A DNA stretch of 64,000 nt, taken from a virus. The DNA is taken from positions 10,031 to 74,030 of IMG/VR virus record IMGVR_UViG_3300031772_002569. One strand, 5' to 3'. Of this stretch, positions 1 through 64,000 are shown piece by piece (position 1 is the first letter of the stretch; each line of letters begins with the position of its first letter). The notes beneath the pieces were generated by a model, which made no database searches, was not told the DNA's origin, and worked only from the letters and a program-made list of their open reading frames with translations. Both the position numbers and the translations under genes were made by a program.

Positions 1-2
1 AG

Positions 3-143
3 ATAAACAACTGTAGAGCAATTTACCAAAATTTTATATCTGGAGCCGATAGATTCAAACATGAATTTCTATCTAAATCAGGAAACAGTAAGATTACGTT
101 TTATTCGGATGACGGGAAACACCTTAAAACATTTTCACGTTAA
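3..143 (+). CDS. 3' end of a possible hypothetical gene (truncated by window edge)
   Basis: Frame 3 is open from the window start to TAA at 141-143 (INNCRAIYQ...KTFSR*) and converges on the next gene. Confidence 0.35.
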   Translation: MNNCRAIYQNFISGADRFKHEFLSKSGNSKITFYSDDGKHLKTFSR

Positions 144-406
144 ACTTCTTTGTCTCCATCATCGAAATCTTCCAAAGTTGGAGTAGTTCCGTCTCTAAAT
201 GCAAGTTTACCATTTTTGGTTTGTTCTTTAGCAGCCTCTAACGTACCCAAAACTACTGCGGCTGAATCAACAGAAGGAATATATGCCAGAAATGTTAAAC
301 AGTCATAATCCACCTTTTCTCCGTTGTGGAACATAATTAACACTTCACAATCATCCATATCTCTTGGATAACGTTCTAACGATTTTTTAAGGTATCCTAA
401 GTTCAT
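140..406 (-). CDS. hypothetical protein
   Basis: 88-aa ORF at the end of the minus-strand operon, overlapping the upstream stop. Confidence 0.7.
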   Translation of the reverse strand: MNLGYLKKSLERYPRDMDDCEVLIMFHNGEKVDYDCLTFLAYIPSVDSAAVVLGTLEAAKEQTKNGKLAFRDGTTPTLEDFDDGDKEV

Positions 407-1058
407 ATACGTAGTTGGTGATTGTGTTCAACTTTATTTCATATCCAAATTTACCTAAATATTCTGTATATTGTGAGTCTTGTAATACATTTTCTATAAT
501 GATTATTCTTGGTTTGTATTTCTCTATATCAAGTCCTTTTAATACTGTTAATTCCCACCCTTCTACATCAATACAGACGACATCTATTTTTACGTTTGGA
601 CAGTTTTCTTCTATTATAGTGTCTAGTTTTCTGGCTTTTACCTTTATGTTTTTGATGTCACCTATTCCATTTGCGAATTCTTTCACCCTTCCTACAAATT
701 CTTCACGAACTTTGAAAGAAGAGTTCCCTTCAAAGGTAAATGTCGTATTATCAGGAATATGTTCTCCTGTTCCGTAACAATTTACTGTTTGAAAATCTAC
801 GTTATCTTCATCTTTATCAGAACACGCACATTCTATAATTTCGTGGCCTAAATCCCGATGTTGTTTTGCAAAATAAGGAATAGGTTCAACTGATATACAT
901 CTCCATCCATTTTCTCGGAAGTGTTTGGATATACTAAATAATTCAGGTCCGGCTGCTCCGACTTCTATTAATAGACCTTTATAAGAATAATCCGTATATA
1001 CAGTTTCTCTTATAAATTTGTCGCATCCGTCTTCTCCATGATATTTTTCGTAATTCAT
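387..1058 (-). CDS. FkbM-family SAM-dependent methyltransferase
   Basis: IEVGAA, SVEPIP and RKLDTII...CIDVEGWELTVLKG...PRIIIIE motifs typical of FkbM/Methyltransf_21. Confidence 0.88.
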   Translation of the reverse strand: MNYEKYHGEDGCDKFIRETVYTDYSYKGLLIEVGAAGPELFSISKHFRENGWRCISVEPIPYFAKQHRDLGHEIIECACSDKDEDNVDFQTVNCYGTGEHIPDNTTFTFEGNSSFKVREEFVGRVKEFANGIGDIKNIKVKARKLDTIIEENCPNVKIDVVCIDVEGWELTVLKGLDIEKYKPRIIIIENVLQDSQYTEYLGKFGYEIKLNTITNYVYELRIP

Positions 1059-1306
1059 TATTCGTATTTCTTTGTATCACCCTGTTTGTAGTTTTTGAAA
1101 GTAACTTTACCTTCTGCTGCTAGAATTAACATTTCATCCAATTCTTGAATTAAGTCATTTCTCTGAGTATTAAGAAGATTGGTTTTTCTAGTAGCGTCGG
1201 CAACGTCTTTGTCAGTTTTAGACTTGTCTCTTTTCAATTCTTCGAGATGCCAAATCTTTAGATTGACGACGGTTAATTTATCTACAAGGTTTCCGAATGA
1301 TTCCAT
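1058..1306 (-). CDS. DUF4254-like small helical protein
   Basis: ESFGNLVDKLTVVNLKIWHLEE...LNTQRNDLIQELDE pattern. Start moved to the Met at 1306 to avoid overlap with the upstream gene. Confidence 0.65.
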   Translation of the reverse strand: MESFGNLVDKLTVVNLKIWHLEELKRDKSKTDKDVADATRKTNLLNTQRNDLIQELDEMLILAAEGKVTFKNYKQGDTKKYE

Positions 1307-1310
1307 ATTG

Positions 1311-2537
1311 TTATTCTCCCACAATTTTGAATTTTGGGCAAGGAACTATAAATTTACCTCCACCTTTTAAATAGTCAGATTCACGACTTACGAACTCATT
1401 TATAAAATGCCAAGGCAATACAAGTAAATAATCTGGTTTAGCTTTTCTCATTTCATCTTCTGAGAAAATTGGTATGTTAGTTCCAACCGTTTTTAATCCC
1501 CACTTATAAGGACTTCTTTCAGCCATACCATCAATAAGAGTGTGATCAAGACCAAAATACTGTAATAGGGTATTTCCCTTCGTAGAGGCACCGTATCCCC
1601 AAATAGTCTTTCCTTTAGCTTTTTCTTCTTTTATGAATGAAACTATTTGTTTTTTTAATTGTTGAATCCTTGTATTAAAGAATGTCCATGTAGCTATTTG
1701 ACTCTCTCCAAAGTGTCCTAGAGATTCTTCCAGACGTAATAAAGATATTACTCTGAATCCACACACATCTCTATAAGGTTGGGTGGAAAATTTTTCTTCT
1801 TTGAATTTATCTTTTACAACATACAATCTGAAAGATCCGCCGTTCACATCATTCAATTGACAATCCAATACACGAAATCCATTTTTACCCAATAATCCTA
1901 TCATGTTATATAGATTGTAATAATAAATGTGTTCATGACAGATGTTGTCGAATGCCACTTGATGAATCATCAGTGGGGTATAACTTAATTGCAATACAAA
2001 CAATCCATCATCATCCATTACTTTACAGACATCTTGTAGAAATGGATTTGGGTCATCAAGGTCATAAAACATAGCAATACACGTAACTACCTTCGGCTTC
2101 AAATTACCGTATTTTTGACTCTTGTATGCCTTCTCATTGAAATAATCTTGAACTATTACATTAGAATGTTGTTCTGACTCATTTTTGAATGAATCATCAG
2201 CTGGGTCTATACCTATTTTAATGAATGACTTTGGAACATAACTCAATAGAGTTCCATCATTACAAGCAATATCCAACCACACGTCATTCTCTTTAAATGA
2301 CATTAAACCAGTGATCGAATCAACGATGGAGTTTAGTTCCTTCTTCATTGTGGAATTAATTCCAGAACGATACCAATACTTTCCATACATCGTATTGCAC
2401 GGCGCGGGCTTCTCCAATCTTACGGCTTGTATCGTTTCGTCGTAAACCAACTTTAATTCGTATTTTGAGTTTGCTTCTTGGTCATCTTTGATGAAATCAG
2501 AAACATGTAATTCCCCGAGTGTAAATAATTCTTTCAT
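1311..2537 (-). CDS. NDP-sugar C-methyltransferase (Methyltransf_13/14 type)
   Basis: YWYRSG, LDIACNDGTLL, FDNICHEHIYYY, NGGSFR, GYGASTKGNTLL and PDYLLVLPWHF motifs. Confidence 0.9.
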   Translation of the reverse strand: MKELFTLGELHVSDFIKDDQEANSKYELKLVYDETIQAVRLEKPAPCNTMYGKYWYRSGINSTMKKELNSIVDSITGLMSFKENDVWLDIACNDGTLLSYVPKSFIKIGIDPADDSFKNESEQHSNVIVQDYFNEKAYKSQKYGNLKPKVVTCIAMFYDLDDPNPFLQDVCKVMDDDGLFVLQLSYTPLMIHQVAFDNICHEHIYYYNLYNMIGLLGKNGFRVLDCQLNDVNGGSFRLYVVKDKFKEEKFSTQPYRDVCGFRVISLLRLEESLGHFGESQIATWTFFNTRIQQLKKQIVSFIKEEKAKGKTIWGYGASTKGNTLLQYFGLDHTLIDGMAERSPYKWGLKTVGTNIPIFSEDEMRKAKPDYLLVLPWHFINEFVSRESDYLKGGGKFIVPCPKFKIVGE

Positions 2538-2540
2538 ATA

Positions 2541-3392
2541 TTACCAAATCCAATCTTTTAAACATTCTTCCAACGATTGATATGCGTCTTTCATTTCCAG
2601 TCCAACCGATTTTAATTTATCAGTATTCAATACCGTGTTGGATCTTGGAGCTTTAATTCCTAAATTAAACGATTCCAAACTCTCAAAATATTTAAATTCT
2701 TTGTCCACCTTTAGATGTTTTTTTATCAATTCAACTACTTCTGTAGTCTCCACATGTCCTTTATTCGTTACATTATATATTCCATAAGGAACACGTTTTT
2801 CTAAAGTATCTATACACACTTTAACATATTCTCTCTTATTTGACAAGGAATTTTTTGCGTTTAATAGAGTATTGTAATTTATTAATTTAGAAATATAATT
2901 TCTATCATTGTGTTTTTCCTCGAAAGGAATTCTTAATCTCCAAATATATTTCTGTTCTAGTTCTTCTAACATCTCTTCGCCGAACGCTTTAGTTCCGCTA
3001 TAAAAACTACAAGGAGGATTTTTAAAACTAAAATTCGGTTGGTCTAATTCCGTGAATCCGTTTTCTTTATATCCATTGTATATGCATCCAGACGATACAT
3101 GACCCAATGTTATTTTCTTACGTTCACATATTATAGATAACATTCTTGGAAACACTACATTGCCTGACATGGTTTCAGCTTTTTTGTCCTCGCAAGCATC
3201 TACATTTGGTTTTCCGGTATAACCAGCACAATTAATAATAGTATCGATATCACAATTGATCACCGTCTTTTGTATATCTTCCATGTCGGATTCTTGGGCA
3301 GACATACAGAATGGACCTATCTTTCTTTCGGTCAATTGTTTTAAGAATTCTTTTCCAATGTATCCCGTAGAACCAAATAATAATACTCTCAT
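2541..3392 (-). CDS. NDP-4-keto-6-deoxyglucose reductase, RmlD-like or bifunctional 3,5-epimerase/4-reductase (NRS/ER) type
   Basis: GSTGYIG Rossmann motif, AGYTGKPNVDACE, SSGCIY, catalytic YSGTK, RLRIP; adjacent to rmlA. Confidence 0.85.
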   Translation of the reverse strand: MRVLLFGSTGYIGKEFLKQLTERKIGPFCMSAQESDMEDIQKTVINCDIDTIINCAGYTGKPNVDACEDKKAETMSGNVVFPRMLSIICERKKITLGHVSSGCIYNGYKENGFTELDQPNFSFKNPPCSFYSGTKAFGEEMLEELEQKYIWRLRIPFEEKHNDRNYISKLINYNTLLNAKNSLSNKREYVKVCIDTLEKRVPYGIYNVTNKGHVETTEVVELIKKHLKVDKEFKYFESLESFNLGIKAPRSNTVLNTDKLKSVGLEMKDAYQSLEECLKDWIW

Positions 3393-4231
3393 ATTAACCT
3401 TTCTAAGTAACTTCTGTATTCACCTTTTGGCAAAGTTCCAACAGATTCTTTGAATTTTTCTTTTGATATAAATCCTTTTTTCAAACAAGATTCTTCGTAA
3501 CATCCCACCATTACTCCTTGTCTTTCCTGAATGGATTGAATATATGAAGATGCTTGAAATAATGTTTGTGGAGTTCCTGCATCCAACCATGCCATGCCTC
3601 TTTCCATCTTATAAGCATAAAGTTGTTGGTTGTAAAGATACACCTTCAATAAATCGACGATTTCCAATTCCCCTCTTATGGATGGTTTTAAACTCTTGGC
3701 ATATTTCGGGGCATTACTATCAAACATGTATATTCCAGGTATAGAATAGTTACTTTTTGGATTCATGGGTTTTTCTTCCAAAGATTTAACCCTTCCATAT
3801 TCATCAAATTCTACTACACCGTAAGCTCTGGGATCTTTAACTTCATATCCATAAATGACGGAACCACACATGCAGTTTGCTTCATAAAATGAACCATGAA
3901 AAATATTGTCTCCTAAAATAAGACATGAACATTCTCCATTAAGAAATTCCTCTGCTAAAATCAACGCCTGTGCCAATCCTTCTGGCTTTTCTTGTATTTT
4001 ATATTGGATATTCAATCCCCACTTACTTCCGTCTCCTAATAAGTTTTTATAACAATCGACGTATTGTGGACTTGTAATTAATAGTATCTCATTCATCCCT
4101 CCATTAATGAGTGTGGTCAAAGGATAATACACCATAGGTTTATCATAGACAGGCAACAACTGTTTATTGACCATTGTTGTCAATGGATATAAACGTGTTC
4201 CCGAACCACCTGATAATATTATCCCCTTCAT
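3389..4231 (-). CDS. rmlA: glucose-1-phosphate thymidylyltransferase
   Basis: MKGIILSGGSGTRLYPLT, KQLLPVYDKPM, PEGLAQA, LILGDNIF, EEKP, RGELEI, WLDAGT. Confidence 0.95.
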   Translation of the reverse strand: MKGIILSGGSGTRLYPLTTMVNKQLLPVYDKPMVYYPLTTLINGGMNEILLITSPQYVDCYKNLLGDGSKWGLNIQYKIQEKPEGLAQALILAEEFLNGECSCLILGDNIFHGSFYEANCMCGSVIYGYEVKDPRAYGVVEFDEYGRVKSLEEKPMNPKSNYSIPGIYMFDSNAPKYAKSLKPSIRGELEIVDLLKVYLYNQQLYAYKMERGMAWLDAGTPQTLFQASSYIQSIQERQGVMVGCYEESCLKKGFISKEKFKESVGTLPKGEYRSYLERLI

Positions 4232-4232
4232 G

Positions 4233-4487
4233 TTATTTACTTTGTTCCGCCTGAGTCAAAAATTGTTGAATTTCGTTGATGACTCGATCACATCCCTCTT
4301 CTGTTTCCAATACTTGTAAATCTCCATCGGTTATTCCGAACACAAAACATTTGTTTAATGCCCATATAGCCAATTCAAGATTTTCTCCATCCCTACAAGT
4401 TATAGAATGGCTTCCTGTGAATTTATCTCCCATTGTAGATAATGGGAATGATTCGTTCAGTTTTTTAAATAGATGTTTTGTTTTCAT
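4233..4487 (-). CDS. hypothetical protein
   Basis: 84-aa ORF tightly packed in the operon. Confidence 0.7.
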   Translation of the reverse strand: MKTKHLFKKLNESFPLSTMGDKFTGSHSITCRDGENLELAIWALNKCFVFGITDGDLQVLETEEGCDRVINEIQQFLTQAEQSK

Positions 4488-5226
4488 TTTTTGTTAATAT
4501 TTTTTTCCAATCCCACACCAATGTTTTTATAAACATTATTTTTTGTGGAGATTTTGTTATGATATATTCCTTACCGCCTTCGTAACCATACTTTTCCAAA
4601 GCAGCCTTTGGATTAGTTCTTGCTAATTCGCCTCTGGCTCCTTTTTCTTTTTTCCATAAACCCAATGGGCCTTTTCTTATAGAATTTCCTGATGTTCTTC
4701 CTATTTCAATCCAATTAGAAGCTTTATAAATTGACCCGTTCCTAAGTTTTTGTCCCTTGTAATCTTTATTTCTTTCTGGTTGAACATAAGTTTCCAGCAT
4801 AATAAGTGGTTGATTGTATTTCTCTTTCCACCGTTTTGCTCCCACTTGACCGAGTTGTTTTAAAACCATACTTCCTGTGTTTTTTATTGTTATGTTCTTT
4901 TGAATAAAACAACATCTGGAATTGTTCGCTAACATCCCCAGATTTTTAATTCTGGTGTCTTTATCCCATCCTATGAAAGAATCCCTACATGAGATAGCAA
5001 TAGTCGCTGATGATAATCCTATTGCGCCTATATGGTTGCCTGATTCAGTCTCATATATTAACCAGCGAATGTTTCGTGTTGGAGAGTCTGTATATTTAAC
5101 GTAGGAGTGGTATGTATCGATTGTTTGTCGAAACAACTTATTCTGTTCGGGAGTAGCACATTCAACCAAAAAAATTGGCGATTGTATTGTATTAGAATAA
5201 TCAATTATGGACAAGGAATTAGACAT
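4465..5226 (-). CDS. DUF4338 (DruA/Mom-related) protein, short form
   Basis: YHSY, IGAIGLSSA, RDSFIGW, NNSR, W..KY..PLIMLETYV, GSIYKASNWIEIGRTSG. Confidence 0.8.
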   Translation of the reverse strand: MSNSLSIIDYSNTIQSPIFLVECATPEQNKLFRQTIDTYHSYVKYTDSPTRNIRWLIYETESGNHIGAIGLSSATIAISCRDSFIGWDKDTRIKNLGMLANNSRCCFIQKNITIKNTGSMVLKQLGQVGAKRWKEKYNQPLIMLETYVQPERNKDYKGQKLRNGSIYKASNWIEIGRTSGNSIRKGPLGLWKKEKGARGELARTNPKAALEKYGYEGGKEYIITKSPQKIMFIKTLVWDWKKILTKNENKTSI

Positions 5227-5275
5227 AAGTATATAACCGTATATACTTATATCCGTAAAGGAAAAGGTAATTAAT

Positions 5276-5968
5276 TTATTTTGAAGTCAAGCAACTATTT
5301 TGAAGTTCAATGAGGGGACATTTTTCTAAACAAAGATGCACGGTGTTTTTAAGATAGTTATCTTTATGAATATCTTCTAATAATATTGAAGGATCGGAAC
5401 TTCTTACATCTTCCCACTCTAAACAAAAATCACATTTTTCTTTAACGAGAGGATCGTTTTTTCTTTCTTCTTCATTTGGGGCTTTGTCAAAGACTTGTTC
5501 TATTTCTCCCTGTAATCCTACAGTTTTATAAAATTTTGATAGATGTAATGACCAACCATCCCACTCATTTTGAACCCAATCTACTTCATTTGGGAATCGA
5601 ACATCCGAAATTAAATAAACTCGTTTTTTGGATTTCTCTTCATCAGAAGCTAAGTGTTCTTCTTCCATTAATGTCGCATTCACTTTGTTTATCCAAATAT
5701 CATTGTCATAATGTTCTCGCATCCCACATCCTATCCAAACCAAACCAGGTCGAATGACCTTTTTTTCCTCTGTATCATCAGTAAAAGCAGAAATGTTGAA
5801 AAGAGTTTTGCACATGGGATCAGCCAACTTTTTAAGTTCATCCGCAAATGCCAATTTTTTTACTTCGTATCCATTTTCTTTAAGAATGGATGCCGCGATC
5901 TTACAAAATGTATCTTTTCCACATCTGGCATAGCCAGCAATACCTATTACAATAATTTTTTTATTCAT
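5276..5968 (-). CDS. deoxynucleoside monophosphate kinase (T4 gp1-like)
   Basis: IGIAGYARCGKDT P-loop, AFADELK, R..L...G..MR, ISDVRFPNE. Confidence 0.88.
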   Translation of the reverse strand: MNKKIIVIGIAGYARCGKDTFCKIAASILKENGYEVKKLAFADELKKLADPMCKTLFNISAFTDDTEEKKVIRPGLVWIGCGMREHYDNDIWINKVNATLMEEEHLASDEEKSKKRVYLISDVRFPNEVDWVQNEWDGWSLHLSKFYKTVGLQGEIEQVFDKAPNEEERKNDPLVKEKCDFCLEWEDVRSSDPSILLEDIHKDNYLKNTVHLCLEKCPLIELQNSCLTSK

Positions 5969-6467
5969 TTGAAAAAATCCTCTCTACTTCTTTGTCATTC
6001 AATCCATAACCCTGACAAATTTTTACCAACTCTTCTACTCCACCCTCCATGTTCATCAACATTAATATGTATTCGTTTGCTCGGTCTGTCGATATTTCAT
6101 ATTTTTTGGCAATCAATTCCAATAATTGACTATTCATTTTTTCTCTTTTGGATTTTACCCAAGGATAGAATCTTCGGTCAGAAGGAATTAAGGAAATCAA
6201 AACTTTATAGAGTTGTTCAGATGGAATGGAATCAAAATATTGAAATATTTTTGATATGTCATCTACCAATGTTGGGTTCATTGATAATGCCCTAAGTATC
6301 ATAAAATGGTTAAAAGATTTTCTGTCTGATTCAGACAGATTCTTATAGTAATCTACATTTTGAACTTCTCGGATATGTTTAACGTGATCAAACAATCCTA
6401 TCGGTTTGACGGATTCGTTCTGAACGTCGTTGGAATCTTCTTGGGGCTTTTTCGATTTCTTTTTCAT
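5961..6467 (-). CDS. clamp loader small subunit (T4 gp62-like)
   Basis: LFDHVKHI, FNHFMILRALSM, FYPWVKSK, LELIAKKYEIS..RANEY pattern; replication context. Confidence 0.7.
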   Translation of the reverse strand: MKKKSKKPQEDSNDVQNESVKPIGLFDHVKHIREVQNVDYYKNLSESDRKSFNHFMILRALSMNPTLVDDISKIFQYFDSIPSEQLYKVLISLIPSDRRFYPWVKSKREKMNSQLLELIAKKYEISTDRANEYILMLMNMEGGVEELVKICQGYGLNDKEVERIFSNE

Positions 6468-6660
6468 TTCTTAAAATCCTCCGAGATGTAGTATTGACTG
6501 AATTGTATAGAATGACTTGATTCCCATTTAGAATATTAATGTCAGCATCGATTCTTTTCAACCTTTTATCGACTCCTTTTAAGAGTGAGACATAATATAT
6601 CGACGCCGCTATTGCTATCAATATAGATAAACTACTCAGTATTATCGATAATAGTTCCAT
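6388..6660 (-). CDS. small membrane-anchored coiled-coil protein
   Basis: N-terminal hydrophobic helix (LLSIILSSLSILIAIAASIYYV) followed by a basic tail. Confidence 0.6.
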   Translation of the reverse strand: MELLSIILSSLSILIAIAASIYYVSLLKGVDKRLKRIDADINILNGNQVILYNSVNTTSRRILRNEKEIEKAPRRFQRRSERIRQTDRIV

Positions 6661-6674
6661 ACATTTTTAAAAGG

Positions 6675-6702
6675 TTTGAGGATGGTTCCTTCCATCCTCA
6701 AA
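6675..6702 (-). terminator. rho-independent terminator-like hairpin
   Basis: Perfect 11-bp inverted repeat tttgaggatgg/ccatcctcaaa just downstream of the 6721 ORF. Confidence 0.65.
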
Positions 6703-6720
6703 TTGATTTTCGACAATTTC

Positions 6721-6939
6721 TTATCGGCGTGCTGCACGACGGCCTGCCGTCACAACTCGTAAGAGTGCGCGGACTTGACTGTTCGTAAAATTAACGGTTT
6801 GTCCGTCAACTGAAGTAACAGAGAGTTTTTGGGCGGTGCGATTTCCAGCCAACGGAACACGGTAACGGATTTCGAGGCCAGACGGAGTGACATTAGCAAC
6901 TGTGGCAACATCACGGGATTTATTAACGGTAGTAGTCAT
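6721..6939 (-). CDS. small basic hypothetical protein
   Basis: Arg-rich ORF. ATG at 6939 follows an A-rich/GGA leader (the ORF track starts at GTG 6975). Hairpin downstream. Confidence 0.65.
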   Translation of the reverse strand: MTTTVNKSRDVATVANVTPSGLEIRYRVPLAGNRTAQKLSVTSVDGQTVNFTNSQVRALLRVVTAGRRAARR

Positions 6940-7024
6940 AACTGATTTTCCTTTTTTTGTAATTGTGTTTATCACAATGATTATTATTTAACTATATATC
7001 GTAAATGAATATAATCAAATTATA

Positions 7025-8248
7025 TTATCTTCCAACATCATTAAAATAATGAAATTTGGCTTGTTCGTAGTTCATTTTATTCATGTTTGAGTAAAACAAC
7101 TTTTCGGACTTTATATTATTCTCTTTCAAAAGTCTTTTGTATCTCTCTATGGCTTTCGGTTTCCACCATTCCATTATACCTTTAGTATCCTGATGAAATA
7201 ATGGTTTCAATATCAAGTCTTTCTCTGATATCTTATTTGAAAGAAATTCTTTAGTATTTTCGTAAAAACACGAATAATAAACGCCTCGTTCAAATCCATG
7301 AGTAAAATTGGATTGTTTCAAACCAGCCGATTCAAAGATCATATTTAAGACACGAAGTTTAGCTCCTGTTACTGGTCCTGATACGCCTTCTTTCTGAGTC
7401 ATTTTTTGTTCATATTCCTGACTTCTGGTTTTTTTAACCCAATCATGCCATTTCTTGTAAATTATTTCGTCTGGTTTGATTAAAATCTTTCCTGTTGAAG
7501 AACCACATTTATGCCACCACTTCAAACTATTGTACATTGAATAAGAACCATAAAGACTCGTGGTTGTCATTCCAACCAAAACATTATCGTATAACTTTTT
7601 CCATGATTCTCTAACGGTATTGGATACAACCAATGCAGCCGTCAATTTACCACCTAAAAAATTATAACCGAAAGGCTGAGTCGAAACTATAGTGGTTCCT
7701 ATTGCTGAATGTTCTAGGTTTTTATCCTTTAACCGATTGTCTAATGTCCACCCAATGTATTTATCTCTATCTGAGATGGAGATTACATCACTAGCAATCG
7801 AAGACAATCCTAATATTCTGGGGTTCTCTAAATTTCCATCAGTTATCCAAAATTTCACGAATCTTCCAGGAGCTTGATTGAATTCTGCCGAACTACAAAA
7901 ATATCGGAGTGTCGTCCACATTCTGTCGTCTTCGGGATTTTTAATTAACACTATGGTAGGATTAAGATTTTCTATCTCTTTTACCGTAAGTGCCTCGTCA
8001 TTTACATCTATAGGCGACCAAATTTTAGCTTTGGCTTCACCTGCCATATTAAGATGACCTTTCATCGATGTCCAATCTGTTATTTCCTCCCATTTCTTTC
8101 TAAAAGTGAATTCCTCTACAGACAAAGATTTCAAATAATTCATATTATTGAGAAGTGTTTTAACTTCCTCGTTAATATCAAAGGCATTTTGTTTCACTGA
8201 AATATCAGCAATATCCGAAATGTCAAATGGTTTAGAATCGTTACTCAT
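7025..8248 (-). CDS. DUF4338 / DruA-like protein, long form
   Basis: PGRFVKFW, RDKYIGW, QPFGYNFLGGKLTAAL, LVGMTTTSLYG, SMYNSL, G.STG motifs. Confidence 0.8.
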   Translation of the reverse strand: MSNDSKPFDISDIADISVKQNAFDINEEVKTLLNNMNYLKSLSVEEFTFRKKWEEITDWTSMKGHLNMAGEAKAKIWSPIDVNDEALTVKEIENLNPTIVLIKNPEDDRMWTTLRYFCSSAEFNQAPGRFVKFWITDGNLENPRILGLSSIASDVISISDRDKYIGWTLDNRLKDKNLEHSAIGTTIVSTQPFGYNFLGGKLTAALVVSNTVRESWKKLYDNVLVGMTTTSLYGSYSMYNSLKWWHKCGSSTGKILIKPDEIIYKKWHDWVKKTRSQEYEQKMTQKEGVSGPVTGAKLRVLNMIFESAGLKQSNFTHGFERGVYYSCFYENTKEFLSNKISEKDLILKPLFHQDTKGIMEWWKPKAIERYKRLLKENNIKSEKLFYSNMNKMNYEQAKFHYFNDVGR

Positions 8249-8254
8249 GTAATG

Positions 8255-8282
8255 AATATATTGTATAAAAAAAGAAAGTCAA
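8255..8282 (-). promoter_or_regulatory. sigma70-like early promoter
   Basis: Minus strand TTGACT-N16-TATATT a few nt upstream of the ATG at 8248. Confidence 0.5.
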
Positions 8283-8304
8283 CTTCTGATACTATTTATT
8301 ATAT

Positions 8305-8562
8305 ATGCAGTTTAAAAAAATTGATAAAGACATGTCGGTGTTTCACTATTTTGAGAAATCGCCTACTCAATTTGCTTTGTATGATGACGAATTAGACATG
8401 CCAATTATGTATGGAAGTAGAAATTTGGTGGATGCTATGGTTCGTAAATTGTCAAAGGATGTTATGGTTATCTACTATAAAAGAGACTCCGATAAATTTT
8501 CTTTCAAGAAGAAAATAATCTATGAAGGATCGAAGGAAGATGCCAAAACAACAAAAGGTTAA
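8305..8562 (+). CDS. hypothetical protein
   Basis: 85-aa ORF preceded by TATTTATT, a variant of the late motif. Confidence 0.7.
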   Translation: MQFKKIDKDMSVFHYFEKSPTQFALYDDELDMPIMYGSRNLVDAMVRKLSKDVMVIYYKRDSDKFSFKKKIIYEGSKEDAKTTKG

Positions 8563-8732
8563 TCCATTTCAAGTTCTATACGAAACCAACATTTGTTATA
8601 TCTTGGTTCTTCCATGAAACTCAATTCGGTATCGATTTCTTCTTCTTCAAGACTTACTTTTACCAATTTCTTTTCAAGAAGATCAAAAATCCCACATACA
8701 CATACCTCAAGTTTGTTTAACCTTTTTGGCAT
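8559..8732 (-). CDS. small hypothetical protein (57 aa, below the ORF-track cutoff)
   Basis: Read manually: MPKRLNKLEVCVCGIFDLLEKKLVKVSLEEEEIDTELSFMEEPRYNKCWFRIELEMD*. Fills the gap downstream of the 8766 gene. Confidence 0.55.
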   Translation of the reverse strand: MPKRLNKLEVCVCGIFDLLEKKLVKVSLEEEEIDTELSFMEEPRYNKCWFRIELEMD

Positions 8733-8765
8733 AGTGTATGTGGGAAGAATTTTAGATTTCTCTTT

Positions 8766-9218
8766 TTAGCTTACAACGACGGTTTTTCCGGAAGAGACGT
8801 TTGAAGTGGATACCGAGGTTACATTCGTAGATGTTGCAACGCTCATGACGTTTACCAATTTGGTTTGGTCGTCTAACTGAATCGAGTCAGCTTTGGCAGA
8901 GTCGAGAACCGATTGTAGAACGGGGCGCATTGCTAAAACTAAACTTGGGCGGCCTTTGCCGGGATTCGTGGTTCCGATTACGCCGACAGACTTTTCTTCG
9001 TCGATGGCTTTCTTTAAACGAACTCGAAGAGTGATTTCTTTGAAATCAGGATTTAATCTAATCAAATCCTTTATCGTAAAATAGGTTGTATTGGCCGGCC
9101 AAACTAATACGAGATTAGTTTTATTTTTACGTTGAGTTTTCTTCGTAACAGAAGTTGTGATTATCGTGTTAGAAGGGGTTAGTTGTGTTGGTTGTGTTGT
9201 TGTTGTTGTGTTGTTCAT
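8766..9218 (-). CDS. putative winged-helix DNA-binding protein
   Basis: FTIKDL...ITLRVRLKKAIDE...GKGRPSLV resembles a wHTH with a GRP wing; Thr/Ser-rich termini. Confidence 0.5.
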   Translation of the reverse strand: MNNTTTTTQPTQLTPSNTIITTSVTKKTQRKNKTNLVLVWPANTTYFTIKDLIRLNPDFKEITLRVRLKKAIDEEKSVGVIGTTNPGKGRPSLVLAMRPVLQSVLDSAKADSIQLDDQTKLVNVMSVATSTNVTSVSTSNVSSGKTVVVS

Positions 9219-9267
9219 ATATAACGTGTTTTTTTACTTTCTGTATTCCTCCATTGGACTACATATT

Positions 9268-9296
9268 ACTTTAACGTGAAACTATAATTTTGTCAA
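9268..9296 (-). promoter_or_regulatory. sigma70-like promoter
   Basis: Minus strand TTGACA-N17-TAAAGT upstream of the 9218 gene. Confidence 0.5.
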
Positions 9297-9314
9297 ACGG
9301 TTTTTTCATTCTTT

Positions 9315-11555
9315 TTATTCTTTTTTTAGAAAAAGTCCATTCATGGTCTTTGAAATGGAACCTATCTCTGTGACATTGATGTTCTTAGCATCTTTTCCAT
9401 ACATTGTTTGAAATTGGCGTAATAGGTGTTCACCAGTGTTTAATCCTAATGGGTGAGGAGATGAATATTCATGTTTGTCTTTAATAAAATAACTCAGAAT
9501 CTTTATTCCGTATGACCTGATTATTTGCATCTGTCGTTTGGTATGGAGTGCCGCGGGTTGTTCTGTATAAGAAAATCCCAGACCATTTGCCGCAGCGAAG
9601 GTATAACAAGGTTCTCCATCCGAAAGATTAAGAAAGTAGTGATCTTCTCCAACGACTCTCTTATTCAAGATACATTCATTCATTATGGCTTCGAAGGCTA
9701 ATCCTTCTGGAGTTCCTCCATTCGGCCTAAGAAACGGAAATAGATTTCTAATTTTGCTAATGTTATCCTTTTCCGAGTCGTATGCGATAACAATATATGG
9801 TAAATCCACCGACCCTATTCGGTGTGTTGCACGTAATGATACCGAAACATGAACGTTTTGAATACGGGATGCTGCTACACAGATAGCTGTCAAACAAGTC
9901 ATTGTAGGCAACCATTTTGTATCGGACGACATAGATCCACTTGAATCTACTGTTATATGCAATCGTGCAACTTCATAACTTTCTTTTTTTAATTTATAGA
10001 AAATGTTTTCTGTGCCGGTTGCTAGTTCCGATAGGATTCTTCTTTCTATTTTTCCTGATGATCGTCTTATGTATTTTATAATATTCGTTTCGTTACGAAT
10101 TTGAAGTCTCTTTCCTAATCTTTTTCCCAAAGCAATTCCGTCTAATACAGCGGATAACGTTTTTTTGTCTGGTTCAGGACTCGTCTGGAAATCATCATGG
10201 GAACAAAATGGGAATACATCTCGTCCGGAAAACATCAATTCTCTCGTAAGATTATTTACAACTACACAATCTACAGTCCTAATTTGTCCCTGTTGTTCAG
10301 CTCCACTAAAATGAGAATGAGCGATGTGAATTCCTGAATTTTCAATAATATCCAACAAAGAACCTTGTTCTTTATTTATTTCCTTTTTAAGATGTTCAGA
10401 ATCATGTTTTAATATTTCCTTGTTTCTATAAAATTGATCTGCGATCTTCTTTATTTGTGATTCTGTAAATTCACTAGTATCTCCACGTGCGTCTTCTGTT
10501 TTTTCTGTTGTTAACTTTTCTGCTTCGGATTTATTACCCCCAATAATATCATCTACATTTTGATTATTATTCTTGGATTCTTCTTTTTTATCCGATGATT
10601 CATCACCGTCGTTTTTATCTCCCTCACCGTCATCACCCTCGTCTTTTGGGGTTGGGGTTGGTGGAACCGAACTATTTCCGCTTTGAGGCATAACATCATC
10701 ATCGGATTTTTTTGAAATCATTTGTGATACCTTCTTGATTGTCTGGTCCATACCACTCGTAGATTGTTTAGATAAAACATCTATGTTATCCAACACGATT
10801 CCTACTAACTCAAATGACAAATCCATTCTAGCCTCAGTTGTTTTAAGACGAAGAATGGAAGATATATCAAATTTTTCGGCTATCTCCAGTAAGGATGGAA
10901 GAGCATCCAAATCTGTGTCGGCATTGGTCAAGTAAACTATTCTATATTCATAACAAGTTAAATTTTTCTTTCTATACATCTTCGATTTCAATGCTGCGCC
11001 GATAGCTTTAGCATTCCAAAGTCGATTGTATAGAGCTTTATAATACCCTCTATATCCGGGAGCTTCATTAAAAATATAAGAATCAATGTATCTGTCTTCT
11101 ACAACATTAAACATCATTTTACAAAACTCGGCCACTTCTTCTCTTCTAAGATTTTTTCTCTTTCCTTTCTCGTATAGCGAGGGAGGAATTTTTAACCACA
11201 TGGATTTAAATACATCAAAATCAGATTTTACTATGTGTGCAGCCTCGTGTAATGCCAATCCAATTGACCAATCAAAATCGGATTTCTTTAGAATTGATGC
11301 GGAGATGTAAACAATCTCCCCATCAGTTGCTCCAGATTCGCCACTATAATACTTTACAGGAATACTTTTATTTGTTAAAATAGATACGAAGTTGGAAATA
11401 ACTCTCCGATATCCAGCCAATTTAATCAAATCCATTGTAAATAATGGTCCTGTGGTAGCATCTTTTTCGTCTTGATCTATATAGGTTTCAAAATTGGTAT
11501 CATCCAACCAATAGTCTGAATAACAGTCTTCGACTTTATTGATGTCATTAGACAT
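9315..11555 (-). CDS. vWA-domain protein with N-terminal zincin-like domain (CobT-like MoxR partner)
   Basis: ATDGE, LHEAAH, NVVEDRYID, acidic linker, MIDAS VDSSGSM...GGTPEG...LSDGEP. Confidence 0.85.
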   Translation of the reverse strand: MSNDINKVEDCYSDYWLDDTNFETYIDQDEKDATTGPLFTMDLIKLAGYRRVISNFVSILTNKSIPVKYYSGESGATDGEIVYISASILKKSDFDWSIGLALHEAAHIVKSDFDVFKSMWLKIPPSLYEKGKRKNLRREEVAEFCKMMFNVVEDRYIDSYIFNEAPGYRGYYKALYNRLWNAKAIGAALKSKMYRKKNLTCYEYRIVYLTNADTDLDALPSLLEIAEKFDISSILRLKTTEARMDLSFELVGIVLDNIDVLSKQSTSGMDQTIKKVSQMISKKSDDDVMPQSGNSSVPPTPTPKDEGDDGEGDKNDGDESSDKKEESKNNNQNVDDIIGGNKSEAEKLTTEKTEDARGDTSEFTESQIKKIADQFYRNKEILKHDSEHLKKEINKEQGSLLDIIENSGIHIAHSHFSGAEQQGQIRTVDCVVVNNLTRELMFSGRDVFPFCSHDDFQTSPEPDKKTLSAVLDGIALGKRLGKRLQIRNETNIIKYIRRSSGKIERRILSELATGTENIFYKLKKESYEVARLHITVDSSGSMSSDTKWLPTMTCLTAICVAASRIQNVHVSVSLRATHRIGSVDLPYIVIAYDSEKDNISKIRNLFPFLRPNGGTPEGLAFEAIMNECILNKRVVGEDHYFLNLSDGEPCYTFAAANGLGFSYTEQPAALHTKRQMQIIRSYGIKILSYFIKDKHEYSSPHPLGLNTGEHLLRQFQTMYGKDAKNINVTEIGSISKTMNGLFLKKE

Positions 11556-11559
11556 AATA

Positions 11560-12525
11560 TTAGAATGGTAATCTGGTTTTCTTTCCGGTCTTAGTGGGGT
11601 CTGTGATTGGCGAAGCTACGCCGGCAGAGTCCACGTCAAGATACTTTTGAATGATTTGTTTTATATACAATCTCTCCGAATCTGTTCCTCCTTCTTTATC
11701 ATAGAGAGGTAAAATGACCAATTCAGCAATCTCCTTCAATAAAAATTCGTCTATCACCATCTGTGCCATTTCAATTACTGTACCTGTAGGAATGAAGGTA
11801 GAAATTTTGGCGTCATCCATCGCTGATTGTTTTTTGGTATCATCAGAAATCCTACAAATACACTCAAAGGGTTTCTTAAATTTATCAAAATCCCCCTCAA
11901 ACGTTACTTTAAGTAAGTTCATTTCTTGTTCAAAATTCAAAGCATCTATTTCGATGATAACAGGGAATCTTCGTTGAAGGGCAGCATCGATTACTTTTGT
12001 TGCGGTGAATTCATTTCCGATGTTTGCTGTAGAAACAAACATCACTGATTCCTCCACTTTAATTATGGAAGAGTCTGAGGTTTCATCCAGTCGGAGATAT
12101 CGTTGGGTGGAATCCAACACAGGCATTAGAATGTTCCACGCATCGTGATGACCACGGGAAAGTTCATCAAGAAGAATGATGGAATTTGGGGTTTGGATAG
12201 CCGTCACGAATTGTGAAGGATTGAACACCGTTCCTTGGTCTTTCTTGTATGTGGTATTTCCAATCAATGTGGCCCTGGCGTCTTGTGTGGAACCTAGATT
12301 GAAATAAAAGAATGGGCGATTTAATGCCTTGGCTAGACATTGTGCAGACTTGGTTTTACCACAACGAGATGGACCAACTAAGAGAGCGTTTCTTCCTCTT
12401 AAGGCTGCCCAAATCAATCCCTTCCATTTCACAGAATCGATTATTAAATCTTTGGGAATCAAAGTTGAACAAGTTGACAGCATTTCCGTTACATCTACGT
12501 TTGACATACTTTTTGTGAGTTTCAT
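11560..12525 (-). CDS. MoxR-family AAA+ ATPase (CobS/CbbQ-like)
   Basis: GPSRCGKT Walker A, ILLDELSR Walker B, TANIG, DAALQRRF; adjacent to the vWA gene. Confidence 0.9.
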   Translation of the reverse strand: MKLTKSMSNVDVTEMLSTCSTLIPKDLIIDSVKWKGLIWAALRGRNALLVGPSRCGKTKSAQCLAKALNRPFFYFNLGSTQDARATLIGNTTYKKDQGTVFNPSQFVTAIQTPNSIILLDELSRGHHDAWNILMPVLDSTQRYLRLDETSDSSIIKVEESVMFVSTANIGNEFTATKVIDAALQRRFPVIIEIDALNFEQEMNLLKVTFEGDFDKFKKPFECICRISDDTKKQSAMDDAKISTFIPTGTVIEMAQMVIDEFLLKEIAELVILPLYDKEGGTDSERLYIKQIIQKYLDVDSAGVASPITDPTKTGKKTRLPF

Positions 12526-12610
12526 TGGTATAGTGTCTCACACTTTTTATACACAGTCAAGTAAATAATAAAACGTGTTGATTTTCAACGTTTTATAATG
12601 GCAGAAACGG

Positions 12611-13123
12611 TTAGACTGTTGGAGATTCCGGTTTTTCAGAAGATTGCCGTGGAGATTGAACAAATGGATTTGGAATTTCGTGTGCGTCAATAGTATCATT
12701 TTCATACACGCCAATTCTTTCAAGAATCAATTCCAACTTTTCATAATTCATGAATTCAGAAAATCTAATTTGTAAACCTTCATTGTTATTGGCATTCTTT
12801 ACTTTTCTTACAAAAACAACAGGAAAAGGTCGAGACACAGAAAAATAAATATCTTCAACAATATCAATATCTTCAACAATATAATGACGTTGATATCCTT
12901 GTGTATTTGGATTCCATTTAAATCCCCATAATTCTAATGAATCTAAATGAAGTTGTTCAGTAACTTGTTGTCCATCGACTATAGGAGGAACAGGAGCCTT
13001 CATTTTAGTGAATCCCATATTCTTTAAAGCATCCAATTGGTCAGGAGTAAATGCATTAACATTGGATTCCAATAGTTCTTGGACCACTTCCTTTATTAAT
13101 TTTTTGAATTCTGATTTTTTCAT
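12611..13123 (-). CDS. hypothetical protein with MKKSEFKKLIKE leader (putative virion/head protein)
   Basis: N-terminus MKKSEFKKLIKEVVQELLE resembles that of other proteins in the window. Confidence 0.7.
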   Translation of the reverse strand: MKKSEFKKLIKEVVQELLESNVNAFTPDQLDALKNMGFTKMKAPVPPIVDGQQVTEQLHLDSLELWGFKWNPNTQGYQRHYIVEDIDIVEDIYFSVSRPFPVVFVRKVKNANNNEGLQIRFSEFMNYEKLELILERIGVYENDTIDAHEIPNPFVQSPRQSSEKPESPTV

Positions 13124-13124
13124 A

Positions 13125-13382
13125 TTATCTGCTTCCCAAAGTATTCCCTGTTGCAGCGGCCCAGCTAGTTATCTTTTCATTCCACTTTTGCCATCTAGCA
13201 GAGGAATATCCTTTTTTGTATCCCTCTTTAAAGTCATTGTCGGTTTTGTTTATATCAGTTTTTTCTTTGTCGAAATAATTACTCATTCCCAATCTATATC
13301 CTAAAATATATTGATGTGATTTTCCTGATACGTCCGACTTAACACTTTCGGATACTATGGATTTTAAGTCTGATCGTTTCAT
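13125..13382 (-). CDS. hypothetical protein with MKRSDLKSIVSE leader
   Basis: 85-aa ORF with the shared leader type. Confidence 0.7.
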   Translation of the reverse strand: MKRSDLKSIVSESVKSDVSGKSHQYILGYRLGMSNYFDKEKTDINKTDNDFKEGYKKGYSSARWQKWNEKITSWAAATGNTLGSR

Positions 13383-14555
13383 TTAAGCTTTGAACTTCGG
13401 TGTTTTTTTATCCTTAACAATCAATTTCTTATCGTTCTTATGTTTAGGCGGTTTAACTTTGTTATCCTTGTCGGTGAAGTCTCTTAAACGTTTTAATTTA
13501 TCAACCTCCACGCTTTTCATTGGTTGGTTTGGCTGGTCGTCGTCTTCCTCGACATCCTTTTTGTTGTAATCCTTTTCATCGTTCTTTGTATCGCCTACTT
13601 CTTTTCTTTTGGGTTTATCGTGTTGAGGAAGATCTCCTTTGTCTGATTGATCCTTCAAATGTCCCATTGCTTTTGCTTTGGCCGAATCAACCTTAGTATC
13701 TTCGACATCTTTGAAGTTAGCTTTTACAAATGCCTTTACTTGGTCCCAGTTCAATGCGATAGCACGAATTCTGTCATCAAGATTCACCATCGCTTCAATA
13801 TCAAACAGATTCTCGCATGTCTGAGAAATACGAACACGGAAAAGAGCCTTTGCATCTACGTTTAAATCGTTGTGGTCATCCCAATACACCAAGAAATCTT
13901 TGTTTATTTCATTGACAATTTTACTTAATTCCTGTTCAAGCTGTAATCTGGTTAAACCCAATCGTTGATTTCCATCTTTGGAGTATTGTTTGTCTATTGT
14001 TTCTTTTTCTTCTTTGTTTAGTTCGGGAGTTGGAACACTCATTACTTCCGTCAATACCTTACTTACAATCTTTCGCAGAGACTCTTTCAATTGATTTTTC
14101 TGTGCAGATTTTTTCTCAAGGCGGACTTCATTCAAAGTCACTCTTATTAAATTTTTAAGTGTTTGTTTATTCATTTTTTTATTCTCCTGAAATCTATCTC
14201 TCGGTTCATATTGAGTGGGGTCAATTGGTTTTTGTATGGTTTCAATTCCTGGTTTTAAATGTTTAGCAACATCATAGACATTCACACCTACTTCGGTTTT
14301 GTCATACATTGGACCCTTAATGGATTCTCCTGTGTTCGAGTCGATGTATCGAACAACTTGGTCTAAATTTTTAGCGTGTTTTTTATATTTTTCGGCTGCT
14401 TCCTCAAAAGAATTGACTTTCAATTTCTTCCATTCGACTGCAAATATTTTTCGTTCAACTTTTTCAAGAATGTGTAATTTAGCCGAACTAAAGCTCGAAG
14501 CTCCACTTGGCTGCACCCTAACTTGTCTATCTATAATCAAAACATTATCGTTCAT
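13383..14555 (-). CDS. hypothetical late protein with internal leader-like helices
   Basis: Preceded by TATTTATA; internal MNKQTLKNLIRVTLNE and LKESLRKIVSKVLTE; charged C-terminus. Confidence 0.75.
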   Translation of the reverse strand: MNDNVLIIDRQVRVQPSGASSFSSAKLHILEKVERKIFAVEWKKLKVNSFEEAAEKYKKHAKNLDQVVRYIDSNTGESIKGPMYDKTEVGVNVYDVAKHLKPGIETIQKPIDPTQYEPRDRFQENKKMNKQTLKNLIRVTLNEVRLEKKSAQKNQLKESLRKIVSKVLTEVMSVPTPELNKEEKETIDKQYSKDGNQRLGLTRLQLEQELSKIVNEINKDFLVYWDDHNDLNVDAKALFRVRISQTCENLFDIEAMVNLDDRIRAIALNWDQVKAFVKANFKDVEDTKVDSAKAKAMGHLKDQSDKGDLPQHDKPKRKEVGDTKNDEKDYNKKDVEEDDDQPNQPMKSVEVDKLKRLRDFTDKDNKVKPPKHKNDKKLIVKDKKTPKFKA

Positions 14556-14560
14556 ATTGT

Positions 14561-14568
14561 TATAAATA
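14561..14568 (-). promoter_or_regulatory. putative late promoter TATTTATA
   Basis: Recurrent sense-strand octamer, here 5 nt before the ATG. Confidence 0.6.
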
Positions 14569-14577
14569 TTGATAACT

Positions 14578-15369
14578 TCAACTAAAAAACATATTTTCGG
14601 TCTTATTATCCACTCGAATTTCCTCTATTTCTTCTTTATATACAGTATTCTTTGGATATGATTGAAATGGGTGTTTTAGATTATTTAAAATATTCTTCTT
14701 TTTTATCTTATTCCCCAACAAATAGACGTATCTATGTTTGGTGGATTCTTTTTTCCTCCAAAACGTCTTTCCTATCGTTTTCTTTAAATGTTCTATATTA
14801 TGTGACCCAAATGTTGAGAATGCTGTTCTTGAGTGCATCCATTTATAATTCGGTGGTCCTGATAATGATATGGAGAAGTTAGGCATAAGGGCTAACGACG
14901 AATTACCCTGATAATAAAAGCCAGACGCTTGGTAGATGATTCCCCTGTGACCTTGTTCATTATCCGCGTAACTTATGACGGCTTTGATTTTGGTCATGTC
15001 TCTTTTTAACAAAGATAGGGTATTCGATATACAATAACTTTCTATATTTCTTCCGTATCCGTCGTGAATAAACAAACGAGTAAGTTCTGTACATTCATTT
15101 ATTTTAATTAGGGGAGATATTGATTCTGCTGCGCTTCTTCCTACAGGACCACCATAAATCACTGCACCAATGAGTTTCACGGGTTTACAATCAAAAAATT
15201 CAGAAACATCTTCGGTATGATAATATATTCCGTAAGCTACATCACATAACGTCCATTTATGACTGTAATGATATTTTTCTATTAATTCTCTAGCGGAAGA
15301 CTTATCAATGGATTGTATAACAATCTTTGATGTATCTGTGTAACTTTCTTTTTCTTCGGATATAACCAT
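14578..15369 (-). CDS. Mom-like adenine modification protein (GNAT fold)
   Basis: ARELIEKYHYSH, LIGAVIYG.P, ELTRLF, RNIESYCIS, VISYAD..QGHRGIIYQASGFYYQG. Confidence 0.85.
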   Translation of the reverse strand: MVISEEKESYTDTSKIVIQSIDKSSARELIEKYHYSHKWTLCDVAYGIYYHTEDVSEFFDCKPVKLIGAVIYGGPVGRSAAESISPLIKINECTELTRLFIHDGYGRNIESYCISNTLSLLKRDMTKIKAVISYADNEQGHRGIIYQASGFYYQGNSSLALMPNFSISLSGPPNYKWMHSRTAFSTFGSHNIEHLKKTIGKTFWRKKESTKHRYVYLLGNKIKKKNILNNLKHPFQSYPKNTVYKEEIEEIRVDNKTENMFFS

Positions 15370-15378
15370 GTATCTACA

Positions 15379-15678
15379 TTACACCAACCGTTCTAATTTC
15401 AACATATTTTTTAGTTCCGATTCGTTTTTATATACCATCAATTTTATATCAGGTTGCATACCATGAAGATAATTTTTTAGAAATGTGGCTAATGATACAG
15501 AACCGTTTTGATGAATGAATCCAATTTTGTGTTTTTTAATCTTACCAAGATTTACATCTAATAATAGATTTTTGTAATCGGTGTAAGTTTTCATTACACA
15601 GTTATCGAAATTACCCACGTTTTTTACGGTATCTATATCTTCATCAACAATGAATACATGTGGTTTGGAGTTTTTCAT
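15379..15678 (-). CDS. hypothetical protein
   Basis: 99-aa ORF in operon. Confidence 0.65.
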   Translation of the reverse strand: MKNSKPHVFIVDEDIDTVKNVGNFDNCVMKTYTDYKNLLLDVNLGKIKKHKIGFIHQNGSVSLATFLKNYLHGMQPDIKLMVYKNESELKNMLKLERLV

Positions 15679-15684
15679 AATTTC

Positions 15685-16053
15685 TTACTTATTTTCTAAT
15701 TCATCTATTCGATGATTTTTTCTTGTTAATTCTTCTTGATAATTTTCTATAGTATTCTTCATCAAGACGGATTCTTCCTTTAATCGTGTTAACAACTCTT
15801 CATTGTGTTCCAACTCAATCTTTAAGGCGTCGTTTTCCTTTTTGATTTTATCCGAGTCGGAGTGACATTTATCGAGTTCTCCCCAAATGTGTTCTCTCAT
15901 TTCTGATTCTGCTTTAGTCACTGCCTCTATGGCCTTTACCTGCATATCAGTCATTAATTTTGTTTGTTGAAGTCTCACTCGGCGGTTGGCAACCGCGTAT
16001 GTCAAAACCAATGTTACCAGTGGTGGTAATAGTATTGTCAATAATTCCAACAT
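15685..16053 (-). CDS. membrane-anchored coiled-coil protein (possibly lysis-related)
   Basis: One N-terminal TM helix plus coiled coil; TATTTATA motif at 16081-16088 upstream. Confidence 0.6.
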   Translation of the reverse strand: MLELLTILLPPLVTLVLTYAVANRRVRLQQTKLMTDMQVKAIEAVTKAESEMREHIWGELDKCHSDSDKIKKENDALKIELEHNEELLTRLKEESVLMKNTIENYQEELTRKNHRIDELENK

Positions 16054-16117
16054 AAAAAATCCCCAGTCATGCCCGTTTTTTATAAATATAATGGAATTAT
16101 TCTAAAATCAAATGAGT

Positions 16118-18094
16118 TTAACTTTTAGTAATCAATTGACATGAATCATTATTACAAAACCGTTCGACATCTGCTTCTTCGTGTTTTATTCCACGGAATT
16201 TAACGTGTTTTATCTTAGCAGACATTTTTTCATATTCTTCACGGGTAATAGTCTCATAAGGCATCTGTTTATAGGCACCACCCTTTTCGAGTATTGGTAG
16301 AAACGATATTCCTTTGAGTTGATACTGATAGAAATTTAATACATGTTGGATTTGGTCTGCTTCATCCTTACGGAATGATATAGTGCAAGAAACTTGATTG
16401 TCTGCCCAATATCTCTGTAAAAATGCTGCCAAAGCCGCCTGTTCCCAAATACTTACACTTTTTACAGGTCGCAATTTATCTCCTACATTAACAGGAATTT
16501 CTACAACAACCGTAGTGTCTTCGGAACCGTAACACGGTTCAATGTGATAACCAGCTTCTTTAAGGGGAGCAATCAAATCACTGTATTTAGAAAGTCTCAT
16601 ACGTCGTATATAGCATACGTTTTCAGGAAAGTGAACTCCGGGAGTTGCTCCAGCAACCAAACTTACGGTTCCACTTGGTTTAATGGAAGTCTTCTTAATG
16701 CTTTTTGGTATAGCCAACCAGTCAGAATAAACTTCGTCGTAGTATTCAATCTTCTTGTATCCAGTTTCACACCACGTTTTGAATTCATCAATTCCTCTAT
16801 TGGATAAGAATTGAACTATTCCACTCATGCTGCATCCGATTCTTCTATTTCTTAACATGACTCGATTCGTTTCAGGCCAATGCGTTTGTCCGAGTGTAAC
16901 CGTCTTAGCATACAAGTAAGCATATTTCAAGGTAATCATGTAGTCTTCTATACTTTCGTGATTATTAGGAAATGTTTCAACCAAGCAACATAATTCGTAA
17001 GATTCCAAACTTTGTTCAAGACATGGATTCCCTCCTTCAACTCTATGGTCTTTGTGATCTTTCCCGTTATTCATACGGGAATATCCTTTCATATTCTCCA
17101 ACCATGCATATCCAGGTTCTCCGTTTATTTTTGTTCTTTCGGAAGCATTGGCATAATCCATTCCCAATTCACAAAAAATGGAATTGTTAGATGTCCATCC
17201 ATATTCTTCTCGTTGTGGGTTCTTTTTATAATTCTTTAAGTCAAGATATTCGTCGGAGTTATAATCACCAAATACAATTTCTGCTGTTCTACGAACGTTT
17301 CCTGCAACTACACACTTTCCAATCAAATTCATTGTATCTACAATTGTTGTGATTGTAATTGGTTGTCCAACATTTTTTTCAAACACTAAACGTAAACTAT
17401 CGTGAAGGTCTATTAGAGGTTGTGGACCGGATGAAACACCACCAAATCCTTTGATTGGTTTTCCGGCTTCTCGAATCAAAGAATAATCAAAATAAACTTC
17501 TTTTGTCTCAAGAAGATATGATTCTATCAACGATTTCGTAGATTCTACCCAACCTTCTCTTGTGTCAGCAATTTTATAAATATGTTCTTGACATAAAGTT
17601 GGTTTTCCTACTTTTATTTTTCCTGCACCACGTATATCAAATCCTACACCGACGCCTAACATTGACATATCCATCAAAAAACAAAATGATTTAGATACAT
17701 CCTCTTTTATTGTTGATGTAGAAACGAATGCACAGTTATTTAACGCAGCATACAAATGTCTCTCTTCGGTGATTGGACTTCCCATAGCCCACAAACCTCT
17801 TCCGGGAGGAAGAAATTTCATATTGAACATTCTATCATACATCTCCTGTGCCGACTTCTGAGCTTTTATAGAATTCCATCCGAGTTTGTGTTGTTCTATC
17901 CAAGTCTTTTGCATGTTGAACGTGCCTTCTACGACACGTTGAACTGTTTCCCACCACTTTTCATTATCTCCATTTATTTTAATTCTTGAGTATGTTCTTA
18001 GATAAACCAATTCTCCTAATCCATTAAATCCAAAGGGAGGTTTCTGTCTTTTATACTTTTCGAGGAATGCGTCGGTTAGCCTAAATTTATCCAT
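16118..18094 (-). CDS. nrdJ: class II (adenosylcobalamin-dependent) ribonucleotide reductase, monomeric RTPR type
   Basis: RTYSR, PPGRGLW, NNCAF, GVGVGFD, GNVRRTAE, NPCLEQ...CCLVE, TSIKPSGTVS, C-terminal FCNNDSC. Confidence 0.93.
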   Translation of the reverse strand: MDKFRLTDAFLEKYKRQKPPFGFNGLGELVYLRTYSRIKINGDNEKWWETVQRVVEGTFNMQKTWIEQHKLGWNSIKAQKSAQEMYDRMFNMKFLPPGRGLWAMGSPITEERHLYAALNNCAFVSTSTIKEDVSKSFCFLMDMSMLGVGVGFDIRGAGKIKVGKPTLCQEHIYKIADTREGWVESTKSLIESYLLETKEVYFDYSLIREAGKPIKGFGGVSSGPQPLIDLHDSLRLVFEKNVGQPITITTIVDTMNLIGKCVVAGNVRRTAEIVFGDYNSDEYLDLKNYKKNPQREEYGWTSNNSIFCELGMDYANASERTKINGEPGYAWLENMKGYSRMNNGKDHKDHRVEGGNPCLEQSLESYELCCLVETFPNNHESIEDYMITLKYAYLYAKTVTLGQTHWPETNRVMLRNRRIGCSMSGIVQFLSNRGIDEFKTWCETGYKKIEYYDEVYSDWLAIPKSIKKTSIKPSGTVSLVAGATPGVHFPENVCYIRRMRLSKYSDLIAPLKEAGYHIEPCYGSEDTTVVVEIPVNVGDKLRPVKSVSIWEQAALAAFLQRYWADNQVSCTISFRKDEADQIQHVLNFYQYQLKGISFLPILEKGGAYKQMPYETITREEYEKMSAKIKHVKFRGIKHEEADVERFCNNDSCQLITKS

Positions 18095-18213
18095 ATTCTT
18101 TAATTCGTTCTTGCTTTATTTTCTAATAATTATGATTATATATTCAATTACTTTAATAAATCACAAATTGAACAGAAATTTATTTTTGCGTTTACTTTTT
18201 TTTCAAAGTACTA

Positions 18214-19626
18214 TCAATTGAAATCCTTATCGTCTGGAATTTCTCTTTCATCCAATGCTTTGTTTTTCTTTACTTTATTCCAATTATCTCGGAGAATATT
18301 TTTGGTGGTATCTTCAGCGCTGCTCATTTTTTGTTGAACCTCAATTCCCTCTCTGGTAGATGGGTCAAATACTTGAATGTTTCCATTCGACGAATCGAAA
18401 AAGGTTGGAAACGTTATTCCATCGGCACCGAAACGGTTTTTCATAACATGAATTCTAGCAGTAGATGCTGCTTTGTCTTCCATCTTTCTTGATAATGAAA
18501 GAATAAAATCTCCCGTCATAATTTTTCTATAAGAATCAGCAACGTTATGTGCTTGGATTACTTCTTCTTCGTGGGAAGAACGATTTGATTGTGATGCTGT
18601 CCATATTGGAATTTGTAATTCTCCGGCTACCGTTCTTAATTCTTCATATACACTTCCTGCTTCGGAATAAGAATTGGAATTCTTTTCGGCTGTCATTGGT
18701 CGTAACAAATCGGCGTAATCTACCACCATCATATCAATTTTTTTACCGGTTAACATCTGAATTCTTTCCGCGTGAGTTTTTAAATTATGTGGGGCAATAG
18801 TCTTGATGGGGAAATATTTAATGAATAGTCTTCCGGGAATATCCGATATTTTCTTTTTGACTATCTCAACATTTTGACGAATTGATTGGAAATCGATTCC
18901 TGTGAAACAGGCATCATATCTAAGTCCTACATAGTTTTCATTTAATTCCAATGTAAAGTGTGCCACATTTTTTCCACGTTTCATGGCTTCAGCACCTAAC
19001 CTTGCCAATAACCATGATTTACCGGAACCAGCAGGGGCAACAATAAATCCCAATTCTCCTTTTGCTAATCCACCGTCACAAATTTGGTCAATGATTTCCC
19101 ATCCTGTAGGTATGGTTTCTCTTGCCATCTCACTCATTCTTTTCTCAATATCTTCAGTATAATCATGACCCAAATTTCGTTCGCTTCCAGCCTTTAATGC
19201 ATCATCTACAACGTTCTTGATGCTATCATATTGACCTTGTTTTAAATAGTCAACCGATTCCATAATAGCATTCTTGAGCTTTTGATTCCTACAAAATTCC
19301 AAGAACTGTTCCTTAACGAATTTCAAATCCGTGTCGTTCATTTTTGTATATACCAATCTTAATTGATCTATCACCGATCTTTTTAAGACTTCATTTTCTA
19401 TATTGTCTGATTTGATTTTGAATACGTTCAAGGTTGGAAGGTCTTTGTAGTGAATGAAGTATTCCTTTGTAGTTTCTACAACCCATTTGTTTGCATCTGT
19501 TTCCCAGTATTCTACACTGAGAATGTCATATATTCGTTCAAGAAACAATTTATCCGATATCAATGCTGATACACACTTTGTTTGAAACTCTTGTCCGAAT
19601 TTTTTTAGATTGTCTATTTCCGTCAT
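18214..19626 (-). CDS. replicative DnaB-like helicase (T4 gp41-like)
   Basis: APAGSGKS Walker A, FTLEL, VVDYADLL, IWTASQSNR, KNRFG. Confidence 0.92.
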   Translation of the reverse strand: MTEIDNLKKFGQEFQTKCVSALISDKLFLERIYDILSVEYWETDANKWVVETTKEYFIHYKDLPTLNVFKIKSDNIENEVLKRSVIDQLRLVYTKMNDTDLKFVKEQFLEFCRNQKLKNAIMESVDYLKQGQYDSIKNVVDDALKAGSERNLGHDYTEDIEKRMSEMARETIPTGWEIIDQICDGGLAKGELGFIVAPAGSGKSWLLARLGAEAMKRGKNVAHFTLELNENYVGLRYDACFTGIDFQSIRQNVEIVKKKISDIPGRLFIKYFPIKTIAPHNLKTHAERIQMLTGKKIDMMVVDYADLLRPMTAEKNSNSYSEAGSVYEELRTVAGELQIPIWTASQSNRSSHEEEVIQAHNVADSYRKIMTGDFILSLSRKMEDKAASTARIHVMKNRFGADGITFPTFFDSSNGNIQVFDPSTREGIEVQQKMSSAEDTTKNILRDNWNKVKKNKALDEREIPDDKDFN

Positions 19627-19859
19627 AATGTAATTCCTCTTTTTTAATCGTTATGTACTTTATCATTCATATCTTAAGTGTAAACTTAAAATATCGGAAG
19701 ATAGTATGTGAACGTTTTTTGTTGTTTAATTAGATTGTACATAATTTTTATACTACTGTCTTAGTATTTTTATTTTGATTTTCATTTGTTACGCGATACT
19801 TATAAATTGAAATCGCCTGTAGGGGCGCTCAACAATCAAAAAGAAAGAGATAAGAAAGT

Positions 19860-20717
19860 ATGAACAAGCCAGACATTAATATTCTAGTCAACAACAATCG
19901 TTGCAAATTCTATTACCACGAAGGAAAAACTTACGTGGAAGCAAAACAGGGTTCGGAATACACCATCGAAATAAAGAACAATCAATATGGCCGTGTCGAA
20001 GCCGTTTGTTCTGTTGACGGTCTTTCCGTATTAACAGGAAAAACAGCCGGAGAAAATGATACGGGTTATGTAGTTGATGGATATCATCCATTGAAGATCG
20101 AAGGATTCAGACATTCCAAAGATGCGGTAGGAGCTTTCAAGTTTGAATTGAAGGATAATTCGTATGCTGCTGAAAAAGGTAAAAAATCCAAAAGAAATTG
20201 TGGTGTGATTGGAATAAGACTTTTTTCTGAAAAAGAAAAGCCTATAAATTTACCTCCAATTTGGATACACGACCATACTAAATCTAATCTTTGTCCGTCT
20301 ATCACTCCATATTGGGGAGATTGGGCAACAATCACCTGTAAAGGAATGAGTAATCAAACATTTACTTCCGGATTGATGTCTAAAAATTTATCATTCGATG
20401 GCAATGCCGGCGTGAACCCCCCAGCGAATTTTTGTAATTCTGTTCCTTCATCAGAAAACTCCATTCTTCGTTCTATTAATACCGAAAAGAAAGAAAAAGG
20501 ATTTGATATGGGAACTGCTTGGGGGTCTAACAAGGAGAGTAAAGTCATTACAGTTTCTTTTGACCGGGGTTCTTTGGAGTTCGAAATGGATATCTATTAC
20601 GCCAGTCGTGAATCGTTGATTGAGATGGGAGTTCCTATTCAAAATCAAACAAAGGTCAACTTTCCTAACAGTTTTCCGAATGGATTTGCTCAACCACCTA
20701 AGAATTGGAAGAAGTAA
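19860..20717 (+). CDS. conserved hypothetical protein
   Basis: 285-aa ORF (YTIEIKNN..RVEAVCSVDG..GYVV..IEGFR..GVIGIRLFSEK..FAQPP), divergent from the helicase and followed by a hairpin. Confidence 0.8.
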   Translation: MNKPDINILVNNNRCKFYYHEGKTYVEAKQGSEYTIEIKNNQYGRVEAVCSVDGLSVLTGKTAGENDTGYVVDGYHPLKIEGFRHSKDAVGAFKFELKDNSYAAEKGKKSKRNCGVIGIRLFSEKEKPINLPPIWIHDHTKSNLCPSITPYWGDWATITCKGMSNQTFTSGLMSKNLSFDGNAGVNPPANFCNSVPSSENSILRSINTEKKEKGFDMGTAWGSNKESKVITVSFDRGSLEFEMDIYYASRESLIEMGVPIQNQTKVNFPNSFPNGFAQPPKNWKK

Positions 20718-20727
20718 TTAGTTGAGA

Positions 20728-20756
20728 TAGGGAGTCGAAAGGATTTGACTCCTTAT
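20728..20756. terminator. hairpin between convergent genes
   Basis: Imperfect inverted repeat ggagtcgaa-agga-tttgactcc. Confidence 0.55.
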
Positions 20757-20935
20757 TCATCCGAATACATAGGATTCCAGTCTCCATCATCCTTTTTCTG
20801 ATAACCAATAATACGTTTTGGTATTTTACTGACTTCTTTTTTCTCTATCTTCTTTTCCTGACTCTTTTCGTATTGTTCAATTCTGGACTTACCTTTGCGA
20901 CTGGCTGCTTTTTTATTTTCTGTATTCTTTTTCAT
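20753..20935 (-). CDS. small basic hypothetical protein
   Basis: 60-aa ORF coupled to the exonuclease stop by an ATGA overlap. Confidence 0.55.
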   Translation of the reverse strand: MKKNTENKKAASRKGKSRIEQYEKSQEKKIEKKEVSKIPKRIIGYQKKDDGDWNPMYSDE

Positions 20936-22014
20936 TCTTTGATATATCCATCCAATTTAGTGAAACACTCTCCTATCCATGTTTGGTAGTTAGGAATGTT
21001 ATTCCACAGTTTATCTTCTGTTACGAGTTTTGAAAACTCAAATCTGTTTAATTTAGTTATGGGATTGTCTAATGAATCTTTGACGTGCAACTGAGCAAAC
21101 GTTTGTAGTTGTGTATTGTGCAATTGCATCAACTCGTAATTTCTTTCGACTCCGTTTTTATCGTTCAAGATATTTTCATATATCTTCCAATCATTTTCTG
21201 CCTTCTCACATAACACAAATAAATCCACAGGCAAAAGAGTTTTCCCTTCCCTTAATTCAGGAAACGCTTTAAGTAATGTTTTTAATCCACATCCTTTGAT
21301 GCCAGGAATATTATCCGACACATCTCCATCCAATGCTCTATAGAGAGTAAAGTTATTCGAGTGTATTCCGTATTCATTAATAACCTCGGACGGGCCGTAT
21401 AGTTTTTTCTTTGTTGGACTCCATACCGATATTCTTTCTGTAACCAATTGTAAAAAGTCTTTGTCCGATGACATTATACAAATATCCCATTCCTTGAAAT
21501 GATCCGTCGCACAGTATGCGATTGTATCGTCTGCTTCTACGTTATCCAAAGATAACATGTTTACAGGAATATTTTGAAGGTATTCTACTGTTCTTTGTAA
21601 TTGTTTCTTGAGGTTTCTATCTTCGTCATTTAAACCGTCGTCGTCATTAGCATAAGCACGATTGAGACGAATCTTTGTTTTTCTTCTTTGTTTGTAGTCT
21701 GGAAAGATTTTTCTTCGTTTTAGAGAACCACCGGGGCCGTCAAATATAACCACACATCTGTCTGGTTTGCACATTTTGATAGCATACCCCATACTCTTCA
21801 AAAATCCTGAAATGCCTCCTGTGTGCAATCCATCTTCGTTCATGGATGGAATGGCTGCAAAACAACGGAGGAAGGTGTTGTATCCATCTACTAACAACAC
21901 CTTCCTCCGTGTAGAATTACTTAATCCATTTTTATCGACTTGAGTTTTTGCTTCCTTCAGATTTTCCCAAATTGAGAACAACTTACTCTTGTCATTTGTG
22001 TCCATATTATTCAT
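20932..22014 (-). CDS. 5'-3' exonuclease / flap endonuclease (T4 RNase H-like)
   Basis: LLVDGYN, VIFDG, YKQRR, EADDTIA, SSDKDFLQL, GDVSDNIPGIKGCG. Confidence 0.92.
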   Translation of the reverse strand: MNNMDTNDKSKLFSIWENLKEAKTQVDKNGLSNSTRRKVLLVDGYNTFLRCFAAIPSMNEDGLHTGGISGFLKSMGYAIKMCKPDRCVVIFDGPGGSLKRRKIFPDYKQRRKTKIRLNRAYANDDDGLNDEDRNLKKQLQRTVEYLQNIPVNMLSLDNVEADDTIAYCATDHFKEWDICIMSSDKDFLQLVTERISVWSPTKKKLYGPSEVINEYGIHSNNFTLYRALDGDVSDNIPGIKGCGLKTLLKAFPELREGKTLLPVDLFVLCEKAENDWKIYENILNDKNGVERNYELMQLHNTQLQTFAQLHVKDSLDNPITKLNRFEFSKLVTEDKLWNNIPNYQTWIGECFTKLDGYIKE

Positions 22015-23158
22015 CTGAAACTGACTTACCTAATTCAGCGTCCTCATCATCGGTAACAACAATATCTTCATCTATTTTGCTGTTTGGATCACGATATGTC
22101 ATTACATATTGATTACAAATTGAATTATAGACTAATTGTTTGAATGCTGTGTCGGTGTTTACCCTTTCAACGAATTCTCTAGCTGATAGCCTGAATTTTT
22201 CTTCGCCTAAAGTCATATCATACGCTCCTTTGGAGGATGTTGCTATTCCTTTTGCTTTTAAGAAATCCAACCAACTAGCTAAGTCTTGAACTCCGGAATC
22301 GAAGAAGATGTCGAATTCAGCAACCCTTTGTGGAGGGCCCATGCGATTCTTTACGACTTGGGCTTTACATTTGTTTCCAACTACATCGTCGCCCTTTTTA
22401 ATCTTACCTGTGGAACTAAGTCGAACACGAACTGAACAGTGATAAGCTAGGGATTTACCTCCACTCACGACGTATTTATCTCCAAACGCCATGGCGTTCA
22501 TGTTCATACGGAGTTGATTGGTGAATACGATTAATACTCGTTGTTTACCTATGAGACTTGTTATCTTTCTCATGGCTTTTGATATAATGATTGACTTAGA
22601 TGTATTATATCCGTCCTTACCGTGTTCGGCTTCCATTTCGGTGTCACAACTCGCGGCAGCAACAGAATCAACAACAATGGTCAATAACCTATCACTGTTG
22701 GCTTTTCTAATGGTTCCAATGATGTGTTCCATGTAAGAGAATATTTCTTCTACCGTGGTTAATGGAACATAAGCACATTTTGAAAGGTCAACTCCTACAG
22801 CCTTCCAGAAATCTGGAGCGGCAGCAGTTTCAGTATCAATGAATACTCCTATTCCGCCTTTCTTTTGAGTGTTAGCTATAATATGCGCAGCTAGAAGCGA
22901 TTTTCCTGAACCTTCTAATCCATTTAATTCGACCATTCTTCCGACAGGCAATCCGCCATCCGGACGATTTGAAATGGCTAAATCCAAAAGGGTTGAGCCT
23001 GTTGAAATCCAGTCTGTAATAACCGATGGGTCTTCTTGGTCATCTAAGAAGAAGGCAACTTTACCTCCTTCTTTGTTAAGTTTGTTCATCGAATTTACCA
23101 ACAATTCCGTGAGTTCGTCTCTTTTTTGAGGGTTCTCTTGTAAATTTTTCTTTTTCAT
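22007..23158 (-). CDS. recA: RecA/UvsX-like recombinase
   Basis: STGS..LDLAI, GGLPVGR, GLEGSGKS, FIDTE, VVDSVAA, FTNQLR, GGKSL, KNRMGPP. Confidence 0.93.
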   Translation of the reverse strand: MKKKNLQENPQKRDELTELLVNSMNKLNKEGGKVAFFLDDQEDPSVITDWISTGSTLLDLAISNRPDGGLPVGRMVELNGLEGSGKSLLAAHIIANTQKKGGIGVFIDTETAAAPDFWKAVGVDLSKCAYVPLTTVEEIFSYMEHIIGTIRKANSDRLLTIVVDSVAAASCDTEMEAEHGKDGYNTSKSIIISKAMRKITSLIGKQRVLIVFTNQLRMNMNAMAFGDKYVVSGGKSLAYHCSVRVRLSSTGKIKKGDDVVGNKCKAQVVKNRMGPPQRVAEFDIFFDSGVQDLASWLDFLKAKGIATSSKGAYDMTLGEEKFRLSAREFVERVNTDTAFKQLVYNSICNQYVMTYRDPNSKIDEDIVVTDDEDAELGKSVSDE

Positions 23159-23182
23159 AAATTATTCTTTCAATTATATACA

Positions 23183-23212
23183 GAAATAGTACACCTCTCG
23201 ATGTACTATTTC
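23183..23212 (-). terminator. hairpin downstream of the SSB gene
   Basis: 11-bp inverted repeat gaaatagtaca/tgtactatttc. Confidence 0.55.
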
Positions 23213-23225
23213 AATATATTTTATT

Positions 23226-24194
23226 TTATGAATTAAACAAATTGTCGAACACTTTGGTAAAGTCGTTGACACTCGTTTTCACGCCTGCGGCAGCTGCCGA
23301 GGGTGACGTTGGTGACGTTGGTGCTGGTGTGTATGTTACTTTGGTTACGGCCTTAGCTGCAACCGCTGGATCGCCAATTGGTGGAGTGACTTCAACTGCT
23401 ACAACAACTTCTGGTTCGAGCAGGGGGTCGAAAGCCGCGACTTGTTCGGCTGTAGTTACTACGGTAGGTTCGACAACTTGAGGTTCGTTGTCAGAAGGAT
23501 TGGAATCACCGTCTTTCTTTGCTAGATATTGTTCGAGATTGTTTTTCAAATCTTCATAGGAAGCAACTTCATAGACTTCAAGGATATTAGCTTGTTTTTG
23601 AGTAATGAGTTCCATCAATTCCTTTGCCTTTGGATGCTTTGGGTCAATGACTGGGCATGGGCGGGGCTTTGGAAGAATAGACGTATCTGGATATTGTTTT
23701 CCTGCAACTTCTTTACATTCTACAGTGAAATCGAATCCGCTGTTTAAGTCAGAAACATCACCGTAATCAGGGTCGGCCATGATTCCAAGTAATGCTTTAT
23801 ATACTGTTTGACCGAATCCCCAAAAACGTACTCCCTTTTCTTCTTCACCACGAACGATGATAGGCACATAGGTACGAAGTTTTGGTTCAAGACTGCGGCC
23901 TAATCTCCATTGGTCTTTATCACCAGACTTTTTAAGATGTTCTGATAATTCAAGAACGGGATCAGGACGGTTAAATGTAGAAGGACTTAAGAAAGTCTTG
24001 TTATTTAAACCGTAATGAAATTTTAATTCAAAGAACGGATTCTCTGGTTGATGTTGTGAAGGAACAATTCGGATTATGAATTTTCCCTTATCTTTTTCAG
24101 GCTTCCAAATGAAGGCTTTAGTTTTTTGGGATTTGGAATCTTTTTTGTCGAGGGATTGGAGACGGGCTTTAATTGCGGATAGGTCTATAGGCAT
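23226..24194 (-). CDS. single-stranded DNA-binding protein (T4 gp32-like)
   Basis: WKP...IRIVP, PF.EL.FHY, GVRFWGFG..VY..L, DPDYGD..D...G.D, C-terminal FDNLFNS tail; next to recA. Confidence 0.85.
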   Translation of the reverse strand: MPIDLSAIKARLQSLDKKDSKSQKTKAFIWKPEKDKGKFIIRIVPSQHQPENPFFELKFHYGLNNKTFLSPSTFNRPDPVLELSEHLKKSGDKDQWRLGRSLEPKLRTYVPIIVRGEEEKGVRFWGFGQTVYKALLGIMADPDYGDVSDLNSGFDFTVECKEVAGKQYPDTSILPKPRPCPVIDPKHPKAKELMELITQKQANILEVYEVASYEDLKNNLEQYLAKKDGDSNPSDNEPQVVEPTVVTTAEQVAAFDPLLEPEVVVAVEVTPPIGDPAVAAKAVTKVTYTPAPTSPTSPSAAAAGVKTSVNDFTKVFDNLFNS

Positions 24195-24303
24195 AGTGTT
24201 ATTAAGTGTTTAAGTTTTTAATTAGTAATTCAATAATTAACTCCTCGTTAAATCTTGATTTATTACTAATACATATAAACACTACCGCCTGTACACCAAA
24301 TAA

Positions 24304-24705
24304 TCAATTTAAAATAACATGAATTTTAAGTGGGATTATTCTAATAGAAATTTCTCCAGTCAATATCAGTGAGTTCTTATACAGTTCCCAATCGACTGCA
24401 TATTTATTGTCGAACACTCCACCGTTTTCGTCTTGGATTAAACGATTCATAGCATTCAAAGTATAAAGAGTATTAGTTAGTTTCTTTCTGTGGATGCCTA
24501 TCGTATTTTTGAATCTGTTTTTAGAATTATCCTCTGTAGATATGATGTTGTATGTAACGAACATTTCTTTTGGGTTCTTTTCATTAGAAAAAACGAAGAA
24601 TTTGCTGTTATCAAAAACTTTGTAGAAGTTTTTTATTTCATCGGTGGTTTTTTCAAATGACGTGGGCGTGGAAAACGTACATAACAATTGTCTCTTATCA
24701 TTCAT
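24304..24705 (-). CDS. conserved phage hypothetical protein
   Basis: QLLCTF...TYNI...HRKKLTNTLYTLNAMN...W..Y.NSLIL. Confidence 0.75.
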   Translation of the reverse strand: MNDKRQLLCTFSTPTSFEKTTDEIKNFYKVFDNSKFFVFSNEKNPKEMFVTYNIISTEDNSKNRFKNTIGIHRKKLTNTLYTLNAMNRLIQDENGGVFDNKYAVDWELYKNSLILTGEISIRIIPLKIHVILN

Positions 24706-24710
24706 AGAAA

Positions 24711-25397
24711 TTAATCCTTGGATTTTCTCTTTTCGGATAACAATTCCAGAATATATTTTGGTCCGTTATTTTCTACCCACAAAGATACTTCTTGTAATAG
24801 TGAAGAATCTGATTGAAGGATGTTTTTTATTGCGATTGCATCTAAATATTTTTCTTGTGAAGACTTTGGTTCTGGTTCAGGCAATTCCGTTGGCTCTTTT
24901 ACTGGTTCCGCAGGAACCTCTGGAGAGGGAGAAGATTGTGGAGCAGCGGCAGTCGTTGGTGTAGCAGTCGCAGGAGGTTGTTCGGTAGATGGTGCTGCAG
25001 CAGAAAGAGGCAATGAAGTTTTATTGTCTTCTGGTTTACTATCGACAGCCGCAGGTGCAGATGCTGTATCAGATTTAGGGGCATCAGGGTCAGTGAATAA
25101 GTTATTTTGTGTTGCCGGCTTCTTTTCAAAATGTGTTCCTCTTTGTATGGCACGTTGTTTATATTCCGGCGTAGGAAATGTCACCAATATACCATTTTTA
25201 TTGTATGCCTGTCTTTCTGGATGTTTTCCTTCTACTACTCTATTACAAAAATCTACGGCTTCATCGACAGGAATTCCTCTATTGATAAGATGATCCCTTA
25301 AGGCATCCATGTGGTCAACATTTGAAATCTCGAATATTCCATCTTTGACTCGTGGATCGATACTTACACTATTTATGATTCTTTCTATAATACTCAT
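24711..25397 (-). CDS. hypothetical late protein with Pro/Ala-rich linker
   Basis: 228-aa ORF with the TATTTATA motif at 25425-25432 upstream. Confidence 0.75.
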   Translation of the reverse strand: MSIIERIINSVSIDPRVKDGIFEISNVDHMDALRDHLINRGIPVDEAVDFCNRVVEGKHPERQAYNKNGILVTFPTPEYKQRAIQRGTHFEKKPATQNNLFTDPDAPKSDTASAPAAVDSKPEDNKTSLPLSAAAPSTEQPPATATPTTAAAPQSSPSPEVPAEPVKEPTELPEPEPKSSQEKYLDAIAIKNILQSDSSLLQEVSLWVENNGPKYILELLSEKRKSKD

Positions 25398-25452
25398 ATA
25401 ACTGATTATGGTTCAGCGTATATGTATAAATATTTAAGAAATTATCAAACAA

Positions 25453-26802
25453 TTATAATTGTATTTGTTGTAAGTCATTATAAGAATCACCTACATACAT
25501 TTTTATAGGAAATCTATCACCCATCTTCATAATAGATACGATGTCGTTCAGTGTTTGTATGCCATCCTTCTTAGAAAAATCGAATAAAATAGAATCGTAG
25601 GTATATAAGACTGGCTTGGTTTCTTTATCCGACACATATCTGTTAATTTCTTTTAACGATGTCATCGATATCTCCGTCTCTGTGGCCTGAAGAATATAAT
25701 TAAACAACTTGTTTGGGTTGGGATCCAATATGTGTTCTTTTGTTATTCTCCGTTTAAATATGGGAGTCAAAACATACCCATTCTCTCGAAAGAATTTCCA
25801 TGAATTATTTATAAAATCCTTCAAATGAACTAAGTATTTGATGTTGGAGTATTTTTCTTCCACCCCCCCGTAAAGTTGTTTAAAAGTAAGTTTTTTAGAC
25901 TCGTCTATATCAAAGTCAGAAAGTTCTTCTCTTTTGAAATAGAGTTCTCCGAGGTATCTATAAATATCTATATTTGATGGTAAATCAAATTGGGTTAAAT
26001 GACAAATAATTCTGGGATGAAAAGCAGAATAATCTATCAATATCATCTTACCGTCTTTTTTGAATCGAGATGTGAAGCACGAACGAACTCCGTTTTCTTT
26101 GTTCAATGCTGCATAATTTACACTTTGAAATCTGTTACTTGGTCTTCCTGTAGATGTATAAATGTTATACTGACTATAAACTAAATTGTTTTCATATATG
26201 TCAGCTTTTTCATGAAATCTACGGAAACAATTTTCATTGACATAAATTCCATTTTTTTCGATTTCCGAAAGTGTTTCTATTATGATAGAATTCTCTTTTA
26301 TGTATCCTTCATCTCTAATACAATATGGAATAGTTTCAAAAAATACATCACACATTTTCTCAAATGTTTCTTGATGTTTTAATATTGGAATACAATTATT
26401 AATTTTTGTTTCTCCTATCGACCTTATGAATTTATGTGCGGTGGTGTGATACACTTCTTCTTCGATTATTAAGTTCTTTCCTAAAAAGGTTAGAAGATTT
26501 ATATCATTTACATTATCAACCGGAAACGATTGCATCGTTGATTTTTTATCAAAAGCCCACTTAGATCCGGTTTGTAGATTTATGTCTTGATTTACTTTTT
26601 CTAAAGTCACAACTTGTTTTACGTCAGGATGTGAGAACGAAATAATGTAAGTCTTTTTTGTGTTTACATCCTTGATTAAAACCGAACTGGGAATTCTTTT
26701 AACTGAATGGACATACGGATCAACAGGAATAACATGAATTATAATTCCATGATTTTCTATCTCTTTGAGAAATGAATTGTAAATTTCAACCGATTCTATC
26801 AT
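25453..26802 (-). CDS. short, divergent family A DNA polymerase-like protein
   Basis: EKNGI, TSTGRPSN, motif A IDYSAFHPRII, motif B SKKLTFKQLYG, NYILQATE, motif C YTYDSILFD. Confidence 0.82.
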   Translation of the reverse strand: MIESVEIYNSFLKEIENHGIIIHVIPVDPYVHSVKRIPSSVLIKDVNTKKTYIISFSHPDVKQVVTLEKVNQDINLQTGSKWAFDKKSTMQSFPVDNVNDINLLTFLGKNLIIEEEVYHTTAHKFIRSIGETKINNCIPILKHQETFEKMCDVFFETIPYCIRDEGYIKENSIIIETLSEIEKNGIYVNENCFRRFHEKADIYENNLVYSQYNIYTSTGRPSNRFQSVNYAALNKENGVRSCFTSRFKKDGKMILIDYSAFHPRIICHLTQFDLPSNIDIYRYLGELYFKREELSDFDIDESKKLTFKQLYGGVEEKYSNIKYLVHLKDFINNSWKFFRENGYVLTPIFKRRITKEHILDPNPNKLFNYILQATETEISMTSLKEINRYVSDKETKPVLYTYDSILFDFSKKDGIQTLNDIVSIMKMGDRFPIKMYVGDSYNDLQQIQL

Positions 26803-26849
26803 TCACTGTACCTTAAGTAGTTATCAGCAAATGTCAATCTTTATTATCG

Positions 26850-29465
26850 TTAAAATATACGAGATTTTATGTATTTTGTTAGAGGTAGTAGTCCCGCTTG
26901 AATGGTTGTCTCCCATTCTCCTGATTCAACACTGTGTGCGACGTTTACTATTCTAAATATGACGTTATTAGAACTATATGGAGCCGGCAGATTTTTCAAA
27001 AGAAAGTATTGAAAGGTTCTTACTCCACCAATTCCTTGTATAGTCAATTCAAGTGTTATTCCTGGTTGAACACCACAATATCTTTGATTCTTTTCTTCGT
27101 TTCCGTCTTCAAACGTTGCTCTTAATAATTTCTGTTGGCCTGAGGGCAACACGAGTTTTATGATTTCTCCATTTGATAGAGTCATCTGTAGAGTGTCGGT
27201 ACTATTATCATTGATCGTATGTAATCCCCTAATTATTTCTCTCATTTGTTCTTTTGCTCTTACTTGGTCGGTATCTGTTGCACTTTTTTTAGGGTCCAAA
27301 TCTTGCACATTAATCAAATCCTTAAATTGATAATTTAACAAATCCCCTTGATCTGTTAACTTGGTTTGTGACTGTGCATTGTTGGCGGTTCCATAAATTG
27401 CTCTCGTAGCCTGAGCATCTGATAATTGGGGTCTGAATTTTAAACCTTTGATTATACTATCGGCCTCATAATAAGTAAATGTACACACCTTGTTTTCTGA
27501 TTGTTTATTATTTAAATTTATGTAGTTTCTATCGATTATGGTTAAGGTTCCCTCTGCTTCCACGAAAGCTAAATCCCAAAATCCGTCGGTGGATTTCATT
27601 AACAAGTCAAGGATCTTTAAATATATGTCTTGATATGTCTTTACTTCTTCCGAATCTATGATTTCTTTGAATGATTTGAAACTGATGTAGATATTTGACA
27701 AAAGACCTGAGAAGTCTTTTTCAATTACTTTGGTATCAAATAACCGTCTTTCTGTTTGGGATGGAAAACTATAAGAACGATTTCTATCATCCTCGTTTCC
27801 GCTTGTTCCACCAAATACATAACGATTGATATTTATGACTCTATCTAAATTCATTCTAAAACATTTATTCTCTGTTGTTTGATAATAGACTTGTCTAACC
27901 TTTTCATCTGCTGAAGATAAATTAGATGACGCGGCATCTCTAGTTCTTTGATATTGAGTATAGTATTCATTATTGGTGTTTTGATTTCTGCTCTTATCAT
28001 TACCACTGTATTTTATTAATCCTTGTGTACCTATATGATATTTTGGTGCCTGATAATTTGGTAACAATACATTGGGATCGCATGATATCATGTTTGGATG
28101 TGCGCCTATGACCGATGTATCGATATCTACTTTGAATTGTGGTCTGTTTTTGGAGCCTGGAAGAAACGAGAAATAATTCAATATATCCACTATTAATCCC
28201 ATGTTAATCCACAATCTGCCTATATCCTTATTTTCAGACGCGTCAAAATCATATTTCTGTGGGTCGCCCATTTCTCTTGCTTGAACACTCTTAAATTTAG
28301 AAAATTCGCCTTTTTCTCTTCCTGAGAATATACCCTTAATATAAGATGCCTTGGAATCCTTTAAAAATTTAATTTTCTCTTTCAATCTCTCTTTCTTCTC
28401 TTGTTCTGTTTCTCCCGGAAATGTAGAGAATAAAGTTAGGTCTTCTTTTTGTAATGATACTAAATCCAATAGAATTGATCTAAATGGTTCCTTGGATGGA
28501 CCTGAATAGTTTTTTATGAAATTTTCTATGGCTGAAGTATCATTGGTATTCAATGTCTTTAATTGTTTAAAGTTGGTGAATAGACTTGCTTGTTTTTCAT
28601 CGAGATTAACAAACGTTTTTATTCCTTGTAGTATTCCTGGACCCTCTTTATCATTTGGATTCGATGAATTGACTATCAAAGAACTGTTCTTTGCCAATCC
28701 AGCATAGAGTTTGTCCTTTGACGTTATTTCTGTGGTGCATATAATTTTGTTACCTTCTATCGTCCACGTAAAATTAGTTACAAGACCATAGATTACTTCA
28801 TAATTACCCTTTGACAAAACAGTGTGTTTGTATAAGTTTGAGGAATCTTCCCAATGACGTTGCATTTCGTCTATGTCTTTTATGTTAACCAAAGAAATGG
28901 GATTGAAGTGATTCCATCCGAATTCTATCATCACAGTTATTCCAGGAACTAAAAAATATGGAGTAAGATATTCCAATTGAGCCGGAGAAAAACACACCCA
29001 CTCAATTGTGGCCCGTCTCAACAATTCTTTTTGAACAGTTACTTCTAGCTTTGATATCGACGGAACTCCATTATGAATTACATGTTTACTATTAAGTAAA
29101 TCCTGGTCTATCGTGTGTGGTGACCCGTTAGGTTGATATCCTATTATTTGTTTATATTTACTATCTGAACCATTTGGTGTGAATCCGTATGTATTGTCAA
29201 ATCCTTGTCCGCCAAATAATACAAATCTTGGTTTGTTTATTCCTTTACTTGTGGGGCTGTTATTTCCGGCTCCATTGGAGCACGCTCGTATCCATGATAC
29301 CATCGGACCTTTGTAACGTGACCAATCTCCGGTAGATTTATCCCATCCTCCAGCTTTATCATTTTGTATATACTGAAATCCACGATTTAATTTTCTTCTA
29401 TTAAGTTCTTCTTGTACCTCGGAAGGTATATTGTGTGGGAGCCAAGGAATAAATGGTACAGGCAT
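26850..29465 (-). CDS. putative baseplate hub / tail protein
   Basis: Large ORF downstream of baseplate genes; RATIEW.CFS..QLE...FLVPG..VMIEFGW and C-terminal LELTIQGIGG...V.HSV..GEWETTI. Confidence 0.65.
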   Translation of the reverse strand: MPVPFIPWLPHNIPSEVQEELNRRKLNRGFQYIQNDKAGGWDKSTGDWSRYKGPMVSWIRACSNGAGNNSPTSKGINKPRFVLFGGQGFDNTYGFTPNGSDSKYKQIIGYQPNGSPHTIDQDLLNSKHVIHNGVPSISKLEVTVQKELLRRATIEWVCFSPAQLEYLTPYFLVPGITVMIEFGWNHFNPISLVNIKDIDEMQRHWEDSSNLYKHTVLSKGNYEVIYGLVTNFTWTIEGNKIICTTEITSKDKLYAGLAKNSSLIVNSSNPNDKEGPGILQGIKTFVNLDEKQASLFTNFKQLKTLNTNDTSAIENFIKNYSGPSKEPFRSILLDLVSLQKEDLTLFSTFPGETEQEKKERLKEKIKFLKDSKASYIKGIFSGREKGEFSKFKSVQAREMGDPQKYDFDASENKDIGRLWINMGLIVDILNYFSFLPGSKNRPQFKVDIDTSVIGAHPNMISCDPNVLLPNYQAPKYHIGTQGLIKYSGNDKSRNQNTNNEYYTQYQRTRDAASSNLSSADEKVRQVYYQTTENKCFRMNLDRVININRYVFGGTSGNEDDRNRSYSFPSQTERRLFDTKVIEKDFSGLLSNIYISFKSFKEIIDSEEVKTYQDIYLKILDLLMKSTDGFWDLAFVEAEGTLTIIDRNYINLNNKQSENKVCTFTYYEADSIIKGLKFRPQLSDAQATRAIYGTANNAQSQTKLTDQGDLLNYQFKDLINVQDLDPKKSATDTDQVRAKEQMREIIRGLHTINDNSTDTLQMTLSNGEIIKLVLPSGQQKLLRATFEDGNEEKNQRYCGVQPGITLELTIQGIGGVRTFQYFLLKNLPAPYSSNNVIFRIVNVAHSVESGEWETTIQAGLLPLTKYIKSRIF

Positions 29466-29469
29466 AACT

Positions 29470-29772
29470 TTATATTATTTTATTTAAATCGTGAAATTCT
29501 GTGATTATAGATGTTACATTGGATGGAACTCTTAACTGAAGTCCTGGTTCTACACTCAGTTTTCCTTTACCTAAGTTGTTTGATAGAGCAATTATCCACC
29601 ATAAGGTAGGATCATTATAGAATTTAAATGCAAGATTGTCTAATGTGTCTCCATCATTGGATATTAGAATCACATCCGAGTCTTTGGCTGAAATTACTGG
29701 ATATCTGGTTGTCTTATAAACCTTTTTCCCGTCAAACCTTCTATCTACCGGAGTTGATTCGTATCTTCTCAT
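29470..29772 (-). CDS. baseplate wedge protein, LysM-like (T4 gp53 / P2 gpX-like)
   Basis: GDTLDNLAFKFYNDPTLWWIIALSNNL...GLQLRVP. Confidence 0.85.
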   Translation of the reverse strand: MRRYESTPVDRRFDGKKVYKTTRYPVISAKDSDVILISNDGDTLDNLAFKFYNDPTLWWIIALSNNLGKGKLSVEPGLQLRVPSNVTSIITEFHDLNKII

Positions 29773-29776
29773 AACT

Positions 29777-32161
29777 TTATACTATTGATTTTGCTGCTTT
29801 TATTCCACTGGTAGTGGGTAATTTAGTAGGGTCAGAAGTGGTTTGTTGTGGAACAGCCGATTCACTTCCTGCAATAAGAAAGGATTGTTTAGTCTGTGCA
29901 TCAATTTGTGAATCAATTCTACCCCTTAAATTTAGAGATGGATTCGTTTCACCATTATACTCCACCATATTCTTGTGGAATTCTGTTGGTTCAGGCAAGA
30001 ACGGGGTGTTGTTAGATGAAATAAATACTCCCTCTGTGTAATCATCTGTGTGTGGAGCATGCCCAAAGTTGGAGTTACCAACGATAGCTCTTTCTTTTTC
30101 CAATACATCACACGTAATAGCTATTTCAACTTCTCTAGGGAGTTGAGCGTAGTTTTTTCCGATTATATTGGAACTTATTATTTTCTTTAAATAGTTCCAG
30201 TCTTCGGTTGGATTATTTAACTCGTTTAATGTTTCCCACGAAGCATCATCAGGTATATTGATTGTTATACTTTTGATGACTATGGGTTGGAATTTATACA
30301 AGTCACCTATAGTAAGCATGAACATAGGTGGCACCATAAATCTATCAAATGCTACTCCCCCTGAGTTTGTGTAGTTTGATGGTTTTACGCAGCCTGCCAT
30401 ATAATTGATTTTTCTCCACGTAGGAAGTAGTTCTTTTATGCTGCTTACTACTATGTTGAATGTGAATGATAACGTTCTGCTAAATCCGCTGTAGCTGTAA
30501 ACTTGGTCGGCTCGTCCTATGAATCTCAATTCATCCCAAAATGCCGTACCACCTTCTGATATTCCCTTTACTGTAGCTCTGAATGGGATATATTTTTCGT
30601 TTACTATATCATAAAAATAAAATGCTATGATATCATCTTCATAGGGTTTCCATTCTTCCCACCCAGTAAAGTCATCTAATGGAATTTTTTCTGCTGACGA
30701 ACCGTTGTTGATTAGTTTTCTGTCTTTTCCTATTATTGATATTCTGTTTATTCCATCCGACCTGTTGGTCGTAGAAAGTTTTTTACTTGATCTTGGTTGA
30801 TGTGTATCCAATGTCTGTGTATTGTTCGAGTATTCGTTTAAATACTTTCCTCTTCCTATTGCATTATAACCCATCAATACAGGATCGGTTTGTGGAGCTG
30901 ATAATGCTCTCGAACCAGGTTCGGTTTTTACTGAATACCCTGCTGTTTCTATGCCGTTTATTAACCTCTTTAAACTAGAATTGATTGTTTCTACTCCTAT
31001 CGATTTAGGATTATCAAACTTTGTTTTCCAAAATGATTGGTTGTTTGCTGGAGCCTCACTCGTATAATTGGCATAGTTTACTAATACTTCTGAATTGGTA
31101 AATTCTCCTTCATTTGCAATTTTAACATAATCTCCATATTTGGTTTTTGTGTCGGTTATTTCGTATCCTGTGGGGCTGTTTATTACAGAGAATCCTTTTC
31201 TAATAAAAAGGTCTTTTCCTTTTAATCCTCCGTTAGCTAATAAATCAGTGATTGAAAACGTTCCTCCTGCTGCTGGTATAAACTTTTTTCTATTATTTAC
31301 ATTCGATCCTCTTGATGTAAACCAAGACTGAACTAAGTCAAATCTGTTAGAGGATATCATTAGTTCATAAGCTTTTTCATCCGGGCGTGTCTTGTAACTT
31401 GTGTTGATGAGATTTGTGCTTAGGAATAATGACTTCATCGAATTCTTTATAGATTCAATAAAACTTGGTATTCCTGTTGACGTTGTTGATTTGGCCCACT
31501 TTGTTTGTAAATTGTAATATGCTTTTCCAGCGTTTGGACTTCTAATTAATCCATGTCCTCCATCGGAGGATTCTTTAGGCAATGAGACTGCCCCTGGAGC
31601 GGTTAATGCTGCTGTATTGAATCCAAATGCCGAACCTATGGCTGCTGTGATTCCGTTTTGGATGTTTATGTGTCTTGCAACTCTCGGTAACAATCCTAAA
31701 GTAGCCGGTCGGCCAACAGAAAGCATCACAGAAAGAGGATTGTATAATCTTGTTTCTGGATAGGGATTCATTGTTTGTAATACTCCCTGTTTTATATAGA
31801 AAAGAACTCCGGCTGAAGAAATAGAAAATTTTCCAATTCTTACTAAGTCATCCAGCGTGTCTTTTATTGGAAACGCTTGGGATTCCAGTAGTTTAAATTT
31901 AGATGGCAACGAACCTATTGCTGGTCCGTCATCTCCTGGATATTTGTAAACGAATGGTTGTTTATTTGGTAAAAAATTCAATATCGAATCATAGTTTGTA
32001 TAAGGAGAAAGTGTCCTATACAACTGTCGTTCATTGGATTTAAATAACAAACTTATTTTTCCTGGTACGGGTCTTGTAGGATAGTTAGGTGGAACACGCC
32101 TTAAGTTTGCAGGAAATCCTTGTAGGGGCCGTATCGCGTCAATTCTGTTATCGTTTGGCAT
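29777..32161 (-). CDS. putative baseplate / tail-tube initiator protein (gp48/gp54-like C-terminal domain)
   Basis: FRATVKGISE...W...FIGRADQVYSYSGFSRTLSFTF...PPMFMLTIGDLY; lies between the tape measure and LysM genes. Confidence 0.65.
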   Translation of the reverse strand: MPNDNRIDAIRPLQGFPANLRRVPPNYPTRPVPGKISLLFKSNERQLYRTLSPYTNYDSILNFLPNKQPFVYKYPGDDGPAIGSLPSKFKLLESQAFPIKDTLDDLVRIGKFSISSAGVLFYIKQGVLQTMNPYPETRLYNPLSVMLSVGRPATLGLLPRVARHINIQNGITAAIGSAFGFNTAALTAPGAVSLPKESSDGGHGLIRSPNAGKAYYNLQTKWAKSTTSTGIPSFIESIKNSMKSLFLSTNLINTSYKTRPDEKAYELMISSNRFDLVQSWFTSRGSNVNNRKKFIPAAGGTFSITDLLANGGLKGKDLFIRKGFSVINSPTGYEITDTKTKYGDYVKIANEGEFTNSEVLVNYANYTSEAPANNQSFWKTKFDNPKSIGVETINSSLKRLINGIETAGYSVKTEPGSRALSAPQTDPVLMGYNAIGRGKYLNEYSNNTQTLDTHQPRSSKKLSTTNRSDGINRISIIGKDRKLINNGSSAEKIPLDDFTGWEEWKPYEDDIIAFYFYDIVNEKYIPFRATVKGISEGGTAFWDELRFIGRADQVYSYSGFSRTLSFTFNIVVSSIKELLPTWRKINYMAGCVKPSNYTNSGGVAFDRFMVPPMFMLTIGDLYKFQPIVIKSITINIPDDASWETLNELNNPTEDWNYLKKIISSNIIGKNYAQLPREVEIAITCDVLEKERAIVGNSNFGHAPHTDDYTEGVFISSNNTPFLPEPTEFHKNMVEYNGETNPSLNLRGRIDSQIDAQTKQSFLIAGSESAVPQQTTSDPTKLPTTSGIKAAKSIV

Positions 32162-32171
32162 AATTTCTTAT

Positions 32172-34538
32172 TTATACAGTTCTTGGCGAATTGGTTCCAT
32201 ATCCATTTGTGAATCTTGTTGTTCTATCTGTTTGAGATGAAAGTAATTGAGAATCTATATATACATTTGCCATTATTCCTCCTGATGCTAAATCTTTTCT
32301 CATTGCACAAATTTCATCTTTGATTGCTTGTAAGGCTGAATTGGTTCCGGATTCTTTTTCTTGTTTGCCGGTCAATTTAGTTCCTGCAGTTTCAAATCCC
32401 ACCGACAAATCATTTAGTTTGTCGAATTCCATTTTAGGTATAGAATTTATCGCTACTGCCAAATCCTTTAATGCTGATGTAAGGCTTAATACTTGTGATA
32501 CCGTTTTTATTAAACTAAGAGTCTGTAGGTCTTTAAATCCCTGAACTATTACTTGGAATCCACTTGCAAAATTTTGTATAGCTTTGGACGCTATCCACAT
32601 GGCAGCCGAAAATGGTATCAACGAGGCACCTAATAAAGCTATTGCTAGGGAGCCGGCAGCTATAAGTGGTAAAATAGGCCCCAATATTGCTGCGCCTATT
32701 GCTAACGCTGTTATACCAGCGGCAGCGATAAAGAACGTTTTCCAATTAACTCCATCCATCAATTTCATAGCAAATGCTAGTGGTATCAAAGAAGCACTCA
32801 ATGCTAGGATGTTTATTACACCCCTTAATATAGATGGTGATGCCATTGCTCTTATTCCTGATGCTGTTCCTTTAAAGAATGCCCCTACACCTTTTCCTAA
32901 CCCGGCTCCTATTCCACTAAAAAATTTCGACAAACCAAAGAATACAGCAGCTAATGCACCAGCACCAACTACTGCCGCTGCCAATCCTGCACCCCATCCG
33001 TAAGTGTGTTTATTGATGAATGATAGGGTATTTGCGATTGCACCTAAAACGTTATCTATTATAGGCAAAAATGACTCCGCAATTCTTTGGGTAAGGGCTT
33101 TCCAGGACTGTTGAATGGATTCTATTCGTGCGCTGTTATTCTTTATTGACAATATTTGTCTTTCACTTTGAGCTTCGTCTTTGACTCTTTGTGCGGTTGC
33201 TTTAGTTAGACTGTTATACGATTTTAATTGATTTCGAATACCCGCATCCGTAGAACGGTTCAATCTATCCATTTCTCTGTCTGCTTGCAACATTTTACCC
33301 AATTCGTCTGCTGATTTTCCTAATGCTGTAGCTATGGCTTTTTGTGTAATAGGATCACGTTCTTCAAAACTTGATTCCTTTGCTATTTTTAAAATTTCTT
33401 CATTCAATCCTTTTAAGTCTCTAGCAAATGATAAATCTCTTGCTTTTTGTAAATTCATGGATTTACCCATTAATACGCTTGCTTCCATTTCATCTCTAAC
33501 CGAAGAAGTGAAATCAATTAGTTTTTCTGCGGAACTGGCAGCGGATGTTAATGAAGTTCCCAATCTTTTTGCTTCCACGGCAGCCTTTGTTATGGCTATG
33601 GGAGAACGAGACATAAAAGTGTAATGAGATTTTGTTGCATTAGCGACATCCTTCATTACTTCGTCTAAGTTGGTATCGGCGGCCTGAGATAATTTAGCAG
33701 CAAACAAAGCAACGTCGAGTTGTGACTCAGCTGTTGTTCCAGCAACGGATGCCATGGTTCTTAAAAATTCTGCTGACGTAGAGGCTGATATACCGAGTTG
33801 TTGAGACATTAAGGCCATGTCTATTTTCATTCTCTTGGTAGAAGATAGTGCTGTTCCAAAAGACTCGGCTATGGCTTTTACTGATTCATATACATGTTTG
33901 GCAGTCACTCCTACGGCCCCATACTCAAATTGAATACTTCTTGCATCGTCATCTATGCTCTTAGTAAACTCTCTGGTTATTCCCAAAGATTTTCTGAAAT
34001 CTGCGGCAGCCTTATCAATTTCATTAAACGTATCAAGTATAAATTTAAATAATTTTACAGCTAAAACTATTCCGATTAACATTGGTCCACCTGAAGACCA
34101 TAGTTCCGAGAGTTCTGATGTTATCTTCTTTACTCCGTTTATTCCCAATGATTCACTTACCAATTCTCCACTTCTTTGTTTATGGAGTTTTGCATATTCT
34201 TCTTGCATCCCCCTAATATGATCCTCTTGATTCATTAATTGATTAGTGAGTTCTTGTGATTTAGCAATATCAGTTGTTCCTAGATCTGAAATATCTTTAC
34301 GAAGACTGCTTATTTTAACTAACCTAGCATGCATGTTTGCTTCCAATGCATTAATTTTTGATTGGGTGCTTAGTTGTGAACTCTGAACAGATTCTATTAT
34401 TCTGTGATGTGCGCCGATGTCTTTTAAGAAACTCATGTGAAGTTCATACTCCGCGGCGGAGCTTTTTAAACTTTCGAGTACATCGCGGCTAGCGTCTGCG
34501 TAGTCTTTTAACGTATCTTTATCTATTCGGTCAGGCAT
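32172..34538 (-). CDS. tail tape measure protein
   Basis: Long helical Ala/Ser/Lys-rich protein with a hydrophobic Gly/Ala-rich segment; downstream of the chaperone; late motif at 34556-34563. Confidence 0.85.
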   Translation of the reverse strand: MPDRIDKDTLKDYADASRDVLESLKSSAAEYELHMSFLKDIGAHHRIIESVQSSQLSTQSKINALEANMHARLVKISSLRKDISDLGTTDIAKSQELTNQLMNQEDHIRGMQEEYAKLHKQRSGELVSESLGINGVKKITSELSELWSSGGPMLIGIVLAVKLFKFILDTFNEIDKAAADFRKSLGITREFTKSIDDDARSIQFEYGAVGVTAKHVYESVKAIAESFGTALSSTKRMKIDMALMSQQLGISASTSAEFLRTMASVAGTTAESQLDVALFAAKLSQAADTNLDEVMKDVANATKSHYTFMSRSPIAITKAAVEAKRLGTSLTSAASSAEKLIDFTSSVRDEMEASVLMGKSMNLQKARDLSFARDLKGLNEEILKIAKESSFEERDPITQKAIATALGKSADELGKMLQADREMDRLNRSTDAGIRNQLKSYNSLTKATAQRVKDEAQSERQILSIKNNSARIESIQQSWKALTQRIAESFLPIIDNVLGAIANTLSFINKHTYGWGAGLAAAVVGAGALAAVFFGLSKFFSGIGAGLGKGVGAFFKGTASGIRAMASPSILRGVINILALSASLIPLAFAMKLMDGVNWKTFFIAAAGITALAIGAAILGPILPLIAAGSLAIALLGASLIPFSAAMWIASKAIQNFASGFQVIVQGFKDLQTLSLIKTVSQVLSLTSALKDLAVAINSIPKMEFDKLNDLSVGFETAGTKLTGKQEKESGTNSALQAIKDEICAMRKDLASGGIMANVYIDSQLLSSQTDRTTRFTNGYGTNSPRTV

Positions 34539-34580
34539 AAATCACTTTGTATGATTATAAATATTGTCCAACTTGCTTAT

Positions 34581-34812
34581 TTAAAGAGTTTTCTGTATAA
34601 CTTTTTTGTTTCCTGTTTGATTCTTTGAATCTTCCGATTGGGATTTCTCCTTCTTCATCTGTTCTATTAGCCATTTTGTATAAAAATACCTCAAGGATAT
34701 AGGCATAGTATATACTTCATCGTGGGTAAATGCACCGTTGGAGTGATATGCTAAGGATACTATATCAGAATGAATTCTGAGTTTATCTTCAGGTAGTAGC
34801 GTCAGGCCATAG
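34581..34812 (-). CDS. tail assembly chaperone C-terminal extension (GT-like; probably expressed by frameshift)
   Basis: FYGL...IHSDIVSLAYHSNGAFTHDEVYTMPISLRYFY. Overlaps the upstream gene in the +1 frame and lacks a credible start of its own. Confidence 0.6.
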
Positions 34813-35616
34813 AAAGGATGCTCCCATTGGGATGTCCATCCTCCTTTCAGTTTCACATTTTTCACAATGGAAATCAAAAGATAAGTCAATGTTTGGAATG
34901 ACTTCTTTCATGTGTTGTCTTAAGGCTAGACTGTCTTTTGCTAATAGTCCCGTGTCAATAAATTTTCGAATTACACCTTGGTCGGAATTACCATCAACGG
35001 AAGTAATTATATATTTTAATCTAGTTGTTAACTCGCTGGAGGATTCTTTTGATACCTTTTTTAAATTTTTCAATTCTTGTTCAATCGAATTATCGTCTGT
35101 TTGATTGAGTAATTTAAATGTTATTTCTTTTCCACAACTAGGAAGTTTGAAACTTATTCTATTTTGTCCCCTTGTCATTCCTGACCAATTTACTTCCTTG
35201 TTTTTTATACTGTTAAGATCTATCACAAGTTTATTTTGTGTGGAACATCTCGAACATTCTACAGATATTGGATATCCATCTCCATAGGCCAACCTTCTCA
35301 CTGCTATTAATATAGCATTTTTATCCTGAGTAAAGATGTCTTCGACTCTTACTGACTTATCAACTATTAGGGATTCGATAAGTTTATCAACTACAGTTCC
35401 TTTTTTAATAAGGTCTTGGTTGGCTAGGATGTCTTCTTCCCTAGCGGTCATTTGTTTTAACTCTATAACACCCGAAGCAAGTGGATTTCCTTCAACATAA
35501 AAAAATCCTTCGGTTGGTAAAGGAATATTTTCTGTTGGATATTTACTTTCTTCTTTTATTTGGGTCGATACAGGAATTCCACCTGGCCTACGTAACGGAA
35601 TTATTTCATCGGTCAT
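34789..35616 (-). CDS. baseplate hub assembly / tail assembly chaperone (T4 gp26-like)
   Basis: LPTEG.FY, MTAREEDIL, D..AILIAVRRLAYG, two CxxC motifs, KLP...ITFKLL, C-terminal FLWP. Confidence 0.8.
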   Translation of the reverse strand: MTDEIIPLRRPGGIPVSTQIKEESKYPTENIPLPTEGFFYVEGNPLASGVIELKQMTAREEDILANQDLIKKGTVVDKLIESLIVDKSVRVEDIFTQDKNAILIAVRRLAYGDGYPISVECSRCSTQNKLVIDLNSIKNKEVNWSGMTRGQNRISFKLPSCGKEITFKLLNQTDDNSIEQELKNLKKVSKESSSELTTRLKYIITSVDGNSDQGVIRKFIDTGLLAKDSLALRQHMKEVIPNIDLSFDFHCEKCETERRMDIPMGASFLWPDATT

Positions 35617-35672
35617 AAAATATTAATCTCTTCTTTGACTAATATATAGGAGGGGATGTATTTTTTTGATTA

Positions 35673-36617
35673 TTATATTTGACCCGCGATCTTCTTGTTT
35701 AGGTCTTGACGTTGTTTTTCTAAATCAGGAATTTTATCTTTTCTCAAATTATCAACGTTTTTCTTCTGAAAAGTGAGTTCTTTTTTCTTGGAGTCCAAGT
35801 CTCTATCTACTTGTTTTTTTGATTTTTCTGCATCTATCTTTGCTTTCATTAAATCTTGCTCTGTATTTTGGCTGCTAAGATCAGTTGGAGTGACATCCCC
35901 TGCTGGCGTAGAAGAAACTGGAGGGGTGCCCATTAATTCTAATATACATTCTTTGATTAATGATTCAATATATTCTTTTGTAATAGACGGTTCTTTTGTT
36001 GGGAATTCTACATCTCTAGCAGAAAATTTATCAACAAGAAGTTTGAATAAACTAGCATCAAACCAACCAAATGCCCATTGAAAGAATTTTCTTTTATTGT
36101 CTTCGGATTGTGTGTTGGATCCTAATGCGTTTCTTACATCGGTTCCATTGATGTTTTTTCCATCTATTTTTACATCGTTAACAATGATGACGTATCCTCT
36201 TTTATCAGCCGTCTCCATGTTGTTTCTATTTGATTCATAAGGTTGATAATAGGCCAATGCACCCTTACGTGTGACCCATATTTCTTTTCCTTGTTTATCT
36301 AATTGTGTTCCACCTATCAATCTTTGTTTGTCTTTTTCTCCTAAAGCAAAAATTGCAGCCGCACCTGGAAATTTACTAATTACTTCTACGGGAGTGTATC
36401 CGTTTTTTACCTGAACAACGTGACTGGAAGGGATTCCGTGTTTTACTAAAATCATTTCTTTTTCTGCAAAAGATAATGGAGAGTCGGGGAGTTCTACTTT
36501 ATTTGATGTTACAACAAATGTATCAATTCCAACTAACTGTTTTAGTTGTTTATAAACCTCTAAATGTCCTCGGTGGGGAGGTTGAAATCTTCCTGTATAG
36601 ATGCCTATGGTTTTCAT
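35673..36617 (-). CDS. HIGH-motif nucleotidyltransferase (cytidylyltransferase/NMNAT-like) with C-terminal coiled coil
   Basis: YTGRFQPPHRGH, SPLSFAEK, INGTDVR; C-terminal ITKEYIESLIKECILE helix. Confidence 0.8.
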   Translation of the reverse strand: MKTIGIYTGRFQPPHRGHLEVYKQLKQLVGIDTFVVTSNKVELPDSPLSFAEKEMILVKHGIPSSHVVQVKNGYTPVEVISKFPGAAAIFALGEKDKQRLIGGTQLDKQGKEIWVTRKGALAYYQPYESNRNNMETADKRGYVIIVNDVKIDGKNINGTDVRNALGSNTQSEDNKRKFFQWAFGWFDASLFKLLVDKFSARDVEFPTKEPSITKEYIESLIKECILELMGTPPVSSTPAGDVTPTDLSSQNTEQDLMKAKIDAEKSKKQVDRDLDSKKKELTFQKKNVDNLRKDKIPDLEKQRQDLNKKIAGQI

Positions 36618-37291
36618 TATGCTACATAGTTAGTTACTTCATAACTTCCTGTGGGCATTCTGTAGATACTTACATGAAGGTATTTTCTTGTTGGTTTGCC
36701 CTTATATTGTAAGAGTTTATAGTGTGCATCTTTGTGTTGTTCGTAATTAATTCCCCCATACATATAAGGTCCACGAACACCGTGTCTGTCATTATCTGTA
36801 GGTTCGTTTTCTTTTGGGTCAACCATGATTCTATTTTTGTCAACGAAATCTTCAACCGAACTCAGAGCGTCACTTAGAGTTCTTTGGAATTTAAATAAGT
36901 TTGTGGTTTCATCTATACCAGCGTTCTTATTTGTATATTTTAAAAATTTTCCTCCAGCTATATCATTCCACACATTTCCTATTGGGTATGTAGAATTTTC
37001 GCCAACTAAATAAGTCTCATAATCGTTCAATGAAAATTGATCTTGAATGGCCAAAATTATTTGTCCAAAATTTGGGTCATTCGATTTTCTTAATTCTAAT
37101 TCCAATGTCTTATACGCTTGGTTCATGTTGGAAGTCCAATGATTTGTTTCATTGACAGGATCTTTGGCCGGCTGCGGTTCAATCATTGCGTGACTGTATC
37201 CAAGATTTTCTCTGATTATGGATTTAATTATCTCCTTTAATTCAACCCTTGATAATCTTGATGGTAGCGATTTCATTTCTTTGTTCTTCAT
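36617..37291 (-). CDS. hypothetical late protein with LKEIIKSIIRE leader
   Basis: TATTTATA at 37299-37306; leader-type helix. Confidence 0.75.
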   Translation of the reverse strand: MKNKEMKSLPSRLSRVELKEIIKSIIRENLGYSHAMIEPQPAKDPVNETNHWTSNMNQAYKTLELELRKSNDPNFGQIILAIQDQFSLNDYETYLVGENSTYPIGNVWNDIAGGKFLKYTNKNAGIDETTNLFKFQRTLSDALSSVEDFVDKNRIMVDPKENEPTDNDRHGVRGPYMYGGINYEQHKDAHYKLLQYKGKPTRKYLHVSIYRMPTGSYEVTNYVA

Positions 37292-37327
37292 GTTACCATA
37301 TAAATATACATCATTAAAATGAAAAAC

Positions 37328-37356
37328 AAAAAACCCGGCGTTTCGGCCGGGCTTTC
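37328..37356 (-). terminator. rho-independent terminator after the tail tube gene
   Basis: cccggc/gccggg stem followed by a U-tract on the minus strand. Confidence 0.8.
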
Positions 37357-37386
37357 ATTGTTGTTAACTGTGTAATGATATAAATA

Positions 37387-37878
37387 CTAAAACTGAAGTA
37401 TGGCGTAATCGTAACTGATTGTAGCCACCACCATAAGTGCGTCACCTGTGTTTGACCAATCTAAGGTTCCGAAATCTGTATTGGTAACGAAGGCGCCTTT
37501 GTAGGTCCACTCTTCTACTTTGTCACCAACCGGTCCTAATACATTGATTGTGATGTCTTTCTTATAAAAATCTTGATATCCATCACGGCCCGTGACAGAT
37601 TCATGGCCCAAACGAATCCATTCCATTACTGCTTGTGCGGCTGAAGGAACGATTGGGTCGTAAAGTTCTAACGTTACTTCCTGCCAAATCGTCTTACCTT
37701 TATAGTAACGTTGAAGGTTGATGTGGTCTAAGGCTTTTCTTTCGCTTACGGGTTTTGGGCGGTCAACCTTTTTGATTACAAACGAAGCAATTCCATCAAC
37801 ATACATGATGAAACGATGTTGTGTTTTTGGTTCAAACGCTGTCCAAAATATCTCATTAGAATTTAGCAAGTCAGCCAT
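37387..37878 (-). CDS. tail tube protein (T4 gp19-like)
   Basis: FEPK..HRF, RP, W..VTLELYDPI.PS.AQAVMEW, YKKDI...LGPVGD.VEEW..KGAF, YDYA. Confidence 0.9.
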   Translation of the reverse strand: MADLLNSNEIFWTAFEPKTQHRFIMYVDGIASFVIKKVDRPKPVSERKALDHINLQRYYKGKTIWQEVTLELYDPIVPSAAQAVMEWIRLGHESVTGRDGYQDFYKKDITINVLGPVGDKVEEWTYKGAFVTNTDFGTLDWSNTGDALMVVATISYDYAILQF

Positions 37879-37919
37879 AAAATTAGTCTTTCTTTAATGT
37901 TGTGTTGTTTATCACACTG

Positions 37920-37927
37920 TATAAATA
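37920..37927 (-). promoter_or_regulatory. putative late promoter TATTTATA for the tube gene
   Basis: Recurrent octamer upstream of structural genes. Confidence 0.6.
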
Positions 37928-38005
37928 TTTGTTGACATAATAAATTGATTCTTTTTGAATACAATTCATAATTATCATCGACGTTCGAACCAATAGTTTA
38001 ATGAC

Positions 38006-39505
38006 ATGAAAAAAGACCCTATTATAAAAACTTGTAACTTCTGTGAAAAAGAATACGAGATACCTCATAGAAAAAGAAGTATGGCTTCCACACGTCGGTT
38101 TTGTTCTAAGTCTTGTTCCAATAAAAGCCCTGATGTGATTGAAAAGATAAAACAGAAACAGTTGGAAACATATCAGGAAAAATACGGTGTTAGTCATCCC
38201 ATGAAAACTAAGGAAGTTGTTTCTAAGTTCAAATCATCGATGAAGGAAAAATATGGAGTAGAACATGCTTTATGTTCTTCTGAGTTTTTAGAAAAATCAC
38301 ATGCCACAAAACTAAAAAAATATGGTGATGTTAATTTTAATAACGTCGAAAAAATGAAACAAACTTGTCTGAAGCTTTATGGTGTAGATAATATAAGAAA
38401 ATCCAAGGATGTTGTTGATATGATAAACACGACTGTAATGGATAAACATTTTGATTATCTTATTAAGGTGTGTAAAGAATGTAATATCGCTCTTCTTTTT
38501 AATCGAAAAGAATACGTTGGGTATCATTTTACAAATTCATACAAGTTTAAGTGTGAAGTTTGTGATAATGAATTTTCTAATTCTGTATATCATCTTTCAA
38601 ATTTGTATTGTAACAAATGTCATCCGGATAAACGTTTAAAATTGGAGGGATCGTTTTTTGAATTTTTGAAATTGATTGTTCCATCTAACATAGAAATTAA
38701 AAGAAGAGATAGGGCTATCTTGTATGGAAAGGAATTAGACTTTTTTATTCCATACAAAAAGATATCATTTGAAATTAATGGTCTTTACTGGCACAGTGAA
38801 TGTTCAGGTAATATATCAAAAAACTACCATCTCAACAAGACTAAGAATTGTTTGTTTCACGGAATAAAGTTAATGCATATTTTTGAAAATGAGTGGATAG
38901 AAAAATCGGATATAGTAAAATCCATAATAAGATCAACACTGGGTTATCAATCCAATAGGATTTATGCGAGGGAATGTGTGGTGGGAGAAGTTTCCATAGT
39001 TGATAAGAATAAATTTCTCAATAACAATCATCTTCAAGGAGAAGACAAATCAACCATAAAGTTGGGTCTGTATAAAGATGATGAATTGATGTCAATCATG
39101 ACCTTTAGAAGAACGTCCAGGTTTGACAAGGATGTAGAATGGGAGTTATCTAGGTTTTGTAATAAGTTAGAATATTCCATCGTCGGTGGAGCTAGTAAGT
39201 TGTTTTCTCACTTTGTTGAAAATCATCATCCAAAATCTATAGTTAGTTATAGCGACCGACGATATTTTAGCGGAGAAATTTATTCCATTCTTGGGTTTAA
39301 TTTTATACACAATACTCCACCAAACTATCACTATGTAACAGATGGATATAAAGGGATAAAAAATAGGATGTCATTTCAAAAACACAAATTAAAAAACATA
39401 TTACCTATTTTTGATGATGGTCTGTCGGAGTGGGAAAATATGAAAAAGAATGGATTCGATAGAATCTGGGATTGTGGACACTCTAAATGGATATTTAAAT
39501 CTTAG
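38006..39505 (+). mobile_element. free-standing homing endonuclease-like gene (Zn fingers, KYG repeats, Vsr/PD-(D/E)XK-like domain, C-terminal Mom/GNAT-like domain)
   Basis: CxxC...FCSKSC, repeated EKYGV units, ELDFFIP...FEINGLYWHS...HIFENEW, WELSRFC...SYSDRR; antisense to its neighbours. Confidence 0.75.
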
Positions 39506-41834
39506 AGTCAATAAATACTTCCAAGTGGTCACATACATATCCTTTGGTTAGACTCTTGGATTTATCTCCGAATTCACCGTTTTTTGAAGTCGTGGACATT
39601 CTGTGTAATTCTTTTCGTAAAGCGTCCCTATATGGGCCTGAATCGGTTTTTACCCACCATCCTTTTTTATCCAGTATGTTTTCTTCCTTTACATGTTCAC
39701 CTAGATGGTGCCACAATGGTCCCTCGTATGTGAATTTCTTACGTGATGAATTGGTGTATAAAAACGTATCGTATTTTTCTTCCCACGACTTATCATCATC
39801 CGCATCTACATCCACGCCTTTTTTCGCTCTTTGAAAAGACCAAGGAGATCCTTCTTCTTTGTCTGTTAATTTTTTATAATCAGGATGTTGATTAGTTATT
39901 TTGTTTCCTTCTTTGTCTTTGACGTATTGTGTTCTTTGTCTCTGTCCTTTTCCTCTACTCTTCGGATCTGTGAATTCGCTTCCTCCTAACAGAAATTTTT
40001 CTATGTAAGGCCACACAAATGCGTAAATACCTTTTTTGGATGGAGGTTGATGGAATGTGGAATCTTCTTCTCTTCCTCCTTTATATCCTTTTTGCTTTGT
40101 TAAACTTAATCCACCGTAAGTTACAAACGTTAACTTTTTATCTTTAAATGGATTATGTTTTTCCTCTTTTATTCCTGTTTTTAATTTGAATGATGGACAG
40201 TGCATAGAATGTTTTAACGTATCCGATGAATCGATACTGCTTTTGTGTTTTTTAATGATTCTTCCTGTTTTGTTTTTTATCCAAATAGATGCTGATTGTT
40301 TAATTTCATCATCTGGATTACCCCACCAAAAAATGAAATCTGAATCCTCTCTCCATCTCCACCTGTCATCGTTTCTGTTATATCCAGGTACTTGAAAATG
40401 AGTCAAAACTTCGTCTGACGAATTTATTGCTTTAACGTTATAGTCATTATCCACGGTTCCTACCCATATTCGAGTTTTGTTTTCTTTATTTTCTTTCAGT
40501 GAAGCTTTTTTGTCATACAACTGATTAATTCCGTCTCTCAATTTTTTAAGTTGGCCAAATTGTCTCAATGACTTGAAAACTATATTTTCATTACTAAATT
40601 CTCCCTTGGAACTAAGCCCCACTTCTCGGTATGCAGTGATAGATTTCATTAATTCTTTAAGGTTTTCTAAGTCTTCTGACTCTAATGAGGATTTTATCTT
40701 GTGACAAATTTGGTGGTATTTTTTCTTTATTAATCCTCTATCGAGTTGTATGTTTTGTTTTTCTGGTTCTTTAACCCATTCATCAGTCAATACTGAATAG
40801 ACTCCTATTGAACGATTGTTGTCGCCTAAATCTTGTATATAAACTTCTACATTATGACCCTTTATTCTTATCGATTCGTGTTCTGTGTTCCATCTGAATC
40901 CATAATTATTCATTATTTTTCTTACATATTCCGGATCAATTTTTTCCTTAGATATGTCAACGACTATATGAAGATCTATGTCGCTGGAGGGAGTCCAGTT
41001 GTAGTTTGCTGAAGAACCTAAAAATAGTATGTCCTCTATTCCTTGTTTTAAATCTGTGTTTTTATAGAAATCACTGGCTACACTTAACAAGCTTTTTCTT
41101 ACTTCTGGTCTAAGTTTATTTTCATCATTCCAAAGATTTTTATCTAAACTTTTATTTACCACTCTCATTTTGGATTCTGCAATAGAACCTTTCATGTAAT
41201 TGGCTTGAGCTATGCTTTTATAGTCTCCTTGTGCTTGTATTTTTTTTGCGTATGAATTTTTAATATTACTCTCTAATTCATCGTCAGTCATTCCTACACT
41301 TTGTTGTAACGATTTTATCTTTTTTCTTAGAATTATTTTTTCGTCTGGAGTAGCAGTGTGTAATTGTATGATTAATGATATTAACTCTTTTCTGATATCC
41401 TGACTCATTTCCTTTGAATTTGTAGTAATTTTTGGTTTCCATTTTTCTAGGTATCTACTATTCGAAAATTCCCAATCAAATTCTTTTATGTTTAATCGTA
41501 ATTTTTTAAACATATCCTCTATTACTTGATGATATTTATAGGTAGTTTCTCGGCTATCATATACCGATGCTATATAATTTTCCGGCCACATGCGACCACA
41601 TACTAATTCTTTAGAGTAGTCTGAGGGGTCTATTGAATCTCTTAACGATTCGTGCCATCCATGAATGTAATCAGTACTGGTATGGATACATTTTATTTGT
41701 GTATCAGAACCATTACGTGATTGATATACCAAGAAAGCAACATTCGGCTTTTGGTCTGAACAACTTATTATTTCTTCTCCATTGAACGAGACTGTATCCG
41801 GATCTTCTTTTAAGATGGGGACTTTTGTATGCAT
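39495..41834 (-). CDS. multidomain protein with a Pol-beta-superfamily nucleotidyltransferase domain (putative polyprotein)
   Basis: GSSANYNW...SDIDLHIVVD, VEVYIQD, GEFSNENIVFKSLR; segments separated by ILKE, IAE, LKE and IKE. Confidence 0.8.
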   Translation of the reverse strand: MHTKVPILKEDPDTVSFNGEEIISCSDQKPNVAFLVYQSRNGSDTQIKCIHTSTDYIHGWHESLRDSIDPSDYSKELVCGRMWPENYIASVYDSRETTYKYHQVIEDMFKKLRLNIKEFDWEFSNSRYLEKWKPKITTNSKEMSQDIRKELISLIIQLHTATPDEKIILRKKIKSLQQSVGMTDDELESNIKNSYAKKIQAQGDYKSIAQANYMKGSIAESKMRVVNKSLDKNLWNDENKLRPEVRKSLLSVASDFYKNTDLKQGIEDILFLGSSANYNWTPSSDIDLHIVVDISKEKIDPEYVRKIMNNYGFRWNTEHESIRIKGHNVEVYIQDLGDNNRSIGVYSVLTDEWVKEPEKQNIQLDRGLIKKKYHQICHKIKSSLESEDLENLKELMKSITAYREVGLSSKGEFSNENIVFKSLRQFGQLKKLRDGINQLYDKKASLKENKENKTRIWVGTVDNDYNVKAINSSDEVLTHFQVPGYNRNDDRWRWREDSDFIFWWGNPDDEIKQSASIWIKNKTGRIIKKHKSSIDSSDTLKHSMHCPSFKLKTGIKEEKHNPFKDKKLTFVTYGGLSLTKQKGYKGGREEDSTFHQPPSKKGIYAFVWPYIEKFLLGGSEFTDPKSRGKGQRQRTQYVKDKEGNKITNQHPDYKKLTDKEEGSPWSFQRAKKGVDVDADDDKSWEEKYDTFLYTNSSRKKFTYEGPLWHHLGEHVKEENILDKKGWWVKTDSGPYRDALRKELHRMSTTSKNGEFGDKSKSLTKGYVCDHLEVFIDSKI

Positions 41835-42634
41835 TACTTACGGGATTTTATTCCCTTGATTTTCTTGGATTTTACAGACTCTCCCATTCCATTATTGGCA
41901 TAATATTTTTCTGCATGGGATAGACTGTCTTCGTGACACGATGGGCATAATGTGGATGATGTTCCTGGATGTATTTTCTTTCCACATTTTTTACATTTTC
42001 CACTCTTTATAGCTTGTTGTGTTCTATCTTTTTCTGATTGATTTGAATCCTCGCCTAATCTGTTCCCTTCAATTAATTCATCAATCCGACTCTGTATTAA
42101 TCTTGAAGCGTGGTCAATGTCATAAGTAGAAGCGGTTTTTGAATTTTTTACCAACCAATATGCAGCACTTTGAATCTGCATCATTAAGTTTAGTTTTTTA
42201 CCCTTCTCGTGATCGTCGTTTTCTTCTTGAATTACCTCTTGAACCAATTGTGTTATTACCTCTTTTAATGTGGTAGTTGCATCACCTGGTTTGCTGCTAA
42301 CTTTGTATTCTTCAGAATTTGGTTGTTCACCCCAATAATGAACGTCACCGTGTTCTTCAGCTAACGATAAATCTTTCTTTCCATACATTTCTTCGTATGC
42401 AGTCTTTAAATCTACAGCGGGAGATTTTGGATCACGGACATGAAATATCTTATTGGTTAATGGAACATTTCTTTGAATTTCGGTTTTACCGGCCGGCAAC
42501 TCAACCTCTACGGCAGCCGTCCTATTGTCTGGGTTCATTTCTATCTTTTTAATAGAAAATGTTTGTGGTCTTAATCCAGTGGTAACTATGAAAATCTTAT
42601 TATACTGTTGTGAGGATGGTCTTATTGGTATCAT
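41834..42634 (-). CDS. hypothetical late protein with internal leader-like helix and C-terminal Zn ribbon
   Basis: LKEVITQLVQEVIQE, CKKC...CPSC; TATTTATA at 42668-42675. Confidence 0.75.
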   Translation of the reverse strand: MIPIRPSSQQYNKIFIVTTGLRPQTFSIKKIEMNPDNRTAAVEVELPAGKTEIQRNVPLTNKIFHVRDPKSPAVDLKTAYEEMYGKKDLSLAEEHGDVHYWGEQPNSEEYKVSSKPGDATTTLKEVITQLVQEVIQEENDDHEKGKKLNLMMQIQSAAYWLVKNSKTASTYDIDHASRLIQSRIDELIEGNRLGEDSNQSEKDRTQQAIKSGKCKKCGKKIHPGTSSTLCPSCHEDSLSHAEKYYANNGMGESVKSKKIKGIKSRK

Positions 42635-42732
42635 ACGTATTCTTTTAAAATGTTTATTGTATCTCTTTATAAATATAGACAGTTAGTTTACTAATGATAA
42701 TTTTTACATACTTACATTGTATAAAATATGTC

Positions 42733-43233
42733 TTACACATATTGTTCTAATGTTTTTATTGTATTACGTGTATTGGTATGCAATATTCCTATTCCTCCTT
42801 TACTTATCCATTCATCTATTACAATTTTTGTATCATCTATCATAATATCATTAGGTTTCGAATACTCTTGTTTTTTATGTTTATTAACAACTAAAATAAT
42901 GTCACTCTCACGCAAGGATGGGATGTGTCTTCGTAACCAAGTCATTTTACCTTTATAGACTACATTATCAACTTCATTACGTTTGCCCATAGCACTTAGT
43001 ATTTTAACTCTCAAGAAATTGGATGTCACGTAAGACCATAATTCTTTACCGTCATCAAGCCACTCCAGATCAATAAAGAATCGTTCCACACCGTAATTTT
43101 CAGCGACAGACCAAGCACTATCATCACTACCAAAATAATCCCTTGGTTTTCCACTGATCCTTTCTATACCACCATTAAAATTTACAATTACTCCATCCAT
43201 ATCCACATACACCGTTCTGTTTATTTCGTTCAT
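42733..43233 (-). CDS. HAD-family 5'(3')-deoxyribonucleotidase
   Basis: VYVDMDGVIVNF, ILSA, GKMTW, IMIDDT...W...GGIGILH. Confidence 0.85.
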   Translation of the reverse strand: MNEINRTVYVDMDGVIVNFNGGIERISGKPRDYFGSDDSAWSVAENYGVERFFIDLEWLDDGKELWSYVTSNFLRVKILSAMGKRNEVDNVVYKGKMTWLRRHIPSLRESDIILVVNKHKKQEYSKPNDIMIDDTKIVIDEWISKGGIGILHTNTRNTIKTLEQYV

Positions 43234-43421
43234 ATATTTGTTTGTTTATGTCTATAAATAGTTTATCATCATTATAACAAATTGACAACTTATTTTTTAC
43301 TTGTACTTTAGAGCGAGAGCGAAACAATGAGCGATAGCGAGGTGTAGCGACTGGCTCGATTGAATAAAGTAGAAAGTTATGATCAAATATAACTGGTTTA
43401 AAAGTACAAAGTAAATACTAG

Positions 43422-43488
43422 GTACTGAGTACTGAGTACTGAGTACTGAGTACTGAGTACTGAGTACTGAGTACTGAGTACTGAGTAC
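43422..43488. repeat. tandem repeat (GTACTGA)9 plus a partial unit
   Basis: Nine perfect 7-mers plus GTAC, then a degenerate copy to about 43500; intergenic. Confidence 0.95.
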
Positions 43489-43505
43489 ACTGGAGTACTG
43501 GAAAT

Positions 43506-43700
43506 TTATTTAGGAAGGAATCTAGTTTTTAAAATTTTAGATTTTATCTCTCTTACAAACTTAGGATATTCTACTGATCCGGTTTCGTGCCAGGCATTTG
43601 ACCCACAACGTTGTCCGTAGTCAGGCCCAGGTAAAACATGAGATAAATTTTCGTCATCGTATTCAACGAAAATCGGCTTCACTCTTGATGATTTTTTCAT
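43506..43700 (-). CDS. small hypothetical protein
   Basis: 64-aa ORF with GGAG upstream. Confidence 0.5.
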   Translation of the reverse strand: MKKSSRVKPIFVEYDDENLSHVLPGPDYGQRCGSNAWHETGSVEYPKFVREIKSKILKTRFLPK

Positions 43701-43768
43701 ACCAACTCCACTGGTAATAAATATAAAAATCTATTACAAATAGTGAAAGTTAATATGTAAATTTTCTA

Positions 43769-44533
43769 TTAAAAACCTTCTCCTTTATTACTTGCATCAA
43801 CGATTCTCTTTATTTCATTTCCGGAATGTTGAATCAGTGATTTTAATCCAAAATGTAAAGGAGATGGCCACCGTCCATATTCTACCCACTTATATTTATC
43901 TGTTTCCCAATTTAATTTTGGGTCAAATTCGTCATCTACAACGGCTAAGAAATTGTGATATTGGAATCCGGATTTTTGGTCTTTGTAAACATACAACGGA
44001 ATAAGTTTTTCAATTATTCCCCTAAACCCTACTTCTTCGGATGCTTCTCTTGATACAGCCTGTGATGGATTTTCACCCGAGTCAATTGCACCACCCCACA
44101 CACCCCAAGTTTCAGGTTGTAAAACCATAGCTGATCTCAACGGCAAAAGAAGTCGTCCGGTGGTTTTTGCCATAAAAATACAACCAGCTCCCTGTTTTCC
44201 CCAAAAGCCCGTTTTGACCAAAGCATCTCCGTGTTCTGAATCGGATTCTTTTAGGACTCCTGAAATCTTATCAACCAACGCATCATATTCAGTATCCTCA
44301 GGTTCTTCTTGGTATTCTTTTTCTAACACATCTCTAGCTTTTTGTAATGCACGAAATACATCCAATCGGTCATTTGTCTTCAACGCACGGTCGATAAACT
44401 GAACAGCGACCTGCATATCCAAAATAAAGTCTGCCACGGAATCATCCGCCACCGATATCATATCCATTAGTTGTTCCTTAGCCTCGGCAAGTAATTCTAT
44501 CAATTCATCGTTTGTCATGTCAACCCTTTCCAA
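43769..44533 (-). CDS. Nudix hydrolase with N-terminal helical domain
   Basis: Nudix box GGAIDSGENPSQAVSREASEEVG, LNWE, LHFGL; VLKE linker before the Nudix domain. Confidence 0.88.
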   Translation of the reverse strand: MERVDMTNDELIELLAEAKEQLMDMISVADDSVADFILDMQVAVQFIDRALKTNDRLDVFRALQKARDVLEKEYQEEPEDTEYDALVDKISGVLKESDSEHGDALVKTGFWGKQGAGCIFMAKTTGRLLLPLRSAMVLQPETWGVWGGAIDSGENPSQAVSREASEEVGFRGIIEKLIPLYVYKDQKSGFQYHNFLAVVDDEFDPKLNWETDKYKWVEYGRWPSPLHFGLKSLIQHSGNEIKRIVDASNKGEGF

Positions 44534-45609
44534 TCTCCAACTATTTTTTCATCCCAATACAGAATGTTTACAATTTGTTTGTTTCTGAAAAACGGATGTG
44601 ATTTAATATAATCATCAACTTTAGGGTTATGATGCCAAGAAGAATGTTTTGTATCGTCGGAAATCATAACCTCAATCTCCTTACCCCTAACTACGTAAAT
44701 TAATATAGAAACGTAATCCGCGTCAATACGTTTTCCAAGAAAATTTCTAACTTGATAATGATATGCGACCATTCGATTCCACACATAGGCATTTTTGCCT
44801 GAAATAATCAATCCATACTGGTCATGTGCTACACATTCTTTTACCTCCCTATCGGTTGGGTCTATAAAAACTTCTACATAATCTGACTTGCCGGCGATGT
44901 TTGTCGTGAAAGAACTCAAAAACGATTCCCCTATGGTTCCCAGATTATGGATTCCCTTCGCCTGATAATCTCTTATGTCATTTAAAGTGGAATCCCCACC
45001 TTCTACGAACCAACGAGACATAGAACCCAGGCCATGAATAAAATTCAAAAGTTGGTCCATTTTTATAATTTTCTTTTCTGGCTCCCGTTCAGACTCAACA
45101 CCAACAGCTATTTTATACAAAGTCCTACTCCTATCGCTATACCTACCATTTCCTCCGGATTCCATCTCTCCAGTGTTTCTAAACCTGTTGGAACCCGACT
45201 TATCAGATATAAAAACGAACCACCTATCCCATTCCTCTTCTGTTATATCTTTGTATTCATCCTTTTCAAAAAAGCTAGCAGCCGCATTACCATCTTTTAT
45301 ATCACTGTTGATTAAAATTTTAATGATTGTAGTTCTAAGAATTGACCAAATCTTTTCTAATAACTTATCATCAACCCTACTATATTTTACAAATTTTGCC
45401 CAAACCAATTTCAAATCCCTCGCCGGAACCAACTTCCAAGATTGATGTTTTTGACCAGATTGAAATTCTTGCCTAACATCTTCCTCGACATCCGTGAAAT
45501 CCCTCACTAACTCACGTGCATGGGGGTTATGACCACCGATATTAAGATGAAGTTGATCAGATTCACCAATACACTGGTCAACCATCTTTTGTAATTCAGA
45601 TTTTTTCAT
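44515..45609 (-). CDS. hypothetical protein with MKKSELQKMVDQCIGE leader (two domains split at TIGE)
   Basis: Leader-type N-terminus; TATTTATT upstream. Confidence 0.75.
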   Translation of the reverse strand: MKKSELQKMVDQCIGESDQLHLNIGGHNPHARELVRDFTDVEEDVRQEFQSGQKHQSWKLVPARDLKLVWAKFVKYSRVDDKLLEKIWSILRTTIIKILINSDIKDGNAAASFFEKDEYKDITEEEWDRWFVFISDKSGSNRFRNTGEMESGGNGRYSDRSRTLYKIAVGVESEREPEKKIIKMDQLLNFIHGLGSMSRWFVEGGDSTLNDIRDYQAKGIHNLGTIGESFLSSFTTNIAGKSDYVEVFIDPTDREVKECVAHDQYGLIISGKNAYVWNRMVAYHYQVRNFLGKRIDADYVSILIYVVRGKEIEVMISDDTKHSSWHHNPKVDDYIKSHPFFRNKQIVNILYWDEKIVGDWKGLT

Positions 45610-45636
45610 CTTTTAATAAATATCAACCAATCAAAC

Positions 45637-45665
45637 AAAAAGGGTTCCCTTTCGGGAACCCTCTT
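45637..45665 (-). terminator. rho-independent terminator after the sheath gene
   Basis: agggttccc-GAAA-gggaaccct 9-bp stem with GNRA loop and U-tract on the minus strand. Confidence 0.88.
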
Positions 45666-45690
45666 CTAGCTTGCGCGGAACTGTAGGAGA

Positions 45691-48600
45691 TTAAGCGTTT
45701 GGAAAGCTAGCACCCGTAGGGAGCACGTTGAAATCCAACACTATGAATTCTGATGTTCTTGTTGGCTTAATATAGATTTGACCATACAAGACGTTTCTAT
45801 CGATGATATCAGGAGTATTGTTTTCTTCATCCATTTTAACGAAGAAGGCATACAATCCGGACCTTTGTTGAACAGATTCCATATAAGGATTTACAACGCT
45901 CAAGAACTTGTTTCTTGTGGCAGATGTGTTTTGTTCAAATGTCAAGAACTTCGATGTTGAAGCAACGAACTTCTTTAGATTGATTAACAACCTACGAACA
46001 CTGATACGATCCAAAGCCGTAGAGTCATTTTGAAGAGTCTTTTGACCCCAAACAACAACTCCCTGACCAGGGAACGAAGCGATAGGATTAACCTTACCCT
46101 CATACAACGTATCACGTTCTTCGTGAGTAGTTCTATCAGTTACTTGAACAGCGATAGCGATTCCACCACGATTCAATCCAGCAGGAGCATACCATTCGGC
46201 AGCAACCTTATCGTTAGCAGCGAACACAGATGGTAACACAACCGAAGGAGGAACTGTTACAATTTTATTTGTATTAGTGTCAAGAATCTTGACCCAAGGA
46301 TAATAAGCACCAGCATAGTTGGTGTCATATTCGGCTGCATCAGCAACGACTTCATCAATTTGACCGCTGGTTGGATTACCGTCATCCACATACAAATCCA
46401 TGATAAAGAAACAATCTCCACGAGCCTCACACATATCAACTACCAAGTTGGTAACATAAGGATGATGTTGATGAACAATACCGGGAACAACAATCAAGTT
46501 GATATCAAATTCGTCTGCATTTCCCAAAGCGGTTATTGCTTGATTATAAGCAATCGAACCGGCTGAAGAAATACTTGTACAATTTAATCCTTGTGTGTTT
46601 CCAGGAGATATATCACCACCAACGTTGATTGGAGTAGCAGGAGATTGACCGTCAAATCCTCCTTGGAATCCAACCACGAACTTACGCATTTTAACGTAAG
46701 TGGATTCGTTAGCTGAATCATACTCAGAAGGAACAATGTTACTTCCCGTAACCAATGAACCAGTTCCGACTCCGTATAATCTGTAGTCATCATCAAGCGA
46801 GAATAGGATATTTCTTCCAATCGAACCGTAAGAACCAAATTCAGGAAGTGGGCTTAGGTATTGAATGTTATCGTCAGCCGCTCCAATTCCAAGAGAGGAA
46901 GTTGGATACAAAGATGACAATTCCGCGTCAGCTCCGGTAGGAGCATCGTCGAAAACTATACCTGATGGATACTTTCCAGGATTCAAACCATAGACAGAGG
47001 CCTTAGAATACTTGAGTGTAGGAATCCAATTTCCAGCGCTGCTGTTCACAGGAACAGACAAAGCCTCAAATCCGTAAGGAACCACAGACTCAGGAACAAC
47101 AGAGTCAATCATTTCGATACGAACATTTTTGCTGTTATTCGTATAGGTTCCAAACTCAATGATCTTGCCTTGGAAATTAATGTAATTATATCTATCACCC
47201 ACTCTACGAGCAATGAAGTTAGAAGAGTCAGGATTAAGATTAACGTTATTGAACTGTTCCATTATTTGTGGTCGTTTGTCACTATCACTGTATTTACGAA
47301 CAGTTAATGTGAACGAACCCCAATCGCTTCCTGCGACAGTACCTGCCAATTTAACATTGCTTATTTCAATTTTAAATTGTTTGTTAGTGATAGTTCCATC
47401 CGACAACGTATGAACCTTAAACAAGCGGAACCTTGTTGGGTTTTGGCCACTCTGCCAAGGAGCTATCTTTTGGGATACTATCCAAGGAGTAGAAGCGTGG
47501 GTTATAGAGAACTCACTATCACCGTTGGTCAAATCACGGCTGAATTCATCTGTGAAATCAAGCGGATTTCCAATAAAGTTTACTCCATCAGGAAGAACAC
47601 TTCCGGTAATGGCCCAAACAGTATTGTTAGCATACACATCAGCAATGGCGTTATTAAACACCTTGTAAAGATAAGAAGCTTCAATTTTCTGACCAGAAAC
47701 TTGCGTAGCAGGGTCACCTGCGGTAGCAGAAAGTCCGAATACATTGGTGATATACTTGGTGCTAGAAGGATTCAACGAGAACTGATAAGTTCCGATAGCA
47801 GTCGAACTATTAGTGCTTTTCAACGTCAGATTAAAATCTGAAGTAATCGAAGAAGCATTAACATTCGAGCTAGCGGAAATCAACGATGAATTGACGAATC
47901 CAGGAGCCACTAAATCAGAGATGCCTCCGTAAAGGGTATCACCCAATACTGCCAAAACCTTTAATTCAGCAGTAGATGCCGAAGCCCAAGTGTTTGTGCA
48001 AGGATCAAAGGTTGGTTGACCATTCGATGTAAATGTTCCATCATACTTACCAAACGAACCAGATAGAACACCACGCAATTGAATTGTTGGCACTCCACAA
48101 GAACCTGTGGATGTATAGAACGAACCACTTATAAGATGGACTGATAAGAATGGGGCTGCGCCGCCGTTGTTGAAGTTCAATGTTACATCGCTAGAGAATG
48201 AACCACTGAATGTTCCAGCAACGATAGAGGCAGAAAGATTCGAACCAGTAGAAAACAAAGTTGACGTAATCGTTGTATTGCCGAGAGAAACTGTTTGACC
48301 CGAATACAACACGGAACCACTCAAAGATGTTATGCTCAAAGCAGTGTCATCTGCTGCTACAGATTGGAAGGTCACGGTTACGGAAGCGGAATTCAATGTA
48401 AGAGTTCCAGAAGAAATAGATACACTTTGGCTATAATTTGCTGCAATTGAACCAGACAAGGTAATATAAGAACTACCAGAAACTAATGCACCGGCAGAAC
48501 CATTACGATTCCACGTTCCCTTTACACCCCAAATTACGAAAGGATAATTTTGTTTGTATCCGGTCAATCCACCAACACGAACGACGGTAACAAGACCACG

Positions 48601-48855
48601 TTCCTTTAAGTATTCTCCAGCAGTATATGGACCGTAGTAAACACCATCTGGAACACCGAACTGAGATTGAAGATCATTGATATCTGTTATGAGTTTTGGT
48701 GAAAATGCTGGACCTTTAGCGAAAGGTGCCACAACTGCAGCACCAATGTCAGCCACCCCTTGAGCGACCCCAGACAGGTCATTCTCACGCGTGAATACAC
48801 CGGGACTCACAATTCTATCTTCTGGACTGAAACGTCCTCCTTCTTGGATTGGCAT
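45691..48855 (-). CDS. contractile tail sheath protein (T4 gp18-like)
   Basis: SPGVFTRENDLS, KGPAF, YYPWV, VPPS, WYAPAGLNRG, RDTLY..KVNPI, WGQKTLQ, LDRISVRRLL, PTRTSEFI. Confidence 0.95.
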   Translation of the reverse strand: MPIQEGGRFSPEDRIVSPGVFTRENDLSGVAQGVADIGAAVVAPFAKGPAFSPKLITDINDLQSQFGVPDGVYYGPYTAGEYLKERGLVTVVRVGGLTGYKQNYPFVIWGVKGTWNRNGSAGALVSGSSYITLSGSIAANYSQSVSISSGTLTLNSASVTVTFQSVAADDTALSITSLSGSVLYSGQTVSLGNTTITSTLFSTGSNLSASIVAGTFSGSFSSDVTLNFNNGGAAPFLSVHLISGSFYTSTGSCGVPTIQLRGVLSGSFGKYDGTFTSNGQPTFDPCTNTWASASTAELKVLAVLGDTLYGGISDLVAPGFVNSSLISASSNVNASSITSDFNLTLKSTNSSTAIGTYQFSLNPSSTKYITNVFGLSATAGDPATQVSGQKIEASYLYKVFNNAIADVYANNTVWAITGSVLPDGVNFIGNPLDFTDEFSRDLTNGDSEFSITHASTPWIVSQKIAPWQSGQNPTRFRLFKVHTLSDGTITNKQFKIEISNVKLAGTVAGSDWGSFTLTVRKYSDSDKRPQIMEQFNNVNLNPDSSNFIARRVGDRYNYINFQGKIIEFGTYTNNSKNVRIEMIDSVVPESVVPYGFEALSVPVNSSAGNWIPTLKYSKASVYGLNPGKYPSGIVFDDAPTGADAELSSLYPTSSLGIGAADDNIQYLSPLPEFGSYGSIGRNILFSLDDDYRLYGVGTGSLVTGSNIVPSEYDSANESTYVKMRKFVVGFQGGFDGQSPATPINVGGDISPGNTQGLNCTSISSAGSIAYNQAITALGNADEFDINLIVVPGIVHQHHPYVTNLVVDMCEARGDCFFIMDLYVDDGNPTSGQIDEVVADAAEYDTNYAGAYYPWVKILDTNTNKIVTVPPSVVLPSVFAANDKVAAEWYAPAGLNRGGIAIAVQVTDRTTHEERDTLYEGKVNPIASFPGQGVVVWGQKTLQNDSTALDRISVRRLLINLKKFVASTSKFLTFEQNTSATRNKFLSVVNPYMESVQQRSGLYAFFVKMDEENNTPDIIDRNVLYGQIYIKPTRTSEFIVLDFNVLPTGASFPNA

Positions 48856-48928
48856 GGCTTAGTCTTTCTCCTTTATATCAACCGATATAATGTGGTTATT
48901 AAAATTAGATTTCATATTACGAACTAAA

Positions 48929-48936
48929 TATAAATA
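48929..48936 (-). promoter_or_regulatory. putative late promoter TATTTATA for the sheath gene
   Basis: Recurrent octamer. Confidence 0.6.
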
Positions 48937-49082
48937 TATTGTACTTTTTCAAAAGATAAATGAAAATAAATTATTAAACAACATTTTAACGGTATTAGTT
49001 ATAGAATCACGTTCTCCAAATTTTTCAGGAGAAAGAAACTTTATAATTAATTCTGTTTAGTATCAACCAACTTGTAACATTT

Positions 49083-49385
49083 TCATTTCTTTTCAGGAAC
49101 AAAAAGACCTTTATTTAAATCTAAATATCCCTCACCATAAACCTTTATCAACTTGTCTATTAATCCATTTTCCATGTTTTTCAGATTATTCCATTCATCC
49201 TGAAGGTCTTGTTCTTTTTTGGTTAGATTTTTTATAATTTCATCCACCTGCATTTTTTCAAGATATAAAAGACCCATCGAAAAAGTTTTCTCTTGAAACT
49301 TGTCTTGTAACATCTTAATTTCTGCCAATTCATTCTCTGATATTTTTATTGGTTCACTCATAATACATTGTTGTTTTAGATACAT
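49083..49385 (-). CDS. small coiled-coil hypothetical protein
   Basis: Likely starts at MSEPIK; YGEGYLDLNKGLF C-terminus. Confidence 0.7.
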   Translation of the reverse strand: MYLKQQCIMSEPIKISENELAEIKMLQDKFQEKTFSMGLLYLEKMQVDEIIKNLTKKEQDLQDEWNNLKNMENGLIDKLIKVYGEGYLDLNKGLFVPEKK

Positions 49386-49411
49386 ACAACGTCCACCCGT
49401 ATTTAGATTTA

Positions 49412-50353
49412 TTATTTTAAATCTACGTTAGGATCAAGAACTATCGGAGGAGAAGGAATCACTTCATCCTTTGGAAGATTTGGATAATTCTGATTACGAA
49501 TCTTCTCTGAGTTAGTATCTGCAATATCAGAAAAATTAAAATCAGACAAAACCACTTCGGTTCCCATAACGATTTTCTTTGGAGTAAAGTGTTTCTGTGT
49601 AGTAGGATGATGTCCACTCATATTATCTATGGTATCAGGCAACAAATATCCATAGACTATTAAATCAAATTCGGTCTTTACAATCCTATCTTGGTCAACC
49701 TGTAATTCCACCGTATGAGAAAACGAATCTATCTTCGTTCTGAACCTAAGACCATTTGCAACTCCCCAATAATCTTCGGTTTGAAAATTAATCTTCTCCA
49801 TAATGGAATTGATTTGTTCTATGTATTCCGTCCATATAATAAAATGATAAGTAAATATCATGTGGTCGGGCATAATCACATCATATACTTCATTTACAGG
49901 AACATTCTTACCTATCAATACATTAAAAGGAGTATATCGATTTTTTGTAGAATATTTCTTCAAAACAGGATAATGAAGATAACGATTGAACGTCATTAGA
50001 TTCTGATTTTTTTCAGAATTAGTTCTCTTAAACACCAAAGCAGGTAAAATCATTTTACCATTGTAATCTCGTATGATTCCATCCTTTTGTATTGATTTCC
50101 ACTTTTCAGGAGAAGCGTAATATAGAGGAACTTTTATCTTCTTACCATCATCAGTAACTTGAATCTCAAACGTTTCAAGTTGTTTCATTACTGTAGTATC
50201 AATATCTATTAACCTTACAGTAAAATCTTTTTGTATGTCTGTATCCCTGCGGACCTGTTCCGCACGATTTACATCCTTGCGTTCCTCGCCACGATTTACT
50301 CCTTCATTGGAATAATTCGGTGCTGGATTATTTGGATTTCCCTGCCAAGCCAT
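49412..50353 (-). CDS. tail terminator / sheath stabiliser (T4 gp15-like)
   Basis: KVPLYYASPEKW, LPAL, PDHMIFTYHFIIWTEYIEQIN.I.E, F.L.VYGYL; between neck and sheath. Confidence 0.72.
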   Translation of the reverse strand: MAWQGNPNNPAPNYSNEGVNRGEERKDVNRAEQVRRDTDIQKDFTVRLIDIDTTVMKQLETFEIQVTDDGKKIKVPLYYASPEKWKSIQKDGIIRDYNGKMILPALVFKRTNSEKNQNLMTFNRYLHYPVLKKYSTKNRYTPFNVLIGKNVPVNEVYDVIMPDHMIFTYHFIIWTEYIEQINSIMEKINFQTEDYWGVANGLRFRTKIDSFSHTVELQVDQDRIVKTEFDLIVYGYLLPDTIDNMSGHHPTTQKHFTPKKIVMGTEVVLSDFNFSDIADTNSEKIRNQNYPNLPKDEVIPSPPIVLDPNVDLK

Positions 50354-50357
50354 AATA

Positions 50358-50831
50358 TTATTTCTGTCTTTCCACTAATGACAACTTAGACAATCTCGAA
50401 TAATGAGTATTAACAATAATTGAATGGGATTTTTCTGCAATTCCACCCAAAAACTGTTCTTGAACAACATTATCAATTTCATGATATCTATTGTTAAATT
50501 GAATTATATCTCCATTTTCTGGATAAATATTTACAAGTTGCAACATTTTTTCACGAAGCTTAAATACTACTGTTTGGTTTCTATCAGAACCAAAATCGTC
50601 GAACGAAGTATCAATATCAGCCCTATCAACTAACGCCGTAATTTCTACTCCGGGATAATACATTTTTCCGGATTCAGGAGACGACTCTCCATACACATTC
50701 ACTTTAATTTGTTGTGCACAGATTTTGAACAACAATACTTCAGTTTGAATAATTTCCCCCATCAATTCTCCATTAAAAGAATTGATTAAGTTTATATCCC
50801 TATCACTGAAAAATCTCCCTAATAATCCCAT
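50358..50831 (-). CDS. head closure / neck protein (T4 gp14-like)
   Basis: NVYGES, YPENGDII.FNNRYHEIDNV; position after the gp13-like gene. Confidence 0.7.
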   Translation of the reverse strand: MGLLGRFFSDRDINLINSFNGELMGEIIQTEVLLFKICAQQIKVNVYGESSPESGKMYYPGVEITALVDRADIDTSFDDFGSDRNQTVVFKLREKMLQLVNIYPENGDIIQFNNRYHEIDNVVQEQFLGGIAEKSHSIIVNTHYSRLSKLSLVERQK

Positions 50832-50834
50832 ATA

Positions 50835-51350
50835 TTACTTAGGTAAACTTACTGTTCCGTCATGCATATCAATGAGTTCTTCTGCTAATTTTTTAATCCT
50901 CGCATAAGTCTTATCATTACTATTCCCCCAAGCAATCCTATCACTCATAACCTCTAAAATCTCTTTTCCAATTTGGAGTTCACGGCTTTCCTCCGGATTT
51001 GACATGTCGGTTTCATCATGATGAACTGATTGAACTGCTTCAACCGCTTCAACTGATTCGCTGTTACCTTCTGACTTAACGAACATCTCATTCAATTCAT
51101 TATCAGAGTAATTAAATTCCTTAGCAATCTTCTTAGCTTCTTGTAAAGCGTGTCTTCGTGCTCCAGCAATGTCTTTGATGAAACCCAAACCAACACCAAC
51201 ACACTCTATTTGACTATAGGAGACACTTTTTTCGCCGTTGGAAAACACTCGTTTAATTCCTGAACAAACGGTAGATTCATCCACTCCTTCAGTTAATAAC
51301 ACAAATCGGTTTCCATTTACGTTTTCGAACAATCTTTCTTTATTTTTCAT
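50835..51350 (-). CDS. hypothetical protein (LFE/LLTE leader type)
   Basis: MKNKERLFE...VLLTE; lies in the neck operon. Confidence 0.7.
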   Translation of the reverse strand: MKNKERLFENVNGNRFVLLTEGVDESTVCSGIKRVFSNGEKSVSYSQIECVGVGLGFIKDIAGARRHALQEAKKIAKEFNYSDNELNEMFVKSEGNSESVEAVEAVQSVHHDETDMSNPEESRELQIGKEILEVMSDRIAWGNSNDKTYARIKKLAEELIDMHDGTVSLPK

Positions 51351-51357
51351 AATTACT

Positions 51358-51588
51358 TTATTTTCTTTTGTTTTGTTGTTTTAATATTGTTAAAGCTTCT
51401 TTACAAGCTTGGTTAAACATATCCCTACTTGGGGAGTCCGCTCTAAAATTTGTCTTCAATAAATCGTAAGCCCTGCCGATATCGCCACTCACAAAATCGG
51501 ATTCTTCTTCTACGTTTTGGACCATACTATTGACCCAATTTATCCAATTCTGGTCCTTTATCTCTTTTACGATAGGTAATAGTTTCAT
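51358..51588 (-). CDS. small hypothetical protein (MKLLPIVKE leader)
   Basis: 76-aa ORF in the neck operon. Confidence 0.65.
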   Translation of the reverse strand: MKLLPIVKEIKDQNWINWVNSMVQNVEEESDFVSGDIGRAYDLLKTNFRADSPSRDMFNQACKEALTILKQQNKRK

Positions 51589-51589
51589 A

Positions 51590-52759
51590 TTATCCTATAT
51601 AAATAAGCAATGGAACTCTCTTTAATGTATCTTGAACGAATTCAGCCTCCCTAGCGCGATCTTCCATTTGTTGTTTCTTGCCAGTGGCCTCAAGACTTTC
51701 CCTCAACTCGGTTATATATTTTTCTTTTTCCTGTTGTGCTTCATTTCTAAGTTCCGCACCATCGAGAGTAACCTCTCCTCCAGGAATAGGAATGGTTTGG
51801 TATTTTTGTCTAATTGAACCAAGTAGTTCCTTACATAGAGCAAGAAAATACTTCCTAATCCATTGCTTACTAACATCGTTGATAGATCCATACACGATGT
51901 TATTATATGGAATATTTGAGAAATCGGATACAAATTGTCCAGCAGAACCAGATTGGAAAGACCCGCTAAATCGTTCATTCTTTACGACATAATCGAAATA
52001 TATACGAAACTGACTCTGAGGTATAGGAAACAATCTTAATTTATTGTTGACTATTTCAAAGGAAAAAGCAGACTTACGAACCATATCATTGAATTCAATA
52101 GCTTGACCACGAAGCAAATCTTCGAAAATAGGAGTCATAAGAAACTGAACAGCGGGAGAATATGCACCAAATCCCAACTCATTCAAAACATTAGAATAAC
52201 TCATACCAGTCATGGAGAATGGATCGTAAATACGAGCCATAGCAGGAGTTCTTTCATTAAAAACCCTCATCACATCGATTTTATTAAAACTTTCAGATAC
52301 GTTACCCCACAAGGATTGAATGTCGTATGTTTGTTGATATGGAACAGTTGTAATAGATCCGCGTTTCCAATCGGTATTTCCACCAACACCAACTTCTGTT
52401 CCGTATCCCTTTGCCAACTCCACGATAACAGACATTGGGGTTCCGGTTACGTTTTGTCCGGACAAATTACCTATTTGATTAATATTCTGTCCTTGAAATA
52501 CCTGAATGTAATTACGAATATTGAACTGATTTAACTGAGCACCAAACTCATTGACAGCTTCTTCAAAACACGCATAGAAATTTTTATCCAACATTTCTAT
52601 ATCAACAACGGGATATCCCAACCTCAAAGCTGCCCATACAGCCGCGCCCATCGCGTCTGATTGAAATTCTATATCAGAATCATAAATTCCGAATGGTGTG
52701 CTGCTAGAGACTGCCGAACCGGACCCGGGCCACCTCACCCTATCTTGGTCAATTAACAT
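51590..52759 (-). CDS. neck / head-tail adaptor protein (T4 gp13-like)
   Basis: LRLGYPVVDIEM, CFEEAV, WIRKYFLALCKELLG.IR.KY..IPIPGGEVTLDG. Confidence 0.85.
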   Translation of the reverse strand: MLIDQDRVRWPGSGSAVSSSTPFGIYDSDIEFQSDAMGAAVWAALRLGYPVVDIEMLDKNFYACFEEAVNEFGAQLNQFNIRNYIQVFQGQNINQIGNLSGQNVTGTPMSVIVELAKGYGTEVGVGGNTDWKRGSITTVPYQQTYDIQSLWGNVSESFNKIDVMRVFNERTPAMARIYDPFSMTGMSYSNVLNELGFGAYSPAVQFLMTPIFEDLLRGQAIEFNDMVRKSAFSFEIVNNKLRLFPIPQSQFRIYFDYVVKNERFSGSFQSGSAGQFVSDFSNIPYNNIVYGSINDVSKQWIRKYFLALCKELLGSIRQKYQTIPIPGGEVTLDGAELRNEAQQEKEKYITELRESLEATGKKQQMEDRAREAEFVQDTLKRVPLLIYIG

Positions 52760-53730
52760 ACAACCCCCTTATTATCAGATACATACATCATATTATGATT
52801 GAATTTTTTGATAGGAAAAACTTTGGTTTTATCTTTATTCCAATCATACCAATCTTTTTCCCACATATAATAAATATGATAACCTAATTCGTTTAATCTA
52901 TTAAACTTTTTGATTGTGTTATCATATAATTCTCCAAAAGTTTTATGACATTTTTTATTAAATTTAGAATGTTCATATCGTATGGGATTTCCATGATAGT
53001 AATCTCCTAAGAATTCATAAATCTTTTTTCCTTTTATTCCATCTACTTTAAACGGATGAATTACCTTTTGTCGATTTTCTATCAAATCAGGTATTCTAAT
53101 ATAGTTTAAAAATTCAATTTCTGGTTTAGATATTTGTGTGACACATTTTAAACATCCCTTTCCTTCCATGTGTCCCCTCGCTCTCTGATAAAACCATCCA
53201 TGAATAGGACATTTTATTTTGACTTTAGTTCTATTATTGATATAATTTACTTGGGAATAGTCATACTTGTTTTTGTGAATAATGTATGATTGTTTTATAA
53301 ATTCATCTTTAGTCAATCTTACAGTTCCACCACACAACGGACATCCATCTTCATTTAAATGATCATTTGGAGATTGTGAAAATTTTCCGTGTAATTTACA
53401 TATAATTACCACCTTTTCCCTATTATTATCACCATATTTAACAAATGAATAATCATACTTATTTGTATGACATTTAACTGCTTTTTTTATAAATGATTCT
53501 GTAGTATCTCTAAATTTAATAGATAATTTTTGATTCTTACACTTTGGGCAACCACTTTTTTTACCAATATGATTATCAGAAGAAACCATAAAAGTTCCGT
53601 GAATTTTACAACAAACTTGTAACTTCAATCTAGCAGAAACATAGATTGTATTAGAATAGTCATATTTTTTGTTGTGAACTTCTTTAGATCTCTTTATAAA
53701 TTCCTCTGTAGTTATTCTTGATTTCATCAT
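52753..53730 (-). mobile_element. free-standing homing endonuclease-like gene (three KYDYS...C..HG Zn-ribbon repeats plus Vsr-like nuclease)
   Basis: Three repeats of FIK.....H..KYDYS...Y......I.C..HG.F.....H....GC..C, then KVDG...YEFLGDYYHG...YMWEKDW. Confidence 0.8.
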
Positions 53731-53760
53731 AAATAAGTAGTCATTAGGGTTATCTCAACG

Positions 53761-53768
53761 TATTTATA
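53761..53768 (+). promoter_or_regulatory. putative late promoter TATTTATA for the enzyme array
   Basis: Same octamer, on the + strand 20 nt before ATG 53789. Confidence 0.6.
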
Positions 53769-53788
53769 GATGATGAATTATATTATCA

Positions 53789-55558
53789 ATGAAAATTATA
53801 TTATACAATTTAATAAATGAGATTTTGTTAGAAACATCCGACGCAAAATCCACCTTCATTCTCGGTAGAGTTTCCGATGATGGAGAGGTTGACAAATGGG
53901 AATTTGATGATACGGTAACTGCCACACATCCTTCGACTTGGTATTCAAGTCACTATGAACGTTGGAGATATTACGCAGGCAGTCAATACATTTATTGGTG
54001 GAGTCTGCCGTCTCAAATTCAAAAAGAATCAGTAGAATATTTCATAGGATCAAGAGGATTTGATGTAAAAGGGCATAAAGCCAACATACACTTTTTATCA
54101 GATTTTAGTAAAGTAACAGGTTATAAACTCACAGAAAATATGTTAAATGAAGGAAGAAAAGAAAAAGCAGCAGAAGACTTTATCAAACAGACCATAAAAG
54201 GAACTCAGTGGCAAGGTAAAGTTTTCATAGCTGGTGGTTACGTCCGAGATGAATTTATGGGCAAAGACCCAAAGGATTTGGATTTGTTAGTAAATACACC
54301 AAACGGAGGAATTGAATTTGCAAACTGGATAACCAGAAAAATTGGTGCATACAAAGACGGAAGCAATCCGGTAACGTTTCCTCGTTTCGGAACAGCCAAA
54401 TTTAATCTTTTCGGTGTAACTCATGACGGAATTGATTTGAGTGATATGGATATTGAAGCAGTAATGCCTCGTAAGGAACAATACACAGCAGGAAGTAGAA
54501 AGCCAGATGTTACTGGTGGAGAATTAAAAGACGACGTAGAAAGACGCGACTTCACAGTTAACTCATTATTAAAAGATTTAAGTACCGGAGAAATCTTAGA
54601 TTTGACGGGTATGGGAAAAGATGATATCAAAAAAGGTATTGTCAGAACTCCATTAAATGCCGATAAGATTTTTACCGACGACCCTCTTAGAATGTTACGT
54701 GCGGTTCGTTTTGCCATGAAATACAAATGGAAACTTCCCATGTTCATGATTCGTGCATTAAAGAAGAATGCTCCACAACTTAAAAACATTTCACAGGAAC
54801 GTATTCGTGATGAATTGGACAAGATGTTAATGACAACGAACCCCCACGGTTCAATAAAACTCCTAAAGGTTGCTGGATTGTTATCCCATGTCATTCCTGA
54901 ACTTATACCAGCAGTAAAGATGAAACAGAACATCCATCACAAACACGATGTATTTCATCATATTCTTGATGTTCTATCTAAGTCTAATCCTGTACTAGTT
55001 CAGAGATTAATGGCCTTATTTCATGATATTGGAAAAACTGTAACCAAGAGTGTGACTCCAACAGGAGTTCATTTCTACGGTCACGAAATGGTTGGATCCG
55101 ACATGGTAGAATCCATCATGACAAGGTTGAAATACCCAAGAGAATTAATCGATGCTGTAAAATTAGGTGTAAGAAACCACATGCGATTAAAGTCAGCAGG
55201 AGATACAGGAATAAATATATCAGACAAAGCACTTAGAAAATTCAAATCTGAAATTGGAGATAAGATAGAAGACGTATTAGCAGTAATCCATGCTGATAAC
55301 ATTTCTCATGCGGATGCTTCAGCGATGCCTAATCAAGTAAACAATCTCAAGGTTAGACTCGATAACCTAAATATGAACGTTGCCGCTGGTGGAAAACCAA
55401 AACTTCCTATTACCGGAAACGATTTACAATCCATCGGATTAAAACCAGGTCCAATTTACAGTGAAATAATGAAAGCTGTAACAGAAGCTTGGTTTGAAAA
55501 TCCAAACATTACAAAGGAACAGGCATTGGAAATTGCAAAGTCTGTAGCAAAAGTATGA
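53789..55558 (+). CDS. cca: CCA-adding tRNA nucleotidyltransferase with HD domain and an extra N-terminal module
   Basis: AGGYVRD...KDLDL, FGTA, DVERRDFTVNSL, DDPLRMLRAVRF, ISQERIRDEL, HHKHDV..H, ALFHDIGK. Confidence 0.9.
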   Translation: MKIILYNLINEILLETSDAKSTFILGRVSDDGEVDKWEFDDTVTATHPSTWYSSHYERWRYYAGSQYIYWWSLPSQIQKESVEYFIGSRGFDVKGHKANIHFLSDFSKVTGYKLTENMLNEGRKEKAAEDFIKQTIKGTQWQGKVFIAGGYVRDEFMGKDPKDLDLLVNTPNGGIEFANWITRKIGAYKDGSNPVTFPRFGTAKFNLFGVTHDGIDLSDMDIEAVMPRKEQYTAGSRKPDVTGGELKDDVERRDFTVNSLLKDLSTGEILDLTGMGKDDIKKGIVRTPLNADKIFTDDPLRMLRAVRFAMKYKWKLPMFMIRALKKNAPQLKNISQERIRDELDKMLMTTNPHGSIKLLKVAGLLSHVIPELIPAVKMKQNIHHKHDVFHHILDVLSKSNPVLVQRLMALFHDIGKTVTKSVTPTGVHFYGHEMVGSDMVESIMTRLKYPRELIDAVKLGVRNHMRLKSAGDTGINISDKALRKFKSEIGDKIEDVLAVIHADNISHADASAMPNQVNNLKVRLDNLNMNVAAGGKPKLPITGNDLQSIGLKPGPIYSEIMKAVTEAWFENPNITKEQALEIAKSVAKV

Positions 55559-56403
55559 TCAAATTAAAAAATCTCATAGATGAAAATGTAATAGACACAC
55601 TACAAACGATTGGTGATTTTAGTAAAGGTTCTTCTTTTACTAATAAATCAGACCGTGCATTAGTCACACATCCTGTAGCCGTCCAAAAGATAAAAGATTT
55701 TTTCAAGAATACAAAAGAGAACTTTGACTTATATTTCGTAAATACAAAACATGCTAGAAAATATATGGAACTAGGAGAAGTTAAAGAGAGTTTTATTTTT
55801 GATGATTTAAAAGTTACTCCTGACCAATTAAAAAACGGAGAAATTAATCATAATAACATTACAGTATTTTTTACCAACAACAAAGGAGATGAAAGAGCAC
55901 CTTTTACTCCTTGGATTATGGCACATAGACTCGGCCATGTAATAAGGCGAGTCTATACATGGGAAAAAGAACTAAATCCCTGGATAAATAAACATCTTAT
56001 TGACATATTGAATTCATACGGAGTATCACCAGTAAAATACTCCCCCTATAGTTACGGAAATGATGGAAGTGGTAATTATGCATCTTTTAGACGATATGAA
56101 TTGGCCAAACGTCATCTATGTGAAACCCTCGGAACATTCAAAAGTGCAAGAAATAAAAATCTAAGAAATTATGGAGAGTTTAACTATGAATTATTTGCAC
56201 AATATCTAAAAGACGGAAAGATAACTCTAAACAATCTTCCTGATGTCTTATTGATAGGACACGCTGCGTTTGGAAGAAAAGATCTAAGAAGATTGAAAAA
56301 TAGGGAACATGCAGATGAGTCTTTGACCGAACTAAGAGAGAATTATGAGTATCATGCAGAATCAGTATTGAGCGAATGTGTAGGTAAAATATTTGTGATG
56401 TAA
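55555..56403 (+). CDS. MIKLK-leader protein with degenerate zincin-like motif
   Basis: Leader MIKLKNLIDE; WIMAHRLGHVI and downstream ELFAQY. Confidence 0.75.
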   Translation: MIKLKNLIDENVIDTLQTIGDFSKGSSFTNKSDRALVTHPVAVQKIKDFFKNTKENFDLYFVNTKHARKYMELGEVKESFIFDDLKVTPDQLKNGEINHNNITVFFTNNKGDERAPFTPWIMAHRLGHVIRRVYTWEKELNPWINKHLIDILNSYGVSPVKYSPYSYGNDGSGNYASFRRYELAKRHLCETLGTFKSARNKNLRNYGEFNYELFAQYLKDGKITLNNLPDVLLIGHAAFGRKDLRRLKNREHADESLTELRENYEYHAESVLSECVGKIFVM

Positions 56404-56404
56404 C

Positions 56405-57088
56405 ATGATAAAGTATGCAAAATCTAAATTTGGCAGAATTCGTTTTGAATATAAAGATGCCGCTGACAAATCAGTAAACAAAGGATGGGTGGTAGATATG
56501 GTGAATGCATATATTGACGACAAGCCAATAGGATATTTAAAAATATCTTATGTTCCCGATTCAAATGTCAAAGACGTATTTCCGGATGTAATTCATTATC
56601 TTGGTTCGGAACATAAAGGATTTAGTAAATTAAGGGCTGCTTTAATAAAAGACGATAAAAAAAATATAACTCGTGCATTATCACAAATGCAAGACCCCTG
56701 GAGTCAATGGATAGAAAATCTCGAAAGCAGAGGGGAATTAAAAGGAATGGATCAAAACTGGTGGGATGAACAATATAAAAGATTAGAAAAGGAAGTCACA
56801 GAAAGACATAAAAAAGATTACGAACAATTTTTGGATGATGTCCATAACAAACCATTGGTGGATTACATAAAAGTAGAAAAGGATTATCAACAAGGCGGAA
56901 TTGGTTTGGGATTGTATATTGCTGGAGCTACATGGATGGCGAAAAAGAGAATGTGTTTATTTGCTTCATCATTACAATCTCCTGAGGCTAAAAAAAGTTG
57001 GGATAAGATGAAACGAATTGGAATGCCCATAAAAACCGTAAAACAAAAAAACGGACGAATTAGAACTTGTTTAGATTATAGAAAGTAA
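56405..57088 (+). CDS. GNAT-like acetyltransferase
   Basis: IGYLKI...VDYIKVEKDYQQGGIGLGLY...SSLQSPEAKKSW, a GNAT acetyl-CoA loop pattern with a helical insertion. Confidence 0.65.
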   Translation: MIKYAKSKFGRIRFEYKDAADKSVNKGWVVDMVNAYIDDKPIGYLKISYVPDSNVKDVFPDVIHYLGSEHKGFSKLRAALIKDDKKNITRALSQMQDPWSQWIENLESRGELKGMDQNWWDEQYKRLEKEVTERHKKDYEQFLDDVHNKPLVDYIKVEKDYQQGGIGLGLYIAGATWMAKKRMCLFASSLQSPEAKKSWDKMKRIGMPIKTVKQKNGRIRTCLDYRK

Positions 57089-57089
57089 C

Positions 57090-57497
57090 ATGATAAAACT
57101 AAAAACATTAGTAACAGAGAATTTAACAAAGAGAAAGTATTCAGGAGTATCATTGGATTCTGAGTCTCATAATAAGTTAAAAACACACTTCTCTGATAAA
57201 ATTCCAGAAGGATGGGAAATCATAGCCCATCACATGACCATAAATCCATTTGGTCCCACACCAGAAGAATTGTTAAATAAGAATGTCACATTAAAAGTTA
57301 CCGAGGTAGGTAAAAGCGACAAAGCCTTGGCAGTAAAAGTATCAGGATATGAAGGCAAAACAAACAACAAGTTTCCTCATATAACGATTGCTATAGATAG
57401 AAATGGTGGAGCCAAACCCAAAGATTCAAATGATATTGTTCATTGGGAGCCAGTAAGAGATGATATTTATCTTAAAGGAACCATAAAGGATTTATGA
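57090..57497 (+). CDS. 2H phosphoesterase (tRNA-ligase CPDase-like) with MIKLK leader
   Basis: Two HxT motifs (HHMTI, PHITIA) and KPKDSNDI..W. Confidence 0.78.
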   Translation: MIKLKTLVTENLTKRKYSGVSLDSESHNKLKTHFSDKIPEGWEIIAHHMTINPFGPTPEELLNKNVTLKVTEVGKSDKALAVKVSGYEGKTNNKFPHITIAIDRNGGAKPKDSNDIVHWEPVRDDIYLKGTIKDL

Positions 57498-57787
57498 TAA
57501 AATTAAAATCATTACTAACAGAAAATCAAAGAACATTCCGAGGCGACTGCCGAACTATTCTTGATAGAGATGATTTGTTTGATGACGCCACAGAAATGGC
57601 GCAAGCGGTCGAGAATAGTGAGGCCATAACATATCAACAATTTATGAGTTTGGCAGACCTAACCGGGATAAATAAACTTTTCAAATTGAAATTAAGAAGA
57701 GAAACCGACCATTTTGATTTTGCACAGTATAAGGATTTGGTATGGGCATACGATAAAGATACTGACATACACTATTTCTTTTTATGA
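57494..57787 (+). CDS. MIKLK-leader hypothetical protein
   Basis: Leader MIKLKSLLTE; C-terminal YDKDTDIHYFF. Confidence 0.75.
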   Translation: MIKLKSLLTENQRTFRGDCRTILDRDDLFDDATEMAQAVENSEAITYQQFMSLADLTGINKLFKLKLRRETDHFDFAQYKDLVWAYDKDTDIHYFFL

Positions 57788-58341
57788 TAAAACTAAAGGA
57801 TATACTTTTAGAATCTGTACAGGCAATAAACCCGCCTGCACAGATTCAACCCCATATTCAATCTGTATTTGATAGATCTTTTATAGATTACATAAAATTT
57901 GTAGAAAATGGGAATCGTGTGGGATATGATAAAAATAAAAAACTTTGGTTCCCCTATGCGAAAGCAGAGAATGGAAACGTTGTCATTGCTTATGGTCACA
58001 AAAGCAAATCACCAATTGAGACAAAATCACTAAAAAAAGGCATAACCGATGACCAAGCAGAAAGACTGTTAATATCGGATTTAGAGATTGCAAAACAATT
58101 AGTGAACAAATACATTGAAAAGAAATATAAGGTAAAATTGTTACTGGATAAGAATCAGAATGAAATTCTTACAGACTTTGCATTCAATTTAGGTGGATTA
58201 GAAAAATTTCCCAAATTTGTAGATGCTGTCTTGAAAAAAGATTGGAAAGTAGTCAAAAAAGAATACAAAAGAAACACGGATGGAAACATGTTAACCAAGA
58301 GAAATCAAGAATTTTTTAATAGATATTTAACACAATTATGA
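57784..58341 (+). CDS. phage lysozyme (GH24-like) with MIKLK leader
   Basis: IKFVENG, IAYGH, GITDDQAERLLISDL, LTDFAFNLG..L.KFPKF..A....DW, RN. Confidence 0.8.
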   Translation: MIKLKDILLESVQAINPPAQIQPHIQSVFDRSFIDYIKFVENGNRVGYDKNKKLWFPYAKAENGNVVIAYGHKSKSPIETKSLKKGITDDQAERLLISDLEIAKQLVNKYIEKKYKVKLLLDKNQNEILTDFAFNLGGLEKFPKFVDAVLKKDWKVVKKEYKRNTDGNMLTKRNQEFFNRYLTQL

Positions 58342-58880
58342 TAAGCCTATCAAAAATATTAAGCGAAGAGAGAACCAGTGAGAGTATAGAATACGGGTGT
58401 CTCATGGCCGAAATACCTGCATCCATTTGTAACAAATTAGTTACATTCGGAAACAAATTAATTTCGGAAGAAGATTTGTATAAAGAAGGTGAAGAATTTG
58501 GTAGAGAAAAAGAATGTCATGTAACCATCAAATACGGATTCACAGGAAATTTAAATGCAGAAGATATAAAATCAATATTGGATGGGGTGGTAGATTTTAA
58601 AATATCAATCAATAAAATTGGAATGTTTTCGTCAAAAGATAAACCATTTGATGTCGTAAAATTTGACGTGGTAAAAGATGAAGCTTTGATGAAATTGAAT
58701 AAGAGATGTAATGAATTTCCTCACGAGGATACCTATCCTGGATACAATCCACATGTAACTATTGCCTATGTCAAAAAAGGTAAATTTAAACATGGTGAAA
58801 TACCTATTAATTTGGTGATACCAATACATACGGTTTGTTATTCTACTGTAGATAATAAAAAATCCTATTACAAGGTATGA
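58338..58880 (+). CDS. 2H phosphoesterase, Acb1/T4 gp57B-like, with leader
   Basis: YGCLM, CHVTIKYG, FDVVKFDV, YPGYNPHVTIAY; leader MISLSKILSE. Confidence 0.78.
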   Translation: MISLSKILSEERTSESIEYGCLMAEIPASICNKLVTFGNKLISEEDLYKEGEEFGREKECHVTIKYGFTGNLNAEDIKSILDGVVDFKISINKIGMFSSKDKPFDVVKFDVVKDEALMKLNKRCNEFPHEDTYPGYNPHVTIAYVKKGKFKHGEIPINLVIPIHTVCYSTVDNKKSYYKV

Positions 58881-59659
58881 TTAAACTTAGAGATTTAATT
58901 TTGGAAGGAGAGAACGATAGGATACAATCCGAGGTAGAATCCCTACAAAAAAATCTATATCAAAAATATCCAGAATTACAAGACCTACACATCTACATAC
59001 AATCTAATGGAACATTGTTCATTGGTTCAATAAAGGTTAAATTAGAGTCTCGCAGACAAGGAATAGGCAAAAATGTAATCAGAGACATAAAAAAATTTGC
59101 CGACGACCATAATCTAATAATTGTTCTAGCTCCGGAGCCAGAAAGAGGATACAAAAAGAAGTTAGATAGATTTTATAAGGATTTAGGATTCATTCCAAAT
59201 CAAGGAAGACAAAAAAATTATGGATTATCTTCTTTCTTCGGTAAAACAATGTATCGTAAACCCGGAGTAAAGGAAGACATAAATGAAGAAATTCCTGATG
59301 TTTTTTATCATGCTACGTTCAATGAACTGATACCATCAATCAGTAATAAGGGATTGGTTCCAGGAGGCATAGATTATCAAAATTTTGAAGGATGTGAATC
59401 GGGAGTTTATCTGTCTGACGATTACTCTTTTGCGGGAAGTATGATAGAAGGCGGTTCTGAAAATGAAGATATTCCAGATGAATGGTTTGATAATATAGTA
59501 GTAATATTGATTGACCCAAATAAACTAGATTTGACCAAGATGGAAAAAGACCCACATGTAAACATATCCGCCGACGACGAACACATACCTCGTTCTTTTA
59601 TATATAAAGGTATTATACCAACCAGCGCTTTTATAGAAATAGTCGATTTCAGTGGATAA
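58877..59659 (+). CDS. GNAT plus ADP-ribosyltransferase/Tpt1-like fusion with MIKL leader
   Basis: IKV....RRQGIGK...LDRFYKDLGF (GNAT); linker VKEDINEE; FYHAT...SI...GL.P...GVYLS...IYKGIIP (ART fold). Confidence 0.72.
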   Translation: MIKLRDLILEGENDRIQSEVESLQKNLYQKYPELQDLHIYIQSNGTLFIGSIKVKLESRRQGIGKNVIRDIKKFADDHNLIIVLAPEPERGYKKKLDRFYKDLGFIPNQGRQKNYGLSSFFGKTMYRKPGVKEDINEEIPDVFYHATFNELIPSISNKGLVPGGIDYQNFEGCESGVYLSDDYSFAGSMIEGGSENEDIPDEWFDNIVVILIDPNKLDLTKMEKDPHVNISADDEHIPRSFIYKGIIPTSAFIEIVDFSG

Positions 59660-59709
59660 TTTTAAGAATGTATATTGTTACTTTTTAACATAGATATTTA
59701 TATTTATAC

Positions 59710-60177
59710 ATGAGTGATATAGTTTGTCAACGATGGGGATCTACAAAATTTCCCTGGAAGAAAGCTAATTGGAAATGGAGTCAATGTCCATCAATTACGC
59801 CTCCGTTTCCAGGTAAACGTATTTGTCATCGATGGGGTACGACAAACATTAAATGGAAAAACGCCGATTGGAAGTGGTCGGAATGTCAGTTGGTCGTTGA
59901 AGTATTACAGTTTTTAAATACTGGAATAGACGCAACTACGTTAATACCACCGTGGTTAAGACAGCCAGATAGACCGATTGATGATATTCCTCCTTGGGAA
60001 AAAAACAAGGAGAAAAAGAGGCGGCTGATACGACTGATTTGTAAAGTAAAAAACGAAAAGTATGACGAGAGTAAAGAACTAAGAGATGATATCAAAATAA
60101 AAGCAGAAGATATTCAACTCATTATAAAAGCTACTCTAGGAATCGAAATTGATGTAAAAGATAAATTGAAGGAATAA
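59710..60177 (+). CDS. hypothetical protein with duplicated Trp/Cys motif
   Basis: C.RWG.T...WK.A.WKWS.C occurs twice; tandem TATTTATA at 59695-59708. Confidence 0.75.
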   Translation: MSDIVCQRWGSTKFPWKKANWKWSQCPSITPPFPGKRICHRWGTTNIKWKNADWKWSECQLVVEVLQFLNTGIDATTLIPPWLRQPDRPIDDIPPWEKNKEKKRRLIRLICKVKNEKYDESKELRDDIKIKAEDIQLIIKATLGIEIDVKDKLKE

Positions 60178-60178
60178 C

Positions 60179-60757
60179 ATGTATAAATTATACGTAGATA
60201 GAAATGAAAATTTTGAATGTGAAATATCCGCAAAGAACGCGTCATTAAAGAATTCCTTTGCGAGACTCATAGTTGAATCATCGGAAATCAACATGGTATT
60301 TCACGGAAAAATTGAGGGAAATAAATGTGTAGTTCCTGTAAAAAAATTAAATGGGATATTATCCGAAAACACTAAAGGAAAGATGCATCTTGAAGTCGTT
60401 GTGGAAAACACCTATTTCAAACCCTGGGAATCGGAGTATATAGTAGAAGAACATACATCATTAAAAGTTCAAGTTAGAGAACAAGTAGAATTAGATAATA
60501 AACCAATGATAGAAATAAAAGGAGTATCACAAGAATCTAAACCTATTATAAAAAAATCCTCCCAAAGAACTATCTCGACCATAATCGCAAAAGAGATATC
60601 CAATATTTGTGAATTGTTTGGAATAAATTCTATTAATATAAAACGTGAGAAGAGAAACGATTTTAAACAACTCATAAAGGAATATTTTTCAACAAATCCA
60701 GAATATAATAACGATAAAACCAAGATAATTAAAGAGGTATCCCTTTTGTTACAATAA
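60179..60757 (+). CDS. hypothetical (probably structural) protein
   Basis: 192-aa ORF with a beta-rich N-terminal domain (LEVVVENTYFKPW). Confidence 0.75.
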   Translation: MYKLYVDRNENFECEISAKNASLKNSFARLIVESSEINMVFHGKIEGNKCVVPVKKLNGILSENTKGKMHLEVVVENTYFKPWESEYIVEEHTSLKVQVREQVELDNKPMIEIKGVSQESKPIIKKSSQRTISTIIAKEISNICELFGINSINIKREKRNDFKQLIKEYFSTNPEYNNDKTKIIKEVSLLLQ

Positions 60758-60769
60758 GTATGACTTGAT

Positions 60770-62488
60770 ATGCCACAATTCGCATCAAGAGATTTTACAG
60801 ACCAATATATCTCGACCAGTTATCAAGACGTATTACAACAATACATTCCAAATACTGGTTCAGCATATATTCTTGATGGAGTTGGTAATGTAGTTTTTCA
60901 ATTTTCCGCTTCTGCTTTAGGTAGAGATTTAATCACCAGTGATCTTACGGCCTCGATGACGGTTCTATCGTCTTCATACGCAGTCACGGCTTCTTTTGCT
61001 TTAAATGCCGGTGGAGGAAGTGGAACTACTTTATTTACAGGTTCAACCTATCAGATAACAGCTAGTTGGGCGATTAATACTTTAACGTCATCCCTAACAC
61101 TATTAACACAATCGAATGTAGCTATATCAGCATCATGGGCATCACAATCATTTGCTGCCTTTTCGGCCATTAGTAGTAGTTGGGCATCAGCATCAATTTC
61201 TTCATCTTATGCACTAACAGCCTCCTTTGCTTTGAATGCCGGTGGTGGAAGTGGAACTACCTTATCCACAGGGTCAACATATCAGATAACATCATCGTGG
61301 GCAATATCATCTATATTTTCCAATACGAGTAGTTACTCTATATTTGCAGAGATAGCAGGCACATCAAGTTTATCGGCAAATGCCATAACTGCATCATTTG
61401 CATTAAATGGTCCATTTACCACATTATTCACTGCATCCACATATCAGATTACTTCAAGTTGGGCCAACGATTCTTTACGTTCGTTGTCGGCAATATCAGC
61501 ATCTTGGGCATCTTCAAGTATATCATCTTCTTATGCAATCACCGCCTCATTCGTGGATGCATCTGGATTCTCTGCTTTAGTCATCCCTCTTCAATTTACA
61601 TACAAAAATAGTATATCTTCTGCCGACCCAGGTAAAGGTAATTTCCGATACAACAGTTTAACCTCCGGTTCAATAACCGAAATTTACATCGACCAATTTA
61701 CCGGCGGTGGATTAGATGTAAGTGGAATAATTGATTCATTAAGAAGTGGAAGCTATAGATTATACATACAACAAAAAAATGATGCAACTAAAGCGTCTTT
61801 ATTTTCTATTTCCAATGCTGTTGTAGATAACACTGGATGGTTTACAATTCCTGTTGTTCACATCTCATCGGCCGACAATGGATTGCCAATCAATAACTCA
61901 GACTGTGCGTTTTACATCATAAATAGAAATTCAATTGTTGATGGAAATACTTACAATATTACCGCAAGTTGGTCTATAACGTCATCTTATTCGTTATTTG
62001 CCGTATCATCCTCCTATTCCGCTACATCGTCGATAACATTGATAACCCAATCTAATGCAGCGTTATCAGCCTCTTGGGCATCACAATCATTTTATTCAGT
62101 AAGTAGTAGTTGGGCATCATCAAGTCTATCTTCGAGCGTGTCGGTATCTTCGTCATACGCAGTAACATCAAGTTATTTGATTTATCCTAGTAGTTTGGTA
62201 AGTGCAGCCGGTAACGCTACTACATCTTTTATATTACAAACAAGCAGTATAAATAACGGAATTTTTATAAATTACACCATGAATGATGGTGGTAATTTCA
62301 GAGCAGGAAATGTGGTCGTTCTATACAACACAAATTCGGTAAATTTAGCAGAAACAACAACAACAGATATTGGTAACAGCAGTGGATTAACAATACAAGC
62401 AAACATATCCAATACATTCGTTACCGTGTCAGCAGTCAATAATACATCAAACAATTTTAATATAAAATATCATTATGATGTTTTATAA
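60770..62488 (+). CDS. Ser/Ala/Thr-rich repetitive fibre protein
   Basis: Many SSSYA/SASWA/TASFA repeats, a duplicated ASFALNAGGGSGTTL.TGSTYQIT block and globular inserts. Confidence 0.75.
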   Translation: MPQFASRDFTDQYISTSYQDVLQQYIPNTGSAYILDGVGNVVFQFSASALGRDLITSDLTASMTVLSSSYAVTASFALNAGGGSGTTLFTGSTYQITASWAINTLTSSLTLLTQSNVAISASWASQSFAAFSAISSSWASASISSSYALTASFALNAGGGSGTTLSTGSTYQITSSWAISSIFSNTSSYSIFAEIAGTSSLSANAITASFALNGPFTTLFTASTYQITSSWANDSLRSLSAISASWASSSISSSYAITASFVDASGFSALVIPLQFTYKNSISSADPGKGNFRYNSLTSGSITEIYIDQFTGGGLDVSGIIDSLRSGSYRLYIQQKNDATKASLFSISNAVVDNTGWFTIPVVHISSADNGLPINNSDCAFYIINRNSIVDGNTYNITASWSITSSYSLFAVSSSYSATSSITLITQSNAALSASWASQSFYSVSSSWASSSLSSSVSVSSSYAVTSSYLIYPSSLVSAAGNATTSFILQTSSINNGIFINYTMNDGGNFRAGNVVVLYNTNSVNLAETTTTDIGNSSGLTIQANISNTFVTVSAVNNTSNNFNIKYHYDVL

Positions 62489-62514
62489 CAATATTTAAAA
62501 GGAGAACATAGAAT

Positions 62515-63279
62515 ATGGCAAATGAACTAAAAGTAAAAAATGGTTTAATAATCGAGGGCCAAACATTTGGTAATGGGTTTACCGCTTCGGTTGTTGCTGC
62601 AACCGTAGGATTCTTCGGTACGGCCAGTTGGGCAGCCAAAACCGTGTCGGCCTCATTCTCTGATTTCGCAACCACGGCGTCATTTGCATTAAATTTTAAT
62701 CCTAATGCTACAGCCTCTTATGCATTGACCTCTAGTGTATCAGTATCCTCGTCATTTGCAACATCGGCATATACAGCATCCTATTTAACTCCAGGAACAT
62801 ATCAGATAACTTCCTCATGGTCAAATAATTCATTATCGGCAAATGTAGCCACATCCGCATCTTGGGCATCGGCATCAATATTCTCAAATGTAGCTATCTC
62901 CGCTTCATGGGCATCAGCATCAATAAGTTCGTCGTATGCCTACACGTCAAGTTTCTTAAATGGATTTAATTTCGATAATACTTCGTCGGTATTACCACAA
63001 ACATCTTCGTTGTTTTTAGTTGCTCAAAGAGAAACTGCATCTTACTTAGCAGCATTCTGTGATTACGCTGCTAATAGCGGAAGTAATATAAGGGCAGGAA
63101 CAATATTTGGAGCATGGATAAACAATACCGCATCATACGCAGAATATACAACCGTAGATGTCGGAGATACATCACAAGTAACCATGTCTCTAAGGGTAAC
63201 ACAATCAATGTTTCAACTCTTATCAACAGTATCAACCACGTCACCCTGGACAATAAGAACCACAATAAGATATATCTAA
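62515..63279 (+). CDS. Ser/Ala-rich fibre protein
   Basis: MANELKVKNGL N-terminus, ASWA repeats; C-terminal domain (N.RAG...T.D.G.TS) resembles that of the upstream fibre. Confidence 0.75.
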   Translation: MANELKVKNGLIIEGQTFGNGFTASVVAATVGFFGTASWAAKTVSASFSDFATTASFALNFNPNATASYALTSSVSVSSSFATSAYTASYLTPGTYQITSSWSNNSLSANVATSASWASASIFSNVAISASWASASISSSYAYTSSFLNGFNFDNTSSVLPQTSSLFLVAQRETASYLAAFCDYAANSGSNIRAGTIFGAWINNTASYAEYTTVDVGDTSQVTMSLRVTQSMFQLLSTVSTTSPWTIRTTIRYI

Positions 63280-63320
63280 TAAAATAGATATAAATTCTGG
63301 AAAATGAAAGAATTTATAGT

Positions 63321-64000
63321 ATGGCATTCGAATTTGTAGCAAAAAATGGTTTAATAGTAAAAGGTGGTTCAGAGTTATCAGGTTCTCTTAACAATGGTCT
63401 ATCAAGTTTAACTACTGGTGTATATTCTCACGCAGAAGGATTAAATACTACAGCATCAGGAGATTTTTCTCATGCGGAAGGACGTTCTACTATAGCTAAT
63501 GGTGGTGCCCATTCTGAAGGTTTGGAAACAACAGCCGGCGGACTCTCTTGTCACTCGGAAGGTAGAGGAACATTAGCCAACGGCCTTTATTCTCACGCGG
63601 AAGGACAAATGACAGTTGCTGGAACGTCTATTCCTGGTGAAGGTTTAGGTCAACACTCAGAAGGATTTAATACTACAGCATCAGGAAACTATTCTCACGC
63701 AGAAGGACACTCATGTACAGCATCAGGAAGTTATTCTCACGTCGAAGGTTCATTCAATGTAGCATCAGGAGTGTCCTCACACGCAGAAGGATTAAATACT
63801 ACAGCATCAGGAGATTATTCTCACGCTGAAGGAAGTTCTACTATAGCTAATGGTAGTGCCCATTCAGAAGGATTTAATACTACAGCATCAGGAAGCTATT
63901 CTCACGCCGAGGGTTATTACTGTATTTCAAAAGGCCTTTATTCTCACGCGGAAGGACAAGTGTGTGTAGCCGAAGGAATATCCAGTCACGCCGAAGGTAG
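63321..64000 (+). CDS. fibre/adhesin with SHAEG repeats (YadA-head-like); truncated by window end
   Basis: Read manually from ATG 63321 (MAFEFVAKNGLIV...). About 14-aa repeats such as YSHAEGLNTTASG, open to the window end; absent from the ORF track because it has no stop. Confidence 0.85.
   Translation, partial: MAFEFVAKNGLIVKGGSELSGSLNNGLSSLTTGVYSHAEGLNTTASGDFSHAEGRSTIANGGAHSEGLETTAGGLSCHSEGRGTLANGLYSHAEGQMTVAGTSIPGEGLGQHSEGFNTTASGNYSHAEGHSCTASGSYSHVEGSFNVASGVSSHAEGLNTTASGDYSHAEGSSTIANGSAHSEGFNTTASGSYSHAEGYYCISKGLYSHAEGQVCVAEGISSHAEG

Follow-up and report, generated by a model that had tools for sequence, protein, structure and literature searches.

The closest described counterparts of the locus analysed here are the internal proteins of phage T4, the so-called polyvalent proteins and the processed head proteins of giant phages. 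The T4 internal proteins IPI, IPII and IPIII are small (about 80–190 aa), start with a roughly 10-residue peptide ending in Glu and are processed by the S77 prohead protease gp21; both the gp21 site, L/I-x-E, and the 10-residue capsid-targeting sequence (CTS) are established (PMC9026906). Polyvalent proteins string together many effector domains, among them ART-PolyVal, GNAT, Pol-beta nucleotidyltransferase (NTase), lysozyme and methylase domains, in a single chain and are predicted both to be delivered with the DNA and to be processed into pieces, in their case by a zincin-like peptidase within the protein itself (PMC5512222). In the giant phages phiKZ, 201phi2-1 and SPN3US, many of the head proteins undergo cleavage after Glu within short motifs; large propeptides with multiple sites are removed, and the phages eject enzymes into their host (PMC9026906).

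Features of all three systems recur around a small protein module that is present twice in the window, i.e. the whole 64,000-nt stretch of viral DNA analysed here. Copy 1 lies on the minus strand in P0001, a 779-aa ORF whose whole precursor (39495..41834) comprises a leader ending in L-K-E10, an N-terminal domain, an NTase, the module and a C-terminal domain. The conserved core of this copy (40242–40475) corresponds to residues 454–531, while the piece between both flanking h-x-E sites spans residues 449–557 (40164..40490, minus strand; HMM score 88 bits). Copy 2 is found on the plus strand in P0002, a 589-aa CCA-adding enzyme (53789–55558), where BLASTP and HMM place the module at residues 16–116 (53834..54136) with its conserved core at residues 21–97 (53849–54079). 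A BLASTP comparison of the whole proteins returned a single significant segment, P0001 446–534 against P0002 13–100, with 26 of 89 positions identical (29%) and an E-value of 2e-7, in agreement with the pairing and coordinates given in an earlier note on this DNA. According to a six-frame HMM scan, these are the only two copies in the 74-kb contig to which the window belongs.

Searching 1.84 billion proteins with a profile built from both copies (threshold E<=1e-3) retrieved 64 cluster representatives, 14 of them at E<=1e-10, and since two sequences alone sufficed to recover such a family, their similarity reflects homology; together with the BLASTP E-value, this rules out chance resemblance. 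A recent duplication within the genome is likewise ruled out, as the copies are only 29% identical and each clusters with, and is nearer to, those copies in other phages that accompany the same type of enzyme. Iteration of the profile expanded the family to 114 module copies.

The family is an uncurated one and, as far as seen, confined to large uncultured myoviruses of the T4 superfamily. No Pfam counterpart of the module was found in P0001 or P0002 (E<=1) or in 10 stand-alone members (E<=10), with the caveat that HMMER can miss remote links, and neither PHROGs nor PDB sequences contained one. The ESM Atlas returned only unnamed clusters with low recognition, a word-indexed homolog search found 5 proteins only, and a genome-contig scan with P0047 as the query gave no relative. 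Two family members, a three-copy protein and a stand-alone one, gave no tblastn match among 50,697 GenBank phages, so that no cultured phage with the module was found in this set. One tblastn alignment seemed to extend beyond the NTase of cyanophage S-H34 into the next gene downstream, but that gene turned out not to be a module. The proposal of the earlier note that this is a mobile, possibly undescribed small domain has thus held up: besides lacking a counterpart in Pfam, PHROGs, PDB and BFVD, the module occurs in many architectures and is present or absent between orthologs.

At about 85–100 aa, the module constitutes an autonomous, folded domain. AlphaFold models of copy 1 (pLDDT 90.1, pTM 0.80) and copy 2 (pLDDT 85.5, pTM 0.80) share a predicted beta-beta-beta-beta-alpha-beta-alpha topology, in which a long helix follows the first four strands and a fifth strand leads into the second helix. 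The near-invariant positions are a Gly, a loop His, W-R-[YFW], W-W and a Pro; the His is located in the loop between strands 2 and 3, whereas strands 3 and 4 of the models carry the conserved Arg and aromatic positions. Conservation of His, Arg and Trp hints at a ligand that is a nucleotide or nucleic acid, for which these residues might, as a conjecture, form a binding pocket. For both models, the gelsolin/ADF-H alpha-beta sandwich ranked first (best match Z 5.4, rmsd 3.8 Å over 81 residues; Foldseek TM 0.41–0.49); a long and a short helix accompany a central sheet in either case. However, identity is 5–14%, TM stays below 0.5 and the Z-score falls below the level that the tool treats as meaningful (unmatched models typically reach a best Z of 7–8), and no gelsolin Pfam family is reported for the module. 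The predicted likeness, although of a consistent kind among the hits, is weak and one of arrangement only. Nothing else emerged from Foldseek against PDB and BFVD with a VIA-wide search of the two models, none of whose hits was significant (best BFVD E 0.036). The nucleotide sponges Tad1, Tad2 and Acb2 were absent among the Foldseek/VIA PDB matches and in the PDB sequence search, which leaves room for a remote relation.

Placement of the module varies widely. It can sit behind a Pol-beta NTase or ahead of a CCA-adding enzyme, and fusions link it to ART-PolyVal, GNAT, Nudix and lysozyme as well as to giant proteins, including combinations of ART-PolyVal with GNAT or Nudix with lysozyme, a methyltransferase, and polypeptides of up to 3352 aa. 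At least 16 representatives are stand-alone module proteins of 99–161 aa, and tandem arrays contain up to five copies; in P0008 (four copies) as well as P0016 and P0030 (three each), the array makes up the whole protein and no Pfam domain was found. The existence of stand-alone and array-only forms argues for the module as an autonomous unit. In G001, a close relative of the window phage, the ortholog of the window gene at 55555 consists of leader, module and cargo, whereas the window gene consists of leader and cargo; other cargo genes are fused in one of these two phages and split in the other. The CCA gene of G001 carries its leader peptide internally (IKLKEIIYE), behind a GNAT-like domain.

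Fusion partners such as ART-PolyVal, GNAT, Nudix and lysozyme are typical of virion-delivered polyvalent effectors (PMC5512222), and P0001, with four segments, likewise joins several unrelated effector domains in one phage polypeptide. Its Pol-beta-type NTase (residues 221–446; 40497..41174, minus strand) lies directly upstream of the module and matches phrog_36119 (E 2.8e-41), with weak MTPAP-like, NTP_transf_2 and Polbeta matches, beyond which Pfam reported nothing on P0001. The domain is preceded by I-A-E220, the point at which the G001 ortholog starts. Stand-alone homologs of this NTase occur in T4-like cyanophages and in Lak phages. P0013 begins with a leader and N-terminal sequence of the same kind as P0001 and carries modules after residue 450.

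In P0002, the module is preceded by a 15-residue amphipathic leader (53789..53833, plus strand) that resembles a capsid-targeting peptide and whose Glu11 and Glu15 belong to I-N-E and L-L-E, respectively, and is followed by a class II CCA-adding body (54221..55558 including the stop codon, plus strand) with PolyA_pol head, RNA-binding region, HD and tRNA_NucTran2_2 (Pfam E 9e-19, 2e-15, 4e-6 and 1e-6; phrog_2244 E 2e-57). The CCA gene is the first of seven consecutive genes in the window that start with a leader resembling the T4 capsid-targeting sequence. The other six, at 55555, 57090, 57494, 57784, 58338 and 58877 within a run of genes downstream (55555..59659, plus strand), begin with a MIKLKxLxxE-type decapeptide, all with Glu10; the run includes a lysozyme, a 2H/LigT/Acb1-like phosphoesterase and a GNAT-like protein. 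At the sequence level, P0001, P0002 and these six neighbours all have a CTS-type leader of about 10 residues with its Glu in L/I-x-E, and many family members elsewhere start with a MIKLKxLLxE decapeptide of the same kind.

The module is also flanked by candidate sites that match the L/I-x-E of gp21. As the earlier note had pointed out, both copies are bracketed by [LI]-x-E. In P0001, L446-K-E448 (40491..40499, minus strand), a candidate prohead-protease site, lies 11 residues before the conserved Gly of the module, and a second candidate, I555-K-E557 (40164..40172, minus strand), divides the module from the C-terminal domain. At the latter position, V-A-E is found in the G001 ortholog, just before the conserved KHNPFKD that starts the next domain. 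In P0002, L-L-E15 forms the upstream bracket, and L-T-E116 and L-N-E121 (54128..54151, plus strand) separate the module from the CCA enzyme, with V-M-E and L-N-E as their counterparts in G001 and I-M-E and L-N-E in P0005. The downstream-site segment has a low pLDDT of 66 and is predicted to be linker-like rather than part of the fold.

Taken by themselves, P0001 and P0002 contain 7 and 5 [LI]-x-E motifs against 8.0 and 5.0 in shuffled sequences, which is not significant, and the bracketing becomes significant only across the family. The Glu of an [LIVMF]-x-E motif lies 4–16 aa upstream of Gly13 in 84 of 112 copies, compared to 22.6±4.3 expected (1000 trials, maximum 38), and the downstream motif is found in 25 of 32 against an expected 14.8±2.7. 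The resulting site logo shows L/I/V at P3, E at P1 and S/A/G/N at P1′. The upstream motif is missing in the remaining 28 of the 112 copies; giant GC-rich proteins have F-S-P-like junctions instead. A protease of the appropriate type accompanies the module on the larger contigs: an S77 prohead protease was detected in all four module-bearing contigs of at least 120 kb (G001–G004) and in none of four complete large contigs that lack the module, using a search that recovered the T4 positive control at 4e-113. It was not found on the window's own 74-kb contig, which is about 22% complete.

The locus thus resembles the T4 internal protein system in its small proteins with a Glu-terminated N-terminal peptide, its candidate L/I-x-E cut sites, its plastic cassette-like genes and the gp21-type protease in the genomes of module relatives. 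The module itself differs from IPI, IPII and IPIII: a profile search of the whole T4 genome gave nothing at E<=1, the module is near neutral where the T4 proteins are basic, and it also occurs in tandem arrays and enzyme polyproteins, which the T4 proteins do not. With a median pI of 6.6 and a net charge of about zero, a role as a basic, DNA-condensing internal protein is not supported. The polyvalent proteins, in turn, share the accumulation of effector domains, but differ in that processing here is predicted to be carried out by the S77 head protease at h-x-E linkers and in that the module hosts are T4-like myoviruses (PMC5512222). The lack of a Pfam match to the module covers their LPD domain series insofar as the release searched contains it. 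Giant phages use S/A/G-x-E sites and a diverged protease, and their internal head families do not match the module (no Pfam counterpart; best BFVD E 0.036).

From leaders, motif positions and architectures, we infer, with evenly balanced confidence, that the module serves as a self-contained cargo cassette for proteins that reside inside the head and are injected, and that the prohead protease excises it. It would be made behind a short amphipathic leader of the MIKLKxLLxE type or inside precursor polyproteins, flanked by L/I/V-x-E, and the leader or precursor would carry it into the prohead core, where the S77 (gp21-type) protease would cut it loose. Injection with the DNA would then occur alongside co-packaged enzymes, namely the Pol-beta NTase and the CCA-adding enzyme in this phage and ART, GNAT, Nudix, lysozyme or 2H phosphoesterase elsewhere. 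The activity of the module itself would most likely be the stoichiometric binding of a conserved ligand—a nucleotide, an RNA end or DNA—via the His, Arg and Trp positions. Co-delivery with nucleotidyltransferases, as put forward in the earlier note, fits this context of motifs, CTS-like leaders and S77 protease in relatives, but is too narrow a description because the module is also fused to ART, GNAT, Nudix, lysozyme and other cargo. How the NTase–module proteins, most of which have no N-terminal leader, would be targeted is a point that weighs against the module being cargo, as do the 28 copies lacking the upstream motif, the near-neutral pI and the failure to find an S77 protease on the window's own contig.

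The same leaderless proteins can be accommodated if the module is a prohead-core anchor or filler. It would then extend the targeting signal as a folded unit and, by contacting scaffold, portal or shell, draw the enzymes attached to it into the prohead, after which it would either be removed or stay behind as inert mass inside the head, without a role in the infected cell. T4 propeptides act in this way (PMC9026906), arrays would increase avidity, the P0001-type NTase is always followed by modules among the 64 representatives, and the persistence of the same few positions in widely differing phages agrees with a conserved partner on the phage side. Nevertheless, we consider such an anchor unlikely. 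Orthologs with leader, module and cargo coexist with orthologs that have leader and cargo, which shows targeting to be independent of the module wherever a leader is present; genes that encode a leader and a lone module would amount to a signal plus a second signal without cargo; and the same NTase family works without modules in T4-like cyanophages, where stand-alone homologs are found.

That the commonest partners are RNA 3′-end NTases (about 20 Pol-beta/MTPAP-like proteins and six CCA enzymes) could instead point to an uncleaved accessory that acts in cis, binding RNA or tRNA to give these template-independent enzymes substrate affinity, with h-x-E being a mere linker habit. Module subfamilies tracking the enzyme type would also fit such a dedicated role, as would the Arg and aromatic residues conserved in strands 3 and 4. 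Yet this is decidedly unlikely given the stand-alone and array-only proteins, the fusions to lysozyme, Nudix, ART, GNAT and other cargo, the RNA-binding and tail domains that the CCA body already has, the absence of net charge and the cleavage-type motifs kept between module and enzyme in orthologs; if the flanking sites are cut, an adaptor function in cis becomes improbable. A small enzyme, for instance a phosphoesterase or RNase that relies on His and Arg and has host RNA or signalling nucleotides as its substrate, is very improbable. Although the loop His is present in 112 and Arg47 in 109 of 114 copies, His84 and a downstream A-H-G motif are frequent and 2H phosphoesterases are among the neighbouring cargo, His84 reaches only 58 of 114 copies and A-H-G only 41 of 98, no acidic or general-base partner is conserved, tandem arrays of three to five copies are typical of binding modules rather than enzymes, and no hydrolase matched the predicted structure above Z 4.

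Whichever activity applies, the module represents a domain family that no curated resource covers, with a confidently predicted fold and no clear solved relative. Read as a cargo cassette, it would mark a seemingly T4-style capsid-targeting and processing system with far more cargo than the three internal proteins of T4, the apparent cargo including a CCA-adding enzyme and a further RNA nucleotidyltransferase as well as lysozyme, 2H phosphoesterases, ART and GNAT. Should packaging take place, tRNA-repair and signal-degrading enzymes would be delivered as protein, ahead of any gene expression. A bolder and improbable extension is an anti-defence kit, in which large T4-like phages would pre-load their capsids with leader-tagged proteins and polyproteins cut by the head protease. 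Here, the WRY-WW module would act as a small binder of a new kind that enters the cell in many copies and soaks up a host immune signal or protects damaged RNA ends; the CCA-adding, NTase and 2H-phosphoesterase enzymes injected alongside might meanwhile repair tRNA during the first seconds after infection begins. The rules for leaders and linkers may also be reusable to load foreign proteins into capsids; in G001, such leaders are additionally present in genes beside the portal, protease and major capsid genes.

The 779-aa ORF P0001 (39495-41834, minus strand) and the 589-aa ORF P0002 (53789-55558, plus strand) each contain one copy of a domain of ~85-100 aa, whose cores at 40242-40475 and 53849-54079 encode residues 454-531 and 21-97, respectively. 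When the whole proteins are compared by BLASTP, residues 446-534 of P0001 and 13-100 of P0002 form the sole significant segment (29% identical, E 2e-7), bearing out the similarity claimed in the earlier note. From residue 145 on, P0002 is a class II CCA-adding enzyme, matching the PolyA_pol head (E 9e-19), RNA-binding region, HD domain and tRNA_NucTran2_2 in Pfam as well as phrog_2244 (E 2e-57). Residues 221-446 of P0001 are a Pol-beta-type nucleotidyltransferase (phrog_36119, E 2.8e-41), with weak Pfam matches to MTPAP-like, NTP_transf_2 and Polbeta. Six-frame scanning of the entire 74-kb contig with an HMM built from both copies revealed no third one. Recent duplication was rejected as the origin of the two copies because each is nearest to family members with the same enzyme link, namely to a nucleotidyltransferase for copy 1 and to a CCA-adding enzyme for copy 2; among arrayed copies, only 21 of 90 have their best match inside the same protein.

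Searching 1.84 billion cluster representatives with the two-copy profile, the check proposed in the earlier note, retrieved 64 proteins at E<=1e-3 (14 at E<=1e-10), all of them metagenomic, and the iterated profile delineated 114 copies in 64 proteins, with two weak matches being lost. Pfam-A returned no match to the module at E<=1 for both window proteins or at E<=10 for ten stand-alone or short members, none of the PHROGs covers it, PDB sequences gave no profile match below E 0.1 and the T4 genome none at E<=1. Likewise, tblastn of a three-copy and a stand-alone member against 50,697 GenBank phage records gave no match, and an ESM Atlas look-up yielded only unnamed clusters with low recognition. 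Judged by these searches, the module family is real and uncurated, in agreement with the earlier proposal of an undescribed domain. Its consensus starts with three hydrophobic residues, a Gly (112 of 114 copies) and x-[VI]-[DN]-x-[DN]-[GL]-x-[VI], followed by a variable loop holding a His (also 112/114), the central [RK]-W-R-[YFW]-[RK]-x-D-x-N-x-[VIL]-[YF]-W-W-x-x-P and a helix with K, V, [WYF]-L and K-K-x-G, often with a His at position 84.

Structure prediction gave models of copy 1 (pLDDT 90.1, pTM 0.80; 19 sequences in the alignment) and copy 2 (pLDDT 85.5, pTM 0.80; 36 sequences, including copies cut from IMG/VR loci) that share the order strand, strand, short helix, strand, strand, long helix, strand, helix. 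R-W-R-Y-R sits on the third strand and W-W ends the fourth, while the first ten residues, comprising the upstream h-x-E motif (described below), average a pLDDT of 66 in both models. The Foldseek comparison, likewise proposed earlier, found nothing below E 0.03 in PDB and BFVD, and the best VIA-wide Z values were 4.7 and 5.4; by tool guidance, these scores are under the usual level for unmatched models. Gelsolin-type domains lead all four PDB lists (TM 0.41-0.49; Z up to 5.4 over 81 residues at 3.8 A), which would indicate at most a similar arrangement, with no sign of kinship.

The commonest architecture (~20 representatives) is that of P0001, a Pol-beta nucleotidyltransferase followed by one to five modules, whereas one to three modules precede a CCA-adding enzyme in P0002, the metagenomic members P0005, P0024, P0034 and P0065 and an ortholog on the related IMG/VR phage contig G001. 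The link to nucleotidyltransferases is thus real and recurrent, yet it makes up only part of a broader range of fusions: the module also occurs with ART-PolyVal and GNAT (P0015), between a leader peptide and ART-PolyVal (P0060), between Nudix and lysozyme (P0061), with a weak ParB_N match (P0026) and inside proteins of 2300-3350 aa with GNAT, methyltransferase and C-terminal DUF7178. In addition, at least 16 representatives (99-161 aa) consist of a stand-alone module behind a short leader, and arrays in which no other Pfam domain was found comprise four (P0008) or three copies (P0016, P0030). Among the giant, GC-rich metagenomic proteins, P0046, P0049, P0029 and P0017 (2314-3352 aa) have two copies each plus GNAT or methyltransferase, the first three ending in DUF7178; in P0046 and P0049, F-S-P-like junctions precede the copies instead of h-x-E, which hints at different processing, or none. 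The phrog_36119 nucleotidyltransferase also exists without the module, as a stand-alone protein of ~237 aa among replication genes of Synechococcus phage S-H34 (L001 4001-4714) and in other T4-like cyanophages and Lak phages; one record labels it an aminoglycoside nucleotidyltransferase.

Both window copies are bracketed by [LI]-x-E sites, as noted earlier, but P0001 and P0002 contain no more h-x-E motifs than shuffled sequences, so that the observation gains weight only from the whole family. There, 84 of 112 copies are preceded by [LIVMF]-x-E at a distance of 4-16 residues (peak 9-12) between its Glu and the invariant Gly, compared to 22.6+-4.3 for random positions in the same proteins (maximum 38 in 1000 trials). 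Aligned on the Glu, the sites have L/I/V at P3 and mostly S, A, G or N at P1'. Downstream, a motif lies within 40 residues of the last copy in 25 of 32 proteins (14.8+-2.7 expected), often as part of A-H-G-h-x-E. The flanking motif equals the L/I-x-E site that the T4 prohead protease gp21 (S77) cuts after Glu (PMC9026906). The A-H-G itself is semi-conserved (41/98 copies, e.g. A-H-G-L-S-E or A-H-G-M-L-E), 10-25 residues after position 84 and directly before the downstream h-x-E, and could either take part in protease recognition or be a C-terminal element of the module.

In T4, internal proteins enter the prohead core via a 10-residue N-terminal capsid-targeting sequence that is removed by gp21 (PMC9026906). 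In the window, seven plus-strand genes between 53789 and 59659 (CCA gene 53789, 55555, 57090, 57494, 57784, 58338 and 58877, skipping 56405) open with a conserved amphipathic peptide, six of them with the decapeptide M-I-K-L-K-x-L-x-x-E, and many members of the family on unrelated contigs also begin with this leader. Their products include a phage lysozyme (57784, E 8e-10), a 2H/LigT phosphoesterase (58338, E 9e-9; Acb1 model, E 7e-4) and weak matches to a tRNA-ligase CPD-like domain (57090) and GNAT (58877). This region is operon-like, with start codons overlapping or abutting the preceding stop and leaders on seven of eight genes, and could be a candidate injected kit for RNA repair and anti-signalling.

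The tail sheath places the phage within the broad T4 superfamily, and the contig that carries the window is incomplete and lacks head genes. G001 (250.8 kb, 74% complete; P0001 ortholog 62-66% identical) encodes an S77 protease (E 2e-23) and a gp23-like capsid protein (88680-90395, minus strand) whose N-terminal region contains L-L-E52 and I-D-E61; in T4, gp23 is another substrate of gp21 (PMC9026906). Leader-bearing genes stand directly beside the protease, the capsid gene and a portal gene presumed by position only. The gene just upstream of the protease (103364-104997, minus strand) starts with M-I-R-L-K-N-L-I-K-I-Q-E followed by a Pro/Ala/Glu-rich stretch and looks scaffold-like. S77 was also detected on three further module-bearing contigs (120, 208 and 279 kb), but neither on two short module-bearing fragments nor on four complete contigs of 110-309 kb that lack the module and were chance picks from a pattern scan (T4 positive control, 4e-113). 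This comparison (4/4 module-bearing contigs of >=120 kb versus 0/4 module-less ones, ~p 0.014 by exact test) is small but points in the same direction.

Orthologs differ in domain combination between the window phage and G001, which shows that adjacent leader-tagged genes fuse and split, usually keeping the leader or h-x-E at the joint. The G001 CCA ortholog has a GNAT-like domain in front, and the former leader lies internally (I-K-L-K-E-I-I-Y-E, module, V-M-E / L-N-E, enzyme), and its P0001 ortholog starts exactly at I-A-E220 of P0001. The two phages also differ in how lysozyme, GNAT and a third domain are combined, and one joint in G001 has Q-K-E instead of leader or h-x-E. Gene 55555 encodes leader and cargo in the window, and leader, module, E-N-I-K-E and cargo in G001, in keeping with the mobile domain envisaged in the earlier note. 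The G001 P0001 ortholog (L004 805-2826, minus strand) has an extra ~130-aa domain between nucleotidyltransferase and module, in which Cys, His and Asp are conserved and which may be of transglutaminase or cysteine-peptidase type; its module has R-W-R-E in place of R-W-R-W-R-E, a two-residue difference in the most conserved strand.

We infer that the module serves as an autonomous cargo unit within a head-internal, injected protein set; it would be packaged, released by the S77 protease from its leader or polyprotein, and injected. The existence of stand-alone and array-only genes argues for an own, stoichiometric function. As rival readings, the module might instead anchor proteins in the prohead, serve, uncut, as an RNA-binding accessory in cis, or be a small enzyme. 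As to the ligand of such a cargo unit, an identical small set of polar and aromatic residues is conserved in AT-rich and GC-rich phages alike, which favours a universal one (nucleotide, RNA end, DNA or conserved phage surface) rather than a host protein that evolves fast, and the near-neutral charge argues against simple DNA condensation.

Directly beside both module-bearing genes lie ORFs (38006-39505, plus strand; 52753-53730, minus strand) in which Cys-rich 'KYDYS/KYGV' units recur and the C-terminal region resembles a nuclease. These ORFs may be homing-endonuclease-like, and the CCA-adjacent one is retained in G001 (L005 20-988).

Follow-up and report, generated by a model that had tools for sequence, protein, structure and literature searches.

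A ten-residue leader, M-I-K-L-K-x-L-L-x-E, opens a series of otherwise unrelated genes in the 64,000-nucleotide stretch of viral DNA analyzed here (IMGVR_UViG_3300031772_002569:10031-74030; the window), and we consider it likely to be a propeptide of the T4 type that targets proteins to the capsid and is cleaved off by a gp21-type prohead protease. The tag exists and is selected at the protein level; clade-wide, it precedes more than 100 unrelated families of cargo, and it is linked to head modules of the T4 type. It probably labels enzymes that a giant T4-like phage ships in its particles; by analogy with T4, the tagged proteins would be expected to be packaged, cleaved and injected and to act early.

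In the window, the leader pattern M-I-[KS]-L-x-x-[LI]-[LIV]-x-E opens six genes, and all six leaders quoted in an earlier note on this DNA were recovered by translation at the starts given there: MIKLKNLIDE (55555), MIKLKTLVTE (57090), MIKLKSLLTE (57494), MIKLKDILLE (57784), MISLSKILSE (58338) and MIKLRDLILE (58877). Together with a first gene whose leader has diverged, they make up seven of eight back-to-back genes on the plus strand (53789-59659), which form one tightly coupled unit:

53761-53768, plus strand: TATTTATA motif 21 nt ahead of the first gene, candidate promoter for all eight genes
53789-55558, plus strand: CCA-adding enzyme or poly(A) polymerase with HD domain, 589 aa (Pfam, PHROG)
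55555-56403, plus strand: leader MIKLKNLIDE (55555-55584) and 272-aa domain of an uncharacterized phage family (homologues, AlphaFold)
56405-57088, plus strand: GNAT-like protein without leader (MIKYAKSKFG...), 227 aa (ESM Atlas)
57090-57497, plus strand: leader MIKLKTLVTE (57090-57119) and small 2H-phosphoesterase-like domain (motifs, Pfam/PHROG)
57494-57787, plus strand: leader MIKLKSLLTE (57494-57523) and 87-aa domain (no family match)
57784-58341, plus strand: leader MIKLKDILLE (57784-57813) and T4-lysozyme-type phage lysozyme domain (Pfam, PHROG)
58338-58880, plus strand: leader MISLSKILSE (58338-58367) and 2H phosphoesterase of the LigT / 2'-5' RNA ligase type (Pfam, PHROG)
58877-59659, plus strand: leader MIKLRDLILE (58877-58906), GNAT and C-terminal Tpt1/ART-fold domain (Pfam, Foldseek)

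The eight genes are separate open reading frames of 97-589 aa, each with its own start and stop codon, and in all six canonical genes the leader begins at the first possible start codon of the open frame. Searching the whole 74,030-base contig with the leader expression returned six matches; the reversed contig gave none, and mononucleotide shuffles averaged 0.185. Positions 7-10 read [LI][LIV]xE in each of the six canonical leaders. As the earlier note had stated, the domains downstream of the leaders are mutually unrelated according to Pfam, PHROG and BLAST clustering, and the 56405 gene retains MIK alone; the lack of a leader in this mid-unit gene speaks against the propeptide reading. The array is flanked by a neck-protein/HNH block on one side and genes of unknown function on the other, and the window contains no tRNA genes.

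The leader is not confined to this contig. A degenerate scan of IMG/VR detected at least 183 leader ORFs in 120 loci, with arrays of up to six genes; 169 of the 183 leaders start at the first Met that their frame offers. Positions 1-5, 7, 8 and 10 were near-invariant across 182 unique leader proteins; Glu10 was kept in all of them, and conservation stopped sharply there, positions 11-20 being unconserved. The cargoes are highly diverse, with at least 108 BLAST clusters among 191 leader proteins. Pfam analysis of 102 representatives recognized ADP-ribosyltransferase, Zeta toxin, MPTase-PolyVal, SprT-like, lysozyme, Mom, NUDIX, RNase_T, HD, LysM, OmpA and cell-wall hydrolase domains, and about four fifths of the more than 100 cargo families sampled had no Pfam assignment. 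Some cargoes, e.g., Mom, NT5C and a DNA-polymerase exonuclease domain, have no obvious use in a capsid, a point against the propeptide reading. Among cultured phages, the leader was present in Microcystis phage Mel-JY01 (four genes) and Flavobacterium phage immuto (one gene); eleven other large phages (about 3.5 Mb) gave no match to the pattern, and prokaryote genomes contained no leader arrays. No MIKLK-type leader was detected in Atu_ph07, and its published proteome thus has no bearing on the tag. A literature search returned no virion proteome for Mel-JY01 or immuto and nothing on capsid targeting in the leader-bearing clade, while a full-text search for MIKLK and phage returned unrelated vaccine-design papers only.

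Several observations connect the tag to head assembly. Of nine other leader-bearing records, eight encode Peptidase_S77, among them each of the four with a completeness of 90% or more, and in G005 and G002 the leader genes are flanked by the prohead protease on one side and the scaffold/capsid genes on the other. A head-module gene was found in 40 of 120 leader loci (about 9.5 kb each), in 29 of those the protease, as compared to none of 120 control loci from prokaryote genomes; among the first 120 leader loci, 14 carried a clade capsid gene. Neither Peptidase_S77 nor a capsid gene was found in the contig of the window, which we regard as uninformative since the contig is a fragment (CheckV, about 22% of the genome); the link to protease and capsid therefore rests on the relatives. 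Furthermore, the T4 gp23 maturation site FLTE|AEIGG (E65|A66) aligns with QL[LI]xE|[AS]xxTG in 13 clade capsid proteins, and this clade capsid site has the form Φ-Φ-x-E, matching leader positions 7-10. Comparison of MIKLKDLLTE with the T4 propeptides of ipII/ipIII (MKTYQEFIAE), gp24 (MAKINELLRE) and Alt (MELITELFDE) likewise showed agreement over all 10 residues in length, in the hydrophobic positions 4, 7 and 8 and in Glu at position 10. It counts against the propeptide reading that Φ-x-E is a low-information motif.

Following this, we propose that during head assembly the leader would dock the tagged protein onto the prohead scaffolding core, that the gp21-type (Peptidase_S77) prohead protease would then cut after Glu10, at hydrophobic-hydrophobic-x-Glu, and that the mature enzyme would remain in the head with the DNA and enter the next host cell alongside it. 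The interpretation in the earlier note is supported in part: the propeptide pattern, the S77 protease, the head modules, the capsid site and the boundary at Glu10 all favor its central idea, that unrelated enzymes carry one generalized, T4-like tag for capsid targeting and cleavage. Alternatively, the leader might be a docking tag that stays on the mature protein and binds a virion or intracellular hub, similar to the conserved N-terminal anchor peptides of exchangeable tail-fibre and receptor-binding proteins, which act as retained docking tags. The location of the window array beside neck and tail genes, outside any head module, favors such a tag and speaks against a propeptide; however, the ending in Φ-Φ-x-E that aligns with the gp23 cleavage site in clade capsids, the length of 10 residues as in the cleaved propeptides of T4, the nature of the cargoes, which are soluble enzymes rather than fibres, and the position of the relatives' leader genes between protease and capsid gene make a retained tag improbable.

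Even less is to be said for the view that the leader is a translation device, i.e., A/T-rich initiation and ATGA coupling without a Shine-Dalgarno sequence, with a functionless peptide. Neighboring genes do overlap by the 4-nt ATGA at five of the seven junctions of the unit, no clear Shine-Dalgarno sequence precedes the array gene starts, and the ATGA overlap forces A as first base of codon 2. By contrast, synonymous codons vary while the residues are fixed: the window copies use ATC/ATA/ATT, TTA/CTA/CTT and GAA/GAG, and in the census Leu4 is encoded by TTA, CTA, CTT, CTC and TTG, including switches between TTR and CTN, and Glu10 by GAA and GAG, which indicates selection on the peptide. Moreover, Glu10 is invariant nine codons downstream of the start, approximately 60 other genes of the contig, coupled ones included, lack the motif, and homologues outside overlapping arrays still keep the peptide, so that a purely translational role is very unlikely. 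Equally slim is the chance that the 30-nt leader block is primarily a recombination joint for cassette swaps with the shared peptide as a by-product, comparable to the PeSL elements that serve as gene-cassette swap joints in T4-type phages. Array content differs among related contigs, domains are heavily shuffled, and neighboring leaders are sometimes near-identical in DNA (e.g., G004, 9615 and 9893), as would suit a joint, whereas within their 30 nt the majority of copies diverge at several third positions, making them a poor substrate for homologous exchange, the DNA upstream of the leader copies is unrelated between copies, and a DNA joint needs no strong amino acid constraint up to Glu10; recombination could nevertheless be a secondary effect beside capsid targeting. 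It is also very unlikely that the leader is an export or membrane signal directing the proteins to the infected cell's envelope or periplasm. Cell-wall cargoes such as the window lysozyme and the LysM, OmpA and hydrolase domains of the census would suit it, but the 10 residues carry three to four charges and no hydrophobic core, unlike signals of the Sec, Tat or lipoprotein kind; nucleic acids or nucleotides are the targets of most cargoes that can be identified (CCA enzyme, 2H, Tpt1-like, RNase_T, NUDIX, Mom), and the tag is tied to head modules.

The capsid targeting sequence (CTS) of T4 internal proteins was described by Mullaney and Black in 1996 (cited in PMC5694885). On IPI-III, Alt and gp24 it is removed by the gp21 prohead protease (PMC3012670; PMC5694885), and IPI and Alt are injected with the DNA and act in the newly infected cell (PMC3012670; T4 record annotation). 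The internal proteins of T-even phages are diverse, the conserved CTS being their only common feature (PMC3012670), and hence the principle of CTS-tagged internal proteins is already known. The leader described here shares with the T4 CTS the 10-residue N-terminal form M-x-x-Φ-x-x-Φ-Φ-x-E as sole feature common to unrelated proteins, the co-occurrence with a Peptidase_S77 protease and a gp23-type capsid protein (here, in the relatives), and enzymes as cargo, T4 Alt being an ADP-ribosyltransferase and the cargoes here including ART domains. It differs in its consensus (MIKLKDLLxE as compared to MKTYQEFIAE), in a far larger, enzyme-rich cargo of at least 108 clusters, and in the organization in arrays of up to six genes, joined by ATGA in the window; no sequence homology of the cargoes to T4 IP families was seen. 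The leader-bearing clade, comprising Mel-JY01, immuto and jumbo-phage fragments, stands apart from T4, and a clade capsid protein is about 32% identical to T4 gp23 over the aligning C-terminal part only.

Ejection or inner-body proteins of the phiKZ-like phages SPN3US and 201phi2-1 are also processed after Glu by a gp21-related protease; their propeptides, for which prohead targeting has been proposed, are mostly longer than 100 residues and carry the motif (S/A/G)-x-E (PMC5694885). In contrast to these proteins, which share no short leader, the tag described here has 10 residues, is near-identical across cargoes and ends in [LI][LIV]-x-E. A different comparison is offered by the polyvalent proteins of phages and conjugative elements, reportedly treated by Iyer and colleagues in 2017. 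Each is one very large polypeptide of many domains, presumed to enter the host together with the incoming DNA. Their domains overlap with those found here (zincin-like MPTase-PolyVal, ART-PolyVal, Zeta toxin, SprT-like, lysozyme, GNAT), but in the leader-bearing phages the domains reside in separate small proteins, each of them tagged. Encapsulins resemble the proposed system by analogy only: an HK97-fold shell takes up unrelated enzymes by means of a short peptide at one terminus. These cargo-loading peptides are usually C-terminal and involve neither removal by a protease nor DNA or delivery to a further cell.

Regarding the individual proteins, the 53789 gene, the quoted start of which was confirmed to read MKIILYNLINEILLE, matched PolyA_pol (9e-19), PolyA_pol_RNAbd, tRNA_NucTran2_2 and HD in Pfam and tRNA nucleotidyltransferase in PHROG (2e-57). 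It has an N-terminal extension of about 140 aa and the diverged 11-aa leader MKIILYNLINE, followed by ILLE, and its closest homologue (P0135) opens with MVIKLSNLLSEIILED, a near-canonical leader in the same place. Comparison of the array DNA to cultured phages gave the core of this CCA enzyme as sole match, which was located in two 735-kb records that carry no annotation. BLAST clustering also linked the enzyme to a leader protein from locus L041, but this link was discarded, as it did not involve the first 170 residues. The 272-aa domain of the 55555 gene belongs to a large uncharacterized phage family with invariant H124 and H128; 327 homologues of the protein were found, the leader was present at residue 1 in 73 of the best 120 of these 327, and it keeps its extreme N-terminal place in homologues with additional inserted domains. 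Modeled with AlphaFold, the 282-aa protein reached a pLDDT of 90.2, while residues 1-9 were unstructured and below 50, which places the leader outside the fold. Foldseek gave no match to this fold at E ≤ 0.001, and the VIA-align matches to zincin-like peptidases, with a Z of 3.9 or less, are too weak for a family name. Homologues were absent from 50,697 phage records and from Mel-JY01, immuto, LR756508, LR756501 and Atu_ph07.

Two proteins are of the 2H type. The 58338 protein matched PF13563 2_5_RNA_ligase2 (9e-9, 35.9 bits with a cut-off of 27), LigT_PEase (4e-5) and PHROG RNA ligase (1e-8), and HVTI occurs twice in its translation, which assigns it to the 2H phosphoesterase superfamily; the match to Acb1 (7e-4, 19.8 bits with a cut-off of 27) was below threshold, and a PDB sequence search gave nothing useful. 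In the 57090 protein, two H-x-T motifs, HMTI and HITI, accompany matches to tRNA_lig_CPD (1.5e-4, 21.8 bits, slightly below the cut-off) and phrog_36523 (8e-11), with no match among PDB sequences. The 57784 protein matched Phage_lysozyme (8e-10) and PHROG endolysin or tail-lysozyme families, and it has a leader-bearing homologue in another locus (L020). For the 58877 protein, GNAT acetyltransferase (about residues 30-130) is indicated by weak Pfam matches and by Foldseek GNATs at 2e-4, and the Tpt1/ART fold (about residues 140-260) by Foldseek matches to tRNA 2'-phosphotransferase Tpt1 (1wfx, 8tfz, 8tg4) at about 1e-3; the model has a pLDDT of 74, lower in the C-terminal domain. In its homologues the same GNAT is joined to lysozyme or ART-PolyVal domains, and the window GNAT cargo matches a stretch of a 3925-position PHROG profile. 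Neither the 56405 nor the 57494 protein matched Pfam or PHROG. An ESM Atlas feature search related the former to viral GNAT clusters (0.95), with structure rows that are GNAT as well, which is a lead to a GNAT-like product rather than proof.

We propose that the tagged set is a pre-made enzyme kit directed at RNA and the cell wall. If the tag acts like the T4 CTS, a 10-residue motif would suffice to list the capsid-shipped proteins of a large environmental phage clade from sequence, and the cargoes would be strong candidates for counter-defence and host takeover. If packaged, the CCA-adding enzyme, the 2H phosphoesterases, the Tpt1/ART-fold domain, the GNAT domains and the lysozyme of the window would extend head cargo beyond the small internal proteins and Alt of T4. 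More tentatively, the tag may be an address, readable from sequence, for the entire 'injectome' of a widespread clade of large T4-like phages, most of them uncultured, with hundreds of tagged families as pre-made first-strike effectors and the window set as a capsid-delivered tRNA/RNA repair and nucleotide-signal kit. Should this be true, the CCA-adding/HD enzyme, the two 2H phosphoesterases and the GNAT-Tpt1-like fusion could neutralize tRNA-cleaving or cyclic-nucleotide defences before phage transcription. Since Mel-JY01 on Microcystis and immuto on Flavobacterium are cultured and tagged, packaging can be tested directly, and in these phages the tag could serve as a protein-packaging handle as the CTS does in T4.

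The 'late motif' that the earlier note placed before the array corresponds to the octamer TATTTATA, which is indeed present upstream and enriched, while the label 'late' goes beyond what an over-represented octamer conveys. It occurs 20 times in the window as compared to 8.6 ± 3.0 expected, and most copies precede a co-oriented ORF start by at most 75 nt, that of the tail sheath gene among them. No copy falls inside 53789-59659; the next are at 59695/59701, ahead of the gene at 59710.

The six leaders quoted in the earlier note were confirmed at their coordinates, with no earlier possible start codon in any of the open frames, and a regular expression for the leader returned only these six matches over the whole contig of 74,030 bases, compared with none in the reversed contig sequence and 0.185 per shuffle. 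The leader genes lie in one tight unit of eight genes (53789-59659), in which neighbouring genes overlap by ATGA at five of the seven junctions:

53789, CCA-adding/HD enzyme with an N-terminal extension, start MKIILYNLINEILLE
55555, leader MIKLKNLIDE, member of a large uncharacterised family in which His124 and His128 are invariant, fold matches only weak and zincin-like
56405, no leader, GNAT-like according to the protein atlas only
57090, leader MIKLKTLVTE, small 2H-like protein, H-x-T motif present twice
57494, leader MIKLKSLLTE, no assignment
57784, leader MIKLKDILLE, phage lysozyme
58338, leader MISLSKILSE, 2H phosphoesterase of LigT type (score against the Acb1 model under that model's cut-off)
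58877, leader MIKLRDLILE, fusion of a GNAT domain and a Tpt1/ART-fold domain

The start of gene 53789 reads as a diverged leader, because its closest homologue begins MVIKLSNLLSEIILED. In homologues of the 58877 GNAT, the fusion partner is a lysozyme or an ART-PolyVal domain instead. The window contains more copies of the octamer TATTTATA than expected (20 vs. 8.6), most of them directly 5' of an ORF, as at the tail sheath gene; one copy precedes the eight-gene unit at 53761 and two follow it at 59695 and 59701. Behind this latter pair lies the gene next after the array (59710-60177, +), coding for a 155-aa protein without family match that carries a Trp-rich segment in duplicate, RWGSTKFPWKKANWKWSQCP and RWGTTNIKWKNADWKWSECQ.

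The tag exists well beyond the window, is conserved and is borne by a broad range of proteins. When IMG/VR was scanned with a degenerate nucleotide pattern built on the leader, at least 120 loci matched, those listed totalling 1.14 Mb. The listed loci contain 183 leader ORFs with a length of 50 aa or more, 36 of the 183 lying outside the seeding pattern as compared to one in the reversed control, and 50 of the 120 loci carry two to five leader genes. Among these loci, leader positions 1-5, 7, 8 and 10 are near-invariant (consensus MIKLKDLLxE), positions 11-20 show no conservation, and the tagged proteins fall into at least 108 BLAST clusters, 71 of the 108 being singletons. Four leader genes in a row (at 60276, 60923, 62056 and 62733) are present in Microcystis phage Mel-JY01, whose host is Microcystis elabens, one (gene 41) in Flavobacterium phage immuto, whose host is LMO8, and two to eight in each of the complete or large IMG/VR genomes, with none in the reversed controls. 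No leader was found in eleven other large phages of about 3.5 Mb, namely T4, RM378, five Kyanoviridae, three huge-phage genomes and Atu_ph07. With the same strict pattern applied to prokaryote genomes, leader ORFs reaching 50 aa were absent from 100 of the 120 control loci listed; 19 loci held one and one locus held two. Furthermore, of the 120 top-ranking homologues of the 282-aa product of gene 55555, 73 begin with the leader, and in longer homologues with an inserted N-terminal domain the tag is still at the extreme end.

The leader is tied to the prohead by five independent observations: its T4 form, co-occurrence with the protease, gene position, the cleavage site and its location outside the fold. 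The ten-residue T4 sequence cited in the earlier note was borne out by the T4 record, in which ipII and ipIII begin MKTYQEFIAE, gp24 begins MAKINELLRE and Alt begins MELITELFDE. These propeptides match MIKLKDLLTE exactly in pattern, all having ten residues, hydrophobic residues at positions 4, 7 and 8, and Glu10. In T4, they direct proteins to the scaffolding core and the prohead protease gp21 cleaves them off, and the otherwise diverse T-even internal proteins have only this capsid targeting sequence in common (PMC3012670, PMC5694885). Of nine other leader-bearing records, eight contain the gp21-type protease family Peptidase_S77, among them all four that are at least 90% complete, and in the related contigs G005 and G002 the leader genes lie between the prohead protease gene and the scaffold and capsid genes. 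A head-module gene was detected in 40 of the 120 listed short leader loci (the protease in 29 of the 40) and in none of the 120 listed control loci from prokaryote genomes. In an N-terminal alignment, the T4 gp23 maturation site FLTE|AEIGG aligns with QL[LI]xE|[AS]xxTG in 13 of 13 capsid proteins of the clade, from which we infer a protease site Φ-Φ-x-E, the same as leader positions 7-10. The AlphaFold model of the 282-aa protein (pLDDT 90) is confident save for residues 1-9, leaving the leader outside the fold.

By extrapolation from T4, the leader would dock each tagged protein on the prohead core, the S77 protease would cut after Glu10 during maturation, and the mature enzymes would remain in the head and be delivered with the DNA; we consider this the most likely mechanism, and a probable one. 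That the leader is a docking tag that is retained appears improbable. Synonymous codons vary among the leader copies in the window and the DNA 5' of them is unrelated, and Leu4 is encoded among the leaders by five codons, drawn from both Leu families; the conserved item is thus the peptide and not a DNA element. A translation-initiation device is very unlikely, and the same low probability is given to a recombination joint, which could accompany capsid targeting as a side effect rather than stand as an alternative to it. Least probable of all is an export signal. Counted as weaknesses of the capsid-targeting reading are the untagged gene 56405 inside the unit, the position of the array next to neck and tail genes without a surrounding head module, and the fact that prohead protease and capsid genes were not found in the contig, a linear IMG/VR fragment estimated by CheckV at 22% of the genome. 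By this estimate, the source probably ranks among the jumbo phages, with a genome of roughly 300 kb.

Pfam matches were obtained for no more than about a fifth of the cargoes in the census of listed IMG/VR loci, including ADP-ribosyltransferase, Zeta toxin, MPTase-PolyVal, SprT-like, Mom, NUDIX, RNase_T, HD, LysM, OmpA and cell-wall hydrolases. Polyvalent proteins, for which entry into cells with the DNA is presumed, have an overlapping repertoire. The capsid-targeting principle is established for T-even phages; our literature search found no paper on the MIKLKDLLxE consensus, its clade-wide spread or the large enzyme-rich cargo set. The tag is of interest mainly as a sequence-readable, testable catalogue of candidate injected effectors, and the prediction can be tested in two cultured phages, Mel-JY01 and immuto.

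These two phages are the nearest cultured relatives by tail sheath. The sheath (45691-48855, -) is unusually long at 1054 aa; sheath profiles match its C-terminal ~340 residues only, and the N-terminal ~700 residues align partially, to Mel-JY01 and LR756508 only. The window also encodes a neck protein, a T4 baseplate-assembly homologue, a ribonucleotide reductase and a DnaB-type helicase. Two HNH/homing-endonuclease genes lie among the structural genes (52753-53730, -, PHROG 681/559; 38006-39505, +, PHROG 3339/559), one of them immediately flanked by the neck-protein gene and the leader array. Four large ORFs of 871, 794, 788 and 746 aa (26850-34538, -, and 9315-11555, -) have no Pfam or PHROG match.

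The related huge phage LR756508 carries a nine-residue variant of the tag on a paralogue run right after the capsid gene, so that the tag appears to evolve together with the head. In this uncultured 484-kb phage (LR756508.1, 177696-183575), about six paralogues directly 3' of the capsid gene show starts such as MRLKEILLE, MRLKNVLLKE, MKLKGILKE and MKFKELLKE; their common YRGT motif may reflect an ADP-ribosyltransferase-like fold, which would recall T4 Alt. In Mel-JY01, the gene next after the capsid gene (26740-27465; 6755-7480 of the locus) starts MISLKSLIKH, which is leader-like with His at the position of Glu10 and has its next Φ-x-E, LRE, at residues 17-19, possibly making this start a leader variant whose cut site has shifted. 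By eye, the C-terminal half of this protein looks hydrophobic and rich in Ala/Gly. Different, longer amphipathic N-termini ending in hydrophobic-x-Glu occur in other window genes, all on the minus strand (12611-13382, 36617-37291, 39495-41834, 44515-45609 and 51358-51588), with the starts MKKSEFKKLIKE, MKRSDLKSIVSE, MHTKVPILKE and MKLLPIVKE, and at least ten head-module genes of the related contig G004 share MK[IL]TK[ST]xL[KR]xIIREEIQ. These N-termini have the look of another class of leader, which may serve core or scaffold proteins.

Follow-up and report, generated by a model that had tools for sequence, protein, structure and literature searches.

Within the window, by which we mean the whole 64,000-nucleotide stretch analysed here, eight tightly coupled open reading frames (ORFs) at positions 53789-59659, all on the plus strand and with ATGA overlaps at five junctions, encode a CCA-adding enzyme, two 2H phosphoesterases, a lysozyme, acetyltransferases, an ART-fold domain and two proteins without an assigned family. 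We lean, with slightly more confidence than doubt, towards reading this operon as a late-expressed and hypervariable array of cassettes, whose enzymes are addressed to the phage head and make up a mixed arsenal rather than a single pathway. The source is an uncultured T4-like giant phage, whose relatives have genomes of 250-365 kb; the window's own contig (74 kb, estimated to be 22% complete) contains neither a head protease nor capsid genes.

A leader shared by unrelated proteins

The leader MIKLKxL[LIV]xE opens seven of the eight ORFs, in agreement with the preliminary description, which had called the lysozyme tagged, and it is absent from the rest of the contig; the one operon member that lacks it is 56405. 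Its codons vary synonymously from copy to copy within the operon, so that its conservation is at the amino-acid level. We compared related loci of two kinds, 21 with the CCA enzyme as anchor and 28 with cargo 55555 as anchor, and across these the same leader is found on dozens of unrelated ORFs. A complete relative of 365 kb carries it on 10 of its 831 ORFs (about 1%), seven of them in one locus, clustered beside structural genes, and in relatives it also marks the first genes of operons and minus-strand genes lying among the neck genes. The final residue, E10, is invariant in 33 members of the 55555 family and stands immediately before the start of the conserved domain, while residues 1-9 are disordered in the AF2 model of cargo 55555. 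Remnants of the form x-x-E are retained at fusion junctions, at aa 113-121 of the CCA enzyme, at aa 131-138 of the GNAT-ART protein and in a GNAT-lysozyme fusion of the closest relative (L001).

Three relatives encode a Peptidase_S77, the T4 gp21-type head protease (80-94 bits), and proteases of this type cleave after Glu, as in T4 Alt at ITE-6 and LTE-619 (PMC5694885). With its [LIV]-x-E ending, its disorder in the model and the protease in related genomes, the leader resembles a signal of the T4 type for capsid targeting and cleavage. The T4 internal proteins IPI, IPII, IPIII and Alt carry a capsid-targeting sequence, are processed by gp21 and are ejected with the DNA; the internal proteins are diverse anti-defence proteins with the targeting sequence as their sole common feature (PMC3012670), IPI* acting in anti-defence and Alt being a packaged NAD+-using enzyme (PMC3012670, PMC5694885). 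As in T4, unrelated proteins of the operon have only an N-terminal leader of about 10 residues in common, ending in [LI]-x-E, the locus is hypervariable between relatives, and a gp21-family protease is present in related genomes. Unlike in T4, the leader has another sequence and packaging is a prediction, the cargos are mostly recognisable enzymes (CCA-adding, 2H, GH24, GNAT and an H-Y-type ART fold) instead of small basic proteins, and some modules are joined into longer chains that retain leader remnants inside. Support by analogy comes from the cultured phage Atu_ph07, in which gp53-63 begin with MRWEQLTE-type leaders, analogous to the one described here but different in sequence; mass spectrometry found every one of these proteins in virions, but not the phage's CCA enzyme, gp18, which has no leader.

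A promoter-like motif, TATTTATA, lies at 53761..53768 on the plus strand, 21 nt before the start codon of the first gene in the operon. The window contains 20 copies against 8.6 ± 3.0 expected, a number reached in none of 100 shuffles, and most of the copies directly precede an ORF on its coding strand, the sheath gene and genes of the tail region among them. That the sheath and tail genes have this motif too counts in favour of the reading that we prefer.

The cargo proteins

All seven domain calls of the preliminary description (CCA/HD, two 2H, GH24, two GNATs and an ART fold) are upheld at the superfamily level. The first gene (53789..55558, plus strand; 589 aa) encodes a CCA-adding enzyme with an HD domain, as judged from Pfam and NCBIfam matches and from motifs. 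A variant leader, MKIILYNLINEILLE, is followed by an additional N-terminal module (~100 aa), by the leader remnant KLTENMLNE (aa 113-121, nt 54125-54151) and by a class II CCA-adding enzyme with HD/HDIG (aa ~145-580), in which the motifs GGxVRD, DxD, RRDFTVN, DDxxRxxRxxRF and HD are intact. The Pfam matches are to the PolyA_pol head (68.4 bits), RNA-binding (56.8), HD (27.5) and tRNA_NucTran2_2 (28.9) models; the top NCBIfam model is CCA tRNA nucleotidyltransferase (234.7 bits, full length), HDIG is also matched, and PcnB-type poly(A) polymerase models match the nucleotidyltransferase too (108.8 bits). For 14 of the 21 relatives the match starts at residue 116-121, that is, at the internal junction, and some such genes begin there with a clean leader; modules have been shuffled at the leader. 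The complete relative has 53 tRNA genes, every one with CCA already encoded, so the enzyme would be needed for repair and not for synthesis, and a role in tRNA-end repair is favoured. Forms of immunity that attack tRNA 3' ends include Cas12a3 (PMC12851939), toxSAS (PMC11559606) and MenT (PMC10435456).

Each of the two 2H phosphoesterases has two HxT motifs. The smaller (57090..57497, plus strand; 135 aa) is a leader-tagged, minimal, Trl1-CPD-like enzyme, recognised by these motifs (aa 48-50 and 97-99, both invariant in 32 homologues) and by its homologues, about 20 of 90 of which have a precomputed PF08302 match; its own match to tRNA_lig_CPD reaches 21.8 bits against a cut-off of 23. Six relatives have this domain as the C-terminus of a protein of ~310-330 aa. 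More distant homologues carry no leader, which was therefore added onto an older domain. The larger enzyme (58338..58880, plus strand; 180 aa), also leader-tagged, is LigT/Acb1-like by Pfam (2_5_RNA_ligase2 35.9 bits, LigT 24.1, Acb1 19.8 with a cut-off of 27) and by a family profile searched against the PDB, which matched Acb1 entries only (7t26, E 6.5e-4). With Acb1 (T4 gp57B family; PDB 7t26, 9q2g; PF23474) it shares the 2H fold, the two HxT motifs (aa 61-63 and 139-141) and dYPDY-PH[IL]TL[AS]Y; it differs in its higher scores on the 2_5_RNA_ligase2 and LigT models, in its head-targeting-type leader and in the fusion of a 57494-type domain in relatives. All ten family members matched PF23474 (best E 2e-8), yet they matched LigT-type models at least equally well. 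The earlier label of Acb1-like has to be toned down, as Acb1 and LigT-type enzymes cannot be separated here by sequence. The leader-tagged cargo at 57494..57787 (plus strand; 97 aa) has no family match in Pfam, PHROG or NCBIfam, and ESM Atlas was uninformative; its homologues in L008, L011 and L012 are C-terminal domains of fusions with the Acb1-like 2H (E 1e-7 to 5e-10).

The leader-tagged GH24 (T4-type) lysozyme (57784..58341, plus strand; 185 aa) matches Phage_lysozyme at 39.6 bits and has an invariant catalytic Glu in VEN. It is found in 14 of the 21 related loci, usually as the operon's first gene, adjoining neck genes. The preliminary description suggested that it may work in entry and not in lysis. 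The complete relative, however, has no GH24 other than the tagged lysozyme, and neither Amidase_2 nor SLT was found there; for this reason it could be an endolysin, requiring a cytoplasmic pool.

The sole leaderless member (56405..57088, plus strand; 227 aa) is a probable GNAT acetyltransferase. The two lines of evidence are ESM Atlas (score 0.95 to viral GNAT clusters) and a QxxGxG motif (QQGGIG, aa 162-167); the protein has no Pfam match and no PDB sequence match, and L001 retains a decayed remnant of it. The last gene (58877..59659, plus strand; 260 aa), leader-tagged and identified by Pfam and a structure model, joins a GNAT (aa ~12-130) through the junction VKEDINEE (aa 131-138) to an ART-fold domain (aa ~139-260). 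The GNAT falls below the cut-off, which its homologues pass (30.9 vs 27), and is matched by PHROG 10691 (a 3925-position profile). The ART domain, modelled at pLDDT 92, aligns to Tpt1 with Z 12.0 and an rmsd of 2.4 Å over 98 residues (24% identity), its 16 best Foldseek matches are all Tpt1/KptA, and it has the LYH[AG]T...GL-P motif of the Tpt1/KptA NAD+ lobe. The alignment covers Tpt1 chain residues 82-181 only, which is the NAD+ lobe; the N-terminal RNA-binding lobe, which in Tpt1 carries most of the phosphate-binding catalytic residues, is absent, and PF01885 is below its cut-off. The domain had been described as Tpt1-like, which is true of its fold, but since only the NAD+ lobe is represented, 2'-phosphate removal is not implied. 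It also differs from Tpt1/KptA (PF01885) in following a GNAT and in standing alone in relatives, L001 and L006 having it as a separate gene (136-137 aa) with the leader. A GNAT next to an ART is the hallmark combination of polyvalent proteins, for which modification of host proteins is predicted (PMC5512222), and this theme fits the pair better than tRNA repair.

The remaining leader-tagged cargo (55555..56403, plus strand; 282 aa), characterised from homologue clusters and an AF2 model, is a member of a large unnamed family without a known fold. None of its at least 327 homologue clusters has a Pfam match, and it has no family match of its own in Pfam, PHROG or NCBIfam. E10, HRxGH (aa 124-128) and ExxxE (aa 208-212) are invariant. 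The model (pLDDT 89.7) has no significant fold match in the PDB, with weak whole-length rows to zincin peptidases, and in BFVD it matches uncharacterised phage proteins only.

Cargo turnover and related systems

Across both sets of related loci, recurrence is limited to the CCA enzyme, the lysozyme and the Acb1-like 2H (13 of 21 loci); each of the remaining cargos has been exchanged, fused or reduced to a decayed form. Among the 21 loci the CPD-type 2H occurs in seven, this ART domain in four and the 55555 cargo in one, and of the 28 loci anchored on 55555 only eight have the CCA enzyme close by. Tagged cargos of relatives include ART-PolyVal (97.7 bits), NUDIX and GNATs. The repertoire thereby resembles the polyvalent proteins of phages and conjugative elements (Iyer, Burroughs, Anand, de Souza and Aravind 2017; PMC5512222), which combine ART, GNAT adjoining ART, 2H, lysozyme and NUDIX domains and have the same predicted role as effectors injected with DNA. 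A polyvalent protein, however, is a single giant chain that its own zincin peptidase cleaves, whereas here separate small genes or short fusions each have a head-protease-type leader, and the phage polyvalent-protein domains that the study lists do not include a CCA-adding enzyme. CCA-adding enzymes, 2H enzymes and KptA-type ARTs of jumbo phages have already been catalogued, with predicted roles in tRNA-end repair and the destruction of nucleotide signals (Iyer, Anantharaman, Krishnan, Burroughs and Aravind 2021; PMC7824862). In that survey they are ordinary cytoplasmic enzymes, whereas here the same types share one late operon beside neck genes and a capsid-targeting-type leader.

Alternative explanations

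The preliminary description had proposed a coordinated kit, and the operon could indeed encode one tRNA pathway, in which the 2H CPDase would open the cyclic phosphate, the Tpt1-like domain would remove the 2'-phosphate and the CCA enzyme would rebuild the tail, with a dedicated Acb1 destroying CBASS or type III CRISPR signals. We consider this rather unlikely, although several points speak for it: candidates for all of these parts lie in one operon, CCA is already encoded in the relative's tRNA genes, a 3'-end repair route works without a ligase or kinase, and a role in RNA repair has been proposed for the CCA enzymes, 2H and KptA of jumbo phages (PMC7824862). As the counts above indicate, however, the cargos are not inherited as a set, and the ART domain, short of the RNA lobe, is fused to a GNAT in the polyvalent-protein manner. 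The operon contains no RNA ligase or kinase, which weakens the idea of a coordinated kit; the LigT-type matches of the Acb1-like 2H family likewise speak against a dedicated Acb1. What survives of the kit is the inventory, the leader and the favoured repair role of the CCA enzyme, but not a fixed set of cargos across the 21 and 28 loci. It is very improbable that the products are purely offensive takeover tools, packaged all the same, with the 2H enzymes as Usb1-like RNases on host RNA, the CCA-family enzyme tailing or marking host RNAs, and GNAT and ART inactivating host proteins. Virion-delivered 2H enzymes without a linked RNA ligase have been proposed as RNases or degraders of 2'-5' or cyclic nucleotides (Iyer et al. 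2017; PMC5512222), no ligase is linked in the operon, and the PcnB-type matches would suit a tailing enzyme; but the CCA model is by far the best, the HD domain is typical of CCA addition and repair proteins, and for the 58338 2H the nearest proteins of solved structure are Acb1 proteins.

The leader itself might serve another purpose, as a translation-restart or expression element or as a handle for some other complex, and the products would then be late cytoplasmic enzymes, the CCA enzyme maintaining a large phage tRNA pool, the lysozyme acting as endolysin and the 2H enzymes in general RNA repair with Rnl-type ligases encoded elsewhere. Consistent with this are the ATGA start/stop overlaps, the status of the lysozyme as sole GH24, the 53 tRNA genes and Rnl1/Rnl2-type ligases encoded by relatives, the CCA enzymes of 455 phage records, for which packaging is mostly not claimed, and the absence of the Atu_ph07 CCA enzyme from its virion. 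We nevertheless judge it improbable, given that the leader also occurs on operon-first genes and on minus-strand genes of the neck region, is conserved as amino acids despite synonymous codon changes, persists as internal remnants at fusion junctions, ends in an invariant Glu directly before a folded domain, and is confined to about 1% of ORFs, which cluster next to genes for structural proteins; the analogous leaders of Atu_ph07, moreover, do mark virion proteins.

Proposed role of the operon

Under the reading that we prefer, a mixed arsenal addressed to the head, every product, or in fusions every module, would use its leader of about 10 residues, most likely by binding the prohead core, and a T4 gp21-type protease would cut the leader off after Glu. 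The mature enzymes would ride in the capsid and reach the next host together with the DNA. There the CCA-adding/HD enzyme could rebuild tRNA 3' ends hit by host immunity, one or both 2H enzymes could open 2',3'-cyclic phosphates or break down cyclic-oligonucleotide alarm signals, and the lysozyme could help to breach the cell wall, while the GNAT and ART-fold domains may spend acetyl-CoA and NAD+ on modifying host targets, in the manner of T4 Alt. Cargo 57494 may be a partner of the 2H; we propose no further role for it, and none for 55555. Hence the tagged enzymes probably enter the cell by injection together with the DNA, as a changeable kit for counter-defence and takeover of the host.

Genomic setting of the cargo operon

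The source contig (74,030 bases, estimated by CheckV to be 22% complete) contributes 64 kb to the window, which has a G+C content of 33-41%, and carries the genes of a T4-like myovirus, including a 1054-aa tail sheath, a head-tail adaptor, UvsX, a gp32-like SSB, DnaB and ribonucleotide reductase. Because the closest IMG/VR relatives are contigs of 250-365 kb, we consider the phage to be a jumbo phage. In GenBank the closest entry is LR756501, from an uncultured phage of 735 kb, and among the cultured phages there we found none with cargo 55555 or with the ADP-ribosyltransferase (ART) domain of the type found in 58877 (cargos are named by their start positions in the window).

The operon (53789-59659) comprises eight ORFs on the + strand, divergent from the minus-strand neck genes and with ATGA overlaps at five junctions. 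Every domain named in the preliminary description is present: a CCA-adding enzyme with HD domain (53789), a GNAT (56405), a cyclic phosphodiesterase (CPD)-like 2H phosphoesterase (57090), a lysozyme (57784), a second, Acb1-like 2H protein (58338) and a GNAT joined to an ART domain (58877), together with cargos 55555 and 57494, neither of which matches a family in Pfam, PHROGs, NCBIfam or PADLOC. Two homing-endonuclease-like genes have inserted between structural genes, one at 52753-53730 (minus strand, PHROG 681/559), directly beside the promoter region of the operon, and the other at 38006-39505 (plus strand, PHROG 3339). Three consecutive Ser/Thr/Ala-rich proteins (60770-63998), with repeated S-S-S-Y-A-x-T-A-S-F-A-L-N-like and SHAEG-like units, are probably tail fibres.

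The motif TATTTATA occurs 20 times in the window (14561-62255) against 8.6 +/- 3.0 expected, mostly 6-75 nt upstream of ORF starts and on the coding strand, with examples at 48929-48936, 53761-53768 and 59695-59708. It precedes the cargo operon, the sheath, tail-region genes and ORF 59710, and we regard it as a candidate phage promoter motif; it is the reverse complement of the late TATAAATA of T4. Scans for sigma-70 promoters (18 sites against 33.5 expected) and for terminators (none on the + strand) were uninformative.

A shared leader and its probable link to the virion

Seven of the eight operon ORFs (all but 56405) begin with the peptide MIKLKxL[LIV]xE or with the variants MISLSKILSE and MKIILYNLINEILLE, and the leader was not found elsewhere in the 74 kb contig, so that the earlier premise of a tagged cargo holds. 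The Ile, Leu and Glu codons of the leader vary synonymously from copy to copy, indicating selection at the level of the peptide. Across 21 related loci anchored on the CCA enzyme and 28 anchored on cargo 55555, dozens of unrelated ORFs start with this leader, and a complete relative of 365 kb (G003) has it on 10 of its 831 ORFs, of which seven lie in the syntenic locus adjoining the neck genes. Members of the 55555 family all have Glu at position 10, with the conserved domain starting directly after it; in the structural model of 55555 the leader is disordered. Distant homologs of 57090 have no leader, and therefore the leader appears to be an addition to an older domain.

Remnants of the form x-x-E are retained at the module borders of fused proteins, as in the CCA enzyme (aa 113-121, the point where the genes of most relatives start), in the GNAT-ART protein 58877 (aa 131-138), and in the GNAT-lysozyme and N-module-55555 fusions of the closest related locus, L001. 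A Trp/Arg-rich module of about 100 aa precedes the CCA enzyme in the window (53834-54124) and the 55555-type domain in L001 (12438-12850), in both cases with an x-x-E junction before the downstream domain, and we read it as a mobile module.

T4-type head proteases cleave after Glu, for example at ITE-6 and LTE-619 of T4 Alt (PMC5694885), and the internal proteins of T4 form a diverse anti-defence set with a capsid-targeting sequence alone in common (PMC3012670). The operon likewise has unrelated proteins that share one short leader ending in [LI]-x-E. A gp21-family protease (Peptidase_S77) is encoded in three related genomes (G001, G002 and G003) at 80-94 bits; it is absent from the window's 74 kb fragment, which represents an estimated 22% of the genome. 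Two head-module proteins that flank the S77 gene in G003 (341660-342790 and 343723-344988) have the leader-like starts KLRNLLNLTE and LKLIISE, which are consistent with a protease recognising such sites.

The link between leader and virion is supported by analogy with the cultured phage Atu_ph07, whose leader sequence differs. In that phage gp53-63 begin with MRWEQLTE-type leaders, and the published ESI-MS/MS table of virion proteins lists every one of them; it lists neither the CCA enzyme gp18, which has no leader, nor the lysozyme gp141. Eight or more of the leader-bearing proteins are tandem paralogs of about 255 aa (gp55-62; L079, 43318-50592), several with a YRG motif reminiscent of R-S-E ADP-ribosyltransferases. 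The CCA enzyme of LR756501 is 58.7% identical to that of the window and is embedded in a 1179-aa protein (L050, LR756501.1 145887-165257); its neighbours share a different leader, of the MI-KFK-FE type, suggesting that separate lineages have their own versions of one addressing principle.

The CCA-adding enzyme and tRNA 3' ends

The 589-aa product of 53789 scores over the cut-offs of the Pfam models for the PolyA_pol head (68.4 bits), the RNA-binding domain (56.8), HD (27.5) and tRNA_NucTran2_2 (28.9), matches NCBIfam TIGR02692 (CCA tRNA nucleotidyltransferase) at 234.7 bits over model positions 29-459 of 466, and reaches 30.6 bits with the HDIG model against a cut-off of 27.6. Its nucleotidyltransferase motifs (GGxVRD, DxD, RRD and (E/D)DxxR) and HD motif are intact. 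We assign it to the class II CCA-adding enzymes with an HD/HDIG domain, a sequence compatible with adding CCA, only A, or poly(A).

In the complete relative G003 (L036-L045), 53 tRNA genes lie at 128814-295096 and all 53 already encode CCA; thus the enzyme is not needed to finish phage tRNAs, and we reject this as its main role in favour of 3'-end repair as the natural one. One of these tRNA genes has an amber-suppressor anticodon (cta), and ATTT stands directly downstream of most of them and may be a shared processing signal. Host immunity directed at tRNA 3' ends is by now documented, acting through cleavage of CCA tails (Cas12a3, PMC12851939), their pyrophosphorylation (toxSAS, PMC11559606) or extension (MenT toxins, PMC10435456). 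Since repair of 3' ends needs neither a ligase nor a kinase, the combination of a CCA/HD enzyme with a cyclic phosphodiesterase is a coherent proposal, and we infer that the former may repair tRNA 3' ends with the help of the latter. A complete T4-style heal-and-seal pathway is rejected, because there is no ligase in the locus; the Rnl1- and Rnl2-type RNA ligases of the relatives lie outside it.

The 2H phosphoesterases and cargo 57494

Both 57090 and 58338 possess the two HxT/S motifs that define the 2H superfamily. In 57090 these are HMT (aa 48-50) and HIT (aa 97-99), both invariant in 32 sequences. With the Trl1 CPD domain (PF08302) it reaches 21.8 bits, just short of the cut-off (23), although about 20 of 90 homologs carry a precomputed match to this model, whose name one source uses; phmmer and profile searches of the PDB gave no match, and alignment to the 58338-type family is weak (hhalign probability 19%). 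We consider 57090 to be a minimal 2H enzyme.

In 58338, HVT at aa 61-63 and 139-141 is invariant in 10 sequences, and the protein matches PF13563 (2_5_RNA_ligase2) at 35.9 bits (cut-off 27). With Acb1 (PF23474) it reaches 19.8 bits against a cut-off of 27, which one homolog, in L009, passes (29.8). Each of the ten family members matches both models, with best E values of 2e-8 for Acb1 and 2.8e-12 for 2_5_RNA_ligase2, and the only PDB structures recovered with a profile of the ten are those of Acb1, 7t26 (E 6.5e-4) and 9q2g (E 2.5e-3), through a common dYPDY-PH[IL]TL[AS]Y stretch. The description of this protein as Acb1-like is thus right as to the superfamily and the nearest structures, but all ten match the general LigT-type model at least as strongly, and the sequence is compatible with either cyclic oligonucleotides or RNA cyclic-phosphate ends as the substrate. 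Cargo 57494 corresponds to a domain fused to the C-terminus of the Acb1-like 2H in three relatives and probably acts together with it; the ESM Atlas was uninformative for 57494, whose own model has a pLDDT of 0.39.

GNATs, the ART domain and the lysozyme

The N-terminal GNAT of 58877 scores 19.2 and 18.4 bits, below the Pfam cut-offs, which its homologs exceed (30.9 against 27 in L012, 24.5 against 20.7 in L008), and has RRQGIG at aa 59-64, corresponding to the acetyl-CoA motif R/Q-x-x-G-x-G/A; Pfam match and motif together place it among the GNATs. The case for 56405 is weaker, consisting of an ESM Atlas score of 0.95 and a QQGGIG motif, with no Pfam match; neither 56405 nor the lysozyme found a match in the PDB by phmmer. 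In L001 (13655-13977) a homolog of 56405 is reduced to three short fragments in different frames and appears to be a decaying gene.

The C-terminal domain of 58877 belongs to a family of 311 representative clusters, and in L001 and L006 it forms a separate gene of 136 aa. Its AF2 model (pLDDT 92.2) has Tpt1/KptA as all 16 best Foldseek hits and superimposes on Tpt1 with Z 12.0 (rmsd 2.4 A, 98 residues), solely over chain residues 82-181, the NAD+ lobe; against DarT, Arr and Scabin Z is 7-8.3. The match of the family profile to Tpt1 (E 1.6e-6) is confined to the LYH[AG]T...GL-P motif, and PF01885 stays below its cut-off. Y14, H15, T17, G29 and Y48 are invariant or nearly so in 60 sequences, as expected of an H-Y type member of the ADP-ribosyltransferase superfamily; a third catalytic residue was not identified in the domain. 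The RNA-binding lobe of the two-lobe Tpt1/KptA architecture is missing. Because only the NAD+ lobe is present, we regard the domain as an ART-superfamily enzyme with Tpt1 as its nearest solved kin, and not as Tpt1; the "ART/Tpt1-like" label survives for the fold, but removal of 2'-phosphates does not follow from it.

The lysozyme 57784 matches PF00959 at 39.6 bits (cut-off 22.3), and all 8 sequences compared have the catalytic E41, in VEN, identifying it as a GH24 T4-type lysozyme; the second acidic residue varies. The tagged lysozyme is the only GH24 in the complete relative, where searches for Amidase_2 and SLT were negative (that for GH19 lacked a working control), and it may serve entry, lysis or both.

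Cargo 55555, a family of its own

At 90% identity the 55555 family falls into 327 or more clusters, almost all of them leader-bearing, and its invariant residues include HRxGH and ExxxE. Its model is confident (pLDDT 89.7), and Foldseek found no matching solved structure in the PDB (best E 0.65); the best Z against 48,161 chains in VIA-align is 4.4, and BFVD holds only uncharacterised phage proteins as relatives. Structural matches over the whole length are solely to zincin peptidases (PPEP-3, anthrax LF and BACCAC_01431) and are weak (Z 3.0-3.9), giving only a hint of a zincin-like fold. We consider 55555 the best candidate for new biochemistry.

A fixed kit or an exchangeable arsenal

The preliminary description proposed that the operon is a coordinated counter-defence kit. 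To assess this, we mapped each domain of the window onto the 21 loci anchored on the CCA enzyme and compiled the 28 loci anchored on 55555 as a separate set. Among the former, the lysozyme occurs in 14, the Acb1-like 2H in 13, the 58877-type GNAT in 10, the CPD-2H in 7, the 57494 domain in 6, the 58877-type ART in 4, and cargo 55555 and the 56405 GNAT in one each; among the latter, eight have the CCA enzyme within 10 kb and eight the Acb1-like 2H. The relatives carry further tagged cargos, including ART-PolyVal (97.7 bits), NUDIX, a phytochelatin-synthase-like peptidase, GP88 and more GNATs. This patchy occurrence indicates an arsenal whose cassettes can be exchanged around a small core that recurs, rather than a fixed pathway. 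The kit proposal is thus supported in part: the CCA enzyme, the lysozyme and the Acb1-like 2H recur, whereas the remaining cargos are exchanged, fused or degenerate.

The best reading, which we hold with somewhat more belief than doubt, is therefore a leader-addressed and variable enzyme arsenal that is probably packaged in the capsid and injected. A strict kit of coordinated tRNA repair plus Acb1 ranks below it and seems to us rather unlikely: the coherence of a CCA/HD enzyme with a cyclic phosphodiesterase speaks for it, but its parts do not travel together across the 21 and 28 loci, the ART domain comes without the RNA lobe of Tpt1, and 58338 is not separable by sequence from LigT-type enzymes. 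Comparably doubtful is a more specific form of delivery, in which capsids would come pre-loaded with a tRNA 3'-end repair set, an Acb1-type nuclease and a 55555-family enzyme, all injected with the DNA. The repair set would consist of the CCA-adding/HD enzyme, the cyclic phosphodiesterase and an NAD+-dependent enzyme built of the Tpt1 NAD+ lobe alone; the Acb1-type nuclease would destroy cyclic-oligonucleotide alarm signals; and 55555, with its HRxGH...ExxxE signature and no known fold, would be co-delivered. Such a payload would disarm immunity that acts by cutting or blocking tRNA tails (Cas12a3, toxSAS, HEPN or MenT toxins), as well as CBASS-type signalling, before any phage gene is expressed.

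Relation to known systems and implications

The variable arsenal that we favour is best read as a variant of both the T4 internal proteins and the polyvalent proteins. In the latter, a single large polypeptide carries from two to 15 effector domains and is usually self-processed by a zincin peptidase (PMC5512222), whereas the window has separate genes of 97-589 aa with two or three modules at most; no HExxH peptidase was found in the operon, where 55555 has HRxGH. The adjacency of GNAT and ART in 58877 is the pairing described for polyvalent proteins, whose predicted role once injected is to modify proteins of the host; virion-delivered 2H domains have been proposed as degraders of nucleotide signals or RNases, and lysozyme domains as entry aids (PMC5512222). 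The CCA enzymes, 2H proteins and KptA-type ARTs of jumbo phages have been read previously as RNA repair and counter-nucleotide systems (PMC7824862). Hence, RNA repair by CCA/2H/KptA, the action of 2H enzymes against nucleotide signals and the injection of ART, GNAT and lysozyme domains are already in the literature; what is new is the form, in which the late genes are separate and every one carries a leader of the head-protease type, the CCA enzyme included.

If the leader indeed loads the head, then the payload of giant T4-like phages would be far richer, and easier to read, than the internal proteins of T4, and would include the first virion-delivered tRNA CCA-adding enzyme as well as an Acb1-like phosphodiesterase. 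The leader would then serve as a simple sequence flag for finding injected anti-defence or takeover effectors in the genomes of uncultured phages, and a search for it could recover families as yet without a name, such as 55555. Immunity directed at tRNA tails, as by Cas12a3 and toxSAS, would thereby be tied to a specific and testable phage countermeasure.
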